Assembly (NCBI GenBank): GCA_002762985.1
Contig: PCXZ01000034.1
Span: forward strand, 8,431 to 72,430
Source of the DNA: Candidatus Woesearchaeota archaeon CG10_big_fil_rev_8_21_14_0_10_44_13
Lineage (GTDB): Archaea; Nanobdellota; Nanobdellia; Woesearchaeales; UBA12501
Length of the DNA stretch: 64,000 bases
Reading direction: 5' to 3'
Shown here: piece after piece, positions 1 through 64,000 of the stretch
How the letters are laid out: every line of letters starts with the position of its first letter
Numbering within the stretch: the stretch's first letter is position 1
Program-made: the position numbers and the translations under genes
The notes under the pieces: generated by a model
Databases searched by the model: none
What the model was told of the DNA's origin: nothing
The model's input: only the letters and a program-made list of their open reading frames with translations

Positions 1-1
1 G

Positions 2-310
2 AATGGGACAGAATTCAAGACGCCGTCGATAACGATGGGTGCTTTTGGGACAGGCACATTGACAGGCTACCTTGATGCAACCATGCTGAAGAAAGGAAGA
101 TATGATGCAGAGATAAAGATTTACTTTGATGGAAGCGAGAAAACGCAGGCCGCCAAGATAGAAGTTTTCAAACCTAAAGGGAAAGGTGTTTACTTGCCTA
201 TGCAGCTGGGGCTGAATACCACCACTCTGCTGATAGGAGCGATATTGCTGCTGGTGATATTCAACATGATAATGCTTTTATGGATGAGAAAGAAAAGGAC
301 AGGCCCTTAG
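2..310 (+). CDS. C-terminal fragment of a surface (S-layer/CARDB-like) protein with a C-terminal transmembrane anchor; the 5' end lies outside the window
   Basis: The frame is open from the window edge. It ends ...TTTLLIGAILLLVIFNMIMLLWMRKKR, a hydrophobic helix followed by a basic stop-transfer. The same C-terminal architecture is seen at 946..2919 and 57805..59178. Confidence 0.45.
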   Translation, partial: NGTEFKTPSITMGAFGTGTLTGYLDATMLKKGRYDAEIKIYFDGSEKTQAAKIEVFKPKGKGVYLPMQLGLNTTTLLIGAILLLVIFNMIMLLWMRKKRTGP

Positions 311-801
311 GCTGGCTGCCACATTGGCCGTTAATCTATGCAATATCAGATGGGGTGATGGGGTGCGTCTTGAAAAAAAAAGATCTTATTTTGAAAATGG
401 TCATTGTCATTCTTGTTGTATCGCTGCTTACAATCTTTTTTTATGAAGCATTCGCAGGAAAAACAGAGTTCAGCGGAGCTGAGAGCATCCAGACAATAGA
501 TGCGAGATTCATAGTGGGGGACAGGGTAGGGCTGAATGCAGATAAGGATGTGCTGGACTTCGGGATAATCATGCCTGGCAGCAGCGCAATTAGGAGCATA
601 AATGTGACCAATACCCACCCTTACAATATAACAGTAAGATTGTACAGTTCAGGGAACATATCAAAGTTCATAAGGTTCGATGGGGCAATGCTTGTTGCCA
701 TAAATGAGACAAAGGAGATCTTTTTGGGTGCTTACGTACCTTCAAACGCCACTTTTGAGAGCTACTCAGGGGACATAAAGGTTGCATTCTTCCCTTCCTG
801 A
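280..801 (+). CDS. hypothetical secreted/membrane protein with an N-terminal hydrophobic signal-anchor
   Basis: 173-aa ORF with N-terminal LILKMVIVILVVSLLTIFFYEAF. The rest is N-x-S/T-rich, like an extracellular protein. I recognise no family. Confidence 0.35.
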   Translation: MDEKEKDRPLGWLPHWPLIYAISDGVMGCVLKKKDLILKMVIVILVVSLLTIFFYEAFAGKTEFSGAESIQTIDARFIVGDRVGLNADKDVLDFGIIMPGSSAIRSINVTNTHPYNITVRLYSSGNISKFIRFDGAMLVAINETKEIFLGAYVPSNATFESYSGDIKVAFFPS

Positions 802-945
802 GGACCTGGCATCATTTGGCTGCGTTTTCATCAGGAATCCATTAACAGGGTTTTAATCTGTTTTCAGGCCTAAACTCCGAAAAATACCAAAAAGATTTAT
901 AAATAAACAACCACCCTATTCTCAAATCCAAAAAAGAGTGATTAG

Positions 946-2919
946 ATGCCCGGAATAAGCGAAAGATTAGGTATATCAAACAACATGCTGGCTTTTCTTG
1001 TAGTGATTTTTTTATTGATATCATCATGGGGCAATTGGCATATCATAAATATGCAGGATGTGACAGGATGGACCAGCGAAGGCTCAGGGACAATAGGCGC
1101 TTGCGTCAACAAGCCTCCGACAATAAGCCATTCCTGCACATTGACGGCTTATATCAGCCAGGAGTATGAATGCGATATAGATGCTGTGAAGGACGCAGGA
1201 GAAAACCTGACCTTCTATGATTATACGAGCCTATTCGACATAAATGCCACAGACGGCATGATAAGGTTCACGCCCACGTCCTCGCAGGCAGGCTCATATC
1301 TCATCAATATCACAGTTAAGGACAACAGCTCATGCTCTAATGATGCCAATTCCACAATAATCGGGCTCACGATAATGGAGGCATACTGCGGCGACGGGAC
1401 ATGCGGGACCGGGGAAGACTGCAGCAGCTGCTCAACAGACTGCGGCTCATGCCCCACAGTGGAAAAGCCTGCTGCAGTGGCTTCCGGAGGAGGGGGGGGA
1501 TCAGGAGTGAATATGTTTGACATAGATTTTTCCAAATTAGATGAGAAGATATTCACAAGATATGCAGGAGAGAAGATAGTTTTCACGTTCAATGGGGTAA
1601 CGCCGCATAATATCTATTTAAAAAATGTAGAAGAGGGGTATATTGTCGTCTCATTAGACAAAGGGGCCGATAACACAGTGAATATCAAAGAGACAAAAAA
1701 GATAGACATCAATGGTGACGGTGTCGGGGATATAATCATATTCTATATGAGCATGGACCAGGACAAAAAAGCCCAGATAAAGGCGAGTGTCGGGGAGGGG
1801 GCAGAAGCTGTGGCAAAGGATGATGCCCTGCCGATAAAGATAGACCCTGAATCCATAAAAATCCTTCTCAGGGTCGGGACGACATTCGAGCAGAAACTAA
1901 GCATAAGGGATATAGGAAGCTATGATTTCAATGTTGCTCTCGATGTAAAAAACCTTGGGGATTTCCTGGAGCTGTCCGAGACTGAGTTTGTGGTCTACTC
2001 AATGGGAAAAAAAGAGCTGACATTGGTGTTCAAGGCGTCTCCGGGCCAGCAGCCCGGCGTCTATACAGGGAAGATATTTGTTGAAGCCGCTCCGAGCCCG
2101 GGCAAAGGCGAGAAGATATACAAGAACATCCCTGTCATAATAGAAGTTGAATCTGCTGATGTGTTCTTTGACGCGACCATAGACATCCCTTCGGATTACA
2201 GGGAGGTAATGCCTGGCCTGCAATTAAAGGCCCTTGTCACATTATTCAACCTGAAGAAGGTCAGGCCTGTCGATGTTGATGTGGATTATATCATAAAGGA
2301 CATGTATGGGAACGAGATTGCCAGGGAGAAGGACACACTGTCGATAGAGGAGCAGGTATCATTTGAAAAGACGATAAAGATCCCGGAAGGCGTTAAGGAA
2401 GGGGAATATGTCCTCATAGTCCAGACAAGATATGGGAGCTCATTCTCCACGACGAGCCAGAAGTTCTATGTCGGCAAGAGCGAGATCAGCAGGATCGAGG
2501 AGACAAAGGCTGTTGTCAAAGAGGTCCAGAGCAAGTACAACATGGCATTGTTCGCGGGTGTTGTCCTGCTGTTCGGAGCGACAGCATTCATGTTCATGCA
2601 TTACAGGAAGAGGATAGGGACGATAGAAAAAGAGAGCAAAGAGAAGATAGTCAGGAGATTGGAGGAGCTTGAGCAGAGATATAGGAAAGAGTATGAGAAG
2701 ACAGAGGAATTCATGAAGGATGAAGAGGAAAAGCTCGGCCTTGACAGGCTTGCTGATTTCATAAAGGAACATCTTGAAAAGGGATTCGATAAAGAGCGCA
2801 TAAGGGAACATTTGAAAGATCACGGCTGGAAAGACCATCACATAGACCATGCTATGCGCAAGGCATCGAAGAAAAAGCTTGAGGAAGAGATAGAGAACCT
2901 CAGGAGGATGATCAGATGA
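946..2919 (+). CDS. large type-I surface protein: signal peptide, Cys-rich CGDGTCGTGEDCSSCSTDCGSC module, Gly linker, CARDB/S-layer-like beta domains, C-terminal TM helix and a charged coiled-coil cytoplasmic tail
   Basis: 657-aa ORF. The N-terminal hydrophobic LAFLVVIFLLISSW is followed by the Cys cluster and a GGGGGSG linker. The TM helix ALFAGVVLLFGATAFMFMHY is followed by an EEL/EK-rich tail. The 3' end overlaps the next gene by 4 nt (ATGA). Confidence 0.6.
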   Translation: MPGISERLGISNNMLAFLVVIFLLISSWGNWHIINMQDVTGWTSEGSGTIGACVNKPPTISHSCTLTAYISQEYECDIDAVKDAGENLTFYDYTSLFDINATDGMIRFTPTSSQAGSYLINITVKDNSSCSNDANSTIIGLTIMEAYCGDGTCGTGEDCSSCSTDCGSCPTVEKPAAVASGGGGGSGVNMFDIDFSKLDEKIFTRYAGEKIVFTFNGVTPHNIYLKNVEEGYIVVSLDKGADNTVNIKETKKIDINGDGVGDIIIFYMSMDQDKKAQIKASVGEGAEAVAKDDALPIKIDPESIKILLRVGTTFEQKLSIRDIGSYDFNVALDVKNLGDFLELSETEFVVYSMGKKELTLVFKASPGQQPGVYTGKIFVEAAPSPGKGEKIYKNIPVIIEVESADVFFDATIDIPSDYREVMPGLQLKALVTLFNLKKVRPVDVDVDYIIKDMYGNEIAREKDTLSIEEQVSFEKTIKIPEGVKEGEYVLIVQTRYGSSFSTTSQKFYVGKSEISRIEETKAVVKEVQSKYNMALFAGVVLLFGATAFMFMHYRKRIGTIEKESKEKIVRRLEELEQRYRKEYEKTEEFMKDEEEKLGLDRLADFIKEHLEKGFDKERIREHLKDHGWKDHHIDHAMRKASKKKLEEEIENLRRMIR

Positions 2920-3494
2920 TCTTTTCGCTGCAGGAGATTTTCGACATAGCTGTGATGAGCGGGGCGATCGGGTATATGTTCAATGATTCCTTCGGCAGCA
3001 TAGCCCATAGGACAGAGGATTACGACCCTTTGACGCATTACAGGAAAAGGTTTGATTTTGACAGCCTGATGTTCGCTGTCATTGTGGCTGCTCCTGCGAT
3101 AATACTGCATGAATTGGGCCACAAGTTCGTGGCCATGAGTTTCGGCTTTACTGCGGTCTTCCATGCGGCTTACACATGGCTTTTCATAGGCGTGATATTG
3201 AAACTGCTGAACTTCGGCTTCATATTCTTCGTGCCTGCATATGTCTCTTACAGCGGCTTGACTTCCCCATTGCAGAGCTCAATGATAGCTTTTGCAGGGC
3301 CATTCGTCAATCTACTGCTGTGGATTGTGCCTTTCATCATCCTGAAGAAGGATATCAAGATGAAAAGGAAGGTGAGGGCGTTCCTCTTCCTGACAAGCAG
3401 GATAAACATGTTCCTGTTCATATTCAACATGCTGCCCATACCTATGTTCGACGGGTATCATGTCTTCCAGGGCCTGATAAGCGCATTCATGTGA
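2916..3494 (+). CDS. site-2-protease-like zinc metalloprotease, peptidase family M50
   Basis: The HExxH motif (ILHELGHKF) lies inside a TM helix. The second M50 motif NMLPIPMFDGYH (N-x-x-P-x-x-x-[LF]DG) is present. The protein is multi-pass hydrophobic and translationally coupled to the upstream surface protein. Confidence 0.7.
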   Translation: MIFSLQEIFDIAVMSGAIGYMFNDSFGSIAHRTEDYDPLTHYRKRFDFDSLMFAVIVAAPAIILHELGHKFVAMSFGFTAVFHAAYTWLFIGVILKLLNFGFIFFVPAYVSYSGLTSPLQSSMIAFAGPFVNLLLWIVPFIILKKDIKMKRKVRAFLFLTSRINMFLFIFNMLPIPMFDGYHVFQGLISAFM

Positions 3495-3518
3495 TTTAAT
3501 ATATTCTCGCCCATACAA

Positions 3519-3531
3519 ATATTTAAATAAG
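3519..3531 (+). promoter_or_regulatory. TATA-box-like element (atatttaaataag) ~25 nt upstream of the pyrG ATG
   Basis: A/T-rich TATA-like box at archaeal spacing from the start codon, implying a leaderless or short-leader mRNA. Confidence 0.35.
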
Positions 3532-3550
3532 AAATAGAGTTAGTTGGATA

Positions 3551-5167
3551 ATGCACACAAAATTCATTGTTGTAACAGGGGGGGTTCTTTCAGGCGTCGG
3601 GAAAGGCACGATAACCGCTTCTATAGGAAAATTGCTTTCGCTGCAGGGCTATAAGGTCGCTTCTATCAAGATAGACCCTTACATAAACATAGATGCAGGC
3701 ACTATGAGGCCCACTGAGCACGGCGAGGTGTTCGTGACAGAGGACGGAGGCGAGACTGACCAGGACCTTGGGATATATGAGAGGTTCATAGGGAATTACT
3801 GCCTTAAAGAGCAGAATATGACGACTGGCCAGGTCTATGAGACCGTGATCCACAAAGAGAGGAACCTTGAATATGGCGGCAGATGCGTTGAGGTCATACC
3901 CCACATACCCGAAGAGGTGAAAAGAAGGATCAAGGCAGTTGCCGAGAAAAACAATGCTGATTTCTGCCTTATTGAAGTTGGGGGGACTGTAGGGGATTAC
4001 CAGAATGTGCTTTTCCTGGAAGCGCTCAGGGAGATGAGGCTTCAGGGAGAAAAGATAGTCTTTGTGCATGTCGCTTATCTTCCTGTGCCCGGGAATCTTG
4101 GTGAGATGAAGACTAAGCCTGCGCAGAGATCCGTAAGGGACCTGAATTCAATAGGGATACAGCCAGATTTCATAGTCACAAGATCTGCGATGCCGCTTGA
4201 TGATGTAAGGAAAGAGAAGCTCTCATTGTTCTGCAATGTAGTCAAGGATGATGTGATCTCATCCCCTGATGTCAGGAACATCTATGAAGTGCCGCTTGTA
4301 TTGGAAAGCCAGGATTTCACCTCAAAGGTGCTCTCTAAATTCAACATGGTCTTCAAGACTGGGAAGATGAAGGAGTGGGAGGCATTTGTTGAAAGTACAA
4401 AAAAACTGGAAAAAGAGGCCAGGATAGGCATCATAGGGAAGTATTTTGACACTGGCGATTTCACGCTTGAGGATTCCTATATCTCTGTCATTGAGGCAGT
4501 GAAGCATGCGTGCTGGAACAACGGCTTCAGGCCCAAGATTGAATGGATAAACTCAAAGGATTATGAGAAGGACGATAAATTGCTGCAGGGATTGAAGAGT
4601 TATGATGCCATCATTGTGCCCGGCGGTTTCGGGAAATCGGGCGTTGAAGGGAAGATCAAGGCAATAAGGTTTGCCCGCGAGAACAAGATCCCTTATCTTG
4701 GATTGTGCTACGGCATGCAGCTTGCTGTGATCGAGTTCGCAAGGAATGTCTGCGGGATGAAGGATGCGAATACGACTGAGAACGACCCGAAGACAAGATT
4801 CCCTGTCATTGACATAATGCCCGAGCAGAAGAAGATAATCGCAGAATCGAAGTATGGGGCGACGATGAGGCTCGGGGCTTATAAGGCCGTGCTTAAGAAA
4901 GGGAGCATAGTGCATAAGCTTTATGGCAAGGATGAGGTTTCTGAACGTCATAGGCACAGGTATGAGGTGAATCCTGAGTTCATTTCTAAATTAGAGGCAA
5001 AAGGCCTTGTGTTCTCCGGGAAAAGCCCTGATGGGAAGCTGATGGAGTTCATTGAAATCCAAAATCATATTTTTATGGTGGGAACACAAGGGCATCCAGA
5101 GTTCAAGTCTTATCCGATGAAGCCTTCGCCATTGTTCGACGGGCTTGTGAAGGCGATCAAGAAGTAG
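3551..5167 (+). CDS. pyrG: CTP synthase
   Basis: 538 aa. The N-terminal synthetase domain has VTGGVLSGVGKG. The C-terminal class-I glutamine amidotransferase has GLCYGMQ and the HPEF His region. Confidence 0.95.
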   Translation: MHTKFIVVTGGVLSGVGKGTITASIGKLLSLQGYKVASIKIDPYINIDAGTMRPTEHGEVFVTEDGGETDQDLGIYERFIGNYCLKEQNMTTGQVYETVIHKERNLEYGGRCVEVIPHIPEEVKRRIKAVAEKNNADFCLIEVGGTVGDYQNVLFLEALREMRLQGEKIVFVHVAYLPVPGNLGEMKTKPAQRSVRDLNSIGIQPDFIVTRSAMPLDDVRKEKLSLFCNVVKDDVISSPDVRNIYEVPLVLESQDFTSKVLSKFNMVFKTGKMKEWEAFVESTKKLEKEARIGIIGKYFDTGDFTLEDSYISVIEAVKHACWNNGFRPKIEWINSKDYEKDDKLLQGLKSYDAIIVPGGFGKSGVEGKIKAIRFARENKIPYLGLCYGMQLAVIEFARNVCGMKDANTTENDPKTRFPVIDIMPEQKKIIAESKYGATMRLGAYKAVLKKGSIVHKLYGKDEVSERHRHRYEVNPEFISKLEAKGLVFSGKSPDGKLMEFIEIQNHIFMVGTQGHPEFKSYPMKPSPLFDGLVKAIKK

Positions 5168-5168
5168 A

Positions 5169-5519
5169 TTATTTCTTTTTGTAGCTGAATTTTTTGTCAT
5201 AAGTTTTATGATCGATTATATCTAGAATAAATACGATTAACTCATTTTCATCTTTTCCAGAAGTCAATGTATAAAGCATTCTCCAAAAGTCCGGAAGTTC
5301 TATCCTAAACAGGTTATTTATGTTATAGTTTAGCTTATATTCTACAGGGGTTAGGGGCTTAGAGATAGGATCCCCATAATGTATATCTATTTTCACTAAT
5401 CTTATTTTTTGATTTATAGCGTCAAGAAGCATCCGGTCTAGTTTTGTTGTTTTTGTATTTAATAGATTATAGACTAGTTCTGCTTCTGGTGAAAATATGA
5501 CCTTGACTAGTTTTTTCAT
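5169..5519 (-). CDS. RelE/ParE-family type II toxin
   Basis: The C-terminal FWRMLYTLTSGKDENELIVFILDIIDHKTYDKKF matches the RelE/ParE signature (yRiiY...viLrighRk.vY). It lies immediately downstream of a small ORF on the same strand, the canonical antitoxin-toxin order. Confidence 0.55.
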   Translation of the reverse strand: MKKLVKVIFSPEAELVYNLLNTKTTKLDRMLLDAINQKIRLVKIDIHYGDPISKPLTPVEYKLNYNINNLFRIELPDFWRMLYTLTSGKDENELIVFILDIIDHKTYDKKFSYKKK

Positions 5520-5578
5520 GCAATATGTACAGAATTTAGTTTTTATAAGCCTTGCTCAAAAAATCCGAAAATCTTCCG

Positions 5579-5848
5579 CTATAACCGTAAACCTTCCGAA
5601 ATCGCTTTCTTTAATGATGGGTTTGTGTTGTGCACCCAGGTGATCCCTTTTAGACCAAAAGTTATCTTGTTGCTTTCCTCAAGATATCCCAGGATTGCCT
5701 TCAGTGTGTTGTGGTTCACCTGCTTCGGGAGCCTTCTTTTGAGCTCTGCTATTGTTATTACGCTATCGTCCATAGTTTTGAGAGCTTTCTCTACCATGAG
5801 GATGGTGTTCAATGTGGGGTAATGCTCTAGTTTTTGTTCGTGTAACAT
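5579..5848 (-). CDS. small DNA-binding-like protein, putative antitoxin of the RelE/ParE pair
   Basis: 89 aa, directly upstream of and co-oriented with the toxin. Its start codon lies inside the repeated motif ATGTTACAC, which recurs twice at 7389-7443. Confidence 0.45.
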   Translation of the reverse strand: MLHEQKLEHYPTLNTILMVEKALKTMDDSVITIAELKRRLPKQVNHNTLKAILGYLEESNKITFGLKGITWVHNTNPSLKKAISEGLRL

Positions 5849-6100
5849 TTTAATAACAAATATTTATCAATTAATACCTAATATATATTAACTTATATAT
5901 AAATGTTTTGGTTTGGTATGAGATAATATTAAGAAAATTTATATAAGCTCCGTTTTTCCTATGCTCAATGGCTATCCCCTACTTCCCGAACGACAACTGG
6001 TGGTCTTTGCCTTTCATGGCTTCTGTAATGACGATTGTTGCCATAGTTGTGGCATTCTATATCGCCTACAAGGAGGCGAAGAGGAAGGAGTTGAACTTAG
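5836..6100. repeat. direct repeat copy A (~250 bp): ATGTTACAC motif + A/T-rich promoter + first ~45 codons of an lgt-like gene
   Basis: About 90% nucleotide identity to 7499-7630 over the coding part (MAIPYFPNDNWWSLPFMASVMTIVAIVVAFYIAYKEAKRKEL vs MPIPYFPNDNWWSLPFMASVMTFVAIVVAFYIAYKEAKRKDL). The upstream aatttatataagc / ccgtttttcct blocks are also shared. Confidence 0.7.
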
Positions 6101-6291
6101 AAGAAAATTATATGATTAACCATTTCCACAAGGGGATGAAATCGATGCCATTTTCCTTTTTTTCCGTGTCTTTTGTCAAAATGACCAGTTCATTGACCTT
6201 GCTTAATTCCTGTTTGCACTCCATGAGAGCTTTTATTTCCCTTTCATCAATCTCATCAGTATATGAAACATTCATTGCCGTCAGGCTTTGA
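5968..6291 (+). pseudogene. truncated 5' fragment of an lgt-family gene (first ~45 codons intact, then reads into the antisense of the ATPase gene)
   Basis: The N-terminus is near-identical to the intact paralog at 7499..8320. Homology ends at ~6100, where the convergent ATPase gene's 3' end begins. Confidence 0.6.
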
Positions 6292-7388
6292 TCTTCATTT
6301 TTGATCATGAAATCCACTTCGCCTTTGTTTTTCCAGTAATAGACATCTTTTTCCCTTCTTTTTAATTCAATAAAAACCAGATTCTCAGCCAGCTTCCCTT
6401 CATCCCTTGAAAATTTAAAGCTGACGGAATTCCTCAATCCGTTGTCTATGCAGTAAATCTTCGATGGCAGCGTCTTCTGTTCCTTGAATGAGTAGGCGAA
6501 ATGGTCCAGTGTGAAAAATAAGAAAGCCTCTTTAAAATAAGATAGATAATCCCTTATGGTGTCATAGGATATTTTCAGAGAGTTTCTCAGACTTCTCAGG
6601 GAGATTATGCCTGTAGAGTTTGTTGTGAGAAATAATGCGAGATCCTTTGTCTTCTGTGTATTAAGATTATATCTGTCAATTATATCTTTATACAATATAT
6701 CATCAAAATACTGCTCCAGGATCCTAATCTTATATTCTTTCACCTTAAAGAAGATTTCAGGAAAACCGCCAAGAGCCATATACTCTTTCAAATGCTTCAG
6801 GATGAGCAGTTTTGTTTTTTCCAGGACTACCCCCCTCTTCAAATTATCCTTGCTGATTGAAATTTCTTTGAATAACAGGAATTCCTCAAAACCAAGCGGA
6901 AAAACCTCAAATGTGATGTTCCTGCCTGTCAAAAGAGTGGAATATTCTTTTCTCAACAGATGGGAACATGATCCTGAAATAACGAACTTGTCGTCAGTTT
7001 TTAGGTCATATTTTTTCCTTATCCATGATTCCCATCCCTCTTTTCTATGGATCTCGTCCAGGAAGATATATGCCTTCTTGTCCGGGTTTATGTCCCCCCT
7101 GTAGCCCGAGTAGATATCATCTAACGAATCATCCACAAGCTTTTTGTCCTCGAGATTCACAAACAAAATCTGCTCCGGCGATGCTCCCTTTTCCAGCAAT
7201 TTGGCTATCATCTGGTACATCAATGTGCTCTTCCCGGACCTCCTTACGCCCGTTATCACTGTTATCTCCCTTATCCTGACAGAATCGACCAGATGGCTGT
7301 ATTTCGGCCTGTTCTTGCCCTTCAATTCGTCTGGCAGGGACTTTTTCTCCCACCACTGGTTCCATTCGCTTAATTTGCTTATTTCCAT
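6108..7388 (-). CDS. AAA+ superfamily ATPase with a C-terminal DUF4143 (COG1373-type) domain
   Basis: Walker A GVRRSGKSTLMYQ and Walker B FLDEIH. The C-terminal ...GEVDFMIKNE... region is typical of the DUF4143 restriction-endonuclease-like fold. It is the only gene between the two ~250-bp direct repeats. Confidence 0.8.
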   Translation of the reverse strand: MEISKLSEWNQWWEKKSLPDELKGKNRPKYSHLVDSVRIREITVITGVRRSGKSTLMYQMIAKLLEKGASPEQILFVNLEDKKLVDDSLDDIYSGYRGDINPDKKAYIFLDEIHRKEGWESWIRKKYDLKTDDKFVISGSCSHLLRKEYSTLLTGRNITFEVFPLGFEEFLLFKEISISKDNLKRGVVLEKTKLLILKHLKEYMALGGFPEIFFKVKEYKIRILEQYFDDILYKDIIDRYNLNTQKTKDLALFLTTNSTGIISLRSLRNSLKISYDTIRDYLSYFKEAFLFFTLDHFAYSFKEQKTLPSKIYCIDNGLRNSVSFKFSRDEGKLAENLVFIELKRREKDVYYWKNKGEVDFMIKNEDQSLTAMNVSYTDEIDEREIKALMECKQELSKVNELVILTKDTEKKENGIDFIPLWKWLII

Positions 7389-7443
7389 ATGTTACGTTTA
7401 GGTGTAACATTAACTATATAAATGTTACGTTTTTGTGTAACAT
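7389..7443. promoter_or_regulatory. two copies of the palindrome ATGTTAC-N8-GTAACAT flanking a TATA box (ctatataaa), abutting the ATPase start codon
   Basis: Half-sites lie at 7389-7395/7404-7410 and 7422-7428/7437-7443. On the minus strand each copy reads ATGTTACAC..., the same 9-mer that starts the putative antitoxin gene at 5848. Confidence 0.5.
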
Positions 7444-7630
7444 TTTAGGCATTTATGCGGCTGACAACATTTATATAAAGCCCCGATTTCTTTGTTTCAT
7501 GCCGATCCCCTACTTCCCGAACGACAACTGGTGGTCTTTGCCTTTCATGGCTTCTGTGATGACCTTTGTTGCGATAGTCGTTGCGTTCTATATTGCCTAT
7601 AAAGAGGCGAAGAGGAAGGATCTGAATGTT
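7389..7630. repeat. direct repeat copy B (partner of 5836-6100)
   Basis: See copy A. Together the two copies bracket the 1.3-kb ATPase gene. Confidence 0.7.
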
Positions 7631-8320
7631 GATATGTTCTTCATGTCTGCACTTTGGATGGGTGCTGGTGCGTTGATCGGAGGATGGCTTGCTTTCTTTT
7701 TGACGCCTGGGCCGGGGTTCCTTAATATCTACCATCCTGGGGCGCATAGTGTGGGGGTGATTGTTGGAGGGGGGTTGGGAATAGCTGCTTATTGTTTGTA
7801 TAAAAAAGAGAATATAAAAAAAAAGTGTGGGAATCTAACAATATTCTTTACGAACCTTGCTGAAATATGGGGTTTAGGTGCCATGATAGGTACTTTTTTT
7901 TATAGGATTGGAGATTTCTTGAGCCATTGCATCGAGATTGGGACTCCGACTAACTTGCCTTGGGCAGTCATTGATAATGGAATAGCAAGGCATCCGATTA
8001 ATTTGTATTATTCACTTGCAGGGATAGTGATTTTTGTTATTTTAATTGAAATAAATAAAATTAAAATATCAAAAGAGGTTAAAGGATATACTCTAACCTG
8101 GTTTTTGATGATATATCCACTTTCAAGATTGTTTGTGGATTTATATAGGGTCCAATATTCAAAATTTTTTGGTTTAAGTGTTGATCAATTGATATTCTTA
8201 TTATTGACTATCCAATCTATAATTGCAATAATGGCTATCCACATATTATACAGATTTGAAAAAAGAAGACAGTTTGTTTATCCCCCATTAGATTTGATAA
8301 GATATTTGCTTAAAAAATAG
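7499..8320 (+). CDS. prolipoprotein diacylglyceryl transferase (Lgt) family membrane protein, paralog 1 (divergent)
   Basis: Multi-TM. Contains YRIGDFLSHCIEIG...WAVIDNGIARHPINLYYSLAG, which is collinear with the Lgt signature region (G-R-x-G-x-F...HP-x-QLY) seen in the three paralogs at 19.7-24.3 kb. The start is taken at the ATG matching the duplicated copy (7499), not the upstream ORF-track start. Confidence 0.55.
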   Translation: MPIPYFPNDNWWSLPFMASVMTFVAIVVAFYIAYKEAKRKDLNVDMFFMSALWMGAGALIGGWLAFFLTPGPGFLNIYHPGAHSVGVIVGGGLGIAAYCLYKKENIKKKCGNLTIFFTNLAEIWGLGAMIGTFFYRIGDFLSHCIEIGTPTNLPWAVIDNGIARHPINLYYSLAGIVIFVILIEINKIKISKEVKGYTLTWFLMIYPLSRLFVDLYRVQYSKFFGLSVDQLIFLLLTIQSIIAIMAIHILYRFEKRRQFVYPPLDLIRYLLKK

Positions 8321-8328
8321 TATAATTT

Positions 8329-9057
8329 TTATTTTAAACACACAAAATAATTATACAAACCGCTAGTATTTTCTTTTTTTAATATAACTTTAGGAGATTT
8401 AAATAAAATTAAAACAGAAGTAATGTAGGTGAGTAAACTCTGAGAGGTTATCGCAGTTCCTTGGGTGTAAACATCTACATTTTTAAAACCTTTATTTTTT
8501 ATAATATTAAGAAGTTCTTCCGTTTTAAATTCTTTTTTATGACTATTACAAAAAGGTTTTTTTGTGTTAAATAAGGCATCATTGAATTTTTTATTGGGCG
8601 TTGAAAGGATCATCACTCCTCCTTTTTTTAAAAGTTTGTAGACTTCTTTTAAGAATAGGCCATAATTATTTATATGTTCTATGGTTTCTAGAGAGACTAT
8701 CACATCAAATGACCCTTTAGCTAATTTTGTCTGCGTAGCTTCTGAACAGATAAAATGAAGATTTTTTGAGCGATATAGCTTTTTATTTCTTTTTATAGTG
8801 TCATGGTCCATATCAACTGCATAAACTTGGAATGCTTTTTTTGAGAGAATATTCGAACCATAGCCACACCCGCATGCAATATCCAAAACAATATCACATT
8901 TAGTTATATAATCTGAAGCAAAATTGTATCCCTGGGTATGAAAATTTTTCATTGTATTGAAAATGATATTTCTCCTTCCGTCCATATCAAATCGTTCTGT
9001 GCTCATCATCGGAGAGAATAATCGCCTTAATCCTTTATTGATTAGAGTAGCGCCCAT
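8329..9057 (-). CDS. class I SAM-dependent methyltransferase
   Basis: Motif I VLDIACGCGYGS, an acidic post-I residue and the motif-II-like FDVIVSLETIEHI. It is the last gene of the minus-strand radical-SAM cluster. Confidence 0.75.
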   Translation of the reverse strand: MGATLINKGLRRLFSPMMSTERFDMDGRRNIIFNTMKNFHTQGYNFASDYITKCDIVLDIACGCGYGSNILSKKAFQVYAVDMDHDTIKRNKKLYRSKNLHFICSEATQTKLAKGSFDVIVSLETIEHINNYGLFLKEVYKLLKKGGVMILSTPNKKFNDALFNTKKPFCNSHKKEFKTEELLNIIKNKGFKNVDVYTQGTAITSQSLLTYITSVLILFKSPKVILKKENTSGLYNYFVCLK

Positions 9058-9066
9058 ATCAAGACC

Positions 9067-10077
9067 TCATGAGCTCAAAAAAAATCTTAGTTTATGGCTG
9101 CTGTAATAACTCTCGCAAAGGGCATAGTTCTCTACGCAGGATTTATTGCATTCAACCAATCTTTTTTCGAACATGCCCTTATAGGTTTGGTAGTAATTTT
9201 TATCAATGCCCTTAATGTTGACGCCTAAAGACTTCGTTTCAGGGCATAAGGATATCTCACCACCCAAACCTACAGAGAAGAAATGCCTGCCTGCCCCGCA
9301 TCTCCAATTATATCTACCGCGTATAAACTCTTTCATATGTTCATAACAGTGTATAGGTTCGAATATGGGATAACCTTCTTTTTTCTTTTTTATTAAAGTA
9401 TCAAAAAGTAAATCTAATTCTTTTAATTGTTTTTTATTGAATACTGTATTTTTGCTATAAGATATGAATTTAGATGGGGGCTGTGTCACCAAACAGGTGG
9501 TTATTATTATGCCTTTACCAGTTATACGCTCAAGGAGAGGGATTACCTCGCGGGTGTTTAATCCAGTAAGAACAATATTTACTGCGATGAACAGGCCTTT
9601 TTTCATGGAAGCATATTCTAAGTCCTCAATAAGGCAAGGATTATCAGATAGCGTTTTCTTGGACTGTCTTGCTCTGTTTATGCCGTCTAAGGAGACCACC
9701 ATTGAATTCATGCCTGCATCTGCAAGCTTATCGATCAGCTCTTTTGATAATAAGGTGCCGTTTGTGTCCATTACTACAAACATATTTTGTTTATTGCAAT
9801 ATCTGGTCAATTCTACAATGTCCTTCCTTAAGGTAGGCTCTCCACCCATAAAATAAACCATATTGCAGCCTATCTCCTTTATCTTATCAATCCTCTCTTT
9901 TAAATCATTTAATGGGGGGTCCTTACTATTCTTTTTTATGAAACAATAAGAGCAGTCCAAGTTGCAGTTTCTTGTGACAAACAGACCTACGAACATTGGG
10001 GAAGGTCGGTTGAATAAGAATCTATTCAATGCAGGGATAATATTCGATTTGATAAATAATAATTTTTGTTTTTTCAT
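9067..10077 (-). CDS. radical SAM enzyme with a C-terminal SPASM/twitch Cys-rich domain (peptide/cofactor-maturase type)
   Basis: CxxxCxxC (CNLDCSYC) near the N-terminus and a GGEP motif. C-terminal cysteines (CGAGRH..., SLCPE, CNKSCVENYALC) are as expected for SPASM. Confidence 0.75.
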   Translation of the reverse strand: MKKQKLLFIKSNIIPALNRFLFNRPSPMFVGLFVTRNCNLDCSYCFIKKNSKDPPLNDLKERIDKIKEIGCNMVYFMGGEPTLRKDIVELTRYCNKQNMFVVMDTNGTLLSKELIDKLADAGMNSMVVSLDGINRARQSKKTLSDNPCLIEDLEYASMKKGLFIAVNIVLTGLNTREVIPLLERITGKGIIITTCLVTQPPSKFISYSKNTVFNKKQLKELDLLFDTLIKKKKEGYPIFEPIHCYEHMKEFIRGRYNWRCGAGRHFFSVGLGGEISLCPETKSLGVNIKGIDKNYYQTYKGMFEKRLVECNKSCVENYALCESYYSSHKLRFFLSS

Positions 10078-10088
10078 TTTATATGCCC

Positions 10089-11162
10089 TTAAAATGGTTT
10101 TCTGATCAGATCATAAATCTTGTTTGGAAGAATCATATTCAAAAAGAAATGAAAACCGTTAAACTCTTCAAAGGTTTTATTTTTTAAGCAATTTGAACAT
10201 ACTAAATCAGAAGTGATATCTTTTCGTTTGAATATCATCCTTCTTGCAGTTAAGTAGTTTGGACCGTTCCAAACACTAAAAAAACTTTGGTTAGAGATAT
10301 TACCGAAAGTGTGGTTATCCCCATATATCAAACAACAAGGGAATACGCCCCCATCAAAATTAATTGCCGATGAGACGTTCAGGTATTTACAGTTTTTTGG
10401 ATTTTTCAAATAAAGTTTGTATTCCTTATTAGAAGGGAACCAATCGCGATACTTCTTTAATTTAGTAGTATTATCTTCAAAAACCCCCTTACCCAGATCA
10501 GATCTTACTCTGGATAATAATAGCTTATCAAAACCTAGGCGAATATATTGTTTTTTGATGGTGTCAACTTCGTGCTCATTATATTTATTCACTATAAACT
10601 GGCAGATTATCTTAGGTCGTTTAATGCCATACCTAGTTTTGTAATAGTTTATTAAGCGTACATTCTTTAATACTTTGTTTAAATCGCCACCAATCCTATA
10701 TTTTTGATAAGTCTCCTGAGTCAAACCATCTAACGAAACTATGAGGTACCATAATCCGGATCTTACTAATTGTTTGCATGAGTTTCTGTCTAAAGTAGTC
10801 AGATTAGAGCTCGTTATAGGTATAACTAATTTTTTTCTGCTTAATTTGATAAATCTGAATAAATCCTTATTCAAGAAAGGTTCACCCCAGTTGTATAAGA
10901 ATAAGAATAAAGAATAATCCCCTATTTCACCCATTACCCTTTTGAATAAACTATATTTCAGGAATCCGCGTTTCATCCCCCTATCGCCCTGTCCGGTGGG
11001 GCATAAAGGGCACTTTAAATTACAAACATTCCCTGGGTCCATAAAAATATATAACGGATAAGCATTGACATATTCTTTATTAAATGAATGATAATAGGCT
11101 ATATTAATAGCATTCCAGAGTTTCTTATAAAAAACTTTTTTGAAGATAATTGTTGGTTTCAT
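10089..11162 (-). CDS. radical SAM enzyme with a C-terminal SPASM-like domain (second copy)
   Basis: CNLKCPLC (CxxxCxxC) and a GEP motif. C-terminal CCLIYGD...CSNC cysteines. Confidence 0.7.
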   Translation of the reverse strand: MKPTIIFKKVFYKKLWNAINIAYYHSFNKEYVNAYPLYIFMDPGNVCNLKCPLCPTGQGDRGMKRGFLKYSLFKRVMGEIGDYSLFLFLYNWGEPFLNKDLFRFIKLSRKKLVIPITSSNLTTLDRNSCKQLVRSGLWYLIVSLDGLTQETYQKYRIGGDLNKVLKNVRLINYYKTRYGIKRPKIICQFIVNKYNEHEVDTIKKQYIRLGFDKLLLSRVRSDLGKGVFEDNTTKLKKYRDWFPSNKEYKLYLKNPKNCKYLNVSSAINFDGGVFPCCLIYGDNHTFGNISNQSFFSVWNGPNYLTARRMIFKRKDITSDLVCSNCLKNKTFEEFNGFHFFLNMILPNKIYDLIRKPF

Positions 11163-11166
11163 TCGA

Positions 11167-12105
11167 TCAGCCTGAAAAGTTCAATTTTTGTCCTAACCCC
11201 TTAGACCCAATTGATTTTAATAGATAAAAAAATGATTTGAATCTCGAATTATTATTTTCTTGACTATTTATCATCTTAAATGATGCTGATATAATTAAAT
11301 AAAAAAATAAAATAATTAACCATACAAAGTATAATAACAATAAGAATAGGAATTTAAAAGATAAATGTTTCTTTAAGAAAATGTATAGGCTATTATTAAA
11401 ATTATATATGACGAATGGGGAAAGGGAATGTTTTATTGTTCCCCCCCATTTATGCAATATCTTTACATTATCAGCCCTCTTTGTTTTAAAGCCTTTGAGC
11501 CTCGCTCTTTTCCCATAATCAAAATCGTCAAAATAAAAGAGTCTTTCATCAAAATAACCAATTTCTTTTGCTTTATTATTATCAATCATCATTGCACACC
11601 CATCAACCATAGAATTCCATTTCGCCAGTTTTAAGGAATTTATGATTTTTAATAACCAAAAGCTCTCAAAGATTTTTTTATCTTGGTTATCCAGTAAATA
11701 TGAAGTTGGAAAGACTATTGCTGTGCTTTTATCATTATTAAAATAGTTTAAAATAAGGTGTAACATATTTCTATCAGTTATTATGGTATCCACATTCAAG
11801 AAAAAGGTATAATCAAACCCTTTGTTTATTGAATATTTCAACCCGTTATTATTTGCTTTTTGTAACCCTCTATTTTTTTTATTTTTCATAACTATCAGGC
11901 CATATCCCTTTGCGTAATCTAAAGTTTTATCCGAAGAAGCATTATCAATCAATAAAACTTTATAATTATTATACTCTAATTTAAATAAAGAAGATAAACA
12001 ACTTTTTATATACTTTTCACTATCCCAGCTTACAATTACAAATAAGATTTTTGGGTCATAACTATGTTTTTTTATTTTAAATGTCATTTTAGCCATCAAT
12101 ACCAC
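11167..12105 (-). CDS. family 2 glycosyltransferase
   Basis: N-terminal GT-A fold signatures (VIVSWDSEKY, LLIDNASSD, DxD-like NVDTI) and a C-terminal TM helix. It overlaps the upstream B12-rSAM gene by 10 nt. Confidence 0.7.
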   Translation of the reverse strand: MVLMAKMTFKIKKHSYDPKILFVIVSWDSEKYIKSCLSSLFKLEYNNYKVLLIDNASSDKTLDYAKGYGLIVMKNKKNRGLQKANNNGLKYSINKGFDYTFFLNVDTIITDRNMLHLILNYFNNDKSTAIVFPTSYLLDNQDKKIFESFWLLKIINSLKLAKWNSMVDGCAMMIDNNKAKEIGYFDERLFYFDDFDYGKRARLKGFKTKRADNVKILHKWGGTIKHSLSPFVIYNFNNSLYIFLKKHLSFKFLFLLLLYFVWLIILFFYLIISASFKMINSQENNNSRFKSFFYLLKSIGSKGLGQKLNFSG

Positions 12106-13616
12106 CCCGGCTTCGTGTTGTAATTGACCTTCCTTCCAAGCAAAGATTCGCTCAGCATCCCCCTGATGAACCTGAAAGACATCTTGGCCTTGTGCCCTGA
12201 CATCGAGCTGACGGCATTCTTCCTCCTTGAAGAACCGAGATTCAACCCTGCAAACTGCTCTTTCCTTGTCCTTATCCTAAGCTCATTGAGCATCATGTAA
12301 AACATCAATTGATTCCTTGACAGGTATTTCGACCTTGCGACAGGATTTATGAAATTATAGTACTTGAAATCCTTTATCTCTATAAGGTTTTTCTTCTCAA
12401 GCTCATCAAAATACCTTGTGCCTGGGTTCGGCGTCAAAGGCAATGGAACGCCGGTGTCAAAAGGTATCCCATTCAGCAGATCATAGAACCTTTTCAATGA
12501 CTGCCTTGTCTCATTAGGCAGCCCGTAAAGATATGTCGCTACAGAATAGACCTCAGGATATCTCCTGACTATCTCGAAAGCCTTTTTTATCGTGTCATAT
12601 GAATAGCCTTCCTTGTCAAGATACCTCAGGTCATCATTGTCTGTCCTCTCCACACCTATCATCACCTGCTTCAATCCGGCTTTGACCTGTTTCCCAAAAA
12701 TGCCTTTCTGCTCATCCCTGACTATGAAATCAGCCCTGAGCCATACTGAATGATCAATGTCCAGGCCGGTCTTTATCATCTCTTCAGCGAATTCCCTGTT
12801 CCATCTCGGATTCACGTTCCATGTGGGGTCAACCCAGCAGAAGGTCTTCCTGTTGAATTTCTCATGTAAATATGCAACCTCCTCAACTGTCCTTTTTACG
12901 GATTTGGTCCTGTAATGGGGCCTAACTTTCCCTGTTTTCATATCGAGCTGGCCCATCTGCTTCCATAGTATGCAGAAGTTACAGCTGCATGTGCAGCCCC
13001 TGCTGTGTTCAACAGCTACAAAATTCCTATGGTTCCTGCTCTTGCCGCCATAAGCGCCCATATCCAAAAGATCATATGCTGGCATAGGCAGGCTGTCAAG
13101 ATTTTTTATCAGGGGCCTTAACGATGTTTCAATCACTTTCCCTTTATCCTTGTATGCGATGCCATTTATCCTGCTCAAATCCTGCTTCGACCTGTCTTTT
13201 TTCAGTTCCCTGACAAGCTCAAGAAGTGTCTCTTCGCCCTCAAACCTCACAACAAAATCTATCTGGTGGTTATTGAGGGAATCGTTGGCCATGTATGTGA
13301 AATAAGTCCCTCCGGCGATCACAATAAGCTCTGGAAACATTGATCTGGCGATATTGACAAGCTTAAAAGCCTCGTTCACAGAGACAGTCTCTTCGCCAAT
13401 ACAAAGTACATCCGGCTTCTCCCTTTTCAATGCTTCTGGGACGCTTTTCCAGCCGATCTTCAGGGCAGGAAAGTCTATTATGCCAATTTTTATATCATCA
13501 ATATTCTCCCTGAGAACCGCGGCCATTGATGCGAAAGCCAGGGGCTGCCAAAAAGAGCTGTTTTCAGAATGGAACGGCCACATATACCTGGGCGGCCTGA
13601 CAAATAGTATCTTCAT
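12096..13616 (-). CDS. B12-binding (class B) radical SAM enzyme
   Basis: The N-terminal Rossmann-like cobalamin-binding domain (KILFVRPP...VLCIGEETVS...IAGG) is followed by the radical SAM core with CxxxCxxC (CTCSCNFC). 506 aa. Confidence 0.8.
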   Translation of the reverse strand: MKILFVRPPRYMWPFHSENSSFWQPLAFASMAAVLRENIDDIKIGIIDFPALKIGWKSVPEALKREKPDVLCIGEETVSVNEAFKLVNIARSMFPELIVIAGGTYFTYMANDSLNNHQIDFVVRFEGEETLLELVRELKKDRSKQDLSRINGIAYKDKGKVIETSLRPLIKNLDSLPMPAYDLLDMGAYGGKSRNHRNFVAVEHSRGCTCSCNFCILWKQMGQLDMKTGKVRPHYRTKSVKRTVEEVAYLHEKFNRKTFCWVDPTWNVNPRWNREFAEEMIKTGLDIDHSVWLRADFIVRDEQKGIFGKQVKAGLKQVMIGVERTDNDDLRYLDKEGYSYDTIKKAFEIVRRYPEVYSVATYLYGLPNETRQSLKRFYDLLNGIPFDTGVPLPLTPNPGTRYFDELEKKNLIEIKDFKYYNFINPVARSKYLSRNQLMFYMMLNELRIRTRKEQFAGLNLGSSRRKNAVSSMSGHKAKMSFRFIRGMLSESLLGRKVNYNTKPGWY

Positions 13617-13672
13617 TGCGCTATAACCCCCATTATCCTTTTTTTAGTATGATATTATCCTGAATTTAAAAT

Positions 13673-14152
13673 TCATTTCCTCAATACCTTATTTATATTC
13701 TTAAAAAACGTGTATGCATTATCGAGCGATTCTTTTGCGGGTTCTTTGTTGGCTTGGGGCAGTTTCTGATAAGTAAACTCTCCCCTTTTCCCTTTCTCTC
13801 TTGAAAAAATACCTAAAAGCTCTTCTGCCCTTATTATCATTTTTTTGTAGATTTTCAACAATTCAACATCAAGTTTGCCTGTCTTGACCAGATACATCTC
13901 AAAAGCACCAATAGTCTTCCTGTGGACTTCAGGAGACCCCGTTTTTATATCCCCCTCCATCAATATCGCCTTGGCAGAGTTAAATATGCAATAATAAGAA
14001 TTGCTTATCACCAAGCTGTAAAAAGTAAAGTTTTTCTCCAGCTTAAACTGCTCTTTCTGCAGTTTTGGATTATTTGAGATGTCAAAAAGTATCTGGGCTG
14101 CTGCAAGCTCATTTTCTGCCCTTTGTAGATATAACTCCGCTTCATCTTTCAT
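13673..14152 (-). CDS. HEPN-domain protein (toxin-like partner of the upstream nucleotidyltransferase)
   Basis: The N-terminus YLQRAENELAAAQILFDIS is HEPN-like. The gene lies 1 nt downstream of an MNT-type nucleotidyltransferase gene on the same strand. Confidence 0.55.
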   Translation of the reverse strand: MKDEAELYLQRAENELAAAQILFDISNNPKLQKEQFKLEKNFTFYSLVISNSYYCIFNSAKAILMEGDIKTGSPEVHRKTIGAFEMYLVKTGKLDVELLKIYKKMIIRAEELLGIFSREKGKRGEFTYQKLPQANKEPAKESLDNAYTFFKNINKVLRK

Positions 14153-14153
14153 T

Positions 14154-14759
14154 CTATTTTCCTCTTATCAGATTAAGATATTCAATAAATCCATAATAGA
14201 CGATATTGTTTTTGTATATCTGTTTTCCCAGATTTTCATAATCAACTTTCAGCATTTCCAAGAATTCATCTCTTGTCATGATATGATAGTCTATACGCAG
14301 AATCTCTCTTCTTTTTATTGTCTCCAGATAAGGGGATACTTCTTTTTTTGTCTTTTCTGATTCGACAATGATTGCTATATCCAGATCTGATTTCTCTTTT
14401 GCCTTGCCCTTGACATGGCTGCCGAATACGATTAAAATGAAAAATTCAGTATACCCCGATACCTTTGCCTGTATGCGCTTTAGCACATCCACCGGCATCT
14501 TGTTTTTGCTTATCTCCAGCTCATTTACAAGGTTTAAGTAGGATAATGTCAGGTTATTGTCCAAATTCAAAAAATAGGTCGTCACATCCCCTGTCTCTTT
14601 TGTCTTTATCAGGCCCTGCTTTTTGAATTCCTTTAACGCAATCTGGATCAGGTTGTTTGATTTCTGCCTAAGCTGCTCTTTTATCTGCCTGAAGGTGAGC
14701 CCTATAGATATGTCTCTTTTAAAACAGCCTATGATTTTTATCTGCTCTTTTGTCAGCAT
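14154..14759 (-). CDS. minimal nucleotidyltransferase (MNT) protein with an N-terminal winged-helix region; HEPN/MNT pair
   Basis: FILIVFGSHVKGKAKEKSDLDIAIIV is the GS-x(n)-D-x-D polymerase-beta-type NTase motif. It is adjacent to the HEPN gene. Confidence 0.65.
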   Translation of the reverse strand: MLTKEQIKIIGCFKRDISIGLTFRQIKEQLRQKSNNLIQIALKEFKKQGLIKTKETGDVTTYFLNLDNNLTLSYLNLVNELEISKNKMPVDVLKRIQAKVSGYTEFFILIVFGSHVKGKAKEKSDLDIAIIVESEKTKKEVSPYLETIKRREILRIDYHIMTRDEFLEMLKVDYENLGKQIYKNNIVYYGFIEYLNLIRGK

Positions 14760-14766
14760 TTTAGTT

Positions 14767-14804
14767 TACCTATTTTTTGGTAATTCACTACCTATTTTTT
14801 GGTA
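14767..14804. promoter_or_regulatory. perfect 16-nt direct repeat tacctattttttggta x2 (6-nt spacer) in the promoter region of the MNT/HEPN operon
   Basis: Repeats at 14767-14782 and 14789-14804. Each unit has palindromic ends (TACC...GGTA) around an A/T core and lies 8-45 nt upstream of the minus-strand ATG at 14759. Confidence 0.4.
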
Positions 14805-14829
14805 TTATAAAAAGTTTATGGTTTTTAAC

Positions 14830-15678
14830 TCAATTCCTCCTATCAACGACAAACCTCGCGATCTCCCCCAATATCTCGGCTTTCCCTTCAAAGACAGACA
14901 AGGCTTTGATAGCATCCCACATATAATTCTTCATCATCTCCCTTGATTTCTCAGCTCCGTAATGCGTGACAAAGGTATTCTTCTTCTCATCCTTCTGCGT
15001 GTCCTTGCCCAATTCCTCAGGAGTGCTCTCGATATCCAGCAGATCGTCCTTTATCTGGAATACCAATCCGAGATTCTCTGCGTACCTGAGCAAGGCCTTG
15101 GCCTCCTTTTCAGGGGCTTTCGCCTTTATGCACGCTGCCTTAACGGCTCCGATGAACAAAGCGCCTGTCTTATGCTCGTGGATGTATTTCAGGGTCTCAA
15201 AATCGATCTTCTTGTTCATGGTCTCAAGGTCCACTGTCTGGCCGCCGGCAACTCCCTGCGAACCCAGGCAGGACGAGATCTCATGCGCCACATCGATATC
15301 ATCAACGATCTCTATCGCCCTCAGGATGAGGCTTATCGCGGCAAGATCAGCGATATCCTCCCCAAAGACCTTATGGCAGCACGGCTTTCCCCTTCTTATC
15401 GTCGCATCATCCATGCATGGCAGGTCATCAAGTATCAATAAAGCAGTGTGTGTCATCTCCAAAGCGCAGGCAGTGGCCATCATATCTTCCTTATCGACAC
15501 CGAAAAGCTCTGCGACTGCCAATGCTATTATGGGCCTTATCCTCTTGCCGCCTGCAAATATAGAATGCCTCATCGCCTTATGCAATGACTGGGGGTAAGC
15601 GCTTTCAGGAGGCAGGAACCTATTCAATGACTTCTCTACCAATTCCTTCCTCTCTTTGAGATAGCTCTGCAATTCCAT
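14830..15678 (-). CDS. trans-polyprenyl diphosphate synthase (GGPP synthase-type)
   Basis: First Asp-rich motif LILDDLPCMDDATIRRGKP and second Asp-rich motif FQIKDDLLD; 282 aa. Confidence 0.85.
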   Translation of the reverse strand: MELQSYLKERKELVEKSLNRFLPPESAYPQSLHKAMRHSIFAGGKRIRPIIALAVAELFGVDKEDMMATACALEMTHTALLILDDLPCMDDATIRRGKPCCHKVFGEDIADLAAISLILRAIEIVDDIDVAHEISSCLGSQGVAGGQTVDLETMNKKIDFETLKYIHEHKTGALFIGAVKAACIKAKAPEKEAKALLRYAENLGLVFQIKDDLLDIESTPEELGKDTQKDEKKNTFVTHYGAEKSREMMKNYMWDAIKALSVFEGKAEILGEIARFVVDRRN

Positions 15679-15754
15679 TCTAACCCCCTGGAAGCTGTAA
15701 AATATGTTTTGTTTTTAAATATTGCTGTGGTTGGGCAAAGGCTATCCGCAAGAT

Positions 15755-15799
15755 TTATATATATCATAAATTATGATAATAATATCACAAAAAGTGATA
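15755..15799. promoter_or_regulatory. TATA box (tttatatatat) followed by two inverted repeats (atcataa-a-ttatgat; tatcac-aaaaa-gtgata) upstream of the gene at 15838
   Basis: Palindromes at 15763-15777 and 15783-15799 sit where the transcription start is expected, ~25 nt after the TATA box. Confidence 0.4.
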
Positions 15800-15837
15800 A
15801 TTTTCATATAAGAATAATTGAAAAAGAGAAAGCAAAA

Positions 15838-16398
15838 ATGCCTCTAAAAGAAGCCACATACAGGGAGAAGATACTTCTTTACCTAGCTAAGAACCCAGGC
15901 AATAATATAACGGGCAATAAGATATCGAATGACCTTGACCTGTTCTATTCCCTTGTCCATAAGACGATAAAAGACCTTGAGAAAGACGGCCTGCTGAAGA
16001 TAGAGAAAGTAGGCAATTACAAGCTCCTGAAGCTGAGCCTTGACAGGCACAGGACACTGCTCGAACTTGCTCTCCTGTCCCACAGGCTGAAAGAAGAGCG
16101 TGAGAAAGAAGGGAAGATTGACAGCAGGATAAACATGTTCTTGGGCAGGATAACAGGCGAGAAGGATGTCCTCTCGATAATACTTTCTGATAAGGATGTT
16201 TTCATCATCTCAAACAATGTGACGATGCACCTTGAGATAATGTCGAAGACAGCAGATATAGGCAAGGAGATCTCCATAATAAAACATGATGAGTTCGGCA
16301 GGATGCTTTCTGACGAGCAATTCGCAGGCAGGATGCTTGACGGAATCGTGCTTCACGGCTATGAAAACTTTTGGAGGATGATAGCTGAAATAAAGTAA
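15838..16398 (+). CDS. hypothetical protein with an N-terminal winged-helix-like region (putative transcriptional regulator)
   Basis: Start taken at MPLKEATYREKILLYLAKNPGNN...KISNDL, a wH-like region. The upstream ORF-track extension crosses the TATA box and is unlikely to be coding. Confidence 0.4.
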   Translation: MPLKEATYREKILLYLAKNPGNNITGNKISNDLDLFYSLVHKTIKDLEKDGLLKIEKVGNYKLLKLSLDRHRTLLELALLSHRLKEEREKEGKIDSRINMFLGRITGEKDVLSIILSDKDVFIISNNVTMHLEIMSKTADIGKEISIIKHDEFGRMLSDEQFAGRMLDGIVLHGYENFWRMIAEIK

Positions 16399-16435
16399 AT
16401 CATAGCCGAATATCAAAAAAAAGAGGTGTAAAGAG

Positions 16436-19400
16436 GTGGATTTAGATATAAGGGGCTTTTGCCCTGGGAAGAGCAAGAAAGCTCAGCTTGCAGCTTTCAT
16501 CATAATAGGGATTCTCGTGCTGGCCATGGCCGGTGCCATACTCTATTTAGTCACTTCTGCGAAAAAGACAGAGGCAGAGCTGATTGTCGAGAAAGGCATG
16601 GAGGTGAGCCTTGACGAGACGAAGATAAGGGAATACATTACCGCGTGCATACAGAAAGAAGGCAGGGGCCTGGTCGACAAGATAGGGCTGCAGGGCGGAA
16701 CACTGAACTTGGACCAGTTCAGGTATTATTTCAATATGAAATATAATTATCATTGTTATGCCCAAGATGGTTTCGTCTGTGTTAACAGGCTTGTGACAAG
16801 GAATTCCATGGCCCAGGAGCTAAATGCAGCATTGAAGAACAGCCTCAAGAAATGCGTGAATTTCGAGAATTTCAGGAAACAGGGATATGATGTGAAAGAG
16901 CAGGACATGGATGTCAAGACAATTGTAGGGGTGGATGATGTTGATTTTGAGGTGATATATCCCATAACAATCTCCAAGGACAACAATGAGGTCATCCTGA
17001 AAGATTTCAGCGAAAAAGTGGATTCAAGGCTCGGCTTGATGTATGACCTGGCTGTAAAAATAGTCTACCATCACTCTATGGGCGGGGAATTTGACGAGGA
17101 CAGATGGATGCTTGAACATGGCCAGATAAGCATCTCCAAACACAAGCCCTATCCTGACATCATCTATTCGCTGAGCATCAGGGATGCTGCAACCAAAAAA
17201 GAGGAATCCTTCAATTTCGCAATCAAGGGCAGATACTCAATCTATGAGATAGGGCAGCCCACAAAAACCCTTGTAAGCAAAGGATATTGCAGGACAAAGG
17301 ACAATAACTGCTATGTCAATGTAGATCAGGGAGACTGCGCAAAATCATTAGGAGAATGGAGCAATGCCCCTTTCCAGGACGCCCAATGCAGAGGCATGGG
17401 CACCATGCCAGAGCCGGAATGCAAAGGCGATGAATGCAAGAATTGCGGGAAAAGGGAGAACGGCGAATCATGGTGCGAATATGAAGGCATTGTGAGCCCC
17501 GGCTTCTCATTGGTCGGGTCGAGGCATTACAAGGGAAGCTGCATAAACGGCAAGATCTATTACACAGAATGCAGGGATTACCGTGAGGAGATATGCCTGG
17601 AGAACACAGACATAGATGTGCCTAAGGCAGTATGCAGGCCTAACAGATGGCAGGACTGCGCAGAGCAGGGGAATGAGGAGGATTGCATGGACAATTCTGC
17701 AAGGGACTGCTGGTGGTCTGGCTGGCTTGAACTCAACAGGCAGGGCAAGTGCCTGCCTTACATCCCCCCTGGATTTGCGCATTGGCAGCAGAACGGCCAG
17801 GAAGTTTGCGCCATGGCGAATGAGCAGTATGACTGCGGCTATTATACCTGCGGCAAATCATGGGTCGATTCGAGCGCAATATACTGCTACAATATGGGTG
17901 ACTGCGGGAATTACAGGAACACAGAAGATGAGATAACAAAACAGGGATTCTTCAATTTCGACAGCACGCCTTCAGATTATGTCTACCTGACAGATGATCA
18001 GCTGAAAACAGAGATGAAGCCAAAGCTTAAGATGGAAGCGGCGTATGCCCCTGTGCTTGACGGAAAAGAGTATGAAAACCCCCATGGAACAATAAACGAA
18101 TTGATCAATAATGAAGTGAGGTATTTTGATGAGGTTTCAAACTGGAGATTCGAGGATTTCAGGACTAATTACCTGCTTACTGGAAAGATTTACATCCATG
18201 TCCTGCAGACAGCATTGTGCATGCCGTGGCAGGCGCCATACAAAGGCGATGACTGCAAGGAATGCGGCAGCCTGAACAGGCCCTGCACAGAATACAAATG
18301 CAGGAGTTTGGGGCAGACATGCACTTATGAGGAAGTCAATGGAATAGGCTTCTGCTATGATTATTCTGAGAAGGATGATATCCCTCCTAAGATTTTCTTT
18401 GATGGTGTTGTGTTCGGTGATGTGAAGATAGAGAGGGATGTTTTCGGAAAAACAGTTGGTTACAAGTTCAGCAAGCCGCTTGAGCCGAACACAATTGTGG
18501 TATTCTCGATAAATGCGACAGAACCTGTGAAATGCAAAGTAACGTCATTGCCGCAGCCTGAATTCGACCAGATACCCCTTCCAGCGCCCGGCACATTCCA
18601 GGATTATTACACTTTTGTTGATATTGTGCCTAAGGCCCCTGATTTCAGGATAGGCCTGATGAAGTCTTTAGGGGTGAATAACTTCCTTGAGCTCGGCACA
18701 TTTGAAACATACGACGATAAGTTCAAAAAGATAATCTATGATGCCAGGAAATTCGTCAAGGAATTCAAAGGGGGCATGAACAAGGAATTTGCAGAGCAGA
18801 ACATACAGAGGCTTGAGAATATGTGGAATGATGACATCGCACCCAACATAAAGAAAGCCTTTGAAAACCTGGGCGATACACTGAGGGATGTGGCAGTGCA
18901 GACAGAGCAGGGCAACAAGCTTGTTTTCTTCAAATGCATAGACAAGGCAGGGAATGAGAACACTGAAGACCTGTTCATAAAATACAGGATAGGGAAGGAT
19001 GAAAGCGCCCCTGTACTGATGGCTGCATTGCCTGTCAACAACACGAACATAAGCAGTTTTGGAAATCTTTCGCTCTATACGAATGAGCCTGCGAACTGCA
19101 GGTTTGCAGGAAGCGACATGCCTTATGACTCCATGCCCTTGAAGACAGAGACAGAATGCACTCTGCCTCTGATGATTGGAGCATTTAAGCTCTATGAATG
19201 CACACCAAGGGATATCAATGCTTCAAGCGACATAAGAACAAACATATATGTCAGGTGCAAGGATAATCCATTAAAAGTCGAAAGGTACATATTCAATCTC
19301 ACGAAAGGCGATGCCCTCATTCATCTTTTCCCTGAAAATGCCATGACAATAGACCTCAGGGAGAATGACAGGATAATAAACCTCACAATGGAGTTCGAAC

Positions 19401-19702
19401 AATACTTCACATTCCCCAAGGTGAAAGATATAATGGTGAATGCGGATGAGTATGAGATGATAATACAGTCCATAAGGGATGATATTGACTGCGGGTTCTC
19501 GGAAACGCCGGGATTGAGCGTCAGCCAGATGGTACCCATGGCCTGTGAAAAAGGCGGCCTTGAAGGCACATACCAGTGCAGGCATAAGGTCAATGTCCAG
19601 AATAACATGCTCTTTGAGATAGCATGCAGAGGCAGATTCCAGGAAGAGAAAAGGAACACAGCAAAAGAGAGCGCAGTATTGAGCTATCTAAACCTTCCTT
19701 GA
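16436..19702 (+). CDS. giant Cys-rich secreted protein, paralog A (1088 aa), with a class-III/type-IV-pilin-like signal peptide
   Basis: N-terminal ...KSKKAQLAAFIIIGILVLAMAG. Paralogous to 26540..30277 through shared blocks (RHYKGSCINGKIYYTECRDYREEICLE, VCRPNRWQDC, CTEYKCRSLGQTCTYEEVNGIGFCY, CIDKAGNENTEDL). It has more than 60 cysteines. Confidence 0.7.
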   Translation: MDLDIRGFCPGKSKKAQLAAFIIIGILVLAMAGAILYLVTSAKKTEAELIVEKGMEVSLDETKIREYITACIQKEGRGLVDKIGLQGGTLNLDQFRYYFNMKYNYHCYAQDGFVCVNRLVTRNSMAQELNAALKNSLKKCVNFENFRKQGYDVKEQDMDVKTIVGVDDVDFEVIYPITISKDNNEVILKDFSEKVDSRLGLMYDLAVKIVYHHSMGGEFDEDRWMLEHGQISISKHKPYPDIIYSLSIRDAATKKEESFNFAIKGRYSIYEIGQPTKTLVSKGYCRTKDNNCYVNVDQGDCAKSLGEWSNAPFQDAQCRGMGTMPEPECKGDECKNCGKRENGESWCEYEGIVSPGFSLVGSRHYKGSCINGKIYYTECRDYREEICLENTDIDVPKAVCRPNRWQDCAEQGNEEDCMDNSARDCWWSGWLELNRQGKCLPYIPPGFAHWQQNGQEVCAMANEQYDCGYYTCGKSWVDSSAIYCYNMGDCGNYRNTEDEITKQGFFNFDSTPSDYVYLTDDQLKTEMKPKLKMEAAYAPVLDGKEYENPHGTINELINNEVRYFDEVSNWRFEDFRTNYLLTGKIYIHVLQTALCMPWQAPYKGDDCKECGSLNRPCTEYKCRSLGQTCTYEEVNGIGFCYDYSEKDDIPPKIFFDGVVFGDVKIERDVFGKTVGYKFSKPLEPNTIVVFSINATEPVKCKVTSLPQPEFDQIPLPAPGTFQDYYTFVDIVPKAPDFRIGLMKSLGVNNFLELGTFETYDDKFKKIIYDARKFVKEFKGGMNKEFAEQNIQRLENMWNDDIAPNIKKAFENLGDTLRDVAVQTEQGNKLVFFKCIDKAGNENTEDLFIKYRIGKDESAPVLMAALPVNNTNISSFGNLSLYTNEPANCRFAGSDMPYDSMPLKTETECTLPLMIGAFKLYECTPRDINASSDIRTNIYVRCKDNPLKVERYIFNLTKGDALIHLFPENAMTIDLRENDRIINLTMEFEQYFTFPKVKDIMVNADEYEMIIQSIRDDIDCGFSETPGLSVSQMVPMACEKGGLEGTYQCRHKVNVQNNMLFEIACRGRFQEEKRNTAKESAVLSYLNLP

Positions 19703-20422
19703 TTTCACAAGATAGATTGCCGATGAAACTGCAAATACCACTATGCTTACCCACTGTGAAAATGTAAGGCCCAGATAGTTGAATGGGTATTCCCTCAAGA
19801 ACTCTATCATGAATCTCCCTGCTGAGTAGACCATAAGGTATTTCAGGAATATCTGGCCGAAGAATCTCCTATTGTGCCATCCGGAATAAAGATGGGCGAA
19901 CAGAACGATGTTGAAAAATGAGAGGTAAAGGCCGACAGGATGTCTTGCAGTGCCGTCAGGAAGCTTGACTGCCCACCATACGCCTGTTATCCTGCCCAAT
20001 GCGTCATTCACAAAGAAGCACCCTATCCTGGCGAAGAAGATCTCCAATGGGATCGCCATGCCCCAGAAATCCAGATGCTTCCAGAAATTATAACGGTTTA
20101 TTCTTGTGTAGACATACCCCAATAAGATTCCGCCGAACAACCCCCCATAAAAGACAAAGCCCCTGTTGAATATGCCTAAGATGCCGGCGCTGCTGCATGC
20201 TTCGTAAGGCCCGATATAGAACAGCAGTTTAGAGCCCAGCCATGCCCCTGCAAAGACCCACAATGATTCAATTATCATTATCTTCGGATGGATCTTCTGC
20301 CTGCGGCCCATGCGGATCAGGAACAGCACACCTACCGCCATGCCTATGAAAGCGAAAAGAGAATGGGGGGGCGTCTTTATCAGCCAGAATTCCCACATCT
20401 CCTTCGGGATTAAAGGGATCAT
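19688..20422 (-). CDS. prolipoprotein diacylglyceryl transferase (Lgt) family protein, paralog 2
   Basis: FARIGCFFVNDALG...RHPVGLY aligns with the Lgt G-R-x-G-N-F-x-N and HPxQLY regions. The start is taken at the ATG (MIPLIPKEMW), which matches the paralogs' MIPYEI/MIEYEM starts. Confidence 0.75.
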   Translation of the reverse strand: MIPLIPKEMWEFWLIKTPPHSLFAFIGMAVGVLFLIRMGRRQKIHPKIMIIESLWVFAGAWLGSKLLFYIGPYEACSSAGILGIFNRGFVFYGGLFGGILLGYVYTRINRYNFWKHLDFWGMAIPLEIFFARIGCFFVNDALGRITGVWWAVKLPDGTARHPVGLYLSFFNIVLFAHLYSGWHNRRFFGQIFLKYLMVYSAGRFMIEFLREYPFNYLGLTFSQWVSIVVFAVSSAIYLVKSRKV

Positions 20423-20577
20423 TTTAGCCTCCAAAAACCAATAGTGAACATGATGGCGCCTATGGCTGCAATTGACAGGGAGAATGACTTGATTGAGCTT
20501 ATGTGCAGGAAGCCGAAATCGATCAAAAAACCTCCTGCTATGACAAGAGCGAGATTAAGCGTGTTTTTCCCCATCAT
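20419..20577 (-). CDS. 52-aa two-helix membrane peptide (MMGKNTLNLALVIAGGFLIDFGFLHISSIKSFSLSIAAIGAIMFTIGFWRLK), translationally coupled to lgt paralog 2
   Basis: Not in the ORF track because it is under 60 aa. I translated the reverse strand by hand. The TGA stop overlaps the Lgt ATG (ATGA), and the sequence is hydrophobic with Gly-zipper-like GxxxG/AxxxG. Confidence 0.3.
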   Translation of the reverse strand: MMGKNTLNLALVIAGGFLIDFGFLHISSIKSFSLSIAAIGAIMFTIGFWRLK

Positions 20578-20626
20578 CCAAAGAAGTTGCCCGATTTATA
20601 TAAAATAATCGTTTTTCAGGAAGCGG

Positions 20627-21199
20627 TCAGGATGGGTTTACGGTTGTTGCAACGCCATCTTGGATCGGTTGCGTGTTGCTGGAGCTGCCAGAGGTCTGCT
20701 GTACGTTCTCTTTCGCACCCCCCCCAGCGCAAGACGAGCAGCTGTCGCAGTTGATGACGCCCAGCATGTATAGGAGAAGCAGGACAAGGATGATTATTAT
20801 GACGGCGATTATGACCCAGAATAACAATGATCCTACAAAACCTGCTGTTGACGCTACAGCAGCAGCATCTAATGAGCCTTTGACTGCTACTCCTGTTGAT
20901 CCTAAAGTACCGCTCGAAGTTGATGAAACTGCGGAAAGAGATGAGGTAATTGAAGTGATTGATTGGCCAGCAGTCAAAGTTGTAAGGGTAGCAGTTTCAA
21001 CAAACGCTCTCACTCCTCTAGCCAATAGGGGGATTATAATAGCAGCGCATATTATCGCCAGCATTGTCATTTTCCTGACATTAAACTTTCTTTTCGGAGG
21101 CTCTTTCTTCAGCTTCCTTTCAGAGCTCTTGTGCCTGAAGACAGTCTTCTTTGAGAATAAACCAGGCTTAACGTCTCTTTTGAAGGATATTACGTGCAT
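20627..21199 (-). CDS. S/T-rich two-pass membrane protein ending in a C-terminal Cys motif (NCDSCSSCAGGG)
   Basis: Codon usage (AGG/AGA/AAG) matches the known genes better than the overlapping + strand ORF. A signal-anchor (alternative start MTMLAIICAAIIIPLL at 21070) is followed by a Ser/Thr low-complexity segment and a second TM, then the CDSCSSC tail. It is the middle gene of the rSAM - this protein - peptide - lgt minus-strand string. Confidence 0.35.
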   Translation of the reverse strand: MHVISFKRDVKPGLFSKKTVFRHKSSERKLKKEPPKRKFNVRKMTMLAIICAAIIIPLLARGVRAFVETATLTTLTAGQSITSITSSLSAVSSTSSGTLGSTGVAVKGSLDAAAVASTAGFVGSLLFWVIIAVIIIILVLLLLYMLGVINCDSCSSCAGGGAKENVQQTSGSSSNTQPIQDGVATTVNPS

Positions 21200-21229
21200 G
21201 AGATTGTTATAGCAAGGGAGTATTTAAAT

Positions 21230-22204
21230 TTATTGTATAATCTTCTCCTTCTTCAGGTCAGAGACGCAGTCATGGCAGAACGAAACGCCGTACTTCCTTA
21301 TGCTCTTCTGCCTGCCGTCATAAGTGGCTTTGTCTATCCTCTCGCTCAACTTTGTCCTGTAGTCTGTCTCTAAAAAATGCTTCAGGTCGCCATGCTTCTT
21401 GTATCTGTAATAGCTTAGCTGAGGGATATTGCAGCAGACCCCGAAGCTTCCGTCAGGGAAAACTATGACCCCTCTGTCCAGGACAGAGCATACTTCCTCG
21501 CTGTGGCTGCCTAACCCTAAGAAAATCTGCTTCCCCTGCTCCCTGTACAGCTGAGAGATCCTGTAGGCCATATTGAAATAAAAGTTCATGTCTTCCTCTT
21601 TTGACAGGGTTTCCCTTTCTGTGGCTCCTCCCTGGGGGATTGCCCTGTACAAGGTCAATTTATCTGCGCCTAATTTAGTGAAGATGAAATCTGCTGTCCT
21701 CGGGATATCAGCAAGATTCTCTTTTGTCACGAGAGTTATGAAGCTGGCTCGTGAGGGTCTTGTCATTGCCCATGACCTTAATGCCCCCTCATAGGAGCCT
21801 TTGCCCCTCAATCTGTCATTCTTTTCCTGATCATAAGAATCGAGCGATATGGTGAGAGCCAGCTTCCTTATCCTGGCTAATCTTAGGAAATCGTTTGTTT
21901 TGAGATTGACGCCATTGGTCACAATGTCCATCTCAAATCCCAATGCAGCAGCATATTCGATTATGTCAAAGAATTTGGGATGGGTTGTAGGCTCGCCTCC
22001 TGAAAAGCTGACTGACTTGTACCTGAGCTCTTTCGCCTCTTTCAGCATCTCTTTGGCTGTCTCAAGATCCATTGAGCCTTTCTTCCCCTTGTACAGGCAA
22101 TGCTTGCAGTCCAGGTTGCAGTCGTATGTAAGGAAGATAGAGAGCCACCTGTCAAATCTTGCCCTGGATATTATATCCTCAAGAATCCCCTTCGAAAAAA
22201 GCAT
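21230..22204 (-). CDS. radical SAM enzyme with a SPASM/twitch C-terminal domain
   Basis: CNLDCKHC (CxxxCxxC), SFSGGEP, and C-terminal ...GVCCNIP...FCHDCVSD cysteines. Confidence 0.75.
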   Translation of the reverse strand: MLFSKGILEDIISRARFDRWLSIFLTYDCNLDCKHCLYKGKKGSMDLETAKEMLKEAKELRYKSVSFSGGEPTTHPKFFDIIEYAAALGFEMDIVTNGVNLKTNDFLRLARIRKLALTISLDSYDQEKNDRLRGKGSYEGALRSWAMTRPSRASFITLVTKENLADIPRTADFIFTKLGADKLTLYRAIPQGGATERETLSKEEDMNFYFNMAYRISQLYREQGKQIFLGLGSHSEEVCSVLDRGVIVFPDGSFGVCCNIPQLSYYRYKKHGDLKHFLETDYRTKLSERIDKATYDGRQKSIRKYGVSFCHDCVSDLKKEKIIQ

Positions 22205-22287
22205 TCAGGGCATTAAACGAACATTGTTTATATATTTTTTTGTTGAAAATTGATAATATTAATAAAACAGGGAGGATATCCCAGGAT

Positions 22288-23244
22288 ATGATCCCTTACG
22301 AAATCCACAAGATACTCTTCAAGATAGGGGACAGATTCGCGATCTTCACATGGGGTGTGATGTTCGCAATCGCCTGGATCTTCGCAGGCTATTTCATATA
22401 TATGAATGCGAAGAGCAATAAGGATGTGGATATTAACAAGGCGATGCAGTTCCTGCTTGCAACTTTTGTCGGCGTCCTCTTCGGCTCAAGGCTTTTCCAT
22501 TACTTCGGCCCATGGGGCTATGGAAGCTTCTATGAACGGATAAAACTCATGTTCTCGCCGAAAGGGGGCTGGGTCGCTTACGGAGGGATAATCTTCGGGT
22601 TGGTCTTTTCATATGCGTACTCAAAGATGAAGAAGATAAATTTCCTGAGATACTGCGATATCCTTGCACCGGCGATACCTTTGGGCCTTTTCATGGGCAG
22701 ATTCGGCTGTTTCCTTGCGGGCTGCTGTTTCGGCGCAGAAACCAATGTCCTGTGGGCGATCGAAAGATTCGGGACAACCATCCATCCATCGCAGCTTTAT
22801 GCTGCATTTGCAGAGCTCATCGTCTTCGTTATTATGCTGGAATTGGCCAGGAGGCACAAGGCAGAGAGGAGATATGACGGATATCTGGTCTTCTCGGCGA
22901 TATTGCTCTACTCCATAGCAAGATTCATGACTGAATTCTTCAGGGGGGATTATGGGATTAATGTCTATCATTTCGGATTCACGTTCTCCCAGCTCATATC
23001 GATCATATTGGTCATCTTTTTCGGGACGATGATGCTGCTGAATCAGGGGAAGAGCAGAGGGGCTGTCCCGAAGATAGACAAAGACATGAAATTGAGCTAT
23101 CTGCTCGTCTCCGGCGGAGGCATGCTGAGCATAATCTCGCTGCTGTTCGTCAACATGGACATCGAGATCATGATTGCGCCTTTCGCCTTCGGATTATTGA
23201 TCCTGTTCAGGGGGCTGATGGCCTACACAAGCAGCCATAATTGA
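22288..23244 (+). CDS. prolipoprotein diacylglyceryl transferase (Lgt) family protein, paralog 3
   Basis: Collinear with E. coli Lgt. [13 protein letters not shown] matches [37 protein letters not shown] matches [42 protein letters not shown] matches [24 protein letters not shown] matches IIVEFFRQPD. The start is taken at ATG 22288; the track's TTG start at 22159 reads across a TATA box. Confidence 0.85.
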   Translation: [318 protein letters not shown]

Positions 23245-23313
23245 ACCGGAACCAAAAATCATAAGATTAATATATCCGCTCAAAAAATCCATTGGGATTG
23301 AAAAGGGCTGAAA

Positions 23314-24303
23314 ATGATAGAATATGAGATGCTGAAATATGTCACAATAGGCGGATTAAAGATAGGCTTCTGGTTCACAACACATTATCTCATCGCATGG
23401 CCATTCGCAGCATATTATATCATAAAAGAAACATTAAGGAAAAGAAATTTCGACAAGGGCCTTGATCTTAACAGGATGCTGCAGATGTTCCTCTTGGCTT
23501 TTGTAGGTTCTTTCGTTGGATCAAGGATCTTTGCATTCTATGGTCCCTGGGGCGGAAGTTGTGCAAGCGGGGGGTTTGTAGAAAGGTTCATGCAGATGAT
23601 AAGCCTTGAACAGAAAGGCTGGGTTGCGATAGGGGGGATCATAGGTGGGATCGTCTTCACGTTTGTCTACTCAAAGATCACCAAGTTGAAGTATATGAGA
23701 TATGCGGATATCCTTGCGCCTGCAATAGCTCTCGGATTTTTCATCGCAAGACTGGGATGTTATATCGCCGGCTGCTGTTTCGGCTCCCAGACAGATGTCC
23801 CTTGGGCGATAATAAAAGACAATGTGCCAATACATCCAACACAGCTCTATAACTCCCTGGTAGACCTTGCAATTTTTGTTGTTCTGGTCTGCCTTAGCGA
23901 AAGGAAAGAAAAGAAGAACAGGCAGGATGGCTATGTCTTATCATCGTTCGTGTTCATGTATGCGGTGGGCAGGTTCACGACAGAATTTTTCAGGGGGGAT
24001 TATGACCCTTCAAATTATTTCTTCGGCCTTACGACAACGCAGATAATATGCATTGTATTCTTCCTGATTTCAGCCACATTGATCATAATAAACTCATTGA
24101 AAGAATCCCCGAAAAAGAGGGTAAAGACAGGCTTCCGCATAAGGCCGAAGACCTATGCATTATTGGTTTCAGGAGGCATAATCGCAAACATAGGCGCTTA
24201 TATCATAACCCCTCTGCCTTATCTTGCATTGATAGTCATACCATCGGGCCTTGGAATCTTCTTTTTCGGCCTTACGACAATCTTCTCAAAACCAAAAAAT
24301 TAA
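23314..24303 (+). CDS. prolipoprotein diacylglyceryl transferase (Lgt) family protein, paralog 4
   Basis: [54 protein letters not shown] and [11 protein letters not shown] are the same signature blocks as in paralog 3. Confidence 0.85.
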   Translation: [329 protein letters not shown]

Positions 24304-24321
24304 TAAAGAAGTAATGCCTTT

Positions 24322-25377
24322 TTGCAGATGCAGATGGCAAAAAAGAAGGCTGAAAAAGAAGCGAAAGCGAATAGGATAAGCAAGACAACGATAATTCTTT
24401 ATGCTGCTGTCATATTGATATCAGTCATTTTTCTCAGCGTGATGAGCGCAGGCCAGTCAAGCGGGGGCGGAGGTGGATGCTGTGACTGCAGCGAATGCAG
24501 GTGCATATGCTGCGAGAGCTGCCTGAATTGCGACAAGGGATGCAGGAAAGATTGCGGTTGTATGTCTGAACAATATGCAGGTGTGGTTGTAGTTGATCCT
24601 TATACAAATGCTGCAATGAATGGCAATGATTATTACTGCAAACGCGGAGGACCGCCGCCAGTGCCTCCTGAGCCGCAATGCGATTGTTATGAAACGCAGC
24701 CATGCCCTCTCATAGAAGGGGTATGCAAGCTTGCAAAGGACAAATGCGTGTATGGGACTGCCGGCGTTGCATACACTTGCGAATGGGAAGGATGCGATGC
24801 TGAAGTTTACGGCCCTCTCTACCAGTTCGACGAGGACAAGTGCGACGGAAATGACAATGACTGCGACGGAGACAAGGACGAAGGATGCGATGAGGACAAG
24901 GATGGTTTCTGCAACAATGATCTCGAGTGCAGCTCTGGAAAATACAACTGCGGAGATTCGGAACCGGGAGTCTCTGTAGGGACAGATGAATGCACAGACT
25001 GCGATGACAGCAATCCTTTGGTTCATCCAAGGGCATCCGAAGTCTGCGACGGAATTGATAATGACTGCGATTATGAGGTTGATGAGGGATGCGAATGCAG
25101 CCCGCTAGGAGCAGAGAAATTATGCGAGAACCAGAAAGGGGTCTGCGCAGGCATGAAAAGGATATGCAAATCATGCACAGACATAGAATGTGATGCTGGC
25201 CAGCACAGCAAATGGATAGGGTGCTCTTACAGCTCATCAAAAGTGGAAGGCTATAAGAAGCCTGAAGGCGATTCATGGTACTGTGCAGACAATCTTGACA
25301 ATGATTGCGACGGAAAGACAGACTGCGAAGACTCCGGATGCTTCCCTTACTGCCAGACGCCTATACCAACTTCTTAA
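24322..25377 (+). CDS. membrane-anchored Cys-rich protein with three 'DNDCDG'-type putative metal-binding repeats
   Basis: A TM helix is followed by GGGGGCCDCSECRCICCESCLNCDKGC. The repeats are KCDGNDNDCDGDKDEGCDEDKDGFC, VCDGIDNDCDYEVDEGCEC and YCADNLDNDCDGKTDCEDSGC. Confidence 0.6.
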   Translation: MQMQMAKKKAEKEAKANRISKTTIILYAAVILISVIFLSVMSAGQSSGGGGGCCDCSECRCICCESCLNCDKGCRKDCGCMSEQYAGVVVVDPYTNAAMNGNDYYCKRGGPPPVPPEPQCDCYETQPCPLIEGVCKLAKDKCVYGTAGVAYTCEWEGCDAEVYGPLYQFDEDKCDGNDNDCDGDKDEGCDEDKDGFCNNDLECSSGKYNCGDSEPGVSVGTDECTDCDDSNPLVHPRASEVCDGIDNDCDYEVDEGCECSPLGAEKLCENQKGVCAGMKRICKSCTDIECDAGQHSKWIGCSYSSSKVEGYKKPEGDSWYCADNLDNDCDGKTDCEDSGCFPYCQTPIPTS

Positions 25378-25526
25378 GAGTATTTTTCATTATTTTTCCC
25401 AAAAAAACAATAATGTGCAGATATTGCCCTTCACCCCTCTAAAATGACTAAAAACATTTAAATGGGTATTTAAATATACCCCCTAAAATGCTACAAGAAA
25501 CGTTGCTTTCTTGTGATAAGTAGAAG

Positions 25527-26462
25527 GTGCAGTACATGAACCAGCAGCTTGTGAGTTACATACAGCAGCAGCTAAGAAGCGGCTATGACTTAAACTCAAT
25601 CAAAAGCTTTCTCATCCAACAGGGCTATAATGTGAAGGATGTTGAAGAATCTGTGTCCTTTGTGAACCAGCAGAGGCTTTCTTCCCTTGTCGATTATATA
25701 AGGTCCTCATTGGGCAGAGGCATTGATCCTGACACATTAAGGGCTCAATTATCCTCCTCAGGGTATCCTATGCCTGACATAAATGAAGCATTGTCGAAGG
25801 CGACGAAAAGAGGCTCGAAATTCCCCTCATCAGCAGTTCTCATAATTCTTGTAGCATTGGTTATATTTGGGCCAGGGTTGTTCTATTTCTGGCCTTCCAG
25901 CAAGGCTGGAGGAACAACCGGCCCGGATATAACCGAAACAGGGACTGGCGCAGAAGACCAAGGCATAGCATTCGAAAAAAATCCGACAGTGAGCGCTGAA
26001 ACACCCCCTCCTCAGGAAGAGATAGGACAAGAGGCAGTGCGGGATACAGGAACGGCAGAAGAAGAGGATTTCCAGATTCCTCCTGCAGCAGAGCAGCCCT
26101 CCGCAGAACAGGTTGATTTCGCCTCTGAAACCTCTGATTTCGAAAGCCTAATGGACCGGGCATCGAAAGAGACAGATGCTGAAAGGGCGATGGACATCTG
26201 CAGCAAGGCCGAGAATTCCATGTACAAGGATGCATGCTATGACCAATTGTCAAAATCATTCGATAATTCAGCGATATGCGCAAAGATAGAGGATGAGGAG
26301 ATAAGGGACCAGTGCTATCTCAGGGTTGTGCTCAAGAACAAGGATTACAGCCTATGCGAGAACATCGTCGATTCAAACCTTTACAACTCATGCCTGTCAA
26401 TGCAGAAAACCCCTCCTGCAGAGAACATGACCCTTGATGACCTTGGTGAGATGGGCGTTTAG
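25527..26462 (+). CDS. hypothetical membrane protein: two ~35-aa N-terminal repeats, one TM, an acidic low-complexity linker, and a C-terminal Cys-containing domain
   Basis: The internal repeat is QQQLRSGYDLNSIKSFLIQQGY / IRSSLGRGIDPDTLRAQLSSSGYPM. The TM is AVLIILVALVIFGPGLFYFW. A E/T/G-rich segment follows, then a C-terminal 6-Cys region. Confidence 0.4.
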   Translation: MQYMNQQLVSYIQQQLRSGYDLNSIKSFLIQQGYNVKDVEESVSFVNQQRLSSLVDYIRSSLGRGIDPDTLRAQLSSSGYPMPDINEALSKATKRGSKFPSSAVLIILVALVIFGPGLFYFWPSSKAGGTTGPDITETGTGAEDQGIAFEKNPTVSAETPPPQEEIGQEAVRDTGTAEEEDFQIPPAAEQPSAEQVDFASETSDFESLMDRASKETDAERAMDICSKAENSMYKDACYDQLSKSFDNSAICAKIEDEEIRDQCYLRVVLKNKDYSLCENIVDSNLYNSCLSMQKTPPAENMTLDDLGEMGV

Positions 26463-26539
26463 ACAGGTACATGATTATAGATAATCATATCGCAACCGGA
26501 ATATCACGATCAAAACACAATCAAAAAAGAGCAGATAAG

Positions 26540-29500
26540 ATGAACGGAAAAAAGAGGTGCAAGAAAGGCCAGATGGCTGCATTTGTCCTTATAGGGCTTA
26601 TCCTGCTGATAGGCTCTGCTGCGCTCACTTATGTTCTTTATGTTGCAAAAAAAGCCCCAAGCGATCAGTATTTCCTCGAGCAGCTGCCGGAATCCCTTGA
26701 CAAGACTTCCCTTGATACATTGATGAGATCGTGCATAAAAAAAGTCTCTGATCCTGAGCTTATCAGGATCGCCAAGTACGGCGGGACCATAAGTCCGAAA
26801 GTTAATGAATACCGGACCTATAACAAGACAAGATACAGGTATCTTTGCGACCAGAAGCCTGGCTATACTGAATGCGTGAACAAGATACTCACAAGGGAAA
26901 GCATGCAGGAAGAGCTTCAGGACAAGATAACTGTCGAGGTCGCAGCATGCATGAGTCCGGCGCTGAAATTCTATGAGGACAGGGGATATGAGATAAAATC
27001 AAGCCAGCCTAGCACAAAGGTGATAATAGCCCCTGATGATGTCAACGTCATAGTCAATTATCCTCTTGTCGTCTCAAAAGATGCCACAAAGATAAACACG
27101 ATGGATTATTCTGTGCAGTTCGATTATCCTCTCGGCAAATTGTATGACCTTGCCATGGAGATACTGAACAGCGAGAACAGCGCGGGATATTTCAACCAGG
27201 AAGGATGGATGTTCAACCACAGCATAGAGGTGTTGATACAGAAGCACAGGCCTTATCCTGATGTGACCTATAAGCTGAGCAAGTATGACTGGGAGAAGAA
27301 AGAGCATTATGTCTTCAATTTCGCGCTGCAGGGATATGACAGGCTGCCTGAGCTTGCTGGCCTCGGGTCTTTAGGGTCCAGCGGGCAGATGATAGCATCT
27401 CCTGCTGCTGCCAGATCAAATGCTTATGACCAGAACATGGGATGCTGCAACAACAAGAAAGACGGGAATTGTTTTGAGAATGCAGACAAGAGCTCATGCA
27501 TGAACAACGGCCTTGAATTCAGGACAGGGACATGCGCGCAGAGCGGATTCACGTGCAAGCCCATATCAGAGGATAAGTTCGACAACAGGACAGGGCTCTG
27601 CTATGGCAGGAGATGCAATGCGTGCATGAACGGCACATATGAGTATGGGGACAATGTGAACGATCCTTCCACTTACAGCGGCCCTGCAAAGATGAACGGC
27701 GAGTCCTGGTGCTCGTATGAAGGGCCGAGCGGCCAGGGCCTTGATGCAGTGGGCTCAAGGCATTACAAGCAGATCTGCGTAGACGGGTCAATGCTCGTAG
27801 AGGAATGCGGCGATTACAGGACAGACATCTGTGTTGAACAGGCAGAGACCATAAACGGAAGGCAGATGACAAGGGCTGTCTGCAGGCCGAACAGGTGGCA
27901 GGACTGCCATCTCTTCGGGAGCAACCAGGCAGAATGCACAGACACAGGCAAGAGAGACTGCTATTGGAATGTATTCCAGGATAATTTCCTATTGGGGAAA
28001 CCTCGCGATCAGAGCGAACCAGGCACAGTCACTTCATATGAGGAGAGGCATTGCGCGCCTCAAGTCCCGCCCGGATTGAGATTCTGGAATACTTTGGAAG
28101 GGATGCAGGTCTGCGGATGGGCGAACAATTATTATGAATGCGCTGCTCCGGGATGCTTCCAGGAATGGACCGAGTTCGATGCCATCTACTGCGCAATGCA
28201 GGGAGACTGCGGCATCTACAGGAATTACCTCGGAAAGCTGCCTGAGCTCTCATTGAACAACCTATTCCCTGGAGCAGGGCAATTGCCCGGCGTAGGCACA
28301 AGCTCTATGGGCGGAGGATTCGTGAGCGCGCCGAACCTCATCAATAACCAGATATACGAGCTAGTCCTCCCCAATGCGCAGAATTTCGCGCTTAAGACGT
28401 ACCAAAAGGCGGGAAAGCTGCCATCATATCCTAAAGAGTGGTACCCGAAAACAGTCACTCCTGACATGTTCATACATAACTCCCCGAATGATTATTCCAT
28501 GCTTGGCATCATGAGCTTCTTCCAGAGGTTCGTCGATTGGGGCATGGACAAGCTCAACAATATCGAGGATGACATATGGGACCTCATAGTCCATGGTGAA
28601 TCCATGGAATGGACGGCTCTTGGCGTGAGCATGTGCAATGTCTGGACTCCGAGCACTTCAGCGATCGACTGCGAGAAATGCAACGGCAATCCTTACAGGC
28701 CATGCACGGAATACAAATGCAGGAGCCTTGGCATGTACTGCAATTATGAGGAGATAGACGGAGTGGGCAAATGCTCTTCATATGAGACGTCCACTATAGG
28801 AAAGCCTGTTGTGCAGTTCGACGGCCAGATAACGCCTGGCTACACTACCAAAGGATCGACATTGGCTTCTTCAGATACTGCTTATGTGGGAAAAGAGATA
28901 ATCGAAGCATTGAAGACAGATTATACATTCCAGATAAAGACGAACAGGGAAACCCAATGCATGCTCACTGTAGTGCCCGGAGCATCGTTCGGAATGAACC
29001 CTCCTTTCCCAGGGACAGCGACAGACTACAGCTTCAGGACAAAGCATAATCTCACAATACCTTATACGACTGCTGACGGGCTCTCTGTGATGCTATTGCC
29101 TCTCCAGCTGATGAGCATGATCAGTTTCAATCCTGACCAGATCTGGGCGATATTCAATAACATGGCGAACAGGATAATAACTTATATGGAAGACCTGACT
29201 GATGACTGCAATGACTGCAATGACTGGGATCCGAGCACTGGTTGCGGTAACATCGGCCTTATGGCCCTGAGCAATGATGACTGCGATGAGATGGAAGACA
29301 AGACTGACCAGATCAAGAGCATGTTCTCGCAGATAACTGATTTCTGGCAGAATACAGTAAAGCCGGAAGTGGAGAAGTGGCTGAACACGGCGCAGAAGAA
29401 TGCCATCGATGAGGTATTGAATTATGCCGTTGCCCAGCACAAATACCATGCGTTCGTGAAATGCAGGGACAGGGGGGGGAATGAGAATGAAGTAGACCTT

Positions 29501-30277
29501 GATTTCATAAGGTTCAAGATCAGCCCCAATCCATTGGCTGCTGCACAGGTCCCGGACGGGCCTCCTATTGTAAGGGCGATCGAGCCTCAGAACTGGACAG
29601 AGCAGAGCCCTGATGAAGCAGGCAGGAAAGAGGTCTATGTTTACCTTAATCAACTGTCTGAATGCGCTTATGGCACATCAGACCAGGAATTCATTTACAT
29701 GAATAACAAGTTCCAGTGCCCGAAATCAACATATTACGGCGGCCTTGCAGGAGGATATGTCTGCAATTCAAGCAGACCTTTCGATGAATTGAAGAACCCT
29801 GGCGCGCCGATATACATCAAATGCATAGACCATCCTGAACATTATGAGACATTCAGCTTCAGGCTTGAGCAGGGGACAGAATACGCAGGACCGCAGAGAT
29901 CCGAATGGATAAAGCCAATCACAGAAGGCGAACCAGGCACAGTCATAATAAAGGACCCTAAAACGATAAACCAGAGCATGGAGAAGATAACCGTACCGAG
30001 CATGAGCGTGAAATTCTTCATTGAATTCAAGAGGCAGGAGAACGACAATGAGAAGGCTCTTGAATGCAGATATGCGCCTACGCAGGCAGGGGCCTCTTCA
30101 GGCACGACATTCGTCGATCCCAAGAGCGGAGGCACGCAATGCGACAACTGCACAGCTCTGCTGACTGCGACAGGCACGGACTATTATGTATGGTGCCATT
30201 TCAAGACAGAGCAGAGGAACGCAGGCCAGGCATACCAGTATGTGCTGCAGGAAGCCGCTGCTGAAGCCACGACATGA
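26540..30277 (+). CDS. giant Cys-rich secreted protein, paralog B (~1245 aa from ATG 26540), with a class-III/type-IV-pilin-like signal peptide
   Basis: N-terminal MNGKKRCKKGQMAAFVLIGLILLIGSAALTY. It shares the same conserved blocks as paralog A (RHYKQICVDG...CGDYRTDICVEQ, VCRPNRWQDC, CTEYKCRSLGMYCNYEEIDGVGKCS, CRDRGGNENEVDL). Confidence 0.7.
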   Translation: MNGKKRCKKGQMAAFVLIGLILLIGSAALTYVLYVAKKAPSDQYFLEQLPESLDKTSLDTLMRSCIKKVSDPELIRIAKYGGTISPKVNEYRTYNKTRYRYLCDQKPGYTECVNKILTRESMQEELQDKITVEVAACMSPALKFYEDRGYEIKSSQPSTKVIIAPDDVNVIVNYPLVVSKDATKINTMDYSVQFDYPLGKLYDLAMEILNSENSAGYFNQEGWMFNHSIEVLIQKHRPYPDVTYKLSKYDWEKKEHYVFNFALQGYDRLPELAGLGSLGSSGQMIASPAAARSNAYDQNMGCCNNKKDGNCFENADKSSCMNNGLEFRTGTCAQSGFTCKPISEDKFDNRTGLCYGRRCNACMNGTYEYGDNVNDPSTYSGPAKMNGESWCSYEGPSGQGLDAVGSRHYKQICVDGSMLVEECGDYRTDICVEQAETINGRQMTRAVCRPNRWQDCHLFGSNQAECTDTGKRDCYWNVFQDNFLLGKPRDQSEPGTVTSYEERHCAPQVPPGLRFWNTLEGMQVCGWANNYYECAAPGCFQEWTEFDAIYCAMQGDCGIYRNYLGKLPELSLNNLFPGAGQLPGVGTSSMGGGFVSAPNLINNQIYELVLPNAQNFALKTYQKAGKLPSYPKEWYPKTVTPDMFIHNSPNDYSMLGIMSFFQRFVDWGMDKLNNIEDDIWDLIVHGESMEWTALGVSMCNVWTPSTSAIDCEKCNGNPYRPCTEYKCRSLGMYCNYEEIDGVGKCSSYETSTIGKPVVQFDGQITPGYTTKGSTLASSDTAYVGKEIIEALKTDYTFQIKTNRETQCMLTVVPGASFGMNPPFPGTATDYSFRTKHNLTIPYTTADGLSVMLLPLQLMSMISFNPDQIWAIFNNMANRIITYMEDLTDDCNDCNDWDPSTGCGNIGLMALSNDDCDEMEDKTDQIKSMFSQITDFWQNTVKPEVEKWLNTAQKNAIDEVLNYAVAQHKYHAFVKCRDRGGNENEVDLDFIRFKISPNPLAAAQVPDGPPIVRAIEPQNWTEQSPDEAGRKEVYVYLNQLSECAYGTSDQEFIYMNNKFQCPKSTYYGGLAGGYVCNSSRPFDELKNPGAPIYIKCIDHPEHYETFSFRLEQGTEYAGPQRSEWIKPITEGEPGTVIIKDPKTINQSMEKITVPSMSVKFFIEFKRQENDNEKALECRYAPTQAGASSGTTFVDPKSGGTQCDNCTALLTATGTDYYVWCHFKTEQRNAGQAYQYVLQEAAAEATT

Positions 30278-30427
30278 ATAATCTGATAGTCGCTTCAATT
30301 ATATTCCGAGAGATGAGAGATTAAACCCGGCAATTTTCAATAAAAAAACTTGATAAGATTAATATCTTGATCGGACATCTTGAGATATTCCATAAAATAT
30401 TTAAACAATATGAGGTTTTTTTGCAAT

Positions 30428-31174
30428 ATGGCTTACATATCAAAAGGAGTGTGGACTATATTTCTTGATGAGTTCATAGAGTCGTTAAAGACAAGGAAAG
30501 CGCTGGCGATAATAATATCCTACCTTTTCCTAATGTTCATAGGCATAAAAGTTGGGTCTGTCTTTGAGATATTCGCATGGGCGCTTGCAGGCAGCAGGCA
30601 GTCATTCTCCATACTTCTCCCGTATTACATCTCAGTGGGGCTTCTGCCGCTGTTCTCTATAATAATAAGCTATAATCTCATCTCAGAGGAGATAAGCGGG
30701 GGCTCAATCAAGTTCATGGCGTATAGGACGGACAGGCTCTCGATATTGGGCGGCAAGATACTCTCATCATTCGTGCTGTCTGCAATGATGATATTCATAG
30801 CGTATGCAACAGCGCTTTTCTATGTGCACTCTAAAAACGGGCTTTGGTTCTTCATACCTTACCTGGTATCATGGATCTACCTGAGCATATATGCATTCTG
30901 CTTCATATGCCTTACAGTCGCTGTCTCGATGGTGGCAAGGACGCCTTCAGCATCCATAATATGGTCATTGCTCGTGTCCATATTGTTCCTTGTCGCCATG
31001 AATTTCAATTATATAAGTTTCTTCTCCCCGTTTTACTTCTCAACAAAGGCCCTTGACTATCTCATCAAAGGCATCTCTTTGAACATGATACTGGGCCTGA
31101 ATGTGCTTTTGCTGCATACACTGCTGTATTTTTTGATAAGTTTTGCTGTGCTGAAAAAATCTGATCTTGACTGA
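30428..31174 (+). CDS. ABC-2 family transporter permease
   Basis: Six predicted TM helices. The gene overlaps the downstream ABC ATPase gene. The start is taken at MAYISKG, downstream of the TATA-like aaaatatttaaac; the ORF-track start at 30380 would sit on the promoter. Confidence 0.55.
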   Translation: MAYISKGVWTIFLDEFIESLKTRKALAIIISYLFLMFIGIKVGSVFEIFAWALAGSRQSFSILLPYYISVGLLPLFSIIISYNLISEEISGGSIKFMAYRTDRLSILGGKILSSFVLSAMMIFIAYATALFYVHSKNGLWFFIPYLVSWIYLSIYAFCFICLTVAVSMVARTPSASIIWSLLVSILFLVAMNFNYISFFSPFYFSTKALDYLIKGISLNMILGLNVLLLHTLLYFLISFAVLKKSDLD

Positions 31175-31229
31175 GGTTCCATTAAATCATCTGGATCAAT
31201 CATCTGAATCGACAAGAGGGAAAAGAAGA

Positions 31230-31973
31230 ATGGCGGATAAGGGGAAGGATAAGGAAGGGAATATTGTCGTCAAGACAGAAGGATTGGTGAAGTTTTACGG
31301 CAAGAATAAGGCCCTTAATGGCCTCAGCATGAATGTCCCTGAGAGGGCGATATACGGCCTTGTAGGGCCGAATGGCGCCGGAAAAACAACTACATTGGGG
31401 ATATTATCAACGTTCATAAGGCCTAACTCCGGCAGCGTGGAGATCTATGGCAATGATATAATAAAAGAGCCGGAAAAGATAAGGGGATTGATAGGAATAC
31501 TGCCGCAGAGGGCAGAGTTCTATGCCAATAGGACTGCGCTTGACATAATGACCTTCTATTCCAAGCTTGCTGGTCTCAATGGAAAAGAGGCCTTTGAAAA
31601 TGCTGACAGGCTGCTTGACAAGGTGGGGATGACTGAGCATAAGGACAAGAAGATGAAGGAGATGTCCCACGGCATGTTCAAGCTCATGGGGATAGCCCAG
31701 ACGCTGATTGGCAATCCTAAGATAATAATGCTTGATGAAGCAACATCAGGCCTTGACCCTAAAGTCGCCTATAACATAAGGAAGCTTGTTAGGGAGCTGA
31801 AAAAAGACACTACGATAATATTCAGCTCGCATAACCTTTACGAAGTTGAGGATCTCTGCGATTATGTTGGGATAATCCATAATGGGAAGATAATCGCTGA
31901 AGGCAGGACAAAAAGCATAGTGAAAAAAGGGAAATCCCTTGAAAAGGTTTTCATGGAGAAGATGGAGGAGTAG
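31230..31973 (+). CDS. ABC transporter ATP-binding protein
   Basis: Walker A GPNGAGKTT, Q-loop, signature-like SHGMFKLMGIAQ, Walker B IIMLDEATSGLD and an H-loop. Confidence 0.85.
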   Translation: MADKGKDKEGNIVVKTEGLVKFYGKNKALNGLSMNVPERAIYGLVGPNGAGKTTTLGILSTFIRPNSGSVEIYGNDIIKEPEKIRGLIGILPQRAEFYANRTALDIMTFYSKLAGLNGKEAFENADRLLDKVGMTEHKDKKMKEMSHGMFKLMGIAQTLIGNPKIIMLDEATSGLDPKVAYNIRKLVRELKKDTTIIFSSHNLYEVEDLCDYVGIIHNGKIIAEGRTKSIVKKGKSLEKVFMEKMEE

Positions 31974-32111
31974 AAATCTTCTGCTGTTTGTTTTCATAGG
32001 TTATTTTTAGTAGGTTATGATTGTCTATTATAATCAGCCTGAATATCCGCCGATAGTATTAGCCCACCATAACGGCCCATATGTGATATGTATATTCAGT
32101 AGGTATTTCAT

Positions 32112-32129
32112 TACAAAATATTTATAAAT
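32112..32129 (+). promoter_or_regulatory. promoter element tacaaaatatttataaat (BRE/TATA-like) upstream of secF
   Basis: An identical 18-mer occurs at 39674-39691 upstream of nop5. The TATA-like core tttataaat lies ~30 nt from the ATG. Confidence 0.45.
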
Positions 32130-32161
32130 AAACCTTTTTTCTGCTAGAGGGGGCAAGGATA

Positions 32162-33229
32162 ATGGAAGAATGGTCTAAAAAGCGTTTAAGAAGGGAAAAA
32201 GCAAGGCTTAAGCTCCTTAAGAAAGAAGGCCTGATAAAGGAAGAGGCAGGCGATGCTGCGCATGCTTCCAATGATGATTCTAAGCCTGAACACCATGCCC
32301 ATGCAAGGCCAAAAACGCAGGGTTTTGTTGGCAAGATAAGGCACCTGTATGAGCATGATTACAAGAAACTGCTTTTCCTCACATTAACGGTGCTGCTGCT
32401 GGCAATAGCCCAGATAGGCTATCAGATGGCGACTACAGGCGATTTCATAAATAAAGGCGTCTCCCTGAAAGGAGGGATAACAGTTACTGTGCCAAGTTCT
32501 GATTATGATTTTTTAGCATTTGAGAAGCAGCTTAGGGATAATTTCAAGGGAAGTGATATAGGTGTAAGGAAGTTCTCTGCTGCAGGCACACAGAGCGGCC
32601 TTCTTATCGAGGCAGACATAACAGACAAGGAAGATATAGACAATTTCGAGAATATGATTGAAACGACCTTAGGCATAACAAAAAGCGATTACAGCATTGA
32701 GATGGTAGGCTCATCATTGGGGGCAAGCTTCTTCAAGGAGATATTGATGGCGATATTCTTCGCATTCGTGTTCATGGCGATAACAGTCTTCCTTTATTTC
32801 AGGGTCCCTATACCTTCATTGCTTGTCAGCTTGGCAGCATTCTCGACAATAACATCTACCATAGCCGTTGTCAATCTCATAGGGATGAAGATATCCACTG
32901 CAGGTATAGCGGCTTACCTAATGCTCATAGGCTATTCAGTGGACACAGACATACTCCTGACGACAAGGGTATTGAGGAGGAGAGAGGGCACGATAATGGA
33001 CGGCGTCTATTCTGCATTGAAAACCGGCCTCACTATGACCCTCACAACAGTCGCAGCTGTCGGTGTTGCATTGATATTCTCGAAATCAGAGGTATTGAGG
33101 CAGATAATGATAATAATAATGATAGGCCTTGTATTCGATATCTTCTATACCTGGATACAGAACGTAACCACATTGAGGATGTACCTGGAGAAGAGGCCCG
33201 AGAAAGGGGAGATAAAGCAAGATGTATAA
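32162..33229 (+). CDS. secF: protein-export membrane protein SecF
   Basis: The C-terminal six-TM region carries the SecD/F signature LMLIGYSVDTDILLTTRV. The protein is 355 aa, and its 3' end overlaps secD. Confidence 0.6.
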   Translation: MEEWSKKRLRREKARLKLLKKEGLIKEEAGDAAHASNDDSKPEHHAHARPKTQGFVGKIRHLYEHDYKKLLFLTLTVLLLAIAQIGYQMATTGDFINKGVSLKGGITVTVPSSDYDFLAFEKQLRDNFKGSDIGVRKFSAAGTQSGLLIEADITDKEDIDNFENMIETTLGITKSDYSIEMVGSSLGASFFKEILMAIFFAFVFMAITVFLYFRVPIPSLLVSLAAFSTITSTIAVVNLIGMKISTAGIAAYLMLIGYSVDTDILLTTRVLRRREGTIMDGVYSALKTGLTMTLTTVAAVGVALIFSKSEVLRQIMIIIMIGLVFDIFYTWIQNVTTLRMYLEKRPEKGEIKQDV

Positions 33230-34946
33230 GATAAAGAAGATGTTCAAGAATTTCAGGATCGTTCTGGCTTTCATATTCATAGTGCTGGCCATAGTAGCGA
33301 TAAATCCTGCCCCATGGGCGGATGGCGTTGCGATAAGGAATGTAGTCAAGAACAGCTCTGCATCGATAGGAGGGATTGAAAATCCGAAACCTAATGCCCC
33401 TCCGAGAAGCAGGGAGATACTGACTTCCATCAACAACAGGAAGATAAGCGATGTAGAGGAATATTACGAATTCGTCAAGACGCTTGAGGTCAACAGGACA
33501 ATACAGGTGAAGACAAACAAAGGGACTTACAAGCTGATCACGAAGCCCGAGTATGATATGATATACCTGAACGGGACAGAAATAAAGATGGTAGATGAGC
33601 TTCAGGAATATAATGAGACTGTCAATGGCACTTTGGTGCTGGTCAATAAGACAGTGAAAAAACAGGTGACGGTGCAGAAAACAGAGCTCAAGTTCAAAGG
33701 CGTAGAAGACATTGGATTAAGGGTGTATGATGCTCCTACAAACAATATAAGGAAAGGCCTTGATCTCCAGGGAGGCACAAGAGTGCTGCTTAAACCAGAG
33801 GAAGAGATTGAGAGGAGCGAGATGGAGATCCTTCTCTCTAACATGAAAGAGAGGCTGAATGTATACGGCCTAAGCGATGTCACTGTCAGGGAGACTTCTG
33901 ACCTCAGCGGCAACCAGTATGTCCTTGTCGAGATAGCAGGAGCCAATGAAGAGGACGTGAGGGAACTCCTCTCAAAGCAGGGGAAATTTGAGGCAAAAGT
34001 CGCAAATACTACTGTCTTCAAGGGAGGAGGAGATATAACATATGTATGCAGGAGCGCTGAATGCTCCGGAATAGACCCCCAGCAGGGCTGCGGGATTTCT
34101 TCAGATGGAAGCTGGGTATGCAGGTTCAGGTTCTCGATATCACTAACGCCAGAAGCAGCGCAGAGGCAGGCAGCCACTACTGTAAATCTTGATATAATAA
34201 CAGAGGATGGCGAGCAATACCTGAGCGAAAAGATCTACCTCTTCCTGGATAATTCATTGGTTGATTCCCTGAACATAGGCGCTGAGCTAAAAGGAAGGCC
34301 AGTGACAGACATCTCGATAGCAGGAGCAGGAGCAGGCAGGACAAGGGAAGAGGCGACATATGATGCATTGAACAATATGAAAAGGCTCCAGACTATACTG
34401 ATAACAGGATCGTTGCCTGTCAAGATGGAGATAATAGAGACAAACAATATCTCCCCTACATTGGGCGACGAATTCACTAAGAACGCCATATTCATGGGGA
34501 CCATTGCCATACTTGCAGTTGCTGTTGTTGTGTTCTTCAGGTACAGGAAACTGCAGATAGCCTTGCCAATGGTCGTCACTATGAGCTTTGAGGTTATACT
34601 GCTTTTGGGCCTTGCTGCACTAGTCGGCTGGAATCTTGACCTTGCGGCAATCGCTGGCATAATAGTCGCAGCAGGAACTGGGGTGGATGACCAGATAGTG
34701 ATCGCTGACGAAATCCTGAAGGGAGAGGCTGATGTAAGCTCTGGATGGAAGCAGAAGATGAAAAGGGCTTTCTTCATAATAATGGGCTCCTATCTCACTG
34801 TTGTTGTGGCCATGATACCTCTGCTTTTCGCGGGCGCGGGCATGCTGAAAGGATTTGCGTTCACGACCATAGCGGGAGTGAGCTTCGGCGTTTTCATAAC
34901 AAGGCCGGCTTATGCTGCAATGGCAGAGATACTGCTAAAGAAGTGA
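33222..34946 (+). CDS. secD: protein-export membrane protein SecD
   Basis: 574 aa. An N-terminal TM and a large extracytoplasmic domain are followed by the C-terminal SecD/F TM bundle (...AAGTGVDDQIVIADEIL...). Confidence 0.65.
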   Translation: MYKIKKMFKNFRIVLAFIFIVLAIVAINPAPWADGVAIRNVVKNSSASIGGIENPKPNAPPRSREILTSINNRKISDVEEYYEFVKTLEVNRTIQVKTNKGTYKLITKPEYDMIYLNGTEIKMVDELQEYNETVNGTLVLVNKTVKKQVTVQKTELKFKGVEDIGLRVYDAPTNNIRKGLDLQGGTRVLLKPEEEIERSEMEILLSNMKERLNVYGLSDVTVRETSDLSGNQYVLVEIAGANEEDVRELLSKQGKFEAKVANTTVFKGGGDITYVCRSAECSGIDPQQGCGISSDGSWVCRFRFSISLTPEAAQRQAATTVNLDIITEDGEQYLSEKIYLFLDNSLVDSLNIGAELKGRPVTDISIAGAGAGRTREEATYDALNNMKRLQTILITGSLPVKMEIIETNNISPTLGDEFTKNAIFMGTIAILAVAVVVFFRYRKLQIALPMVVTMSFEVILLLGLAALVGWNLDLAAIAGIIVAAGTGVDDQIVIADEILKGEADVSSGWKQKMKRAFFIIMGSYLTVVVAMIPLLFAGAGMLKGFAFTTIAGVSFGVFITRPAYAAMAEILLKK

Positions 34947-34976
34947 ATTTAGGTTGTGAAGATATAAAAAAGAGAA

Positions 34977-35444
34977 ATGGCAAAAGACAAGTTATTGACT
35001 GCTGTAACAAGCATTGCACTGCTGACACTGTTGATTATCATAGCGGTTTCTTTTTCTGCAAACCAGAAATTCATTATAGGCCCCCTTCTTATTTTCCTTG
35101 GTATTGTCTCGTTCGTGTCTGCACTGATATTCAAAATCCCGCTGCACTCTTTAAGGCCCGACATAATCTTCGGACTTATTGACAACGGCATCCTCGCAGT
35201 ATTCGCATTGATAGGCGCAGAGCTTTTCGGCGTCTGGGGTGCTATAGTCGGGGGGGCTGTAGGCAATGCCATAACAGACGGATTTGCAGGGATATTTGAA
35301 GGGCATGAAGCGCAAAGGATGAGGAAGCTGAAGATTGATGACAAAAGGACTGCATTGATATCTGCAACAGGGAAACTTGCGGGCTGCCTGTTCGGGGCAG
35401 GCGTTGTTTTGACAATAGTATGGACAATACTGGGGATTGGGTGA
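34977..35444 (+). CDS. small Gly-zipper-rich integral membrane protein
   Basis: 155 aa with 4 predicted TM helices (e.g. AVFALIGAELFGVWGAIVGGAVGNAITDG). The overlapping minus-strand ORFs look like frame artefacts. Confidence 0.4.
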   Translation: MAKDKLLTAVTSIALLTLLIIIAVSFSANQKFIIGPLLIFLGIVSFVSALIFKIPLHSLRPDIIFGLIDNGILAVFALIGAELFGVWGAIVGGAVGNAITDGFAGIFEGHEAQRMRKLKIDDKRTALISATGKLAGCLFGAGVVLTIVWTILGIG

Positions 35445-35450
35445 AACTGA

Positions 35451-36134
35451 ATGAAAACATATGTCATATCTCTTGGCGGTTCTTTGATCTTTCCTGATGA
35501 TATTGATGTTTTTTTCCTGAAGAGATTTCGGAAATTTATCCTCGACCAGATAAAAGGCAAAAAAGCGAAGAGGTTTGTGATTATCTGCGGCGGCGGCAAC
35601 ATAAACAAGCAGTACAACAATGCGATAATGTCCATAACGGATCCCGGCGATGAAGCCCTCGACTGGGTGGGAATAAATGCGACGAAGATGAACGCGTTCT
35701 TTGTGAAAACATTGTTTGGAAGCCATGCTTATGAAGATGTGGTGGATAATCCGACGAAAAAAGTGAAGACAGGGAAGAAGATAATCGTCGGCTCAGGCTG
35801 GAAGCCGGGCTGGAGCACTGACCTTGATTCTGTCCTGGCCGCAAAGACATACAAGGCGGACATGATAATAAACCTGACTAATGTCGATTATGTCTATACA
35901 AAAGACCCGAAGGAATCCAGGGATGCAGAAGCGATAAAAGAGATCTCATGGAAGGGATTCAGGAAATTAGTCGGGGATAGATGGTCTCCGAGACTGAATA
36001 TGCCATTCGATCCTATTGCTGCGAAGATGGCTGAGAAAAACAAGGCCAAGGTGATAATCGCAAATGGAAGGAATATCAATAATCTTAAGGAAATTCTTGA
36101 CGGGAAAAGATTCATAGGCACGATCATAAGATAG
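35451..36134 (+). CDS. pyrH: archaeal-type uridylate (UMP) kinase
   Basis: Collinear with archaeal PyrH: LGGSLI, VIICGGGNINKQY, VGINATKMNAF, VGSGWKPGWSTDLDSVLAA, INLTNVDYVYTKDPK and DPIAAKMAEKNKAKVIIANG. Confidence 0.8.
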   Translation: MKTYVISLGGSLIFPDDIDVFFLKRFRKFILDQIKGKKAKRFVIICGGGNINKQYNNAIMSITDPGDEALDWVGINATKMNAFFVKTLFGSHAYEDVVDNPTKKVKTGKKIIVGSGWKPGWSTDLDSVLAAKTYKADMIINLTNVDYVYTKDPKESRDAEAIKEISWKGFRKLVGDRWSPRLNMPFDPIAAKMAEKNKAKVIIANGRNINNLKEILDGKRFIGTIIR

Positions 36135-36195
36135 GATGCGGGAATACATGATAGGATATAAGAGGATGCAATGAAAAGATAATAAAAACCATAAT

Positions 36196-37095
36196 CTAGA
36201 CTATCCTTGTCTTATTCTCGTCCCAATGCAGCAATTTCTCCCAATTCTTGTCTATGTTCTTCTGTATCTCCTCTATCTCTTTGGGCTGCAGATGGGAGAA
36301 TCTTGACTGCGTCTTCAGGTAATCCTCAACGGGGATCTCCTTTGATGGCTTGTTCGTCAGTGTCATTATGCCATCCTCTATCTCGAACAGAGGCGTAACT
36401 TTTGCCTTGAAGGCCAGCTTTGCCATCTCGATGCTGAGGTTGCTGGCATAACCCCATCCAGGGACGCAGGGGGAGAATATCTGGATATATGAGACTCCTT
36501 CATGCTCAAAGCTTTTCTTGACCTTCTTGATTATGTCGTGCGGGAAAGCGACTGATGCTGTCGCAACATAGCAGCCATGGGCCGCCATTATCAGCGGCAT
36601 GTCCTTCCTGAACTCCGTCTTGCCATGGATCTTCTTCCCTGCAGGGCTTGTTGTCGTAGAGGCATATTTTGGCGTGGCGCCGCTGCGCTGTATGCCCGTG
36701 TTCATATAGGCCTCATTGTCAAAGCAGACATAGGTGAACTTGTGCCCCCTTTCAGCGGCTCCGCTCAGCGCCTGGAAACCTATATCGAATGTGCCTCCAT
36801 CGCCTGCCAATGCCAATAAATTGATTTTTTTCCTTTTCTTCAGCTTGATCAATCCTTTGTCGATGCCCGAAGCAAGGCTTGCAGCAGTCTCGAAAGCCGC
36901 GTGTGCCCATGGCAATCTCCATGATGTCTGCGGAAAAGGTGTTGAGAACACCTCAAGGCAGCCTGTCGCATTCGATACCACTGTGTTCCTTCCTGCCCCC
37001 TTGAGAACATATCTCACTGCCAAGGCCTGGCCGCAGCCTGCGCATGCCCTGTGGCCTTGCGCAAAATACTCCTCAGTCGTTATGTTGTTTATCAT
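36196..37095 (-). CDS. porB: pyruvate/2-oxoacid:ferredoxin oxidoreductase beta subunit (TPP-binding)
   Basis: GDGG-x(n)-N TPP motif (LALAGDGGTFDIGFQAL...FDNEAYMNTG) and N-terminal Cys ligands CAGCG. Confidence 0.85.
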   Translation of the reverse strand: MINNITTEEYFAQGHRACAGCGQALAVRYVLKGAGRNTVVSNATGCLEVFSTPFPQTSWRLPWAHAAFETAASLASGIDKGLIKLKKRKKINLLALAGDGGTFDIGFQALSGAAERGHKFTYVCFDNEAYMNTGIQRSGATPKYASTTTSPAGKKIHGKTEFRKDMPLIMAAHGCYVATASVAFPHDIIKKVKKSFEHEGVSYIQIFSPCVPGWGYASNLSIEMAKLAFKAKVTPLFEIEDGIMTLTNKPSKEIPVEDYLKTQSRFSHLQPKEIEEIQKNIDKNWEKLLHWDENKTRIV

Positions 37096-37179
37096 TTTAT
37101 TGCCTTTTTCCGCTCATCATCTTATCGCCTGCATCCGATAATAAATAATAGCATACATAATTATTGCATCATCATCTCA

Positions 37180-38331
37180 TCATAATATCCATTCTTCCCT
37201 TATCTCTTTTCCCTTCATTGAATGATTGAGCATGTATTCGACGTTATCTGCAGTTATATCCCTTCCGCCAAGGCCTGCGATGAATCCTGATATCTTTGTC
37301 TTTGATCCCCGCAATGCTGCCATCATCTCAGAATACAATGCCCCTTCATAGCCTATCGAGATGTCCCTGTCTATTATCGCTATGCCTTCAAGGCCTTTAG
37401 TCGCGCTTATTAGGTCTTCAACAGGGAATGGCCTGAATGACCTGACTTTGATAAGGCCCACTCTCTTGCCCTCCTTCCTCATCTTGTCTACAACGTGCCT
37501 TGCTGTGCCGCATACAGTGCCCATAGCCACTATCGCATATTTGGCTCCTGCCAACTTATAGGTGTCTACCAGCCCATTGCCATAGCTTCTCCTGAATTTC
37601 CTCTTGAATTCTGAATTCACCTTCTTGATGACTTCAAGGGATTTCTTTGCTGCATCCTGCTGCATCTTCCTGAAATTGATGTATGTGTCAGGGAATGAGA
37701 CAGGCCCCAGTGTGACTGGCTTCCTTGTGTCAAGGGTAGGGTTCACTGGCTTGTACCTCGGCAGGAATTGGTTGACCTTGGCCTTTGTGGGCATATCCAC
37801 CTGCTCCCATACATGGCTCAATGCAAAACCATCCAAACATACCATCACTGGAAGCAGGACTTCCTTGTTCTCAGCTATCTTATAAGCATGGATTATCGTG
37901 TCAAGAGCTTCCTGGGAGCTTTCGACATACAGCTGCAGCCATCCTGAATCCCTCTCTGAAATCGCATCCTGGTGGTCGTTCCAGATGTTCAATGGAGCAG
38001 ACAAAGACCTGTTGGCTATTGCCATGACTATGGGAAGCCTCATGCCTGAGGCTATGAAAAGCATCTCGTGCATCAATGCCAGCCCCTGGGAAGCCGATGC
38101 TGTGAATGTCCTAACCCCCGTCATCTGGGCGCCTATCGCAGCAGCCATCGCACTGTGCTCTGACTCCACATCTATCAGCTCAGCGTCCATGGCCCCATCA
38201 TTGATGAATTCCGCGATATTCTCCACTATATGGGTCTGCGGAGTGATGGGATACATAGGGACTACTCCCGGCCTGCAGAGCTTCACTGCCTCTGCAACTG
38301 CCTGGCTTGCTTCCATTACCTGTTTTGCCAT
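37180..38331 (-). CDS. porA: pyruvate/2-oxoacid:ferredoxin oxidoreductase alpha subunit
   Basis: 383 aa with typical POR-alpha domains I/II and the GYPITP-like region (VPMYPITPQT). Confidence 0.85.
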   Translation of the reverse strand: MAKQVMEASQAVAEAVKLCRPGVVPMYPITPQTHIVENIAEFINDGAMDAELIDVESEHSAMAAAIGAQMTGVRTFTASASQGLALMHEMLFIASGMRLPIVMAIANRSLSAPLNIWNDHQDAISERDSGWLQLYVESSQEALDTIIHAYKIAENKEVLLPVMVCLDGFALSHVWEQVDMPTKAKVNQFLPRYKPVNPTLDTRKPVTLGPVSFPDTYINFRKMQQDAAKKSLEVIKKVNSEFKRKFRRSYGNGLVDTYKLAGAKYAIVAMGTVCGTARHVVDKMRKEGKRVGLIKVRSFRPFPVEDLISATKGLEGIAIIDRDISIGYEGALYSEMMAALRGSKTKISGFIAGLGGRDITADNVEYMLNHSMKGKEIREEWIL

Positions 38332-38332
38332 T

Positions 38333-38638
38333 TTATCTCCTTACCTCGTGACTGACCCAGTTTTCATATTCCCTGTCTGCATCGGCCTTCATCTTGATTA
38401 TGCACGGAATCTCATAACTGTGGATCTTCCTGACCTCTTTCCTGACATTGTCGTACATCCTGTCATTGGTCTTTGCGAGCAAGACGGCCTCGTCTGCCCT
38501 GCACAATCTTCCTTTCCAGTTGTAAAGGCTTTTTACCGGGAAGATGTTTGCGCATGCTATCAGCCTTTTCTTCAGCATGTGCTTTGATATCTTTTCGGCC
38601 TCTCTCTTGTCTTTGCAGGTGATATATATCAGGATCAT
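38333..38638 (-). CDS. cutA: divalent-cation tolerance protein CutA (PII-like fold)
   Basis: 101 aa with the characteristic CutA1 pattern ...CANIFPVKSLYNWKG...EAVLLAKT...YEIPCII.... It lies between porD and porA on the same strand. Confidence 0.75.
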   Translation of the reverse strand: MILIYITCKDKREAEKISKHMLKKRLIACANIFPVKSLYNWKGRLCRADEAVLLAKTNDRMYDNVRKEVRKIHSYEIPCIIKMKADADREYENWVSHEVRR

Positions 38639-38663
38639 TTTATCGGGATCGTTTTGTTTCTCT

Positions 38664-38963
38664 TTACTTCTCTTCCTTGACCATGGCTATGCATTTCACA
38701 GGGCACTCGTTTGCGCATATCCCGCAACCCTTGCAGTAGTCCAGATCAGCCTCGAACTTCTCATTTATGGCATTGTCTGGGCAGAACATCCAGCAGAAAC
38801 CGCAGCGTATGCATTTCTTCTCGTCTCTGACCGGCCTGAATTCCTTCCAGCTGCCTGTCTTGTTCTTTACCGAAGAGCCGGGCCTTGTTATGACTGCCCC
38901 GATAGGCAATTGCTCATTCTCCTTTGAGTTTTTTGAGTTTCTTGATTTTTTTGATTTTGGCAT
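38664..38963 (-). CDS. porD: pyruvate:ferredoxin oxidoreductase delta subunit (2x[4Fe-4S] ferredoxin)
   Basis: Two CxxCxxCxxxCP motifs (CIRCGFCWMFCP; CKGCGICANECP). Confidence 0.8.
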   Translation of the reverse strand: MPKSKKSRNSKNSKENEQLPIGAVITRPGSSVKNKTGSWKEFRPVRDEKKCIRCGFCWMFCPDNAINEKFEADLDYCKGCGICANECPVKCIAMVKEEK

Positions 38964-39018
38964 CTGGTTACCTTGATATAGATATTATCCTGTTCGTGTA
39001 TTATCCAGCTTATCTATG

Positions 39019-39567
39019 TTATCTCACCATGTCATAGACGTCCTTCACTGCTTTCTTGTTCATCTCTGCCATCGCTTTGCCCTTGCTTGCTGCAAATTTC
39101 TCGTCTATCGCTTTCATCATCGACTTAAGGCTCACTAATTTCGTGACAGCTGAGAAAGCTCCGAGTATCGGCGTGTTCACTATCGGCCTTTTGAATATAT
39201 TCAGTGCGATTGCGCTTGCGTCTATTGTGTGGATATTGTAATCCCCCTTTATCTTGAGGTCTTTCGGCTTCTTTGATGTGTTGATTATTATCGTGCCCTT
39301 ATCTTTCAGGCCTTTCGTGACATCTGTTGAATATACCAATGTCGGATCAAGGACCATGACAACATCAGGGTTATATACCTGGCTTCTAAGGTTGATAGGA
39401 GAACTGTCTATCCTTACGAATGCCTCTACTGGAGCGCCTCGCCTCTCGACACCGAACAAAGGGAATGTCTGGGCATACTTGTTGTCATATAATGAGGCGA
39501 TAGCTATTATCTGGCCTGTCGTAACGGCTCCCTGGCCACCCCTCCCATGGATTCTTATCTCTATCAT
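39019..39567 (-). CDS. porG: pyruvate:ferredoxin oxidoreductase gamma subunit
   Basis: 182 aa. The N-terminal IRIHGRGGQGAVT is typical of the POR gamma family. It is the first gene of the por cluster. Confidence 0.8.
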   Translation of the reverse strand: MIEIRIHGRGGQGAVTTGQIIAIASLYDNKYAQTFPLFGVERRGAPVEAFVRIDSSPINLRSQVYNPDVVMVLDPTLVYSTDVTKGLKDKGTIIINTSKKPKDLKIKGDYNIHTIDASAIALNIFKRPIVNTPILGAFSAVTKLVSLKSMMKAIDEKFAASKGKAMAEMNKKAVKDVYDMVR

Positions 39568-39673
39568 ATATATCCGATATATGGCTTGGGGGCCCTTATT
39601 TATATATCTTTGTAGTGACTATACAGTGTCTATACTGGCTTAATAGCCCGTTTAAGGCTTTTAAAAGGGTTTT

Positions 39674-39691
39674 TACAAAATATTTATAAAT
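39674..39691 (+). promoter_or_regulatory. promoter element tacaaaatatttataaat upstream of nop5
   Basis: Identical to the 18-mer at 32112-32129. It lies ~25 nt upstream of the nop5 ATG. Confidence 0.45.
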
Positions 39692-39711
39692 TAATGGCTT
39701 ATTGATAAAAT

Positions 39712-40776
39712 ATGCCTCAATTTTACCTATACACCAACATTATCGGAAGCTATGTATTCGACCAGAAGTTCTTCATGATAGACAAGGTCATCTTCAAAGA
39801 CAATGAAATCCTTGCCAATTCCAACCTGATCGAGCAGGGCAGGTTCATCCCTGCAGAAAAAAGCCTTATCACAAAGCACAGGAAAGGCAATTTCATTGTC
39901 ATCGGGCCCAGGACAGAATCTTTTGAGGGAATCAAATCAAGCCTTGACGACAAGACCTATGAGAAGATAACATTGGAGCTGAAAAAGGACAGGTCTGTCT
40001 TTGAGAGGCTTAGGCATCACAACACGATCCTGACAAAGGACAAGATAAGGCATGCTGTCAATGAGGATACAGTGATAATGCAGACCATAAGCAGCGTGAT
40101 GGAGCTTGAGAAGATAATAAATACCATCGCAAAAAGGCTCAGGGAATGGTACAGCTATTACCTGCCTGAATTCTCGAAGAGCATACAGGACCATGAGAAA
40201 TTTGCAGAGCTGATCGCAAGGAAAAGCCGTGAAGACCTGATGAGGGAGCTGAACCTCAGGAAAGATGAGAGCATGGGCGGCGAGTTCAGGAAGGAGGACA
40301 TAGAGATCGTGGTCACATTGGCAAAGAACCTTTCAGGACTTTACAGGCTGAAAGAGCAGGAAACGATGTATCTTGAAAGGATGATGAAGGATTACTGCCC
40401 GAACATGCAGGCTGTCGCAGGAACGCTGATTGCTGCTAAACTGTTAGGGAAGGCAGGATCATTGAAACGGCTTGTGGAATTCCCTTCATCGACCATCCAG
40501 GTCCTCGGTGCAGAGGAGGCTTTCTTCAGGCATATGACGACAGGAAGCAGGATGCCAAAACACGGCTACATCTCCCAACACGAATTCATGAGCAAGGCCC
40601 CGATGAAGGATCATGGCAGGATAGCAAGGGCTCTTGCTGACAAGATAAGCATAGCAGTCAAGGTGGACTATTTCAAGGGGAAGTTCGTAGGGGACATGCT
40701 GAGGAAGAAGGTTGAGGAGAAGCTCAAACCCAAGAATGAAAGCAAAAAAGACAAAAAAGAATTTGGAAGAAGGTAA
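39712..40776 (+). CDS. nop5: C/D box sRNP core protein Nop5 (Nop56/58 homolog)
   Basis: The Nop domain ...VLGAEEAFFRHMTTGSRMPKHGYISQHEFMSKAP...GRIARALADKISIAVKVDYF is present. A KKD/E tail follows, and fibrillarin is immediately downstream. Confidence 0.85.
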   Translation: MPQFYLYTNIIGSYVFDQKFFMIDKVIFKDNEILANSNLIEQGRFIPAEKSLITKHRKGNFIVIGPRTESFEGIKSSLDDKTYEKITLELKKDRSVFERLRHHNTILTKDKIRHAVNEDTVIMQTISSVMELEKIINTIAKRLREWYSYYLPEFSKSIQDHEKFAELIARKSREDLMRELNLRKDESMGGEFRKEDIEIVVTLAKNLSGLYRLKEQETMYLERMMKDYCPNMQAVAGTLIAAKLLGKAGSLKRLVEFPSSTIQVLGAEEAFFRHMTTGSRMPKHGYISQHEFMSKAPMKDHGRIARALADKISIAVKVDYFKGKFVGDMLRKKVEEKLKPKNESKKDKKEFGRR

Positions 40777-40788
40777 GGACAAAAGAAA

Positions 40789-41469
40789 ATGATAACCCCT
40801 CACAGGCTCAAAGGATTGTACACAGACGGAAAACGTCTTTTCACAAGAAGCATAGCCCCTGGCAGGAGGCCTTTCGAGGAGAGGGTCTTCAAGGACCAGG
40901 GAACAGAGTACAGGCAGATAGACCCTAAGAAATCGAAATTGGCTGCAGCAATCGCCAAGGGCGTTTCGCAGATCGGAGTGATGCCCGGGGACACTGTCCT
41001 TTATCTAGGAGCTTCCCACGGCTATACCCCCAGCTTCATGAGCGATATCGTCGGAGATGGCGCTGAAGGCAGAGGATTCATCTTTGCTCTTGACTTCGCG
41101 CCAAGGGTCGTCAGGGATCTTGTCTTCGTAAGCCAGGACAGGAAGAACATAGCGCCCATAATGGCAGATGCGAACCATCCTGAGCAGTATTTCCATAAGG
41201 TCATGCAGGTGGATTATGTCTACCAGGATATCGCGCAGAAAAACCAGGCCGAGATATTCCTGAAGAACTGCAGGATGTTCCTCAAGAAAGAAGGCTTCGC
41301 TTTCCTTGCGGTCAAATCAAGAAGCGTTGATATAGCAAAGAAGCCGAAAGCCGTATTCAATGAGATAAGGGACATGCTTGAGAGATCGAAGGATTTTGTC
41401 ATTGTCGATTACAGGGAGCTTGATCCTCTTGAGAAGGACCATTGCATATTCATGTGCAAGAAGAAGTGA
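40789..41469 (+). CDS. flpA: fibrillarin-like rRNA/tRNA 2'-O-methyltransferase
   Basis: VLYLGASHGYTPSFMSDIVG (SAM motif) and FALDFAPRVVRDL; 226 aa; canonical nop5-flpA pairing. Confidence 0.9.
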   Translation: MITPHRLKGLYTDGKRLFTRSIAPGRRPFEERVFKDQGTEYRQIDPKKSKLAAAIAKGVSQIGVMPGDTVLYLGASHGYTPSFMSDIVGDGAEGRGFIFALDFAPRVVRDLVFVSQDRKNIAPIMADANHPEQYFHKVMQVDYVYQDIAQKNQAEIFLKNCRMFLKKEGFAFLAVKSRSVDIAKKPKAVFNEIRDMLERSKDFVIVDYRELDPLEKDHCIFMCKKK

Positions 41470-41503
41470 CGGAAAAATAGACGAGGAATCATCGCGATAA
41501 AAA

Positions 41504-42364
41504 ATGCCAAACAGATACGCTGATCCGTGGAAAGGCTTTGCAAAGAGATGGGATGAGTATTACACTGCACCTGGCAGGCCGACAAGGGATGAGGTACGGA
41601 TTTTTCTGAATTACATAAAAAAGAGCGGCAAACTCGCAAAAGGTAAAAAATCGAAAATAAAAGTATTGGTCCTTGGGGCGACCCCTGAGCTCAGGGACAT
41701 GCTTGCAAGGATAAAGGCAGATGTCTCCCTGATCGATGTGAGCAAGTACATGATAAGGGAGATGACCAAATTAAGGAAGACAAGGTCAAAGGAGCATAGA
41801 TTCACGGGAAACTGGCTGAAGATGCCTTTTTCTGGAGGATATTTTGATATTGTTGTCGGGGATTTGGCGCAGGGCAATATACCAAAGAATAAAAAAGATA
41901 TATTTTTGGCAGAGATATCTAGGGTTCTGAAAAAAGAAGGATATTTCATACACAGGATTTTCCACATGCCTGAACATCAGAGATATGTAAATCCCGAGAG
42001 GATATTTGGCAGATATTCCAGATACAAATATTCAAAACAGCTGCATATGGGGATGTTCATGGATCTTCTCTATAATACATACAACAAAAAAACGAATATA
42101 ACTGACACTGCAATAATGAAGGGATGGATCAGCAAGTATATGTATTCTCCTGGAAAATTCAGGCATCCCGACAGGCAGATAAGCAAACTGCTTGAGAGGG
42201 CTTATGTGATGTGGCAGCCATTTAAGAAGAAATGGTGCACTTTCCCTGAGAAGGATATCGCAAAGATGATGGAGAGACATTTCATAATAATGGATAACAG
42301 CATAAGGACAGGCTCCCACAGGATGGCAGAGACATTCAGGATATGGAGTCTGAAGAAAAGATGA
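41504..42364 (+). CDS. hypothetical protein, possibly a divergent class I methyltransferase-like fold
   Basis: KVLVLGATPELRDML...FDIVVGDLA...LKKEGYFI resembles MTase motifs I/post-I/II, but the glycine-rich loop is degenerate. The assignment is weak. Confidence 0.35.
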   Translation: MPNRYADPWKGFAKRWDEYYTAPGRPTRDEVRIFLNYIKKSGKLAKGKKSKIKVLVLGATPELRDMLARIKADVSLIDVSKYMIREMTKLRKTRSKEHRFTGNWLKMPFSGGYFDIVVGDLAQGNIPKNKKDIFLAEISRVLKKEGYFIHRIFHMPEHQRYVNPERIFGRYSRYKYSKQLHMGMFMDLLYNTYNKKTNITDTAIMKGWISKYMYSPGKFRHPDRQISKLLERAYVMWQPFKKKWCTFPEKDIAKMMERHFIIMDNSIRTGSHRMAETFRIWSLKKR

Positions 42365-42550
42365 GGGAGTCATTGAATGATCGGTTTTTCTGATTTGTTT
42401 GTTTTTGAATGTTTTGTTCCATACTTTTGTGCGCCACCTTCCCTCAACAGAAAATCTGTGGATTTTCTTGGTTGATTTTGGAACAAAATCAACATTCCGC
42501 TCGCGATGATAACATCAACCCGGAGATATCGCTCGCTGAGGCTTCTTTTT

Positions 42551-42722
42551 CCCGCCCCAATGCGCACGATTAGATTCCTCTGCTTCCAGTTTGTGAATCA
42601 GGCACATCGGGGTTGCAGGGTGCTTGCTGAACGAAGTGAAGCAAGTCTGATAATTTCGACTTTAGTCGGAATTATCTTTAGGACATCTGTCAGTTTATCC
42701 GATTGGGGCGGGCCGGTTTTTG
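42551..42722 (+). ncRNA. candidate structured non-coding RNA (~170 nt) in a 410-nt ORF-free gap
   Basis: The 5' CCCGCCCC (42551-58) is perfectly complementary to the 3' GGGGCGGG (42705-12), which is followed by GCCGG and a T5 tract. Internal hairpins occur (gcttgct...agcaagt; tcgact...agtcgga). I could not assign a family by eye. Confidence 0.2.
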
Positions 42723-42777
42723 ATTAAACAAAACGTACAATCTTAATCCGCAAACTAAGAAATTTAAACCATAAAAA

Positions 42778-43065
42778 TCAAAGTTTAAGCGCTTTTTTCA
42801 ATGCATCCTTATCAAACCCTACTATAAATTTCCCATTTATCTCCAGCACCGGGACGCCCATCTGCCCTGATTTCTTGACCATCTCGTCCCTTGCTGCCGC
42901 ATCATCCGCGACATTGAATTCCTGGAAATGTATGTTGTTCTCTTTCAGGAAATTCTTTGCCATTACGCAGTATGGGCATGTGGGCGTTGAGTATACCTTC
43001 ACTATGTTCGCTCCTGTGCTTACTTTCTTCCCGTCCTTGCCTGGATTTCCGCCTGCTTTTGCCAT
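42778..43065 (-). CDS. glutaredoxin/NrdH-like thiol-disulfide oxidoreductase
   Basis: VKVYSTPTCPYCVMAKNFL (CPYC active site) and ...GVPVLEINGKFIVGFD.... The start is taken at MAKAGG (43065); the upstream ORF extension is unlikely. Confidence 0.8.
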   Translation of the reverse strand: MAKAGGNPGKDGKKVSTGANIVKVYSTPTCPYCVMAKNFLKENNIHFQEFNVADDAAARDEMVKKSGQMGVPVLEINGKFIVGFDKDALKKALKL

Positions 43066-43102
43066 ATTATCACCTGCCCAAATTGCTTTGATTTGTATCT
43101 GC

Positions 43103-43930
43103 CTATTTTCCTGCTTTTGAGTGCGCCTGCACGACAAGGATTGAATATATCCTTGCCCAGCTTATCGCCGGCATGAGCATGAATACGCCTATCATGAGGA
43201 ACAGTATGTTGCTTATCCCAATGGAATAATACATTATTAGGTTTATCACGAGGAATATCACTGCGATGATGATGAATGCAGGCAATACATGCATTATATC
43301 CCTTATGCCGATGGAAAATGCCTTTTTTATGTTCGCAAACCCGTATATCCCCGGCAGCATTGAATACGAGATTGCTGCAAGATACAGGAATATGAAGAAC
43401 GCCAATGTCATGAACGTGCTTTGCGCCTGTTCCTGCCCTGAGAGGAAATCCCCTGCAAATGCAATTATATTGTAGATTATCGCAAGAGAGTACCAGTAGA
43501 AGTTCGTCTTATAGAACACATTGAGGTAATCCGAAAATTCGGCCTGTTCCCTTGTTGATGCGATCTTGCATGAATACCACCAGCTGAAGCCCTCGAAAAG
43601 GCAGTACAGGATGTAGATGAGGATTATCATCAATATGACAAGAAGAGCGACTTTGATCAGCATGGGCCTTGCGCTCTCCTGGAATATTATCTCGGAAAGC
43701 GTTGCAGACTGGCTTTCTGTCTTTGTGAGCTCAATGCCCAGATTGAACATCTGGTTGGATACCAATGGGCCTATTAGGCCGATTACGATGAACCCGTACA
43801 GGACGAGGAAGAGTATGTCTGACAGGATAGGGATAGGCAGCTCTATGTATCTCTCTTTGATGCGCCTGAATGATGGTATAAAAGAGTTGAGAGAATAATT
43901 TTGCCTGATTATCTTTTTTATGAATTGCAT
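43103..43930 (-). CDS. hypothetical polytopic membrane protein
   Basis: 275 aa with about 7 predicted TM helices. I recognise no family. Confidence 0.45.
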   Translation of the reverse strand: MQFIKKIIRQNYSLNSFIPSFRRIKERYIELPIPILSDILFLVLYGFIVIGLIGPLVSNQMFNLGIELTKTESQSATLSEIIFQESARPMLIKVALLVILMIILIYILYCLFEGFSWWYSCKIASTREQAEFSDYLNVFYKTNFYWYSLAIIYNIIAFAGDFLSGQEQAQSTFMTLAFFIFLYLAAISYSMLPGIYGFANIKKAFSIGIRDIMHVLPAFIIIAVIFLVINLIMYYSIGISNILFLMIGVFMLMPAISWARIYSILVVQAHSKAGK

Positions 43931-43997
43931 TTATTGCCTCTTTTGAAAACGTCAAAATCTTAAGATATCAAAAAAAGAAAGGTAAAAAAATAAAAAT

Positions 43998-45026
43998 TTA
44001 GCCGCAGTTTCCTGCAGCCTGTGCGCCTTCTGTGCTCAACTGCTGTCCGCAGCTTGCCGGCGCTTTGCTGAAAGCAGAGCATATGCTTGTCTTGTAAGCA
44101 TCTGGTGTCCTTCCGCCGCTGTATTCTGCCCCGTTTATGATGAGCATTGGCGAGCCCTGGACGCTGTATTTTGCGTTCAGCTCAACTTCTTTTGCCAATA
44201 ATGCAAGTGCCTCGTCCTTCTGGCATGCGCTTATCTTGGCTGTGTCTATGCCTCTTGCCTTTGCGACAGCTTCCCAGCACTTGTCTACATTCGCTGAGGT
44301 GCATTTTGAGTTCACATCAGAGATGTAATCCCAGAACTTTGCCTTGTCATATTTGTACAGGCATAGTTCCCTGACGCCCTCATTAAGCTCCTGTATGCCG
44401 TGCATTGAGCAATATTTGTTATCTTGGTCCAGGCAATAATCAGCTCCTCCTCCCCTGTAATTTGAATATATCACATAATGCGGCTGTATTTCTACATCAG
44501 ATCCCATCGCCTTGACCACAGGTATGATCCCCTCTTCTGCCTGGTTGCCGTATGGGCAATATGCCATTGTGAAAAGCATCACTTCAGGCTTGTCTGCCTT
44601 TGGTATGTCTGTTGCAGGCTGCTGCTGATCTGCTGTTGATGCTGTTGCAGGCGCTTTCATATTTATCGCCTGCGGGAAAAGTATCGATGCGTCTTTTGTG
44701 ACATAAGACTCAAAGGTCTTTCCCTGTATGTTCAGCGTTATGTTGTATAGGCAGCTCTGTCCCTTGAGATCGCTTATCGAGTCGATCGTCGCGACTGTCT
44801 GGCCCTGCAGGACTGCCTTGTTTATGAAGTCCAGAGTCATATCTGAGACTTTTTTCTTCGGCAGCTCTTTTGCTGATGAGATTGAGAATCCATTGGTTAT
44901 CACGGAAACCACCAGCAGGATCGCCAGAACCACTGCTGCTATCTTCCATGTTTTGTCGCTGCAGCAAACTTTTTGAGATTTGATCTCATGCACTTTTTTT
45001 TCGTGCGTCATGTGTTGTTTAACCAT
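43998..45026 (-). CDS. membrane-anchored DsbA-like thioredoxin-fold protein
   Basis: N-terminal TM (IAAVVLAILLVVSVI). The C-terminal ~200 aa have a DsbA-like pattern (MAYCPYG...; ...GSPMLIINGAEYSGGRT...). The protein is Cys-rich. Confidence 0.5.
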   Translation of the reverse strand: MVKQHMTHEKKVHEIKSQKVCCSDKTWKIAAVVLAILLVVSVITNGFSISSAKELPKKKVSDMTLDFINKAVLQGQTVATIDSISDLKGQSCLYNITLNIQGKTFESYVTKDASILFPQAINMKAPATASTADQQQPATDIPKADKPEVMLFTMAYCPYGNQAEEGIIPVVKAMGSDVEIQPHYVIYSNYRGGGADYCLDQDNKYCSMHGIQELNEGVRELCLYKYDKAKFWDYISDVNSKCTSANVDKCWEAVAKARGIDTAKISACQKDEALALLAKEVELNAKYSVQGSPMLIINGAEYSGGRTPDAYKTSICSAFSKAPASCGQQLSTEGAQAAGNCG

Positions 45027-45445
45027 ATTTATGCACCCCTTATTGCTGTTTTTTATCGTATCTCTTTTTATATTTTATGGATTTTTGGCATGTTTTAGGC
45101 CATTACTTTCCCTTTGCCTCATTATTATTTTATCCCCTTGAGCCCGGGAACATCGAACCTGTCATTGGCTATGAGGTATAAGGAGAAGAAAAGAAGCAAT
45201 CCTCCGAAAACTATGAGCATTACGCTTAATGCCCTTCTTTCTGAGTTTATTATCAGGACGCCTATGTCGGCTATTACGCCCCCCATGAGGATCAGCATAT
45301 ATACAAAATACCTGTTCTTAAGGGAGAAGAATGATTTCGGCTCTTTTGGCTCCTTCTGGTCTTTTTTAACCTTTTTACTGATTTTAACACCCTTTATAAG
45401 TTTATTTGGGAAATATATATAAAGCTTTTTGTTTTTAGGCTGTTT

Positions 45446-46078
45446 ATGGCTGGATCAAGGAAAAAAGCGCTTGCATTGATAAGCTCAGGGATTGACAGCC
45501 CTGTCGCTGCAAAACTGATGATCGACAAGGGCGTTGAAGTTGTAGGCGTCCATTTCGACAACAGGCCGTTCACAGATGCAAGGCAGATAACAAAGACAGC
45601 AAGGATATGCAAAGTCATAGGGATAAAGAGGCTGTATGTCGTGAAACACGGCCTCAGCATGGGCGACATCATAGGGAAGATAGACCGGAGGTTCACCTGC
45701 CTGATGTGCAGGAGGATGATGTTCAGGATAGCTGAGAGCATCGCCAAGAAAGAGGGCTGTGATTTCCTGATAACGGGAGAGAACATGGGCCAGGTGGCTT
45801 CCCAGACATTGGATAATCTGACTGTATGCTCGAAGGCCGTGAAGGTCCCTATCCTAAGGCCCATATTGTGCAATGACAAGCAGGAGACTGTTGCAATCGC
45901 AAAGGAGATAGGCACTTATGAGATCTCTATAGAGCCTCCCGGATGCTGCAGGCTCGTCCCCCAGTTCCCTGCCACAAGGTCCAATCTGAGACTGATAGAG
46001 GATGAAGAGAAGAAGTTTGACATTGCAGAGACTGTTTCAAAGAGGATGGAAGATATTGAGGTTATGGATTTCTCCTGA
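45446..46078 (+). CDS. ThiI-like PP-loop ATP pyrophosphatase domain protein (lacks THUMP/rhodanese domains)
   Basis: PP-loop SSGIDSPVA (SGGxDS) plus the ThiI-type CLMCRRMMFRIAE...ITGENMGQVASQTLDNL. Only 210 aa. Confidence 0.65.
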   Translation: MAGSRKKALALISSGIDSPVAAKLMIDKGVEVVGVHFDNRPFTDARQITKTARICKVIGIKRLYVVKHGLSMGDIIGKIDRRFTCLMCRRMMFRIAESIAKKEGCDFLITGENMGQVASQTLDNLTVCSKAVKVPILRPILCNDKQETVAIAKEIGTYEISIEPPGCCRLVPQFPATRSNLRLIEDEEKKFDIAETVSKRMEDIEVMDFS

Positions 46079-46138
46079 TGATAGGATGATGGATAGACAG
46101 TAAAATTTAAATATGAAAGAGGGTTAAAAGCCATTATA

Positions 46139-47155
46139 ATGCAAAAAAGAGCCCAGCTGAGCGTATTCATAGTGGTTGGATTGATAATCCTTGCCGCAAT
46201 AGGTTTTCTTGTCTATATCAAACAGCCTAAAGCAGAGGAAGTGCCCGCGTCGATGGCTCATGTGAAGATTTTTGTCGACCAATGCGTCAAGAAGGTCGGC
46301 GAGGATGCCTTGGTGAATCTCGGATTAGGCGGTGGATATCTTTATTTTGATAATGTGGAGGCATTGCCGGCCTATTATGGGGATACTGCTTACTGGTACA
46401 TCGCAGGATACAATTTCGCCCCGAAGGATGAGATAGTCAAGGGGCAGATTGACAGGTATATGAAAGAGAACCTCAACTCCTGCCTGAACAATTTTGATGA
46501 TCTGCATGAGAACATAACATTCGGTGAAGTGGAGAGCAGTGCAGACATATTGCCTGACAAGGTCATATTCAATATAGATTTTCCTGTCACATTGAACGAC
46601 AGAGACATACAAAAGACAATATCATCTTTCTCGGGTGACGTGAACATAAGATTAGGCAGGATACTGAGCGCAGGAAGGAAAGTGATTGCCAAGGAGATGG
46701 AAGATCCTCTCAGCATAGACCTTACTTATCTCTCCCAGCTTGATCTGCCTGTGACTGCTTTCCATTATGACGACAGGATACTCATCTATATGATAAGGGA
46801 TTTTGATTATTCTGCAGAGAACCCTTACAGGTTCTTATTCGCGAGCAGGCTTGGCAAGGACAAGGAATTGGGCAACAGGCCTCCTTACTTCACAAACCTG
46901 GAGTTCATACTTGCTGCTGTCGGAGAGGATGTAAGCGCCAGGATAGAAGCGGTCGATCCTGAAGGCGACAAGATTATCTATAATGCAATAACACCCTTGT
47001 TTTTAATCGGGAATGACGGTTCGATAAGGTTTACGCCAATGGAAGATGATGTCGGAGTCTATGATGTTGTTGTAGAGGCAGAAGACAGCAAAGGGGCTGT
47101 GACTGCTGAAACACTGCATGTGGAAATATATCCTGAAGGGACTGCGCTGGAGTGA
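46139..47155 (+). CDS. 338-aa secreted protein with a class-III/pilin-like signal peptide; stand-alone version of the N-terminal domain of the giant Cys-rich proteins
   Basis: N-terminal MQKRAQLSVFIVVGLIILAAIG. The next ~250 aa align with the N-domains of 16436 and 26540 (C[IV]KK...GLGGGYL; D.P..LNDRD...). Confidence 0.6.
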   Translation: MQKRAQLSVFIVVGLIILAAIGFLVYIKQPKAEEVPASMAHVKIFVDQCVKKVGEDALVNLGLGGGYLYFDNVEALPAYYGDTAYWYIAGYNFAPKDEIVKGQIDRYMKENLNSCLNNFDDLHENITFGEVESSADILPDKVIFNIDFPVTLNDRDIQKTISSFSGDVNIRLGRILSAGRKVIAKEMEDPLSIDLTYLSQLDLPVTAFHYDDRILIYMIRDFDYSAENPYRFLFASRLGKDKELGNRPPYFTNLEFILAAVGEDVSARIEAVDPEGDKIIYNAITPLFLIGNDGSIRFTPMEDDVGVYDVVVEAEDSKGAVTAETLHVEIYPEGTALE

Positions 47156-47159
47156 GAAG

Positions 47160-50100
47160 ATGAAAAGACTGATTGTTTTGATGCTGGTCGGGATGATGCT
47201 TGCAGGAGCTGTTATTGCTGCAGAAGAGACAGCACAAGTCGGTTATGAAAAATGCCTTGATGACAAACAGACAAAACCATCAGAGATGGCTAAATGCCTG
47301 GAAGGATTCAAAGACTGGGACAAGGTAAAGCCTGACGACCTTGCTCAGATACTGGCAACTTGCAATGAATGCATCCAGAAGATAGACTGGTCGAAAATAA
47401 AGATCCCGGGCAGTGTTGACCCAAGTACTGCAATAAAAATACTCGGCTATGCCGGTGCGAATGGAAAATTGAACGATCTCGGCCAAGAAAACTTGAAAAT
47501 CGCTTTGGGAAAAATATGCAGGGTATCTGTTGAAAGCATAAACATCCTGGGTAATGTCGGACAGAACATAAGATTCGAGGATCTGCCTCCTACGCTGACA
47601 GTAGGCGACAGATACAATTACCCTCTTCAGGGCGTACAGAGCATAAAGATAGAGGGGGACATTGTTTCTGTTTCTTACAGCGACACGGCAATATTGCCTC
47701 TTAATTTGAAGATAAACGGCCAGGATGTTACATGCGACAAAAGCGCAAAAGACGGCTGCAAAGGCCTTAATGTTTATTGTAAAGGCAACGAATGCAAAAT
47801 CATTGTGGCAAATGGCCCATTGAAGATCGGGGACCTTCCATTGATAGCCAGCGGAGAGATAACCTATAAGCAGGGTGAGGGCGGGAAGATAGAACTCACG
47901 AAAATAAACGCTAAAATAGCTCCTAGAGACTGTAAATACCCAAGTATTTTTAACATGGACGGGAAAAAGATAATCATACCTTATGTAGCACTACCAACAG
48001 AAGCGGAAATCAATCTTGAGCTGACAAAGTGCGGGACAGCAAATAATATCCCCTGCTTAAAGATAAATAAGGCGACAGAAGGAGTTATATTCTTCACCCC
48101 CCAACCCCCTGACCATCTAGGCAGGCTTGTTGCTGGGAAAGGAGGGATAACAAATGGGTTTATTGCATCAGACAGCAGCATCGTTTCAGTCAGCCAGGGA
48201 GACGCAACATATTATGATTACACCATATGCAGTAAAAACCCCGATGAAAAATGTGATTTAAGCAAGGTATTCCCCATCTTCTCAGGCAGATTCACAGTAG
48301 GCTATTCAAACAATAAGCTGAGCAGCGCATTATTGAATGAAGGCAGCACAGCGGTATTCGGGAATGGGTACACAAGAAGCCTTAAAGGCACAAGCTATGT
48401 TGGCTTTGAGGTCCCACAGGGCGTGAATGTGGATACATCTGATGGGATGATGCCGTCTGAATATTCGCAGGCATTCCTTGCGATGAAAAACAAGCTTGAT
48501 CTGCGCCAGAATGCGGTCATACTTCTGCCGACAGGCGCTGTAGGTTTTGCTGCTGATGGAGGCAGCATAGAGGTCGCTGCAAGGATAGGGAAGAAAGATG
48601 AACCCTGGAGACAGGTGGCAATCAATCCAGGTGCCTATGCAGGCACTTTTGACATAGACACAGAGGTCATAGGCATTGAGAGGGTGGATGTCGGCATAGG
48701 TGCATGGAAGCCCGATCTTGCAAGGAAACAGGAAGGAGGAAGATTAGGCTCATTATACCAGTCAAACAGCGCAGAACCGAATATAGGAAAACTCACTTTC
48801 AGCCTGAATCAGGATGGGGGCATAAGCGTAGCTGAGGACAGGAATTCCAACCAGGCAGGCACTTATACAAGAGTAGATGGGATAAAAGGCATCCCGCCCG
48901 GCAAAGGGGATAATGTGGCAAGAGTGGACGGCACTGTCCTGATGATGCCAGGAGGGGTTGTGTTCGGCATGGGCAATCTGGGCAGCGGAGAGGCGAGTGC
49001 CGCATTAAAAAATAAGATAGTTGATTACATGAAACAGAACAAGCTCCCGGATATCGCAAAAACCGCCCTGATATTCGCTCCGATAGACCCGACAATAACT
49101 TCGCAAAAAACATTCGAATGGGTTAGTGCTTTCTCAGGCTGCAAACCTGAAGATAAGTCAGATGCGTGCAATAAGTTCAATGAAGAGATAGGTAAGATTG
49201 TCGCTGATCCGAATGTGTACAGCCTCCCAATACCTTCGCCCGTAAATCCTACAAGAATTTTAGGCACAGGACAGCCTGGTGAAATCGAACCAGGGGCATC
49301 TGGTGTTCCTTTAGGGGATATCCCTCTTAAATTGCAGGAAGCATGCAATTCCCCTAAGACGGCTGCAGAGTGGAAAGTCTGCAGGGAAGCGTGGAATAAA
49401 GGATGGCAGGAGCTTGGGCCAAATGTCATGATGGAATACTGCGCTTATGTCCCCCGCCAGGGAATGAACAGGAATTCTGAGATACAGCAGAACCTATGCC
49501 TGATGGGGATAAACACGGGGACGATCGACGGCTGGTATGGAAGGATGACAAGAACTGGAGTTAGGGAATTCCAGCAGACATTCAATGCTCTGCCTGCTGA
49601 CACAAGGGCAGGCTGCAACTGCGTATTCGGCCAGAGTAGATTGAGAGTTGACGGTGTTTTCGGCGATAATACCCTTTGCGCTTATAATTGCGTAGTGAGC
49701 AGCGGATATTCCGGCAAAGTGCAGAATGCAGTCATAGTCGCAAAGCAGGCGAACAGGCCTGTGGCAACAGAGGACTTCCAGGCTGAGCCGAAGAATACAG
49801 GTGCAGGAGAACCGGCTGGTGTAGCAGCGTCCGTAAAGCCGGCAGAACCTGTTACTCCTGCTACTGCTCCTAAACCTATATGTCCTGCTGCTTGTCCTAG
49901 AAAGGATGAAGTTTGTAATGAAGCAACAGGAATTTGCGGACCCAAATCAGCTGCAATAGTAAGTCCAGTTGCGCCTGTTGCTGCAAAAACACCATCTTTA
50001 CCTGCTCCTCCAACTAATCTCCCAAAAACTGCAGTCCAATATGTATCTGGAGAGGGGAATACCCAGGTTGTGGGGGTTGATATCACTAAATTACCGGATA

Positions 50101-50336
50101 ACCCTAATGTTAAAGGATCGCAAACGCCTGGAAAGGTAACTACGGCTAAAAGCGGCATGCAAGCGATGGTAGCAGCAGCATTATATGGTGATCCAAGAGG
50201 TAAAACCGTGCAATTGCAGGTTATAACTGAAGGAAACAAAGTAAGAGTAGATTGTAACAGATTTGTTAGGCCTGCAGGAGTAACTGATGCAAACTGGTGC
50301 AATTTCCAAAAGACTTATTGTGGAAAATCCTGTTAG
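47160..50336 (+). CDS. 1059-aa secreted protein with a C-terminal peptidoglycan-binding-like (PG_binding_1-type) module and a Pro/Ala linker
   Basis: Signal peptide MKRLIVLMLVGMMLAGAVIAAEE. The module IDGWYGRMTRTGVREFQQTFNALPADT...VDGVFGDNTL fits the [DN]G.[FY]G..T..A[LV]..FQ ... DG..G..T pattern. A PAEPVTPATAPKP linker follows, then a C-terminal domain. Confidence 0.6.
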   Translation: MKRLIVLMLVGMMLAGAVIAAEETAQVGYEKCLDDKQTKPSEMAKCLEGFKDWDKVKPDDLAQILATCNECIQKIDWSKIKIPGSVDPSTAIKILGYAGANGKLNDLGQENLKIALGKICRVSVESINILGNVGQNIRFEDLPPTLTVGDRYNYPLQGVQSIKIEGDIVSVSYSDTAILPLNLKINGQDVTCDKSAKDGCKGLNVYCKGNECKIIVANGPLKIGDLPLIASGEITYKQGEGGKIELTKINAKIAPRDCKYPSIFNMDGKKIIIPYVALPTEAEINLELTKCGTANNIPCLKINKATEGVIFFTPQPPDHLGRLVAGKGGITNGFIASDSSIVSVSQGDATYYDYTICSKNPDEKCDLSKVFPIFSGRFTVGYSNNKLSSALLNEGSTAVFGNGYTRSLKGTSYVGFEVPQGVNVDTSDGMMPSEYSQAFLAMKNKLDLRQNAVILLPTGAVGFAADGGSIEVAARIGKKDEPWRQVAINPGAYAGTFDIDTEVIGIERVDVGIGAWKPDLARKQEGGRLGSLYQSNSAEPNIGKLTFSLNQDGGISVAEDRNSNQAGTYTRVDGIKGIPPGKGDNVARVDGTVLMMPGGVVFGMGNLGSGEASAALKNKIVDYMKQNKLPDIAKTALIFAPIDPTITSQKTFEWVSAFSGCKPEDKSDACNKFNEEIGKIVADPNVYSLPIPSPVNPTRILGTGQPGEIEPGASGVPLGDIPLKLQEACNSPKTAAEWKVCREAWNKGWQELGPNVMMEYCAYVPRQGMNRNSEIQQNLCLMGINTGTIDGWYGRMTRTGVREFQQTFNALPADTRAGCNCVFGQSRLRVDGVFGDNTLCAYNCVVSSGYSGKVQNAVIVAKQANRPVATEDFQAEPKNTGAGEPAGVAASVKPAEPVTPATAPKPICPAACPRKDEVCNEATGICGPKSAAIVSPVAPVAAKTPSLPAPPTNLPKTAVQYVSGEGNTQVVGVDITKLPDNPNVKGSQTPGKVTTAKSGMQAMVAAALYGDPRGKTVQLQVITEGNKVRVDCNRFVRPAGVTDANWCNFQKTYCGKSC

Positions 50337-50386
50337 GCCTGATTCGTTTCGAAACATTTAAAATATCCCTTCTTCTTTGATTATTT

Positions 50387-51784
50387 ATGCCGCTGAAACT
50401 CTTCAATACATTAACCCGCAAGACCGAGCTCTTCAAGCCCATAAAGGCCGGAGAAGTAAAGATTTACAGTTGCGGCCCTACAGTCTATGATTTCGCCCAT
50501 ATAGGCAATTTCAGGGCATATGTATGCTCAGACATATTAGTCAGGTATCTCGAATACAAGGGCTTTAAGGTCACCCAGGTCATGAACCTTACAGATGTGG
50601 ATGACAAGACAATAAAAGGATCGATGAAGGAGAAGATCAGCCTTGATGAGTACACAAAAAGGTACAAAAAAGCGTTCTTTGATGACATAGGATCCCTGAA
50701 CATCAGGAAAGCGGACTTCTATCCTGAGGCCACGAAGACCATAAAAGAGATGGTTGAACTTGTGAAGACGCTGATGGATAAGGGCTTCGCATACAAGGGG
50801 GATGACGGCTCGATATATTTCTCAGTGAAAAAATTCAAGGATTACGGCAGATTGGCCCACATAGACACAAAAGGCCTTAAGTCAGGAGCAAGGGTCAAGC
50901 AGGATGAATACGACAAGGAACAGGTCAATGATTTCGCATTATGGAAAGCCTGGGACAAGAATGATGGGGATGTCTTCTGGGAGACAGAACTCGGAAAAGG
51001 AAGGCCAGGATGGCATATTGAATGCAGCGCAATGTCCATGAAATACCTTGGGAAGAGCTTTGACATCCACACTGGAGGCATAGACCTAATCTTCCCGCAC
51101 CACCAGAACGAGATAGCGCAGTCTGAAGCTGCAACAGGCAAGAGATTCGTCAATTATTGGGTGCATAATGAATACCTCATGGTAGACGGCAAGAAGATGT
51201 CCAAGAGCCTCGGCAATTTCTACACATTGAAGGATCTCCTAGACAAGGGCTATAAGCCGAAGGCCATACGCTACCTTCTGCTGTCAGCGCATTACCGCAC
51301 TCATCTGAATTTCACAGAGGAAAGCGTCAGTGCTGCAGAGCATTCTGTGCAGAGGCTGCTGGATTTCATGGAAAAGCTTGGGACGCTGAAAGGAGATAAG
51401 GAGAACAAAGAGATAAAAACGCTCCTAGGGGATATCAAGAAGAAGTTTGAAGAAGCCATGGATAATGACCTGAATGTAAGCTCTGCGCTCGCATCGGTAT
51501 TCGAGCTCGTCAATAAGGTCAATAAGCTCATCGCAGAGGACAGGATAGGCAGGAAAGACGCCCAAACTATAATGGGGCAGATGGATGATTTCGACAAAGT
51601 CCTGGGAATCCTGGAAATAGAGAAAGAAGATGTCCCGAAGGATATAATACAGCTCGCAAAAGACAGGGAGGAGGCCAGGAAAAACAAGGATTTCAAGAAG
51701 GCAGACCGATTAAGGGATAGGATAAAAGAAAAAGGTTATGTCCTTGAGGACACGCCTCAAGGAACAAAGGTAAAAAAAGTTTAA
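50387..51784 (+). CDS. cysS: cysteinyl-tRNA synthetase
   Basis: HIGN (HIGH variant) ...HIGNFRAYV; Zn-binding CGPTVYD...; KMSKS motif; CysRS-specific WHIECSAM; 465 aa. Confidence 0.9.
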   Translation: MPLKLFNTLTRKTELFKPIKAGEVKIYSCGPTVYDFAHIGNFRAYVCSDILVRYLEYKGFKVTQVMNLTDVDDKTIKGSMKEKISLDEYTKRYKKAFFDDIGSLNIRKADFYPEATKTIKEMVELVKTLMDKGFAYKGDDGSIYFSVKKFKDYGRLAHIDTKGLKSGARVKQDEYDKEQVNDFALWKAWDKNDGDVFWETELGKGRPGWHIECSAMSMKYLGKSFDIHTGGIDLIFPHHQNEIAQSEAATGKRFVNYWVHNEYLMVDGKKMSKSLGNFYTLKDLLDKGYKPKAIRYLLLSAHYRTHLNFTEESVSAAEHSVQRLLDFMEKLGTLKGDKENKEIKTLLGDIKKKFEEAMDNDLNVSSALASVFELVNKVNKLIAEDRIGRKDAQTIMGQMDDFDKVLGILEIEKEDVPKDIIQLAKDREEARKNKDFKKADRLRDRIKEKGYVLEDTPQGTKVKKV

Positions 51785-52554
51785 TTTCCTCGTTCTGATT
51801 GTCTTCCTGCATGTCCTCCAGAATATGCGCCTGCCATCGGACCATCCTTGCATGAATCACGCATAGTGTTTTCAGCACGCTCTTCTAAAGATGTACTTTT
51901 AAGGGCTGCCACAACAATTCTTCCGCCGAACAGTTCATATCTCTTCACATTAGGGTGATCGAATAATGTGTGTGTGCCTTGATTTCCATTTAGGTTGAAC
52001 CCTTCTTTGGGCCTATCCTGCATTATATGGTCAATTACCCTATAATTTATGAATAGTGTTTGATGCAAAGCCGGATCAGGTACTGCAAAATATTCTGTCG
52101 GTCCCTCGGAATACTCAACCACAATATGTTGCCCTTTCGCACCTTCCCTCCAGAGATAGTTAAGGAACTCTTTTATATCAGCTTTAGGTATGCCTGATTC
52201 TTCGATTCTCGCCTTCATATCTAACATATCTTTTCTTTTGACTTTCAGATCAAATAATTCGCATGCTTCCCCTACAAGATTGGTTATTGTCAGATTCTCT
52301 CCAGAAGTATTGGGATTAAGAAACACGCCCCATAATCCATCTAAAGGAGGACAATAATTTTTCTGGGGGTGTGAATGTAAATCAGCATCTCCACCTGTAT
52401 CCCCGCAATAAAGGCTTCTTTTTGGTGGGTTTGGGCTAACAACTTCACAAGGGGCCATTACACCACCTGCCTTCTCCTCATGATAAAACTCCAACCCTTC
52501 ATTTATGTGATCTCTTTCGTCTATTATAGGTCTTCTTTTCATTATCATTCTCAA
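51781..52554 (-). CDS. hypothetical protein; contains an HSHP-containing motif reminiscent of JAMM/MPN (the conserved Ser is replaced)
   Basis: 257 aa and convergent with cysS (4-nt overlap). ...EGLEFYHEEK...GDTGGDADLHSHPQKNYCPPLDG.... I make no confident family call. Confidence 0.4.
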   Translation of the reverse strand: MRMIMKRRPIIDERDHINEGLEFYHEEKAGGVMAPCEVVSPNPPKRSLYCGDTGGDADLHSHPQKNYCPPLDGLWGVFLNPNTSGENLTITNLVGEACELFDLKVKRKDMLDMKARIEESGIPKADIKEFLNYLWREGAKGQHIVVEYSEGPTEYFAVPDPALHQTLFINYRVIDHIMQDRPKEGFNLNGNQGTHTLFDHPNVKRYELFGGRIVVAALKSTSLEERAENTMRDSCKDGPMAGAYSGGHAGRQSERGN

Positions 52555-52680
52555 TCCCTCCTATTCACTACTACCCATAAAAAACTTCAGATATTTATTT
52601 AGGTATATAAAATTAACGGAGATTCTGCAGGAATCACGGCCTTTTTTCGCCAAGAAACTGGGACGAAAGCCTGTTTTGGA

Positions 52681-55143
52681 TTATCCATTCTTCGCTTCTT
52701 TTATTATCTCGACATCCACATTGACATAAGAATTGGCGCATTTCATGCTGGCCTTCCCGAAGGTTATCTCCTGGGCATTCGAGGCTGCCTTCAGGTCATC
52801 CAGGACGATCTCAAGCAGTTTCCTGTCTTCGGCCTTGATATCTATTGTCAGCTTCACAGGCGTCTTCAGGGAGACCTGCTTTGCGGATTTCTCCTTCCTC
52901 ACAACGGCAAGTATATCGACCAGAAGATCTCCTGCCTTCTCTGCTTTCCCGTCAATCAGTCCGGGGTCAGGCTCAGGCCATTTGCTGACATGTATGCTTT
53001 TCACACCCTCCAGCTTTGCAAAATGAAGATGGTATATTGATTCTGTTATATAAGGCATTATCGGCGCCATCAGTTTCAGCACTCCGAGCAATGAAGTATA
53101 GAGGGTGAATTTAGCAGACTCTATGTCCTCCTTGCTGTATCTTGCAGGGTTGTATATCCTGTCCTTGATTATCTCGAGATAATTGTCGCAGAGGATCTGC
53201 CAGAAGAACTTCTCTGCCTCTGCTTTTGTCTTCGAGTATTCATACCCGTCAAAGTATTCTGTGCATTCCTTAACTATGTTGTTGAACTTCGTGAGCACCC
53301 ATAGATCAATGGGCCTTATGCTCTTCAGGTCCATCTTCCTGCATCTGTAATCAGCGATATGCATCATTGCGAATTTTGAGGCATTCCACAGCTTTGTGAT
53401 CATCTTCTTTCCCGTGACAAGGTCCTTCTCCTGATAAGGCAGGTCCTCTCCGAGCTTCGAGCCAGAGGCCCAGAATCTCAGGCAGTCTGCCCCGTACTTT
53501 GCTATGACGGCCTGCGGCTCTACTACATTGCCTTTTGATTTTGACATCTTCTTGCCGTGCGGATCAAGCGCCCAGCCCGAAATCATGACATCTTTCCATG
53601 GGTTTATATTGTTCTGCATCTGGCTCTTGACCAATGTATTGAAAAGCCAGAAAGTGATTATGTCGTGCGCCTGCGGCCTTAGGTCCATGGGGTAGAGCTT
53701 GTCATACATGTCAGGGAAAAGCGATGCTGCAATCTGGGGGGATAAGGAACTTGTCGCCCATGTGTCAAGGACGTCTGATTCAGGCTCGAATTCAGAAGAT
53801 CCGCACTTGCACTTTTTCTTTGGCTTGTCCTTGACTGGGTCAACTGGCAATTGGGACTCGTCAGGCAATATCACCTCGCCGCACTTACTGCAGTACCACA
53901 CCGGTATTGGTATCCCGAAATGCCTCTGCCTTGATATGCACCAATCCCACTGCAGGCCCTTTATCCAGTTGTCATACCTGTTCTTCATATGGTCAGGATA
54001 CCAGTTAAGCCTGTTGCCTGCTTCCATGAATTTATCCCTGAGATCAAGATATCTTATGAACCATTGGTTTGTCTGCAGTATCTCAACTGGCGTCCCGCAT
54101 CTCTCATGGACATTCACCGCATGTTTTATCGGTGTCTGGGAAAGAAGCAGTTTGTGGTTCTTAAGGTCCTCGATTATCGCTTTCCTTGCCTCTTTTATGG
54201 TCTTCTCCTCATAGCCAGGAGCCAACTCATTCATCCTGCCATCTTTTGTTATGGCTACCTTAAGGGGCAGCTTGTGCTTGTAATACCATTCCATGTCTGT
54301 CTGATCGCCGAAGGTGCAGCACATCACTGCTCCTGTGCCTTTCTCAGGATCCGCTTTCTCGTCAGGAAGTATAGGGACTTCGTGGTTGAACAGCGGAACT
54401 TTTGCCTTCTTTCCGAAAAGTTTCCTGTACCTCTTGTCATCAGGATGCGCGAATATCGCTACGCATGCAGGCAACAGCTCAGGCCTTGTAGTGGCTATGA
54501 TGAGGTCAGAGCCGTCCTCAAGCTTGAACACTATGTCATTGAAGAAGCTTTCAAATTCCCTGTCCTCCATCTCTACTTGGGCTATGGCTGTCTGGCATTC
54601 AGGGCACCATAATGTCGGCGCTTCTTTCCTGTACTCCCTGCCTGCCTTGTATATGTCGATGAATGATTTCTGGGATATCTTCCTGCAGTGATTGTCTATC
54701 GTCGTGTAATATATGCTGAAATCGGCGCTCGTCCCTATCCTCTTCCAATCGGATATGTATTTCGGTCTGACTTCAGAAAGCACTTCGAGGGTCAGGTTTA
54801 TGAACTCATCCCTGCCCATCATGGTCCCCTTGACCTTCTTCATCGACTCGACAAGCCTTATCGTCGCAAGGCCGTTGTCGTCTGTGCCGAAGGGATAGAA
54901 GACATTAAAGCCCCTCATCCTCTTGTAACGGGCTATGAAATCCTGCTGGGAATATGAGAAAGCATGACCTATATGCATCTTCCCTGAAACGGTCGGCGGA
55001 GGGGTGTCTATGCTGAAGATCTTCTTCTTCGACAGAGGATCAAACTTGTATATCTTCTCTTTCTCCCAGAATGACTCTATCTTAAGCTCTTCTTTAAGAG
55101 GATCATAGTTCTGGTTTTCCTGTTTCTGCTGAGCTTCTGCCAT
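52681..55143 (-). CDS. valS: valyl-tRNA synthetase (archaeal type)
   Basis: Class I aaRS with TPPPTVSGKMHIGHAFSYSQQDFIARYKRMRGFNVFYPFGTDDNG, a Val-type P-P-P-x-x-S-G HIGH region. It also has KMSKSKGN and a CP1 editing insertion. 820 aa. Confidence 0.7.
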   Translation of the reverse strand: MAEAQQKQENQNYDPLKEELKIESFWEKEKIYKFDPLSKKKIFSIDTPPPTVSGKMHIGHAFSYSQQDFIARYKRMRGFNVFYPFGTDDNGLATIRLVESMKKVKGTMMGRDEFINLTLEVLSEVRPKYISDWKRIGTSADFSIYYTTIDNHCRKISQKSFIDIYKAGREYRKEAPTLWCPECQTAIAQVEMEDREFESFFNDIVFKLEDGSDLIIATTRPELLPACVAIFAHPDDKRYRKLFGKKAKVPLFNHEVPILPDEKADPEKGTGAVMCCTFGDQTDMEWYYKHKLPLKVAITKDGRMNELAPGYEEKTIKEARKAIIEDLKNHKLLLSQTPIKHAVNVHERCGTPVEILQTNQWFIRYLDLRDKFMEAGNRLNWYPDHMKNRYDNWIKGLQWDWCISRQRHFGIPIPVWYCSKCGEVILPDESQLPVDPVKDKPKKKCKCGSSEFEPESDVLDTWATSSLSPQIAASLFPDMYDKLYPMDLRPQAHDIITFWLFNTLVKSQMQNNINPWKDVMISGWALDPHGKKMSKSKGNVVEPQAVIAKYGADCLRFWASGSKLGEDLPYQEKDLVTGKKMITKLWNASKFAMMHIADYRCRKMDLKSIRPIDLWVLTKFNNIVKECTEYFDGYEYSKTKAEAEKFFWQILCDNYLEIIKDRIYNPARYSKEDIESAKFTLYTSLLGVLKLMAPIMPYITESIYHLHFAKLEGVKSIHVSKWPEPDPGLIDGKAEKAGDLLVDILAVVRKEKSAKQVSLKTPVKLTIDIKAEDRKLLEIVLDDLKAASNAQEITFGKASMKCANSYVNVDVEIIKEAKNG

Positions 55144-55242
55144 ATTATGTTACACCTGCAATAGGTTATATCCGGAGATATTATATCCCGTCAAGATTGC
55201 GTCCTATATCATAAGGCAAACACCGTATATCACGCTATCGTA

Positions 55243-56028
55243 TCACATTATGCCCATCCATGTGTAGATAAGCTTGTCTACTGCCCTTGCAAGCTCGAAG
55301 CCATTGCCCTGTATCCTTATGCAATTGCCATCCTGGACGATCTTTGTCAGTGTTGCCTCTTCCATATAGATTATGGGGTTCTGGTTGTTGTTCTCGCAGT
55401 TCACAATCTCCCTCTTGCTGCATACCTCTGTCTCGTTCTTTGTGCATGCTGCTACAACAAGCTTGTTGAAGAAAGTGGAAGATGCTATGCTTAATTCTCC
55501 TGCTGCCATGCCGACATGGCTAAGGTCGGCCCCCACAGGATCGAATGTGATATAAGTCCCGTTAAAGGCCGCAAACTGATTTATATCGCCGTCCACAGTT
55601 ATGTTCTCGGCCTGCCTTGGCCCGTAATGCAGCTGAAGGCTGTACATCCTATTCTCATTGGAATTGACTGCCTTTGTGAACCACATCCCATTCGCATAAA
55701 CAAAGCTGAATCCCTTGTACATATAGCCTTGGTCAGGATCAAGTTCGCCCTTGATGTTCTGCGTGTGAAGCTCGTCTATTGTGACGATCTTGGGCTTGTC
55801 CAGGACTTTTATGCCGAAGAATATGACTGCAAAAATGCCAAGGACGAAGAGTGTCAGCAGGATGAAATTCACTTCTGTCTTTTTATCTTCCCTGCCATCT
55901 GCAGACTTGTTTTTTCCAGAATTCTTTCCAGAAATTTCCGGGCTGCCTGCGCCACTGCCCGCATTCTTTCCCTGAGACATTTGGCTTCCTGCCTTGCTGC
56001 CCTTATTGTTCTTGCCTGTTTTTTTCAT
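55243..56028 (-). CDS. hypothetical secreted protein with a K/G/S-rich N-terminus and a signal-anchor
   Basis: The low-complexity basic N-terminus is followed by a TM (FILLTLFVLGIFAVIFFGI) and a ~180-aa extracellular domain. It lies upstream of valS on the same strand. Confidence 0.5.
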   Translation of the reverse strand: MKKTGKNNKGSKAGSQMSQGKNAGSGAGSPEISGKNSGKNKSADGREDKKTEVNFILLTLFVLGIFAVIFFGIKVLDKPKIVTIDELHTQNIKGELDPDQGYMYKGFSFVYANGMWFTKAVNSNENRMYSLQLHYGPRQAENITVDGDINQFAAFNGTYITFDPVGADLSHVGMAAGELSIASSTFFNKLVVAACTKNETEVCSKREIVNCENNNQNPIIYMEEATLTKIVQDGNCIRIQGNGFELARAVDKLIYTWMGIM

Positions 56029-56106
56029 TGCGATTCCTCTCTAAAACCTTACTCAATTTATTTATATAAGTCTGATTATGGATCTTATAATGAGTCTGAT
56101 CCGCAC

Positions 56107-56730
56107 TCATCCGATGATCCCATAAAAACCGTACATCAGCCTGTCTTTCAGGGCTGTAAACGCAAAATCTGATTCTGCTGACATGATGATGCACCCATCA
56201 TCATATGTTATCCTGGTTTCTGTTGAATTCATGAAATAGATTACCGGCACATTCAGGGTTGCATTCCTGCATGTAACCTGCGTGATGTTGAATTCATTCG
56301 CATCAGTGAATGCGTAGACAGAATATATCCCCTCCTGAGCGAGGCTTTTCTGCAGCTCAAACTCTGCGCTTGCTATGCCTTTCTTGAACAGGCTGTCAGG
56401 TTCAGATGTCATATACACCATCTTCGTGTTCTTTATGACCCAGAATGCCTCCTTGCTCGCGTTTATCATCTCTGCATTTTCAGGCAATGTTGAGAAATCT
56501 ATCCTCTTGCCGTCAATCTTGGTGTATATCCTGTCTCCTGCCTCATTGAACTTGAATTCATTGTATATTATGGCATTGCCCCCCTCCCACATATAGCCTA
56601 TCCCGCTTGCCACCATTATCACTATTATGATTATGGCGAATATTGTGGGGGTAGAGATCAGCTTTTTCCGCTCTGGCTCAGCTTCCACAGATTCCTTCAT
56701 CATCCTTCCCGTTTTCTTGAATTTCTTCAT
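56107..56730 (-). CDS. hypothetical signal-anchored secreted protein
   Basis: N-terminal TM (IFAIIIIVIMVASGIGYMW) followed by a ~150-aa domain. It is co-oriented with the previous gene. Confidence 0.5.
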   Translation of the reverse strand: MKKFKKTGRMMKESVEAEPERKKLISTPTIFAIIIIVIMVASGIGYMWEGGNAIIYNEFKFNEAGDRIYTKIDGKRIDFSTLPENAEMINASKEAFWVIKNTKMVYMTSEPDSLFKKGIASAEFELQKSLAQEGIYSVYAFTDANEFNITQVTCRNATLNVPVIYFMNSTETRITYDDGCIIMSAESDFAFTALKDRLMYGFYGIIG

Positions 56731-56941
56731 TATAAGGCCCTAAAAAGGGGTCTTTTTAAATTTTTTATGATTATTGCCAAGGTTTTTCTTGATGGAATCG
56801 GGTTGGTTTATCTTCTGCAAACAAAATATTTATATATAGGTTATCATATTTAATAAGTAGAAGTAATATTTAGTAATAATTAGTATGTATTGGTATGAAA
56901 ATGCCCTAAAATCAATAATGTATACAAGTGCATGAGACAAA

Positions 56942-57100
56942 ATGAAGGCTAAAGGAAAGGAAAGGATCACGATAACAATCGAGAAGGACCTGCTTGACTG
57001 GCTTGACAAAAGGGTAGAAGAGAAGATATTCGCCAACAGGAGCCATGGCTTCGAGTTCATGATAAAAAGGAAGATTGATGAGGAAAATGAAAGAAAGTAA
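56942..57100 (+). CDS. 52-aa ribbon-helix-helix (CopG/Arc-like) mini-protein overlapping the start of the ABC ATPase gene
   Basis: MKAKGKERITITIEKDLLDWLDKRVEEKIFANRSHGFEFMIKRKIDEENERK. The ITITI beta-strand + helix pattern is typical of RHH DNA binders. I translated it by hand; it is below the ORF-track size cutoff. Confidence 0.3.
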   Translation: MKAKGKERITITIEKDLLDWLDKRVEEKIFANRSHGFEFMIKRKIDEENERK

Positions 57101-57812
57101 AACGAAAAAGACCATCATAAAGCTTGAGAACGTGTGGAAGATCTACACCATGGGGCATGTGGAAGTCCCTGCACTCAGGGGCCTTGATATCGAGATAAAG
57201 GAGGGTGAATTCGTCGCATTGATGGGGCCTTCAGGCTCTGGAAAAAGCACATCGATGAACATGGTTGGCTGCCTTGATATCCCCACCAAAGGCAGGATTT
57301 TTCTTGCCGGCAAGAACATCTCCCACATGACTGAATCAGAGCTAGCCCAGATAAGGGGGAGAAAAATAGGGTTTATTTTCCAGCAGTTCAACCTCATACC
57401 TACACTTACTGCATTGGAGAATGTAGCATTGCCCATGATATTCCAGAATACCACAAAAGAGCAGAGGATGGAGAGGGCAGAAGAGCTTCTCAACCTCGTC
57501 GGATTGGGCGACAGGATTAATCACAAGCCTTCTGAGATGAGCGGAGGCCAGCAGCAGAGGGTTGCTATTGCAAGATCGCTTGCGAATGATCCTGATGTCA
57601 TACTCGCAGATGAGCCCACTGGAAACCTTGACAGCAAGACTGGCGATTCTGTCATAGATTTCCTGACCAATCTTCATATAACAAAAGGAAAGACCATAAT
57701 CATGGTCACGCATGACGCTCATGTCGCTGAGAGTGCTGAAAGGATAGAGCTGCTTAAGGACGGCAGGATAGTAAGCACGAAAAAAGGCAAACATCATAAA
57801 AAACATGAATGA
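57075..57812 (+). CDS. ABC transporter ATP-binding protein (MacB/LolD/FtsE-like)
   Basis: Walker A GPSGSGKST, Q-loop, LSGGQQQRVAIARSL signature, Walker B ILADEPTGNLD and an H-loop. Confidence 0.9.
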   Translation: MMRKMKESKTKKTIIKLENVWKIYTMGHVEVPALRGLDIEIKEGEFVALMGPSGSGKSTSMNMVGCLDIPTKGRIFLAGKNISHMTESELAQIRGRKIGFIFQQFNLIPTLTALENVALPMIFQNTTKEQRMERAEELLNLVGLGDRINHKPSEMSGGQQQRVAIARSLANDPDVILADEPTGNLDSKTGDSVIDFLTNLHITKGKTIIMVTHDAHVAESAERIELLKDGRIVSTKKGKHHKKHE

Positions 57813-59178
57813 GGTAGGGGATATGAAAGATAAAATCGTAAAATGGATTGTTAGGGGCTTTGCACTGATGGTCATGATGCTCATGGTTATGCCTATGGCA
57901 TTCGCAGCCTATTCTGACACTAAGAGTGTCGCATTGAAAAGGCAGACCGGCACGCCTAACCTGCAGATAGTCACGCTCAAATATGAGCCCTTCCCTGTCT
58001 CGCCGGGGGAATACATGGATCTCTGGCTGAAGATAGGCAATGAGGGGGATGGGGACATAACTGACCTCACTTTCGAGATCGTGCCTGAATTCCCATTCAG
58101 CATAGACACGAATGAGCAGGCTGGAAGGGATTATGGGCTTGTGCTTGCAAACTCGTTGGTCCTTGCGCATTACAAGGTGAGGGTCAGCGAGGCTGCTGTT
58201 GAAGGGGATACTTACCTCAAATACAGGTACAGGTATGTGAACAGTGATATGGAATGGGAGGAAGGCCTTGTCAAGATAAGGATACAGGCGCGCGAAGCGG
58301 TCCTTGATATCCAGTCAGTGCTCTCGGAGCCTGAGATGATCGCTCCTGGCAGAGAGGCTTATGTCACTATAAGGATCAAGAATCTCGCAAGCTCAGTGAT
58401 AAGGGATGTATTGTTCAAGCTGGACCTGTCGATGTCTACAATAGCTAAAAACCCCTCATCATTGGTGCCTACGGCAGTGCTGGTCGATTCATATTATAAT
58501 GCGATACCTCTCGTGCCGATCAACTCCTCAACAGAAAAGAGGATAGGATACATAAAACCTGGGGAGGAGAAAGAGATAACCTATAGGCTTAGGGCATTCG
58601 CTGACGCAGAATCAAAGACATATAAAGTGCCGATAAGGGTGACATACCAGGATGAAGTGGGCGGCAATTTCACGAAAGATGATGTGATAGGGCTGATGAT
58701 AGGCGCTGTGCCTGATCTGGATGTGTTCGTATCCGAGGACACAGTATACTCTGCAAAATCGAACGGCGACATCACCGTGAAGCTTGTGAACAAGGGCATC
58801 ACGGACATAAAATTCCTCAATGTAATACTGAAGCCGTCTGAAAAATACGACTTCATATCGGCCAACATGGTCTATGTCGGTGATCTTGACTCTGATGACT
58901 ATGAGACTGCCGATTTCAAGCTTTATGTGAACAAGCTCGATAAAGGGGACAAGCTGAATCTGCCATTGCACATAGAATATCAGGATTCGAACGGGGTAGA
59001 TTATGCCAAGGACCTTTCTATTGAGCTGAATGCATACAGCATGAAGCACAGGGGCCTTAATGGGGGGAGCAAAGCAGGTCTTGTGGTCTTCATAATCATC
59101 CTTATGGCTGCAGGATGGTACGGCTACAAGAGATGGGAGAAAGGCAAGAAGAAAAAGAAACCCCAGGAATCCAAGTAG
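57805..59178 (+). CDS. large extracellular CARDB/S-layer-like protein with a C-terminal TM anchor, encoded inside the ABC-FtsX operon
   Basis: Signal peptide, then beta-rich repeats (…YEPFPVSPGEYMDLWLKIGNEGDGDITDL…) and a C-terminal TM (GLVVFIIILMAAGWYGY) with a KKKKK tail. Confidence 0.7.
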   Translation: MNEVGDMKDKIVKWIVRGFALMVMMLMVMPMAFAAYSDTKSVALKRQTGTPNLQIVTLKYEPFPVSPGEYMDLWLKIGNEGDGDITDLTFEIVPEFPFSIDTNEQAGRDYGLVLANSLVLAHYKVRVSEAAVEGDTYLKYRYRYVNSDMEWEEGLVKIRIQAREAVLDIQSVLSEPEMIAPGREAYVTIRIKNLASSVIRDVLFKLDLSMSTIAKNPSSLVPTAVLVDSYYNAIPLVPINSSTEKRIGYIKPGEEKEITYRLRAFADAESKTYKVPIRVTYQDEVGGNFTKDDVIGLMIGAVPDLDVFVSEDTVYSAKSNGDITVKLVNKGITDIKFLNVILKPSEKYDFISANMVYVGDLDSDDYETADFKLYVNKLDKGDKLNLPLHIEYQDSNGVDYAKDLSIELNAYSMKHRGLNGGSKAGLVVFIIILMAAGWYGYKRWEKGKKKKKPQESK

Positions 59179-59183
59179 CAATA

Positions 59184-59230
59184 TGTTTTTTGCTTTTTAT
59201 TGAAAATCTCGCCAAGTGCGAGATTTTCAA
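59184..59230 (+). terminator. T-tract (tgttttttgctttttatt) followed by a perfect 11-bp hairpin (gaaaatctcgc-caagt-gcgagattttc)
   Basis: The T-tract lies directly after the stop codon at 59178. The hairpin is at 59204-59230. Further short hairpins follow, and a second T-tract lies at ~59352-59375. Confidence 0.4.
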
Positions 59231-59419
59231 GACTAAAAACTCGCTCATCAAAGCGAGGAGCACAATGCCCATAAATTTTAGGAAGGGATAACCAAAACCG
59301 AAGGTTTTTGATTATGAAAATAAAAATTTCCAGTGGCTCCGAACTGCGAGTTTTTATTATTTATTTTATGATTATTGCAGTTTTTGTGATTGTCATAGTC
59401 TGCAGAATGAAGTGATAAT

Positions 59420-60643
59420 ATGCTGATTGACTACCTGAAGCTGGCCGTGAACAACCTACTGAAAAGGAGGATGAGGTCCTGGCTGACCTTGATAGGCATA
59501 TTCATAGGCATAGCTGCAGTCGTTTCTTTGATTGGTCTTGGAGAAGGGTTGAGGATTGCAATCTCCTCACAGTTCAACATGCTTGGGACTGATACAATAA
59601 CAATCCAGGCAAGCGGAGTCCAGTACGGGCCGCCGGGAACCGGTGTCGTGACGCCTTTGAAGCAGGATTATGTCGACAAGATAGCCAATGTCGATGGCGT
59701 TGATTTTGCCATAGGAAGGCTCCTGAAGACATCCAAGGTTGAGTTCAATGACAGGGCCACATTCACTGTAGCAGGCAGCATGCCCTCAGGGCAGCATAGG
59801 GGGGATATTGAGGAAAGGATCAACCTGAAGGCGGATCAAGGAAGGCTTCTAAGGGATGGAGACAAGTATAAAGTATTGATGGGAAGCAAGTATGATGAGG
59901 ATGACAAGGTTTTTGGGAAGCTCGTGAAAGTCGGAGATACCGTCCTGATACAAGGGAAGGCTTTCGAAGTTGTCGGGATAGCGAAGAATCTCGGGAATTT
60001 TCTAATGGATTATGCTGTGATAGTCAATGAAGATGATATGAGGGATATATTCAATGACAAGGACACCACCAGCATCATAATGGTCATGGTGAAGAAAGGT
60101 GCTGACATGAACAATGTCAAGGAGGATATAGAGAAACTGCTGAGGAAAGAGAGGGACGTCAAGGAGGGCGAGGAGGATTTCACTGTCGAGCTTTCAATAA
60201 ATGCCATAAAGACGCTTGAATCCACATTGTTCGCTGTCCAGCTTTTCGTCTACATAATCGCGGGCATATCGATAGTAGTGGGGGGCATAGGCATAATGAA
60301 CACGATGTACACTGCAGTTGTTGAAAGGACGAAGGAGATAGGCATCCTGAAGTCCATAGGCGCAAGGAACGAGGACATATTCCTCCTGTTCTTCATCGAG
60401 TCCGGATTATTGGGGTTCAGCGGAGGTCTTGCAGGGGCCATAATCGGCGTGATACTGGCAAAAACCCTTGCTTTCATAGGAGCTATGCAGCTCGGCACAG
60501 ATCTCATACATGCGGATATAGCATGGTGGCTGATAACAGGCGCTTTGTCGTTCTCGTTCTTAATCGGATGTGTAGCAGGGATAACACCTGCATGGAGGGC
60601 ATCAAGGCTGCATCCTGTTGATGCACTGAGGTATGCGAAATGA
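59420..60643 (+). CDS. ABC transporter permease, FtsX/MacB-like, with a large extracytoplasmic loop
   Basis: 407 aa. The N-terminal TM is followed by a ~230-aa loop and a C-terminal 3-TM bundle (...GILKSIGARNEDIFLLFFIESG...). Confidence 0.8.
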   Translation: MLIDYLKLAVNNLLKRRMRSWLTLIGIFIGIAAVVSLIGLGEGLRIAISSQFNMLGTDTITIQASGVQYGPPGTGVVTPLKQDYVDKIANVDGVDFAIGRLLKTSKVEFNDRATFTVAGSMPSGQHRGDIEERINLKADQGRLLRDGDKYKVLMGSKYDEDDKVFGKLVKVGDTVLIQGKAFEVVGIAKNLGNFLMDYAVIVNEDDMRDIFNDKDTTSIIMVMVKKGADMNNVKEDIEKLLRKERDVKEGEEDFTVELSINAIKTLESTLFAVQLFVYIIAGISIVVGGIGIMNTMYTAVVERTKEIGILKSIGARNEDIFLLFFIESGLLGFSGGLAGAIIGVILAKTLAFIGAMQLGTDLIHADIAWWLITGALSFSFLIGCVAGITPAWRASRLHPVDALRYAK

Positions 60644-61854
60644 AGCTCGATTATCTGTTATATGCATTTGAGAACGTGAAGCACAAGAAGATGAGGAGCA
60701 TGCTGACTGTGCTTTCGATACTCATAGGTATAATGGCTATCTTTGCCTTAGTGAGCTTCGGCCAGGGCCTCTCAAGCTATATCAATGACCTTTCCACTCA
60801 GATGGGGACTGACAAGATTATGATTTATGCAAAAGGTGTCGGCGCTCCAGGCACTGATGATACATTCAAGATACTCAAGAGCGAGATTGATTTTGTCGGC
60901 AAGGTCAGAGGCATAAGCGAGATAACAGGCATGTATGCTTCTGTTGTTGAGGTTGAATTCAACAAGCAGAAAAAATATGCCTACTCTGTAGGCCTGTCGC
61001 AGGGCAAGGAGAAGGCAATGATAGAGGAGATGATAAATATCAAGGTAGATGAAGGCAGGGACCTGAAGGAAGGCGACAAGATGAAGGTTGTCTTAGGGGA
61101 CAATTACAGGATTCCTGAAAAGATATTCAAGAAGCCCGTTAAGGTGGGGGATATAATCAAGGTCAATGGTGTTGATGTCCAGGTTGTAGGATTCTATGAA
61201 CCCATAGGCAATCCGCAGGATGATGCCCAGGTGTATTTCACGATTGAAGGGATGGAAACGCTACTCCCTGCAAAAAAAGACAGGTATGATTATGCTATCG
61301 CAAGGGTCAATCCTGACATGAACCCTCAGGAGGTAGCGAAGAGGGCTGCTGAAAAGCTTAGGAAATACAAGGGCCAGAAAGAGGGTCAGGAGGATTTCTA
61401 CATACAGACATTCGAACAGATGATTGAGACTTTTACTACAATATTCAATGTTTTGAACGGTGTCCTTGTGCTCATTGCCCTGATCTCGCTTATTGTCGCC
61501 GCAGTCAATATTGCCAATACTATGTACACTGCTGTCCTGGAGAGGACAAGGGAAATCGGAATAATGAAGGCTGTCGGTGCAAAGAATTTTGATATTGCAA
61601 TGATGTTCCTTTTCGAAGCCGGATTGTTAGGGGCAGTAGGGGGGGCATTGGGTATTTTCATGGGCTATCTGATAGCCAGATTAGGCGGATTCATAGCGGC
61701 AAATGCGGGATATTCTCTTCTGTATCCGATATTCCCGGCCTGGCTGATCATCGGCTGCCTGCTGTTCTCGTTCTTTGTAGGGGCATTGTCGGGTCTTTTC
61801 CCTGCGATACAGGCATCGAAGCTGAAGCCTGTGGATGCTTTGAGATACGAGTAA
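60640..61854 (+). CDS. ABC transporter permease, FtsX/MacB-like (second copy)
   Basis: 404 aa with the same topology (GIMKAVGAKNFDIAMMFLFEAG). It overlaps the previous gene (ATGA). Confidence 0.8.
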   Translation: MKLDYLLYAFENVKHKKMRSMLTVLSILIGIMAIFALVSFGQGLSSYINDLSTQMGTDKIMIYAKGVGAPGTDDTFKILKSEIDFVGKVRGISEITGMYASVVEVEFNKQKKYAYSVGLSQGKEKAMIEEMINIKVDEGRDLKEGDKMKVVLGDNYRIPEKIFKKPVKVGDIIKVNGVDVQVVGFYEPIGNPQDDAQVYFTIEGMETLLPAKKDRYDYAIARVNPDMNPQEVAKRAAEKLRKYKGQKEGQEDFYIQTFEQMIETFTTIFNVLNGVLVLIALISLIVAAVNIANTMYTAVLERTREIGIMKAVGAKNFDIAMMFLFEAGLLGAVGGALGIFMGYLIARLGGFIAANAGYSLLYPIFPAWLIIGCLLFSFFVGALSGLFPAIQASKLKPVDALRYE

Positions 61855-61962
61855 AACGAGTATCTCAAAGTCAAGGAACGAATGGAGTGAGTGACGGACT
61901 TTACGTTACGAATGAGATGAGCAATAGCTGGATTGATGATATGGGGGATAGAAATAAGGAGA

Positions 61963-62913
61963 TTATCTCTGCATCATCCTGATATACCCTTCAAGCTTGA
62001 CCTTTATCATTCCCTTCAGTTCATCGTCAAACTTCAACTTTTTGATTTCCTTATCAACATCAATGCTCGGCATCTTTGTCAATGTTCCCATGAACTTCCT
62101 GCCTGCTTTCTTCGCCTCTGTCTCAATCATCTTTGCCTCTTTCGATCCGAACCTCTTCAGCGCAGGGAACTTTGAGATTGAATCAGCGCCTGCCTTCAGC
62201 AGTACAGAGACATACCCCGGCCTGTCAAGCCATATGCCGCATTGGATGTCCATCTTCGGGAATTCCTTTCTTGTTTTCCTTATCCATTCTGCCTGGTATC
62301 CTGCTGTAGGCGGCTTTGATCCCTCAAATATCGTGCCTTTCTGGGGATTCAGGCCATAGAAATGTATCTTTGTTATGCTGTGCTTCCTTATGAACTTTGA
62401 CAGTATGCCATAATCATCTAATGTTTCGCCCAATCCGAGGATTATTGTCATCGCCCTTTTCAGCCCTAGCTTTTTTGCCTCAACAAACATCTTCTCGAAT
62501 GGCGCCACTGGCTTTGATGGGCAGACAAAATCATGGATTTCCGGATTGATCGTCTCTATCGATCCGACAACACCTTCTGTGTAAGGCTTGAACTCCAGAA
62601 GCTCTGTCCTTGTCAATGGACCTATGTTCACCCAGAACTTCTCTCCAGAGATAGCCTTCATCTTCTTCAGCAGCTCCCTGAAGTCCTCTGTCTTATAGGC
62701 GTTATGGCCCCCGGAAACAAAGCCTATCTTCCAGCCGAGCTTTTTGCATAAGATAAGCTCTGCAAGCAGGGATTCTGTTGTCCTTCTGGCTATCTTTCCA
62801 TTGTTTCCATTGCCCGGCTTCTGCTGCGTTGACATATAGCAGTATTTGCAATCGCCGATAGAGCAGTACCAGCTGAAGAATATTGCGCGTTCGAAGCATG
62901 TTTTCTTTGCCAT
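61963..62913 (-). CDS. radical SAM protein of the BioB/ThiH/HydE-like subgroup
   Basis: CSIGDCKYCYMS resembles the biotin-synthase-type CxxxCxxC region (here Cx4Cx2C). I infer a TIM-barrel-type rSAM; the specific function is not assignable. Confidence 0.5.
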   Translation of the reverse strand: MAKKTCFERAIFFSWYCSIGDCKYCYMSTQQKPGNGNNGKIARRTTESLLAELILCKKLGWKIGFVSGGHNAYKTEDFRELLKKMKAISGEKFWVNIGPLTRTELLEFKPYTEGVVGSIETINPEIHDFVCPSKPVAPFEKMFVEAKKLGLKRAMTIILGLGETLDDYGILSKFIRKHSITKIHFYGLNPQKGTIFEGSKPPTAGYQAEWIRKTRKEFPKMDIQCGIWLDRPGYVSVLLKAGADSISKFPALKRFGSKEAKMIETEAKKAGRKFMGTLTKMPSIDVDKEIKKLKFDDELKGMIKVKLEGYIRMMQR

Positions 62914-63046
62914 GGCCTTGCAATCAGGCCGGGCTTTAAAAATGTTTTTTAAGGGCTCAGGGGTTTAAAGGGCAAGGGTTTTTATAATTACTTAAAAGTA
63001 GTTAAAAATAGAAAGATTTATATTCAACAATATCTTCCATATACGA

Positions 63047-63850
63047 ATGAGAGTAGGATTATATGCTATAAGGACGTTCGGGAAAAGAGAGACAGAAGCA
63101 GCTCTGGGCATAAGGGCGATTCTTGACGAAATCTGTCTGGACCTTCTTGTCGCTCCGGAATACACCAACATTCCGTTTGAGGAAGCTGTTGAGCTAAGCA
63201 AAACCGATCCGGATGTTCTCCTGATCCCCGGCACGACAATAATTAGGGGGGGATTTGAGAACGCAGATGAGATTGAGGATGGAATTAAGGGGGAAAAGAA
63301 CCATCAGCTGTATAACCAGGCATTTATACTTAAGGGAGGGAGAGGAATAAGACAAGATGAAGACATAATGGGGATAGATGGTAAGGTCATTACAAAGGAT
63401 AAGAAATTGATCAGTGGATATAACAAGATGTCAATATTCGCAAGAAGAGGTTATTCTGATATGGACCATCTTCCTGAACACATGATGGGGAAGAACCAAT
63501 TTACGCCCGGCACATACCCTTGCGTATTCAGTTATGGCGGGAAGATCATTGGAATAGAGATATGCTCCGATCATTTCAGGGGCATAGGCAGTGATGATAA
63601 TAAGATCCCTGTCCTGAAAAAGTATATGGGCAATAATATCCTTGATATCCAGGTCATCATATCATGCGGAGCAAAGGGTTTCTCGCCTAATGCTGTAAAG
63701 CCGGAAGGATATGCCCTGCTTGTAGACGGAGATGAAACCCCGTCAGCATTTGCCGTTGGTCCAAAAGGGAATCTAAACCCCTCAAAAGTCATTCCAATAA
63801 AAGCAGATTGCAGGGGGGATGACAAGCCCTATATATTTAACCTAAGATAG
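63047..63850 (+). CDS. hypothetical protein, possibly a carbon-nitrogen hydrolase (nitrilase superfamily)-like fold
   Basis: LLVAPEY (Glu-containing), and GIEICSDHF resembles the catalytic Cys segment of CN hydrolases. The match is weak. Confidence 0.35.
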   Translation: MRVGLYAIRTFGKRETEAALGIRAILDEICLDLLVAPEYTNIPFEEAVELSKTDPDVLLIPGTTIIRGGFENADEIEDGIKGEKNHQLYNQAFILKGGRGIRQDEDIMGIDGKVITKDKKLISGYNKMSIFARRGYSDMDHLPEHMMGKNQFTPGTYPCVFSYGGKIIGIEICSDHFRGIGSDDNKIPVLKKYMGNNILDIQVIISCGAKGFSPNAVKPEGYALLVDGDETPSAFAVGPKGNLNPSKVIPIKADCRGDDKPYIFNLR

Positions 63851-64000
63851 GGCTGTTGTTTTCATGACTGCTGAATGCTAAAAATAGCAAAATTTATATC
63901 GGAATAATGAGGATTTGATTTTATGGTTGAGGATAAATCGAGATCAAATAAGAAAAACTGCGCATCAGTGGATGAGTTTTGTTTTGTGGCGGTTGACAGC

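Follow-up and report, generated by a model that had tools for sequence, protein, structure and literature searches.

On a Woesearchaeota (DPANN) contig from a tiny groundwater archaeon, a radical SAM gene is followed on the same strand by a gene for a small membrane protein, a 52-aa ORF and an Lgt homolog. Do these genes form a system in which the radical SAM enzyme modifies a membrane peptide or protein, tied to the Lgt-like transferase, as a sequence-only reading had suggested? The window, that is the whole 64-kb stretch of DNA that was analysed, carries four Lgt paralogs and four radical SAMs. All four minus-strand ORFs were confirmed where that reading had placed them:

21230-22204, minus strand: radical SAM, 324 aa; GenBank COV19_07160, "hypothetical protein"
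20627-21199, minus strand: S/T-rich Cys-tail protein, 190 aa; no GenBank annotation
20419-20577, minus strand: 52-aa (or 51-aa) ORF, two-helix membrane protein, leading cistron of the Lgt unit
19688-20434, minus strand: Lgt ORF (LgtA), as open reading frame
19688-20422, minus strand: LgtA, Lgt-family transferase (PF01790), 244 aa, overlapping the 52-aa ORF at an ATGA

The gaps, which had been put at 50 nt or less, are 30 nt (radical SAM to Cys-tail gene) and 49 nt (Cys-tail gene to 52-aa ORF), and the end of that ORF does share an ATGA with the Lgt start.

GenBank carries an antisense ORF in place of the Cys-tail gene:

20790-21212, plus strand: COV19_07155 (PIN85967.1, 140 aa), GenBank annotation judged spurious

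The sense frame is entirely open in 4/4 loci, whereas the antisense frame is interrupted in the related loci L010 (139 of 219 codons) and L004 (85 of 282). We therefore take the Cys-tail gene as the true gene and reject the plus-strand ORF (20673-21212), which had been named as its possible competitor; COV19_07155 had no match in the family search. The 52-aa ORF is unannotated in GenBank, as had been noted, but the gene callers of JGI, ENA and Logan predict both it (51/52 aa) and the 190-aa gene.

The radical SAM matches Radical_SAM PF04055 at 81 bits and has its CX3CX2C at C29/C33/C36. The description of its C-terminus as a SPASM/twitch domain holds for the twitch-like part:

21266-21490, minus strand: twitch-like auxiliary-cluster region of the radical SAM, C239-X12-G-X4-C257, C258, C310-X2-C313

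The CX12GX4C hairpin motif and the terminal CX2C are kept across the family alignment, and His234 of the window protein is Cys in relatives. A full SPASM domain was not recovered: the half CX2CX5CX3C is absent from the C-terminus, the Pfam SPASM model did not match the whole protein, and the isolated C-terminus reached a sub-threshold 13-15 bits (cutoff 21.5). No RRE was found in the protein, N-terminus included. Classing by HMMs into a known subfamily, as had been proposed, was not reached, every NCBIfam equivalog score being far under its cutoff. The family has about eight members in a search of 5.8 billion clusters. The best fold matches of the model core were SuiB, SkfB, BlsE and CteB, and the tetraether synthase GDGT-MAS was also among the fold matches.

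The Cys-tail protein begins with a basic conserved N-region (16 K/R in 43 aa) and a hydrophobic segment ending in a V-R-A site, followed by an S/T-rich region, a long TM, the Cys cluster and a Q/S/T-rich tail. Ser and Thr make up 22% of the protein and 46% of the region between the hydrophobic segments, which varies freely across the family. The sequence NCDSCSSCAGGG (Cys151, 154, 157) comes straight after the last hydrophobic segment:

20729-20749, minus strand: juxtamembrane Cys cluster C151-D-S-C154-S-S-C157; C154 and C157 invariant in 7/7 homologs

An exhaustive search of 1.84 billion representatives returned five clusters, four beyond the window's own, and two more copies were found through synteny alone; the homologs are P0017-P0020 and the copies in L010, L172 and L004, the count being based on seven known members. 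A CxxC-type cluster lies immediately after the last TM in all seven, so the conservation that the earlier reading had asked about is shown for the Cys cluster. The constrained parts of the protein are the basic N-motif, the last TM helix and the CxxC(xxC) cluster at the membrane boundary. CxxCxxC occurs in 2/50 window proteins, with about 0.13 occurrences expected window-wide at 1.9% Cys.

The protein had been called two-pass with a cytoplasmic C-tail. Two clear hydrophobic segments are present in the window protein, and by hydropathy a two-TM N-in/C-in arrangement is the only topology suiting all members; in it the Cys cluster and the conserved basic N-motif would meet on the cytoplasmic side of the membrane. 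A cytoplasmic tail is a candidate placement, with an outward tail as its rival. The post-TM tail is acidic and has no Lys/Arg in 5/6 homologs, the L004 tail consists of an acidic linker and then a 135-aa Cys-containing domain, and 5/6 homologs have an additional A/G-rich hydrophobic segment, possibly a third. These features are compatible with an outward Cys cluster, beyond the reach of a cytoplasmic radical SAM.

The neighbourhood is conserved, the genes are real and the family assignments hold. The Cys-tail gene lies downstream of the radical SAM in 4/4 loci with visible downstream sequence, at 30-42 nt in the window, L172 and L004, and past a 1.3-kb insertion in L010. This adjacency persists as radical SAM identity falls from 100% to 46%, with other synteny rearranged; in L004, at 46%, the gap is 39 nt and an Lgt gene still adjoins. 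An LgtA-type gene is found within a few genes of the pair in 3/3 loci that are long enough (window, L010, L004). Both the radical SAM and Cys-tail families are tiny and co-restricted. Convergent with LgtA is a further large gene:

16436-19702, plus strand: 1088-aa Cys-rich membrane-anchored protein, overlapping LgtA by 15 nt

It has no Pfam family in the family search. In L004 its ortholog (36% identity over 1037 aa) also adjoins the radical SAM gene, but the genes are arranged differently there.

A TATA-like box precedes three of the four genes:

22226-22241, minus strand: A-rich/TATA-like box about 22 nt 5' of the radical SAM start codon; equivalents in six loci
21220-21231, minus strand: TATA-like box AAATTTAAATAC, overlapping the radical SAM stop, about 20 nt 5' of the Cys-tail ATG
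20594-20605, minus strand: TATA-like box TTTTATATAAAT, about 16-19 nt 5' of the 52-aa ORF; L010 counterpart TTTTATATAC

Either TTTAAATA or TTTATATA stands at equal distance from the Cys-tail gene in the window, L010, L172 and L004, and no GGAGG was found ahead of this gene. The boxes may act as promoters. Because they are conserved, and because defence genes are inserted between the units in L010, the four genes are probably three transcription units rather than the single operon that had been drawn.

In the third unit, the 52-aa ORF has a homolog in L010 (50% identity), the single relative with that region visible. The alignment of the two copies spans 51 codons without a gap; 15 synonymous changes fall on the 25 residues that are identical, and differences number 22/13/32 at the three codon positions, a pattern of purifying selection as judged from this one comparison. 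The ORF is conserved in this relative. It is missing from L004, the most divergent locus. Its ATGA or TAATG overlap shows translational coupling to Lgt. The 52-aa protein is an unlikely substrate of the radical SAM, and this half of the earlier proposal is not favoured; the conserved radical SAM/Cys-tail pairing and the LgtA-type gene nearby support the other half in part.

Translation of LgtA most likely begins at the ATG at 20422 (JGI's call), with GGAGG 5 nt ahead of it, which is kept in L010. LgtA matches LGT PF01790 at 128 bits, and the single significant PDB match of its model is E. coli Lgt 5azb (E 1.2e-6, TM 0.68), so that by the predicted structure the two share a fold. The other paralogs and a neighbour are as follows:

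22288-23244, plus strand: LgtB, 318 aa, PF01790 157 bits, C-terminal two-TM extension
23314-24303, plus strand: LgtC, 329 aa, PF01790 157 bits, C-terminal two-TM extension
24328-25377, plus strand: 349-aa protein, immediately 3' of LgtC
7433-8320: LgtD, second Lgt/radical SAM co-location in the window

LgtB and the radical SAM gene point away from each other with 83 nt between them; the LgtB ortholog in L011 (74% identity) is divergent from the radical SAM too. The 349-aa protein is the sole other CxxCxxC protein of the window and consists of a basic N-terminus, one TM, GGGGG and a dense Cys cluster CCDCSECRCICCESC..., with a MopE motif as well. LgtD lies beside a methyltransferase, two radical SAMs, a GT2 and a BchE/HpnJ-like B12 radical SAM, with a polyprenyl synthase also close.

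Like E. coli Lgt (phosphatidylglycerol:prolipoprotein diacylglyceryl transferase), the window proteins match PF01790 (128-157 bits), have the same positive-loop pattern and keep R143, R239, D129, G154 and H196 (all present in LgtA) and R246. Unlike it, they belong to an archaeon with ether lipids, lack about 22 residues aligning to E. coli ~158-179, have Cys for N146 in all copies and Tyr or Ile for H103, and do not reach the cutoff of the NCBIfam lgt equivalog (84-107 bits vs 118.9). Four paralogs lie inside 64 kb, one preceded by the coupled 52-aa membrane protein and two with the extra C-terminal hairpin, and no lipobox substrate was seen nearby.

Our best reading, held tentatively and with less than even confidence, is a lineage-specific envelope cluster in which the radical SAM would be an enzyme and the Cys-tail protein its client, beside an Lgt-type lipidation unit. 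We infer which protein the enzyme acts on, by what chemistry and with what topology, and what Lgt targets, as follows. The cell-envelope cluster of a small Woesearchaeota clade would comprise three adjacent units, each with its own promoter. The first would encode a cytoplasmic radical SAM that lacks an RRE and carries a single auxiliary Fe-S cluster of the twitch type, and the second its dedicated client, the Cys-tail protein, which would be modified at or near the Cys cluster at the cytoplasmic face; the most plausible chemistry would be thioether-type crosslinking or another Cys-directed modification, as performed by SPASM/twitch maturases of proteins and peptides. The third would give a bicistronic mRNA for the 52-aa two-helix membrane subunit and LgtA, an Lgt-fold transferase that would put membrane lipid on Cys thiols of envelope proteins at the outer face, its targets possibly including membrane-proximal Cys clusters like that of the Cys-tail protein. 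AliA/AliB of Haloferax, archaeal lipoprotein lipidation components reported in DPANN too (PMC12462473), resemble LgtA in this proposed role, lipid onto Cys of archaeal surface proteins.

Like SkfB, CteB/SCIFF, PapB, QhpD and anSME, the enzyme has a radical SAM core and a C-terminal Cys-rich domain with a CX9-15GX4C hairpin, and its gene adjoins that of a Cys-rich candidate client; the peptide maturases SuiB, SkfB and CteB among its best fold matches also favour a client protein. As QhpD and anSME illustrate, clients can be whole proteins, beyond short peptides. Unlike these maturases, it has one auxiliary-cluster motif without the CX2CX5CX3C half, stays sub-threshold for Pfam SPASM and reaches no NCBIfam equivalog, and the candidate client is a membrane protein of 190-282 aa with three to five clustered Cys at the TM boundary, not a soluble precursor of 40-60 aa. 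TIGR04133 ("rSAM_w_lipo") is a radical SAM/SPASM family whose genomic partner is a lipoprotein family; the likeness lies in the idea of an enzyme of this kind having a lipid-anchored or membrane protein as its partner in the genome. The radical SAM is not a member, because it scores 52 bits against a cutoff of 425. Counting against an enzyme-client pair are the absence of an RRE, the lack of conservation in the residues separating the Cys, a pLDDT below 50 over most of the C-terminal region (234-264 and 282-324) of the model, and adjacency drawn from one narrow clade of about seven genomes. Nor does a twitch domain imply a protein substrate, since the twitch enzymes BtrN, BlsE and MoaA act on small molecules (PMC6231123).

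It is possible, though unlikely, that the Cys-tail protein is instead a client of LgtA, with the Cys cluster at the outer membrane face after an in-to-out last TM, as a lipobox Cys comes after the h-region of a signal peptide, and an archaeal lipid attached by LgtA and the 52-aa subunit, the radical SAM acting before export or elsewhere. The acidic tail without Lys/Arg, the L004 linker and Cys-containing domain and the possible third segment in 5/6 homologs would suit this, as would the residues before the first Cys in P0017 (V-I-S-C), P0018 (F-I-A-C) and L004 (F-S-S-C), the 349-aa protein, whose cluster lies on the outer side of its single TM and whose gene directly follows LgtC, and the LgtA-type gene in each sufficiently long locus. 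The orientation of E. coli Lgt in the membrane is established, and because the positive loops of LgtA agree with that topology its active site should face outward. However, the window protein has no third segment, which makes a topology with an odd number of passes difficult to construct; N or D occupies position -1 in the window, L010 and P0020, unlike a lipobox; no canonical lipobox protein was found within the window; and the strictly adjacent radical SAM is left unexplained.

We give a similarly low probability to a radical SAM that acts on a membrane lipid or small molecule, with the Cys-tail protein as a tether or metal/Fe-S partner and the Lgt proteins as lipid transferases of an envelope-lipid remodelling island. 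CxxCxxC is a classic Fe-S/metal-binding spacing, but most members have three Cys only, fewer than a monomer would need to bind a cluster. The abundance of Lgt paralogs and radical SAMs, their second co-location at LgtD with the polyprenyl synthase nearby, the small-molecule twitch enzymes and the match to GDGT-MAS all point this way; however, the enzyme has no specific likeness to lipid-modifying radical SAMs (NCBIfam scores far below cutoff), and a tight, conserved position beside one particular membrane protein whose Cys pair is invariant is more usual for an enzyme and its client.

That the genes adjoin only through kinship of the few carrier genomes, with no functional link, seems improbable. 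Every locus is from one narrow clade, foreign genes sit between units without loss, the Lgt orientation differs in L004 and each unit appears to have a separate promoter, yet between the window and L004 (radical SAM 46%, large protein 36%) the region is rearranged with the pair still adjacent and Lgt adjoining. An antiviral module of a viperin-like radical SAM and a membrane effector is largely refuted and very improbable: PADLOC pVip models match the radical SAM (80 bits), viperin-like enzymes head the PDB sequence search and Cas4-like, PDC-S01, Fic and TA-pair genes are inserted around the locus in relatives, but the pVip match is limited to the common radical SAM core (4-116 of the 257 profile positions), an unrelated window radical SAM scores the same (72 bits), the NCBIfam viperin score of 67 bits falls far short of the cutoff of 180, a Cys-rich auxiliary-cluster domain is absent from viperins, and PADLOC did not match the Cys-tail protein, the 52-aa protein or LgtA.

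A 2025 paper describes archaea as without Lgt, in contrast to the homologs found here. The set pairs a radical SAM, in our tentative reading as enzyme with client, with an undescribed Cys-cluster membrane protein, beside true Lgt homologs.

The window derives from a metagenome-assembled genome of Candidatus Woesearchaeota (DPANN) from groundwater of the Crystal Geyser type, and JGI contig Ga0066639_10000073 is the same locus. The contig is archaeal, since its ValRS is of the archaeal type (PRK13208, 1072 bits, above the cutoff) and archaeal-type models of SecD and PorA match it below their cutoffs. The genes under study lie on the minus strand:

21230-22204, minus strand, radical SAM ORF
20627-21199, minus strand, ORF of the Cys-tail protein, a 190-aa S/T-rich membrane protein
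20419-20577, minus strand, 52-aa ORF
19688-20422, minus strand, LgtA, with the ATG at 20422 as the likeliest start

Gaps of 30 nt and 49 nt separate the first three genes, and the 52-aa ORF overlaps LgtA by ATGA, so that the order and spacing described in the sequence-only reading were borne out by the ORF coordinates. Its interpretation, a radical-SAM-modified membrane peptide or protein tied to an Lgt-like transferase, was supported only in part. We tentatively favour a reading in which the radical SAM and the Cys-tail protein are an enzyme-client pair, and the 52-aa ORF and LgtA a separate unit within the same envelope island. The radical SAM would act on the Cys-tail protein at its conserved Cys cluster, and the second unit would carry out Cys lipidation of the Lgt type.

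GenBank holds neither the Cys-tail protein nor the 52-aa protein. It annotates COV19_07155 (PIN85967.1, 140 aa), an antisense ORF on the plus strand at 20790-21212, inside the minus-strand gene. The minus-strand frame is open throughout in all four loci compared, and stops break up the antisense frame in both L010 and L004, two loci of relatives with a homologous radical SAM (L004 being the most divergent); the plus-strand ORF was rejected as the true gene on this ground. The Cys-tail gene is called by the JGI, ENA and Logan gene callers, and a conserved TATA-like box lies at the right distance from its start codon. Because of the open frame in four loci, the gene calls, the coherent homologs and the TATA-like box, the minus-strand gene proposed at first is the real one. 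Third-codon-position analysis is no help in choosing between the strands at this site, since both have the same wobble positions.

Homologs of the Cys-tail protein were collected by synteny and by an exhaustive phmmer search over 1.84 billion representatives. The phmmer search gave only four other clusters, P0017 to P0020, and synteny gave the copies in L010 and L004; the copy in L172, another locus of a relative, is P0017 itself. When the Cys-tail protein and the 52-aa ORF were used as queries in word-indexed searches, each matched only itself. P0020 (340 aa) has about 120 unrelated N-terminal residues, which may be gene-call read-through or a fusion. In the seven-sequence alignment a basic N-terminal motif is constrained (K11, P12, F15, F21, K24, K36, R37, F39, R42). 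The first hydrophobic segment has an invariant P57 and ends in an invariant V-x-A-type site at A65, possibly a signal-peptidase site. The S/T- or A/G-rich stretch between the hydrophobic segments varies freely, W128 and G147 of the last TM are constrained, and C154 and C157 of the Cys cluster are invariant.

Sequence immediately following the last TM in members of the Cys-tail family
Window: VINCDSCSSCAGGG
L010: VINCSSCMSGCGGQ
P0017 (L172): VISCDSCSTCGGQ
P0018: FIACGGCGLCDQQ
P0019: GDCNCGSCAGCDACGG
P0020: VIDCSSCMSGCGGQ
L004: FSSCGDGCGDGCGDGCGSCGD

The CDSCSSC-type tail singled out by the sequence-only reading is therefore conserved, as a Cys cluster after the last TM in all seven aligned members. 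At 1.9% Cys, only two of the 50 window proteins have CxxCxxC.

The topology of the protein matters because radical SAM access is limited to the cytoplasmic side of the membrane and Lgt acts at its outer face. With 13 to 18 Lys/Arg, the N-region of Cys-tail proteins must be cytoplasmic. The two hydrophobic segments of the window protein lead to N-in/C-in, which is the only scheme compatible with every member, and a cytoplasmic C-tail is plausible from these sequence features. However, the 25 residues after the last TM are acidic and have no Lys/Arg in five of six homologs, the L004 tail runs on through an acidic linker to a Cys-containing domain of 135 aa, and five of six homologs have an extra borderline-hydrophobic A/G-rich segment, all of which count against N-in/C-in. 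An outward-facing Cys cluster that is itself the client of Lgt is, on balance, unlikely.

The radical SAM (100% identical to NCBI 'hypothetical protein COV19_07160') matches PF04055 with 81.3 bits (gathering score 29.5) and has the CX3CX2C motif as C29/C33/C36, which places it in the radical SAM superfamily. In the AlphaFold model its core is a partial TIM barrel (pLDDT 70-95), and the best PDB matches to this core were SuiB, SkfB, BlsE and CteB, followed by viperins. The C-terminal third has only 5-6 conserved Cys, arranged as C239-X12-G-X4-C257, C258 and C310-X2-C313. The SPASM domain is defined by a seven-Cys motif, CX9-15GX4C-gap-CX2CX5CX3C-gap-C, with two auxiliary clusters, and the twitch domain is a truncated SPASM with one auxiliary cluster, having Cys before and after a beta-hairpin and a Cys after helix alpha2' (PMC6231123). 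The CX2CX5CX3C half of the motif is reduced to C310-X2-C313 in our enzyme. Pfam SPASM (PF13186) had no match on the full-length protein; the isolated C-terminus aligned to profile positions 1-66 of 67 with 13.2-14.7 bits (gathering score 21.5). The twitch pattern fits at C239, C257/258, C310 and C313. Since the first half of the SPASM motif is present and the CX2CX5CX3C half is missing, the "SPASM/twitch domain" of the sequence-only reading stands as a twitch-type Cys pattern and falls as SPASM. Such a C-terminus would bind one auxiliary cluster; in the AlphaFold model, built from only 8 sequences, it has pLDDT <50 (residues 234-264 and 282-324). Residue 234 is His in the window (GSHSEEVC) and Cys in six of six full-length relatives (GSCxDETC), and may represent a changed auxiliary-cluster ligand.

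No RRE was found, either as an N-terminal domain or as a PqqD-like gene among the neighbours, and there is no space for one because the radical SAM motif already begins at residue 29. None of the NCBIfam equivalogs (StsB, PapB, SCIFF-type, MftC, PqqE and others) was reached. The highest score was that of the mycofactocin maturase (90.7 bits, cutoff 265), and the W-cofactor maturase model gave a nearly full-length alignment at 83 bits (cutoff 380). A sacti- or ranthipeptide-type maturase, one of the subfamilies named for comparison in the sequence-only reading, is thus argued against by the missing RRE and by equivalog scores far below every cutoff. The candidate client is membrane-embedded, 190-282 aa long and has 3-5 clustered Cys, and so differs from SCIFF-type precursors, which are soluble, of about 45 aa and with six Cys. 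The set would belong to the same mechanism class as SPASM/twitch maturases with a Cys-rich client, but it is not a member of a described family, because the radical SAM and its candidate client fail the SPASM, RRE, SCIFF and every equivalog test. It is doubtful that the substrate of the enzyme is instead a lipid or small molecule and that the Cys-tail protein serves it as a tether or metal-binding partner.

The radical SAM family consists of eight homologs at 46-100% identity; beyond these, identity is at most 33%. Scans of 185,579 genomes and of JGI metagenomes with the radical SAM alignment gave only generic radical SAMs at ≤38% identity, mostly mycofactocin-type, and zero additional syntenic loci. 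Paralogy with the window's other radical SAMs was rejected, as the similarity is limited to the core (24-27% identity).

The enzyme-client reading draws on the neighbourhood as well. Four loci have enough sequence downstream of the radical SAM, and each has the Cys-tail gene there, after a gap of 30 nt (window), 42 nt (L172), 39 nt (L004) or 1.3 kb (L010). Three loci are long enough to show an LgtA-type gene, and each has one close by. LgtB and the radical SAM are divergently arranged both in the window and in L011, a further locus of a relative (LgtB 74% identical). L004, with a radical SAM of 46% identity, has an ortholog (4482-7814, 36% identity) of the window's 1088-aa Cys-rich protein beside the radical SAM and not beside LgtA, and a 311-aa window protein has a partial match there at 29-41% identity. 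That the radical SAM and the Cys-tail gene stay next to each other through this rearrangement speaks for a functional link. All loci compared are from one narrow clade, and lineage-specific synteny with no functional link is, in our estimate, improbable. A defence module is hardly credible: the pVip profile was matched only at positions 4-116 of 257, the shared core, an unrelated window radical SAM scored equally on pVip, viperin model NF038283 gave 67 bits against 180, and a PHROGs search returned generic radical SAM matches only.

L010 carries the same four genes in the same order, with Cas4-like and Fic genes between the radical SAM and the Cys-tail gene and a PDC-S01-type ATPase between the Cys-tail gene and a 51-aa ORF. 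L011 and L173 have small TA-like genes after the radical SAM. The radical SAM (six loci), the Cys-tail gene (four) and the 52-aa ORF (two) each have an A-rich or TATA-like box some 20-30 nt before their ATG. None of these three genes has a GGAGG, as is expected for leaderless archaeal transcripts. The boxes upstream of three of the four genes and the L010 insertions between them argue for three co-oriented transcription units rather than the single operon initially suggested.

In relatives, the site just downstream of the radical SAM is an insertion hot spot (L010 1189-4565, L011 2102-3862, L173 1142-1611). The inserts are a Cas4-like nuclease, Fic, the PDC-S01-type ATPase (AAA_14/DUF4143) and small TA-like genes. 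A member of that ATPase family occurs in the window too (6108-7388), as does a HEPN/NTase pair (13673-14759).

The 52-aa ORF has a 51-aa homolog in L010, directly before the LgtA ortholog (53% identical, 74 aa visible). The two small genes align without gaps over 51 codons, 15 of 25 identical residues use different codons, and the differences at the three codon positions number 22/13/32. On this codon pattern the 52-aa ORF is a real gene under purifying selection, conserved in L010 as the check named in the sequence-only reading asked. Its stop overlaps the Lgt start in both loci, as ATGA in the window and TAATG in L010. In each, GGAGG stands 5-8 nt before the Lgt ATG, and the small gene has a TTTTATATA box upstream. 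These shared features make the 52-aa ORF and LgtA a bicistronic unit. In L004 the LgtA-like gene is on the opposite strand without the small ORF, so the small protein is an Lgt accessory in one sub-lineage. Being coupled to LgtA and missing beside the L004 Lgt, the 52-aa protein is unlikely to be the radical SAM substrate that the sequence-only reading had considered.

The C-terminal ~55 aa of LgtB and LgtC form an extra two-TM hairpin, whose L..GG..G..G pattern resembles the free 52-aa protein. BLASTP of the 52-aa protein against these extensions was not significant. Shuffle z-scores were 0.9-4.65, and the two paralogous extensions scored only 3.3 with each other. A fission/fusion pair may be considered, the likeness being suggestive only.

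Three further Lgt-family paralogs with PF01790 matches are found in the window:

22288-23244, plus strand, LgtB
23314-24303, plus strand, LgtC
7433-8320, plus strand, LgtD

PF01790 scores were 128.5 (LgtA), 156.7 (LgtB), 157.2 (LgtC) and 76.5 bits (LgtD), against a gathering score of 24.9. R143 and R239, the essential arginines of E. coli Lgt, are invariant in LgtA, LgtB, LgtC and the L004 Lgt, and aligned with E. coli Lgt, LgtA to LgtC keep D129, R143, G154, H196, R239 and R246. Other residues reported as important in E. coli Lgt are N146, G154, Y26, E151, E243 and H103. G154 is kept and N146 is replaced by Cys in LgtA, LgtB, LgtC and the other copy aligned; by eye, LgtD apparently has Asp at this position. 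E243 is kept in the window paralogs. H103 is replaced by Tyr or Ile, and Y26 by Phe or Trp. About 22 residues aligning to E. coli ~158-179 are missing from LgtA, LgtB and LgtC. The sole significant PDB match of the LgtA model (pLDDT 73) was E. coli Lgt 5azb (E 1.2e-6, TMq 0.68), so that LgtA has the Lgt fold as modelled. Compared with bacterial Lgt, the window genes pass the Pfam, catalytic-arginine and, for LgtA, fold tests, but stay below the NCBIfam TIGR00544 lgt equivalog cutoff of 118.9 (83.6, 106.6 and 99.7 bits). Strict and loose scans for an ORF with a canonical lipobox in the 64-kb window gave one spurious antisense ORF only. A literature search found no paper linking Lgt with Woesearchaeota. 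The bacterial-type Lgt of this archaeon was probably acquired horizontally.

Directly downstream of LgtC (24328-25377, plus strand) is a gene for a 349-aa protein with a basic N-terminus, one TM, GGGGG and then CCDCSECRCICCESCLNCDKGCRKDCGC. It has a MopE metal-binding motif and is the only other CxxCxxC protein of the window, with a dense membrane-proximal Cys cluster just outside the single TM, on the outer side of the membrane.

The surrounding region is rich in large Cys-rich surface proteins and also encodes an ABC transporter and SecDF. Two giant Cys-rich paralogs, of 1088 aa (16436-19702, plus strand) and 1268 aa (26471-30277, plus strand), are anchored at the N-terminus and belong to no Pfam family; the 311-aa ORF precedes the latter. 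Lgt and radical SAM genes co-locate twice within 64 kb. Convergent with LgtD is a low-GC (0.30-0.33) cluster on the minus strand at 8329-13616, with a methyltransferase, a radical SAM, a bona fide SPASM radical SAM, a GT2 glycosyltransferase and a BchE/HpnJ-like B12-binding radical SAM. The cluster may have been acquired horizontally, as a cassette for modifying lipids, glycans or peptides. It is followed by the HEPN/NTase pair and then by a polyprenyl synthase gene. The loci L067, L071, L091, L155 and L162, with distant DPANN radical SAMs, were set aside as another cassette, which has neither the Cys-tail protein nor Lgt. This cassette (e.g. L071 4682-7406) is conserved in DPANN and consists of mutually overlapping genes for 429-aa and 297-aa radical SAMs and a 187-aa Cys protein with CKDCNTCC.

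The significance of the locus rests about equally on the unusual membrane client of the radical SAM and on the Lgt homologs in an archaeon. For annotation, it involves a wrong-strand gene and two missing small genes in GenBank, where LgtA, LgtB and LgtC are named 'hypothetical'. Few proteins make up the radical SAM and Cys-tail families, whose function we infer. The candidate client is not a soluble peptide: its invariant Cys pair lies at the TM boundary of an integral membrane protein, which falls outside the usual RiPP search pattern (short precursor, RRE and SPASM). If confirmed, the enzyme-client pair would widen the range of places to look for such chemistry.

According to a 2025 Nat Commun paper on archaeal lipoproteins, archaeal homologs of Lgt and Lsp have yet to be identified; it proposes AliA/AliB instead, of which AliA is only marginally similar to PF01790 (PMC12462473). 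Contrary to that statement, the Woesearchaeota contig has four clear Lgt-family genes, one of them fold-confirmed. A more far-reaching scheme, to which we give little weight, is an undescribed archaeal maturation in which a twitch-type radical SAM would process a juxtamembrane Cys cluster and Lgt homologs, with the small two-helix subunit free or fused, would then lipid-anchor it with ether lipids. If true, this would be the first Lgt-dependent lipidation in Archaea, and its targets would be internal Cys clusters outside any lipobox. Many lipoproteins are predicted for DPANN archaea, and some of these archaea might use a bacterial-type Lgt with ether lipids, which is now testable.

Follow-up and report, generated by a model that had tools for sequence, protein, structure and literature searches.

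A candidate two-gene surface cassette in a woesearchaeal genome: a protein with a pilin-type signal next to a large secreted protein

Two adjacent genes in a genome of the Woesearchaeota, here termed A and B, are not the fragments of a broken gene: comparison of their sequences with those of related loci points to a conserved, uncharacterised surface cassette. Two-gene cassettes of this kind are characteristic of the Woesearchaeota and of other DPANN archaea. We propose, at a probability of roughly 0.45, that A is a pilin-like anchor that presents B, an anchorless secreted adhesin.

Most DPANN archaea have not been cultured; they are believed to live on other cells, to which they attach by largely unknown means. 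The organism that carries A and B is itself a tiny symbiotic archaeon. The strict pairing described below, with large or giant secreted proteins, offers a simple genomic handle for candidate host-contact proteins, and the A-B pair may serve as a model for how anchorless giant proteins remain on the cell.

The gene pair and its junction

Both genes lie in the window, i.e., the whole 64-kb stretch of DNA that was analysed. Their features are as follows.

46106..46113, + strand: possible archaeal TATA box, TTTAAATA, about 29 nt upstream of the gene A ATG, read from the sequence
46139..47155, + strand: gene A, 338 aa
46139..46219, + strand: class III (prepilin-type) signal of A, with leader MQKRA (residues 1-5), predicted cleavage between A5 and Q6, and hydrophobic helix Q6-I27
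46247..46849, + strand: family-defining alpha/beta N-domain of A, residues ~37-237, with invariant C49 and C115, G65-G66, and conserved Y85, P149, D221 and F234
46886..47131, + strand: C-terminal cadherin-like Ig domain of A, residues ~250-331
47149..47162, + strand: A-B junction, with GGAG (47149-47152) overlapping the end of A, the A stop TGA (47153-47155), a 4-nt gap and the B ATG at 47160
47160..50336, + strand: gene B, 1058 aa, Sec-exported, Cys-rich (32 Cys), without membrane anchor
47160..47222, + strand: Sec-type signal peptide of B, MKRLIVLMLVGMMLAGAVIA followed by AEE, from sequence reading and a hydropathy scan
47172..48365, + strand: N-terminal region of B, ~400 aa, conserved with the partner protein at locus L001 (1028 aa), with two W[DS]K[VI] motifs
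49479..49601, + strand: PG_binding_1 (peptidoglycan-binding) domain of B, residues 774-814; Pfam PF01471, E 1.4e-7, 32 bits against a 23-bit cut-off
49797..50024, + strand: linker of B rich in Pro and Ala (residues ~880-955), after which comes a C-terminal domain of ~100 aa containing Cys; read from the sequence

The gene A protein, which opens with MQKRAQLSVFIVVGLIILAAIGFLVYI, is 100% identical to a database entry, hypothetical protein COV19_07280 of Cand. Woesearchaeota archaeon CG10_big_fil_rev_8_21_14_0. Its leader (M-Q-K-R-A before Q) is of the EppA type, being short and basic with K/R at position -2 and G/A/S at -1, and the hydrophobic stretch that follows has the expected length of ~20 residues (residues 6-27; hydropathy 1.95 over 19 residues); position +5 is Phe10 and not the Glu of EppA-type signals. 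An AlphaFold2 model of the protein (mean pLDDT 91) has a helix spanning residues 2-27. The C-terminal domain has a cadherin-type beta-sandwich fold; this domain was absent from the sequence-only reading of the same DNA.

That reading had described B as a 1059-aa secreted protein with its own Sec-type signal peptide. The signal peptide stands, and the length is corrected to 1058 aa, the larger figure including the stop codon. The signal peptide is the sole hydrophobic segment of B in the hydropathy scan, and neither a lipobox Cys nor a class III motif can be read in it. The PG_binding_1 domain, above the gathering threshold, is the only Pfam match of B; the same region also matches, weakly, the N-terminal domain of SleB, the only PDB sequence match of B, and no lytic transglycosylase domain was detected in the protein. 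The N-terminal region shares 30% identity over 428 residues (E 3e-19 / 5e-24) with the L001 partner, which belongs to the closest orthologue of A, and is at most weakly similar to the N-terminal domain of giant partners elsewhere (BLAST E 0.07; hhalign probability 51%, E 1.6e-4; HMM search without a match).

A and B are encoded in different frames. An overlap of B with the end of A, as claimed earlier, arises only if the in-frame upstream ATG at 47118 is taken as the start of B, whereas ATG 47160 leaves a 4-nt gap, lies 7 nt downstream of GGAG and places the signal peptide at the N-terminus of the protein.

The N-domain family and its secreted partners

A profile search of 1.84 billion representatives collected the family of A, which comprises 8,717 clusters at 50% identity, occurs in DPANN archaea and is annotated only as hypothetical; no Pfam or curated model covers it. 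Genomes carry several copies, with three in the 64 kb analysed here. The N-domain can make up the whole protein (~245 aa), be joined to an Ig-like domain (~330 aa, as in A) or stand at the N-terminus of proteins of ~950-1350 aa, and these discrete length classes bear out the earlier suggestion that it is a separable module. Proteins of 300-400 aa account for 63 of the 156 family members analysed.

The motif [KR][KR][GAS]/Q[IVL][TS][IVL]F-III-G was found in 144 of these 156 proteins, with leaders of 4-6 residues; Q, a set position of the motif searched for, is mostly residue 5-7 of the sequence. Among the 144 motif-bearing members, K/R is present at -3 in 123 and at -2 in 139, G/A/S at -1 in 140, and position +5 is Phe in 123 and Tyr in 12. 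Q6, the +1 Gln that EppA requires, is invariant in three family alignments (A1, A2 and A3). The conserved residues of the N-domain are structural (two Cys, Gly-Gly, aromatics), and its alignments contain no catalytic-looking residue set.

The proposal that the N-domain is a pilin-like anchoring or assembly module is supported for the N-terminus, which matches a pilin-type (class III) signal, and is not supported for the globular N-domain, in which no recognisable pilin fold was found and for whose alpha/beta structure there is no solved structural neighbour. In the model of A, residues 28-36 interrupt the path from the hydrophobic helix into the first helix of the domain, whereas pilin alpha-1 is continuous. 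Curated Pfam and NCBIfam models of pilins or class III signals gave no match to A or its two large paralogues in the window at E<=0.1, nor to 50 N-domain members. Genes for a filament ATPase, platform protein or prepilin peptidase (A24) were absent from the annotated ORFs of the 64-kb window and from the 7 kb upstream, and the flanks of five other loci (L006-L010) contained no assembly ATPase or platform protein.

As in the window, a gene for a large signal-peptide protein lies directly downstream in seven of seven related A-type loci from metagenomes and genome assemblies, the partners being 1028, at least 393, at least 164, at least 849, 5289, 9132 and 6975 aa long. Junctions at these loci (L001, L002 and L004-L008) are similarly tight (-4 to +36 nt). 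Both loci that encode the N-domain only also have such a partner (675 and at least 1435 aa). Across GTDB genomes, short forms, i.e., family members of <450 aa, had a large signal-peptide partner in 18 of 21 cases (86%), as against 56 of 241 control genes (23%; Fisher p 1.6e-8); the share was 73% for members of 450-800 aa and 44% for those of >=800 aa. Since mid-size members and some of >=800 aa also have a partner downstream, the partner is better viewed as a separate component than as a detached C-terminus. Partner proteins are mostly non-homologous to one another, and a common binding interface is not evident.

Fused relatives and the origin of the split

Two further family members in the window are fused forms.

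16436..19702, + strand: paralogue 1, 1088 aa, with a KKAQ class III signal, N-domain and Cys-rich region of ~830 aa
26471..30277, + strand: paralogue 2, 1268 aa as the ORF reads, with a KKGQ signal, N-domain and Cys-rich region; the likely start is ATG 26540, giving MNGKKRCKKGQ...

In a regex scan of all six frames, the N-terminal signature was found in only three ORFs of the window, those of A and these two giants. The sequence-only reading had ascribed a KRAQ signal with a hydrophobic N-terminus to all three; KRAQ itself is particular to A, the giants having KKAQ and KKGQ. Its view that A contains the N-domain of the giants proved correct. By BLASTP, A is 24% identical to the 1088-aa giant over 257 residues (A 3-237; E 3e-15) and 21% identical to the 1268-aa giant over 267 residues (E 1e-7), the similarity reaching ~210 residues beyond the hydrophobic segment. 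The homologous N-domain is ~235 aa long, and one N-domain profile matches all three proteins, so that the family does exist in fused and unfused form within one genome, as had been proposed. No gene for a secreted partner follows paralogue 1.

How A and B came to be separate can be considered in this light. The nearness of the two ORFs and the in-frame ATG 47118 overlapping A are all that would favour a single gene of ~1400 aa split by an assembly or sequencing frameshift, which we regard as highly improbable. Relatives of A of 341, 340 and 329 aa terminate at the same point as A (one orthologue ends ...EGALE and A ends ...EGTALE), and these orthologues come from independent assemblies with different spacers and frames; the 300-400 aa length class is well populated; identical gene products are on record in two contigs; and B opens with a complete signal peptide behind GGAG, which would be stranded inside any fusion protein. 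The earlier statement that the split is genuine is therefore upheld; the split is real and ancient. It was also suggested that A and B are a split version of the giants, B corresponding to their C-terminal part. Such a gene fission would fit with the presence of the same N-domain in fused and unfused form in one genome, with the Cys-richness of both B and the giants (3.0% vs 3.9%) and with the fall of the secreted-partner share with member length. However, B showed no similarity to the C-terminal ~830-1000 residues of the giants by BLASTP (best E 0.8), and B with its orthologue scored an hhalign probability of 0.15% against a 32-sequence giant profile, so the suggestion is already contradicted at the sequence level. 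Moreover, B carries its own signal peptide, A has a cadherin-like domain that the giants lack, longer members can retain a large secreted partner downstream, and partners elsewhere are Cys-poor and unrelated. We consider fission improbable; by these comparisons, the A-B split does not stem from fission of the neighbouring giants.

A model for surface display and its alternatives

In the proposed anchor function, A would be cleaved by a prepilin peptidase and would then either stay in the membrane by its N-terminal helix or join a type-IV-filament-like structure. Its extracellular domains may hold B and display it at the cell surface, by analogy with the bacterial minor pilins that present the Sec-exported adhesin PilY1. 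B, like the far larger partners elsewhere, would make contact with another cell, and its target here is probably a peptidoglycan-containing cell wall. In the two fused paralogues, the same anchor module would bear its own large Cys-rich region. The absence of filament genes nearby, the Phe in place of Glu at +5, the lack of a Pfam class III match and the largely non-homologous partners are points against the anchor reading.

Some of these points would be accounted for if A were an ordinary membrane protein whose signal-anchor at the N-terminus stays uncleaved, serving with or without B as a membrane-proximal stalk or envelope component, with no involvement of type IV filament machinery. The missing filament genes, the residue at +5, the apparently non-pilin fold of the N-domain and the predicted break after the hydrophobic helix are all compatible with this alternative, which is nevertheless unlikely: it leaves unexplained why a Gln follows two basic residues and one small residue 4-6 residues from the start in 144 of 156 members, a pattern equal to that of proven EppA cleavage sites. 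Alternatively, A could be a pseudopilin-like export or assembly factor, acting as a piston or chaperone that moves B and the giant partners across the envelope without anchoring them permanently. A class III signal in strict operon linkage with Sec-exported cargo recalls the pseudopilins of type II secretion and the Sulfolobus bindosome system. The pair has no linked ATPase or platform genes, however; one dedicated factor per cargo and an adhesin-type cadherin domain fit display better, and the fused forms show that the module can remain permanently on its cargo. This makes a transient export role quite improbable.

The anchor reading can be placed beside several known systems. In the minor-pilin/PilY1 operons of Pseudomonas aeruginosa (fimU-pilVWXY1E) and Myxococcus xanthus, four minor pilins accompany a Sec-exported, anchorless adhesin of ~1000 aa that is displayed via its pilin partner. 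As there, a pilin-like gene directly precedes (here by 4 nt) a co-oriented gene for a large Sec-exported non-pilin protein without an anchor, with a proposed role in adhesion. Unlike these operons, the present pair has a single pilin-like partner in an archaeon without outer membrane, the A-B interaction is hypothetical, and B has no similarity to PilY1/PilC among its Pfam and PDB sequence matches.

In Methanococcus, EppA substrates have experimentally defined sites (RAQI, KGQV, KGQL and KGQI), and EppA requires Gln at +1 (PMC4371748); Glu at +5 is typical. With its KRAQ followed by L, A resembles the EppA-processed Epd pilins of M. maripaludis in its short basic leader, Gly/Ala at -1, Gln at +1 and hydrophobic segment of ~20 residues. 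It differs from them in its Phe at +5, in an alpha/beta domain of ~210 aa that does not resemble the heads of known pilins and in that its processing is a prediction; in addition, many members of its family are far larger than pilins, and assembly genes are not adjacent. Filament loci of the Epd type (system 1) have been reported in DPANN (bioRxiv 10.64898/2026.04.22.720090). As in the modular type IV pilins PilB and PilC of Streptococcus sanguinis (PMC8179133, PMC9934059), modules are grafted on a pilin-type N-terminus in A (cadherin-like) and in the two giants, but in the A family the pilin-proximal domain has no recognisable pilin fold, and another gene usually encodes the largest functional part. 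In the bindosome, too, large proteins that are not pilins are localised to the surface through a prepilin-type signal; its subunits, however, bind solutes, are linked to a Bas ATPase/platform system of their own and have no homology to the A family.

It is possible, if doubtful, that the N-domain family as a whole serves as an adaptor for surface display that is specific to DPANN. Such an adaptor would be an anchor processed like a prepilin, in most cases encoded immediately upstream of its cargo, and would attach the hypervariable Sec-exported proteins by which Woesearchaeota, Pacearchaeota and other Nanoarchaeota interact with hosts, large to giant in size (up to >9,000 aa), to the cell or filament tip. 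If so, archaea would have a hitherto undescribed equivalent of display by sortases, S-layers or PilY1, and the partner genes would mark host-recognition proteins of uncultured DPANN lineages.

The PG_binding_1 domain of B adds to published indications of an association with bacteria in some Woesearchaeota. Woesearchaeota and Pacearchaeota are known to encode large extracellular murein-directed proteins (fam00969; PMC8204110). B comes from the same lineages and is likewise large and secreted, with a peptidoglycan-directed domain suggestive of bacterial partners; unlike fam00969, it has no detected lytic transglycosylase domain, and the passages of that source consulted do not mention an upstream pilin-like partner gene. 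Upstream of the pair, the putative TATA box TTTAAATA would possibly yield a leaderless or short-leader mRNA for gene A.

The two-gene layout of A and B

Gene A encodes a product 100% identical to hypothetical protein COV19_07280 of Candidatus Woesearchaeota archaeon CG10_big_fil_rev_8_21_14_0. The host is a DPANN archaeon, and window genes near A and the downstream gene B include those for Nop5, fibrillarin and aminoacyl-tRNA synthetases. The features of the pair are:

46139-47155 (+): gene A, 338 aa, N-terminus MQKRAQLSVFIVVGLIILAAIGFLVYI
47149-47152: GGAG ahead of the gene B start
47153-47155: stop codon of gene A (TGA)
47160-50336: gene B, ATG at 47160, 1058 aa, in another frame than A, N-terminus MKRLIVLMLVGMMLAGAVIA|AEE
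residues 774-814 of B: PG_binding_1 domain, 32 bits against a 23-bit cut-off

The two genes had been described as overlapping. This holds only with B starting at an in-frame ATG further upstream (47118), which would bury the signal peptide; with the ATG at 47160 there is no overlap. The Sec signal peptide is the sole hydrophobic segment of B, which has no lipobox, class III motif or C-terminal anchor. In addition to the peptidoglycan-binding domain, which we consider established, B contains 32 cysteines and a linker rich in Pro and Ala, and a small domain forms its C-terminus.

A and B are separate genes, as had been proposed from the sequence. A frameshift artefact is ruled out by the lengths of orthologues, their conserved C-termini and the signal peptide of B itself. 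The closest relatives of A have 341, 340 and 329 aa (53%, 48% and 27% identity), and one of them ends in ...EGALE, compared with ...EGTALE in A. Their contigs keep the two-gene layout with different spacers and frames. In one such locus (L001), a 341-aa gene is followed, after a 25-nt gap, by the gene for a signal-peptide protein of 1028 aa, which matches the first ~400 residues of B with 30% identity (E 3e-19); in another (L002), a 329-aa gene is followed, after a 5-nt gap, by a gene whose signal-peptide product has at least 393 aa.

The sequence-only reading had further viewed the pair as a split version of two fused paralogues in the window (giants 1 and 2), with a conserved N-domain in all three. 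The N-domain is indeed common to them, and the BLASTP matches extend well past the signal peptide: residues 3-237 of A match the 1088-aa giant 1 (16436-19702) with 24% identity (E 3e-15), and A matches the 1268-aa giant 2 (26471-30277) with 21% identity (E 1e-7), so that the similarity extends ~210 residues past the hydrophobic segment. The giants are homologous to each other end to end (E 4e-116), and in a six-frame scan the N-terminal signature occurred in only three window ORFs, i.e., A and the two giants. The shared N-domain and the two-gene split are real, but B is unrelated to the C-terminal regions of the giants, both by BLASTP (best E 0.8) and by profile comparison, in which B combined with its L001 orthologue was set against 32 sequences of fused giants (probability 0.15%). 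The view of the pair as a split giant is only partly supported.

Several genes adjacent to these proteins were also observed. Just upstream of A are genes for a membrane-anchored DsbA/thioredoxin-like protein (43998-45026, -) and a small glutaredoxin-like CPYC protein (42778-43137, -), which would fit disulfide formation outside the cell in the Cys-rich B and giants (3-4% Cys). Directly upstream of giant 2 are genes for a protein of 351 aa that carries a Cu-binding motif of the MopE type (24322-25377, +; E 2.6e-13) and a single-TM protein of 311 aa whose C-terminal region is Cys-rich (25527-26462, +).

The N-domain family and its signal

The confident AlphaFold2 model of whole A (pLDDT 91) consists of the following parts:

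residues 2-27: hydrophobic helix
residues 28-36: short break
residues 37-237: alpha/beta domain, built of three long helices and antiparallel sheets
residues 250-331: beta-sandwich

Because the cadherin-like domain dominated the fold search with whole A, the N-domain was modeled separately (pLDDT 93.9, pTM 0.86), and this model had no convincing fold neighbor. The N-domain also had no Pfam or NCBIfam model and no PDB sequence match. Its conserved residues, which are two cysteines (C49 and C115), two adjacent glycines and a number of aromatic residues and prolines, look scaffold-like rather than enzyme-like. The pilin-like part of A is therefore limited to the signal, and its head is a new, family-specific domain without a recognizable pilin fold. 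A second cadherin-like domain was seen in a 657-aa window protein (946-2919, +; residues 55-130) that begins with a signal-anchor and ends with a TM helix; this domain is 29% identical to the C-terminal domain of A (E 1e-10), and the two have the common motif LTF.D.T.LFDI...G.I.FTP.

Word-indexed homologue searches yielded only 4, 1 and 5 matches, and the family was exposed by an exhaustive profile search of 1.84 billion representative proteins, which gave 8,717 N-domain clusters at E<=1e-3, of which 6,347 also passed E<=1e-10 and 936 passed E<=1e-30. The family architecture is modular: among 156 analyzed members, 47 are the domain alone (<270 aa), 63 have the domain and an Ig-like domain, as in A (300-400 aa), and 39 are giant-like (>900 aa); an additional 450-800-aa class came from a scan of GTDB genomes. 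A class-III-type signal pattern, [KR][KR][GAS]|Q[IVL][TS][IVL]F-I-I-I-G, was present in 144 of the 156, with Gln mostly at position 5-7. Both the modular architecture and this signal pattern are established by our data.

The family N-terminus has the form of the archaeal class III (prepilin) signals that EppA processes in Methanococcus maripaludis. Proven EppA sites there are RAQI, KGQV, KGQL and KGQI, with a required +1 Gln (PMC4371748). EppA substrates typically have Glu at +5, whereas the N-domain family has Phe. The corresponding Epd-type "system 1" machinery has been reported in DPANN archaea (bioRxiv 10.64898/2026.04.22.720090).

Pairing with large secreted partners

In all seven A-type loci retrieved, which come from metagenomes and genome assemblies, as in the window, a gene for a large signal-peptide protein lies immediately downstream of the family member, with junctions ranging from a 4-nt overlap to a 36-nt gap; in three of the seven, this partner reaches 5,289, 9,132 and 6,975 aa. 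Two genes encoding only the N-domain are likewise followed by signal-peptide partners, of 675 and at least 1,435 aa. A degenerate DNA motif (KKGQ[IV]T.FIIIG) was used to scan 185,579 GTDB species genomes. The resulting 92 loci, all positive with the N-domain HMM, belong to Woesearchaeota, Pacearchaeota, Nanoarchaeota or unclassified archaeal MAGs.

Family members, and control genes of the same loci, whose immediate downstream neighbor is a large signal-peptide-like ORF. Short forms against controls: Fisher p = 1.6e-8; the control rate is inflated, since a gene that precedes a family member scores that member as a match.
Members <450 aa: 18/21
Members 450-800 aa: 27/37
Members >=800 aa: 4/9
Control genes: 56/241

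The conserved feature is the pairing of an N-domain gene with a large secreted partner, and these data establish a tight, conserved operon pairing with Sec-exported, anchorless large proteins. In the searchable literature, coverage of which is incomplete, we found no description of the family or of its pairing with giant genes. Many of the GTDB loci (e.g., L013, L015, L016, L028 and L031) come from TPA_asm MAGs titled "uncultured Methanosarcinales archaeon", which is probably mislabeling and not the presence of the family in Methanosarcinales.

The partners are diverse. The giant ones of L002, L004 and L006-L008 have a common N-terminal domain of ~300-400 aa (E 4e-31 to 3e-7), and the other partners show no relation among themselves. 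B compared with this domain gave a BLAST E of 0.07 and an hhalign probability of 51% (E 1.6e-4) over 46 columns, and it was not recruited in four rounds of HMM iteration over 861 ORFs.

The three largest partners are encoded by single DPANN genes of 5,289, 9,132 and 6,975 codons (L006 from 10670, L007 from 5052 and L008 from 10996), which have in common an N-terminal domain that follows the signal peptide and carries repeated W-x-x-[VI]-P motifs; Pfam matches on record for the 5,289-aa protein are HEAT_2, HD_5 and a faint HD. Members of 620-780 aa (L014, L019, L030, L031, L045, L057, L096 and others) are followed by a conserved partner of ~1010-1070 aa, whose signal peptide ends in ...MP[FV]AFAQELS[IV]QKF.GKD, and appear to form a distinct, well-conserved anchor-partner subfamily.

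Directly upstream of the cassette (member and partner) there is often a small winged-helix, PadR-like or AbrB-like gene. Such putative DNA-binding proteins are encoded at L004 843-1103, L008 9744-10004, L009 9669-9989, L006 9532-9681 and L010 9726-9929; the L004 and L008 proteins are 46% identical, and the genes of these winged-helix-like, PadR-like or AbrB/SpoVT-like candidates often overlap the N-domain gene by 4 nt. An HTH_11 protein (15709-16398) precedes giant 1, and no comparable regulator gene was found upstream of A in the window. The arrangement suggests that each cassette has its own regulator.

A possible anchoring role and other envelope genes

Bacterial minor pilins present PilY1, and the A/B pair resembles minor-pilin/PilY1 pairs in gene logic, with no homology. 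We infer that A and B would be a class III signal protein and an adjacent adhesin: a prepilin peptidase would cleave A, the N-terminal helix would keep it anchored in the membrane or in a filament, and A would hold B at the surface much as a minor pilin presents PilY1. In the fused giants, the functional region would sit on the same polypeptide as the anchor. The filament part of this model is weakened by a head with no recognizable pilin fold and by the missing machinery: a search of the window, the 7 kb before it and the regions flanking related loci turned up no assembly ATPase, platform protein or peptidase. A serious rival is that A is an uncleaved signal-anchor; however, this leaves the invariant small-residue/Gln junction unexplained. 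The known systems closest to the family of A include EppA-type archaeal pilin-like proteins, which have the same signal but a different head, modular pilins, of which S. sanguinis PilB is an example, the minor-pilin/PilY1 pairs, and bindosome subunits, which carry class III signals without being pilins. Also among them are the large murein-directed extracellular proteins previously noted in Woesearchaeota and Pacearchaeota (PMC8204110).

Other envelope and modification genes are located in and near the window. The 64 kb contain four paralogous genes for a prolipoprotein diacylglyceryl transferase of the bacterial type (Lgt, PF01790; E 2.5e-21 to 6e-46), three of them clustered between the two giant genes:

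7433-8320 (+): Lgt paralogue
19688-20434 (-): Lgt paralogue
22159-23244 (+): Lgt paralogue
23314-24303 (+): Lgt paralogue

Such a set is unusual for archaea and suggests lipoprotein modification of the bacterial kind, or else a function that has expanded and diverged. The 7 kb of contig just upstream of the window (L012 1-7657) has a row of unannotated envelope proteins with no Pfam matches on record, including one of at least 1385 aa with abundant N-glycosylation sequons, a 439-aa protein that has a signal peptide and ends in a TM helix, and proteins of 76, 215 and 389 aa, each with a hydrophobic segment at the N-terminus. This stretch may be another locus for a surface structure. Finally, a low-GC island (8000-12000; GC 0.30-0.33 compared with ~0.45 elsewhere) contains genes (8329-13616, -) for three radical SAM proteins (one SPASM, one B12-binding), a methyltransferase and a GT2 glycosyltransferase, and may be a horizontally acquired modification cluster.

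Follow-up and report, generated by a model that had tools for sequence, protein, structure and literature searches.

Nucleotides 49470 to 49703 of the window (the whole stretch of 64,000 nucleotides of Woesearchaeota DNA analysed here) encode a genuine PG_binding_1 module, a three-helix domain of the PGBD type, within a protein of 1058 amino acids whose gene evolves faster than any other in a conserved gene block and whose family is nearly devoid of N-glycosylation sequons. The reading that we put forward tentatively, and would not back at even chances, is that this secreted, disulfide-rich and N-glycan-free protein docks on murein, serving for attachment or contact and not for lysis.

The carrier gene, called likewise in three public assemblies, and the parts of its product are arranged as follows:

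47160..50336, plus strand: gene for the secreted Cys-rich (32 Cys) orphan protein of 1058 amino acids (ORF list)
47160..47222, plus strand: predicted Sec-type signal peptide, MKRLIVLMLVGMMLAGAVIAA followed by EE (Kyte-Doolittle hydropathy and residue pattern)
47223..48365, plus strand: N-terminal region shared with the L082 orthologue, helical and then beta-rich (BLASTP, alignment A4)
49470..49703, plus strand: PG_binding_1 module, amino acids 771-848
49767..50024, plus strand: Pro/Ala-rich linker, probably disordered, with a four-Cys knot, CPAACPRKDEVCNEATGIC (sequence)
50025..50333, plus strand: small C-terminal Cys-containing domain (sequence and hydropathy)

The signal-peptide segment is the only hydrophobic stretch of the protein by Kyte-Doolittle analysis and shows a hydrophobic core flanked by a charged n-region and by small residues ahead of EE, before which cleavage would be expected from the residue pattern. 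These features agree with the proposal of the sequence-only reading that the protein is secreted. Hydropathy revealed no hydrophobic segment or transmembrane anchor at the C-terminus. The full-length AlphaFold2 model, computed from a single sequence, had a mean pLDDT of 37.6 and was unusable for fold search; in this low-confidence model the linker shows no regular structure. PG_binding_1 is the sole Pfam family in the protein at E<=1, the C-terminal domain having no family match at that threshold. Four Lgt paralogues occur among several bacterial-type genes of the window, and the idea that the protein might be a lipoprotein, prompted by them, was discarded as it has no lipobox.

The module, located about 770 residues into the protein and about 250 amino acids from its C-terminus, is composed of the following elements:

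49470..49703, plus strand: overall layout of helix 771-781, loop 1, helix 795-809, insertion, loop 2 and helix 836-848
49527..49550, plus strand: first binding-loop motif, DGWYGRMT, amino acids 790-797 (sequence)
49596..49649, plus strand: insertion of 17-18 amino acids, DTRAGCNCVFGQSRLRV, which contains two Cys and separates helix 2 from the second motif (aligned against 12 PG_binding_1 domains)
49650..49673, plus strand: second binding-loop motif, DGVFGDNT, amino acids 831-838 (sequence)

The sequence-only reading had placed a peptidoglycan-binding-like module at 49400-49700, and the search with PF01471 bears it out: the profile (positions 7-46 of 57) matches amino acids 774-814, that is, 49479..49601 of the window, with E=1.4e-7 and a score of 32 bits, where the gathering cut-off is 23. 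Past the insertion, VDGVFGDNTL (amino acids 830-839, 49647..49676) completes the domain. Experimentally confirmed endolysin binding domains share the consensus D-G-(Pho)2-G-K/N-G/N-T (PMC3352856), to which both loops of the module conform, and the motif quoted there for gp229 of phage 201phi2-1 is the same as the second one, DGVFGDNT. The AlphaFold2 domain model is a three-helix bundle, with lower pLDDT in the insertion; since it was built from a multiple alignment of PG_binding_1 domains, the fold match is partly circular. When six-frame ORFs of the window and of 80 DPANN loci (1.26 Mb) were searched with a home-made PG_binding HMM, it matched only the 47160..50336 ORF and its three positional orthologues, and a chance match can thus be set aside. 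Run exhaustively against 1.84 billion representative proteins, phmmer yielded 130 hits, which, apart from the protein itself and the spurious repeat protein P0002, match only amino acids ~765-825; those that were checked are multi-copy PG_binding_1 proteins. The PDB, searched with the single sequence, returned only SleB, through the module, and in PHROGs only endolysin families were matched, again solely through the binding module.

Two neighbouring genes belong to the same locus:

46139..47155, plus strand: partner gene for a 338-amino-acid protein whose N-terminus holds a membrane segment and whose C-terminus forms an Ig-like (Big_9/cadherin-like) domain (Pfam, ORF list)
43998..45026, minus strand: gene for a membrane-anchored thioredoxin/DsbA-like protein (Pfam VSR_TRX, Thioredoxin_4, DSBA)

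The partner gene is co-oriented with the large gene, its stop lying 4 nt ahead of the ATG of the latter, upstream of which GGAG is found. Homologues of the partner adjoin the large protein at loci L007, L082 and L083 (alignment A2), and a metagenome scan with this alignment gave three short contigs only and no new orthologues. Identity to the products of L007 falls from 76% for ValRS, 72% for CysRS and 64% for ThiI to 51% for the thioredoxin/DsbA-like protein, whose gene is syntenic there, and 30% for the partner, the large protein itself being unalignable. From its predicted domains, the 43998..45026 product may catalyse disulfide formation in the Cys-rich protein.

Outside the module, the phmmer search found no homologues; with the whole protein as query, a word-indexed search retrieved only the protein itself and a scan of a genome collection retrieved none. 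The nearest orthologue, of 1028 amino acids, is encoded at L082 and aligns by BLASTP with the N-terminal region (30% identity over 428 columns, E=3e-19; six invariant Cys in alignment A4). It bridges the 1058-residue protein and the L007 protein, which it matches with E=2.5e-7. No PG_binding_1 module is detectable in it. The three positional orthologues in related MAGs (L005, L067 and L007) carry a shortened module at the same position, from which the first DG loop is missing; Pfam places those of L005 and L067 above the cut-off (26.1 and 25.5 bits) and that of L007 scores weakly. Profile comparison of the 1058-residue protein with an alignment of these three gave no significant similarity, the profile of the orthologue module block scored the target no better than shuffled copies, and orthologue alignment A1, used as query, found only itself. 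Given this lack of direct similarity, what links the target module to those of the orthologues is the Pfam profile, together with their shared position and the bridge through L082. Taking into account that the module is undetectable at L082 and that the first DG loop is missing from the other orthologues, the core function conserved in the family cannot be murein binding.

The family, which evolves very fast and keeps to a single genomic position, is also marked by sequon avoidance. In its six members together, one N-x-S/T sequon is observed where 38.5 are expected (z=-6.5), the 1058-residue protein having none against 6.9 expected, while the reverse motif occurs at a normal frequency (35 against 38.1) and N-P-S/T, present five times, is tolerated. 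Depletion of the sequon together with a normal reverse motif points to a selective pressure confined to a protein that oligosaccharyltransferase can reach. In other DPANN surface proteins sequons are normal or enriched, as in a neighbouring Woesearchaeal surface protein with 73 against 28 expected. This avoidance, an unusual selection signature, persists in orthologues that have diverged beyond alignment, and a limited literature search found no precedent for near-total avoidance. The Cys counts of the three complete family members (32, 30 and 14) are all even, which, like the single N-terminal hydrophobic segment, speaks for export.

The archaeal host assumed in the sequence-only reading can be narrowed to the Woesearchaeota, within DPANN: the window encodes Nop56/58 and fibrillarin, and its ValRS is 73-80% identical to those of Woesearchaeota/Nanoarchaeia MAGs, with Woesearchaeota as closest relatives. 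The several bacterial-type genes, the Lgt paralogues included, and the bacterial labels that some related MAG contigs bear in public records could be taken to mean that a bacterial (e.g. CPR) contig has been mistaken for an archaeal one, or that the profile match is accidental. This artefact was tested and is rejected as practically without likelihood, given the archaeal markers, the independent assembly of the locus in three data sets, the score above the gathering cut-off, the presence of both motifs and the fold match. The horizontal acquisition that had been offered as an alternative origin is not supported as a recent event, as even the closest matches to the module share only about 35-50% of their residues with it, the GC content of the module (0.50, against 0.47 for the gene) is unremarkable and modules stand at the equivalent place in three related MAGs.

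Bacterial and phage modules of this type are nearly always joined to wall enzymes, modular hydrolases have been reported as prominent in Nanoarchaeota (PMC12352652) and GH23 transglycosylases are present in Woesearchaeota. The protein might then be a true peptidoglycan hydrolase, a secreted antibacterial or predatory lysin whose catalytic domain has become too divergent for detection, and the 750 N-terminal residues, poorly modelled as they are, could hide such an enzyme. However, the adjacent amidase or peptidase domain whose presence the sequence-only reading had asked about was not found by family, PDB sequence or exhaustive homology searches or by structure prediction. Pfam, NCBIfam and PHROGs hold no catalytic family for the protein at E<=1 or 0.1, nor do Pfam and NCBIfam detect an SLT-type/GH23 domain; outside the module the PDB gave no relative, either with the single sequence or with a profile of the N-terminal region, and Pfam scans of most window ORFs of at least 150 amino acids found neither a wall hydrolase nor AglB. 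The N-terminal part also turns over in sequence to an extreme degree, which would be unusual for an enzyme core, and we consider a hidden hydrolase improbable. More weight, though still on the unlikely side, is due to a degenerate or re-purposed three-helix bundle engaged in protein-protein or own-envelope interactions, for instance with the Ig-domain partner or with the cell's own surface glycans, and binding no murein. The shortened modules of the orthologues, the lack of a detectable one at L082 and the conserved pairing with a membrane-anchored partner are in line with such a bundle, as is the occurrence of the fold in MMP pro-domains and the secretion-system protein EpsAB (fold-match ranks 12-16). 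MMP-type domains, to our knowledge, have no DG-loop motifs, whereas the window copy keeps both canonical loops, the second being identical to one in a phage domain whose binding has been confirmed by experiment, and its Pfam score is well over the cut-off.

Among cultivated DPANN, archaeal partners are the rule, and syntrophy of Woesearchaeota with methanogens has been suggested. The ligand could accordingly be the pseudomurein of a methanogen partner (Methanobacteriales/Methanopyrales), which is chemically related to murein, instead of the bacterial polymer. This seems to us very improbable: the known pseudomurein-binding repeat (PMBR) profile has no match in the protein (Pfam, E<=1), the structural and sequence neighbours of the module are domains of murein enzymes, and we know of no documented binding of PG_binding_1 to pseudomurein.

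For the murein-docking protein that we favour tentatively, the following course can be envisaged. The 1058-residue protein would be exported via Sec and acquire its disulfide bonds by oxidation, in which the adjacent DsbA-like protein may take part. The membrane-anchored Ig-domain partner would hold it at the cell surface, where the two D-G-(hydrophobic)2-G-x-x-T loops may dock on glycan strands of the murein type on a bacterium next to it. A bacterial host or prey wall, as the sequence-only reading suggested, is a plausible target. Binding to, or attack on, bacterial walls has been proposed for other proteins of Woesearchaeota and Nanoarchaeota (PMC8204110, PMC9723730, PMC12352652), and the present protein fits this view of such archaea, as attaching to bacteria or attacking them, without proving it. 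A bolder version, which we hold to be distinctly doubtful, is a dedicated host-contact factor by which a Woesearchaeal lineage docks on bacterial murein, diversified in an arms race and kept free of N-glycans by a step of contact or penetration at which they are not tolerated. If true, it would be a molecular handle showing that the partners of some DPANN archaea are bacteria and not archaea, and the binding module would be usable as a probe for finding out which bacteria these are. The module is small and can be expressed alone as a fluorescent probe, which makes the hypothesis directly testable.

Since murein-binding and murein-degrading proteins have been reported in Nanoarchaeota and Woesearchaeota, the kind of protein is already known; the architecture of the 1058-residue protein and its sequon avoidance are new. 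Compared with PG_binding_1 wall enzymes of bacteria and phages (the SleB N-terminal domain, phiKZ gp144/KZ144, the AP3 endolysin, L,D-transpeptidases and the Streptomyces Zn DD-peptidase), the archaeal module carries the Cys-containing insertion of 17-18 amino acids before loop 2 and is present as a single copy in an orphan archaeal protein, with no recognisable catalytic domain adjacent. Unlike the pseudomurein-binding repeat proteins PeiW and PeiP, the protein does not match the PMBR profile. It resembles archaeal S-layer and surface glycoproteins in being large, secreted by a signal peptide and fast-evolving in sequence, but differs from them in that its family is nearly free of sequons and no C-terminal hydrophobic segment anchors it. 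Bacterial walls are the proposed or demonstrated target of PG_binding_1-bearing secreted archaeal proteins, in which Nanoarchaeota are rich (PMC12352652); these proteins include Woldo/Danwoldo of Halogranum salarium, and M23 and other hydrolases in Nanoarchaeia. Like these modular hydrolases, the 1058-residue protein combines PG_binding_1 with a signal-peptide-like segment, whose cleavage site is predicted. However, they join a catalytic domain to a binding domain, often as tandem PG_binding_1, whereas here there is one module and no catalytic domain was detected, the full-length model being too poor for judging the fold. The protein would escape the definition used in that survey. With the large lytic-transglycosylase proteins of DPANN (fam00969), proposed to mediate attachment to bacterial walls, it shares the lineage, a large extracellular form and an element directed to the bacterial wall; its family, in contrast, has the binding module only and no SLT/GH23 domain, is much smaller and evolves far faster. 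Physical interaction between DPANN and bacteria has so far been argued from genes for lytic transglycosylases and hydrolases, to which a protein of another build is added here: rapidly diversifying, sequon-free, rich in disulfides and secreted, it bears a canonical module for murein binding, has no recognisable enzyme domain and is paired with a membrane-anchored Ig-domain protein.

The window ORF 47160..50336 (+) encodes the 1058-aa target protein, and three independent public assemblies have the same gene called. The sole Pfam family found in it (Pfam scan, E≤1) is PG_binding_1 (PF01471), with residues 774-814 matching profile positions 7-46 of 57 (E=1.4e-7, 32 bits, against a gathering cut-off of 23). 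The matched stretch, window 49479..49601, lies within the interval 49400-49700 where the sequence-only reading had noticed such a module, which confirms the observation. The second motif quoted there, VDGVFGDNTL (residues 830-839), also belongs to the module, forming its last loop and the beginning of helix 3, and is separated from helix 2 by an insertion of 17-18 aa with two cysteines. Both loops match the consensus D-G-(Pho)2-G-K/N-G/N-T of experimentally confirmed endolysin binding domains, and the second, DGVFGDNT, is the same motif as that quoted for phage 201phi2-1 gp229 (PMC3352856). NCBIfam gave a single weak match, to the SleB model, via the PG_binding_1 stretch. An AlphaFold2 model of residues 751-856, built from 29 aligned PG_binding_1 segments, reached a mean pLDDT of 78.6 and ranked PG_binding_1-type proteins at the top of a Foldseek search with non-significant E-values; since the model carries the bias of its input alignment, the fold match is taken to corroborate the domain call, not to prove it independently.

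Searched exhaustively with phmmer, 1.84 billion representative proteins yielded 130 matches to the target at E≤1e-3. Except for the target itself and P0002, they are confined to residues ~765-825, and they rank high because they are rich in tandem PG_binding_1 copies. P0002, the best non-self match, has 1134 aa in ~20 nearly identical repeats, each of roughly 55-60 aa (..GGSPSHQPSPTRSSGKKGAVGVPPTNPPLLGRVGRR..), and aligns in 19 pieces to residues 116-149; it has the look of a translated DNA repeat array and was rejected as a relative. A PG_binding HMM built from 250 phmmer-matched segments was run on the six-frame ORFs of the window and 80 DPANN loci (1.26 Mb), where it matched four ORFs: the target and three at the equivalent genomic position in its closest relatives. 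That the match is an artefact is extremely improbable.

Nop56/58 and fibrillarin genes lie in the window, its ValRS shares 73-80% identity with MAGs under the labels Woesearchaeota, Nanoarchaeia or Nanoarchaeota, and NCBI lists the product of the gene just upstream of the target as a hypothetical protein of 'Candidatus Woesearchaeota archaeon CG10_big_fil_rev...', a name in the style of the Crystal Geyser groundwater MAGs. These lines agree on a DPANN archaeon as the host, and the archaeal origin assumed at the outset is borne out. The target starts 4 nt past the stop of the partner gene (46139..47155, +, 338 aa), with GGAG preceding its ATG. The partner has an N-terminal membrane segment and, according to Pfam, a C-terminal Big_9/cadherin-like Ig domain, and a gene for a membrane-anchored thioredoxin/DsbA-like protein adjoins the pair. 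The related locus L007 keeps the gene order of the window: ValRS, CysRS, big protein (1026 aa), partner, ThiI, Trx-like. Along this one syntenic block the identity drops steeply.

Identity between window 43998..55143 and L007 6079..15903
ValRS: 76%
CysRS: 72%
ThiI: 64%
Trx-like: 51%
Partner (338 aa): 30%
Big protein: not alignable

The two big proteins are connected through a third locus, L082, whose partner homologue is 53% identical to that of the window, closer than that of L007, and precedes a 1028-aa protein. The latter is homologous to the first ~400 residues of the target (30% identity, E=3e-19) and to the L007 protein (25% over 187 aa, E=2.5e-7), bridging them into what is, on these alignments, one fast-evolving family. 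Partial members occur in L005, L067 and L083.

Members of the target family in DPANN loci, with sequons observed and expected
L082 1127..4213: 0 observed, 8.35 expected
L007 9939..13019: 0 observed, 10.9 expected
L005 13525..15948: 1 observed, 6.6 expected
L067 4501..5412: 0 observed, 2.7 expected
L083 1394..2572: 0 observed, 2.8 expected

PG_binding_1 exceeds the Pfam cut-off in the L005 (26.1 bits) and L067 (25.5 bits) proteins and falls under it in L007 (16.5 bits); no module is detectable in the L082 protein. The L007, L005 and L067 modules are shortened, lacking the first DG loop, and share the invariant pattern MGY..V..FQ...G...DG..G.QT..A.L..C. Counted from the C-terminus, the match lies at about 210-225 residues in L007 and L005 and at about 245 in the target. 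Because the orthologue-module profile gives no direct match to the target module, the case for their putative common ancestry rests on position, Pfam family and the L082 bridge. The module, degenerate among the orthologues and undetectable in the L082 protein, is therefore an accessory element and not the core of the family function.

The target contains a single hydrophobic segment, N-terminal (MKRLIVLMLVGMMLAGAVIAA, then EE), with no second one along its whole length, no lipobox and 32 cysteines; its pI is 7.9, against a strongly acidic 4.1-4.3 in the orthologues. In the full-length model, of low confidence (pLDDT 37.6), residues 1-133 and 610-816 look helical, the latter stretch including the module, residues 145-605 look rich in beta structure, a Pro/Ala linker at about 850-955 looks disordered, and the C-terminus would form a small domain.

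The target has 0 sequons, N-x(not P)-S/T, against 6.9 expected (P about 0.001), and the six family members pooled have 1 against 38.5 (z=-6.5). S/T-x-N, the reverse motif, occurs in the six at a normal rate (35 against 38.1 expected), and no other residue shows a comparable deficit in them. Five of the six N-x-S/T triplets of the family are N-P-S/T, and the proline-centred triplet is the one form that oligosaccharyltransferase refuses. Counts are normal in cytoplasmic proteins, the partner and the window's other two large orphan proteins, and a related Woesearchaeon has a 1299-aa surface protein (L030 6054..9953) in which sequons are strongly enriched (73 against 28). We read the deficit as selection against N-glycosylation, which would place the target outside the membrane and require it to stay glycan-free; the avoidance also speaks against an S-layer glycoprotein of the conventional kind. 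No precedent for family-wide sequon avoidance turned up in a limited search of the literature.

As the reading with the most support, we tentatively propose that the target is a secreted surface/contact protein, stabilised by disulfides and devoid of N-glycans, whose module would attach to the murein-type strands of an adjacent bacterium, and that it would act as an adhesin rather than a lysin. The chief weak point of docking on murein is the module itself, degenerate in orthologues and missing from L082; its re-purposing for protein-protein or self-envelope contact is somewhat unlikely. A hydrolase with an unrecognisable catalytic domain is improbable: a catalytic domain beside the module, raised by the sequence-only reading, was found by none of Pfam, NCBIfam and PHROGs, and neither the target sequence nor a two-sequence profile of its N-terminal region has a PDB relative. 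That the module binds pseudomurein is very unlikely.

Considering that (i) the closest module relatives found by phmmer are just about 35-50% identical, (ii) the GC content of the module is unremarkable, and (iii) three related MAGs have modules at the equivalent position, a transfer from bacteria, if there was one, would be older than this subclade. The earlier interpretation thus stands in part: the PG_binding_1 domain and the archaeal host hold, whereas a catalytic domain and a recent horizontal acquisition are not supported.

Elsewhere in the window, four paralogues of Lgt (prolipoprotein diacylglyceryl transferase, PF01790) lie inside 17 kb. Lgt is a lipoprotein-maturation enzyme of bacteria and is unusual in an archaeon.

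7433..8320, +, Lgt paralogue
19688..20434, -, Lgt paralogue
22159..23244, +, Lgt paralogue
23314..24303, +, Lgt paralogue
16436..19702, +, large Cys-rich protein, 1088 aa, 43 Cys
26471..30277, +, large Cys-rich protein, 1268 aa, 49 Cys
24322..25377, +, 351-aa protein, 43 cysteines

No Pfam family matches the 1088-aa and 1268-aa proteins. At the N-terminus (..KKAQLAAFIIIG.., ..KKGQMAAFVLIG..) both are similar to the partner (MQKRAQLSVFIVVG..), and they carry [KR]-[GA]-Q plus a hydrophobic stretch, an archaeal type IV pilin-like (class III) signal pattern; no pilin HMM matched the partner, the two large proteins being covered by the Pfam scan only. The 351-aa protein has a cysteine run, GGGGGCCDCSECRCICCESC, past its membrane segment and a putative MopE-type metal-binding motif (PF11617). 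A low-GC island (8000..12100, GC 0.30-0.33 against 0.44 window-wide) with genes for a methyltransferase, two radical SAM proteins (one with a SPASM domain) and a family-2 glycosyltransferase may be an acquired modification/glycan gene cluster. At 13673..14759 (-) a HEPN-domain gene stands beside a nucleotidyltransferase (Polbeta/NTP_transf_2) gene, a layout typical of HEPN-MNT toxin-antitoxin modules.

A wall-binding module in a secreted Woesearchaeal protein is already a known kind. About 5% of archaeal genomes encode modular peptidoglycan hydrolases bearing PG_binding_1, a class described as 'particularly prominent' in Nanoarchaeota and with two haloarchaeal members that kill bacteria (PMC12352652). 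Woesearchaeota and Pacearchaeota have large extracellular lytic-transglycosylase proteins for which binding to bacterial walls has been proposed (PMC8204110), and a 'vampiristic' model for Woesearchaeota is based on GH23 enzymes and pore-forming toxins (PMC9723730). The domain alone is unsurprising for the lineage; the unusual features are the orphan architecture, steep divergence and sequon-free signature, and with its small module the target offers a direct experimental probe for the partners of these archaea. Since it has no recognisable catalytic domain, the target falls outside the definition of the modular hydrolases; it is not a member of the lytic-transglycosylase family, and it differs from the known wall-directed archaeal proteins in architecture, evolutionary rate and sequon avoidance.
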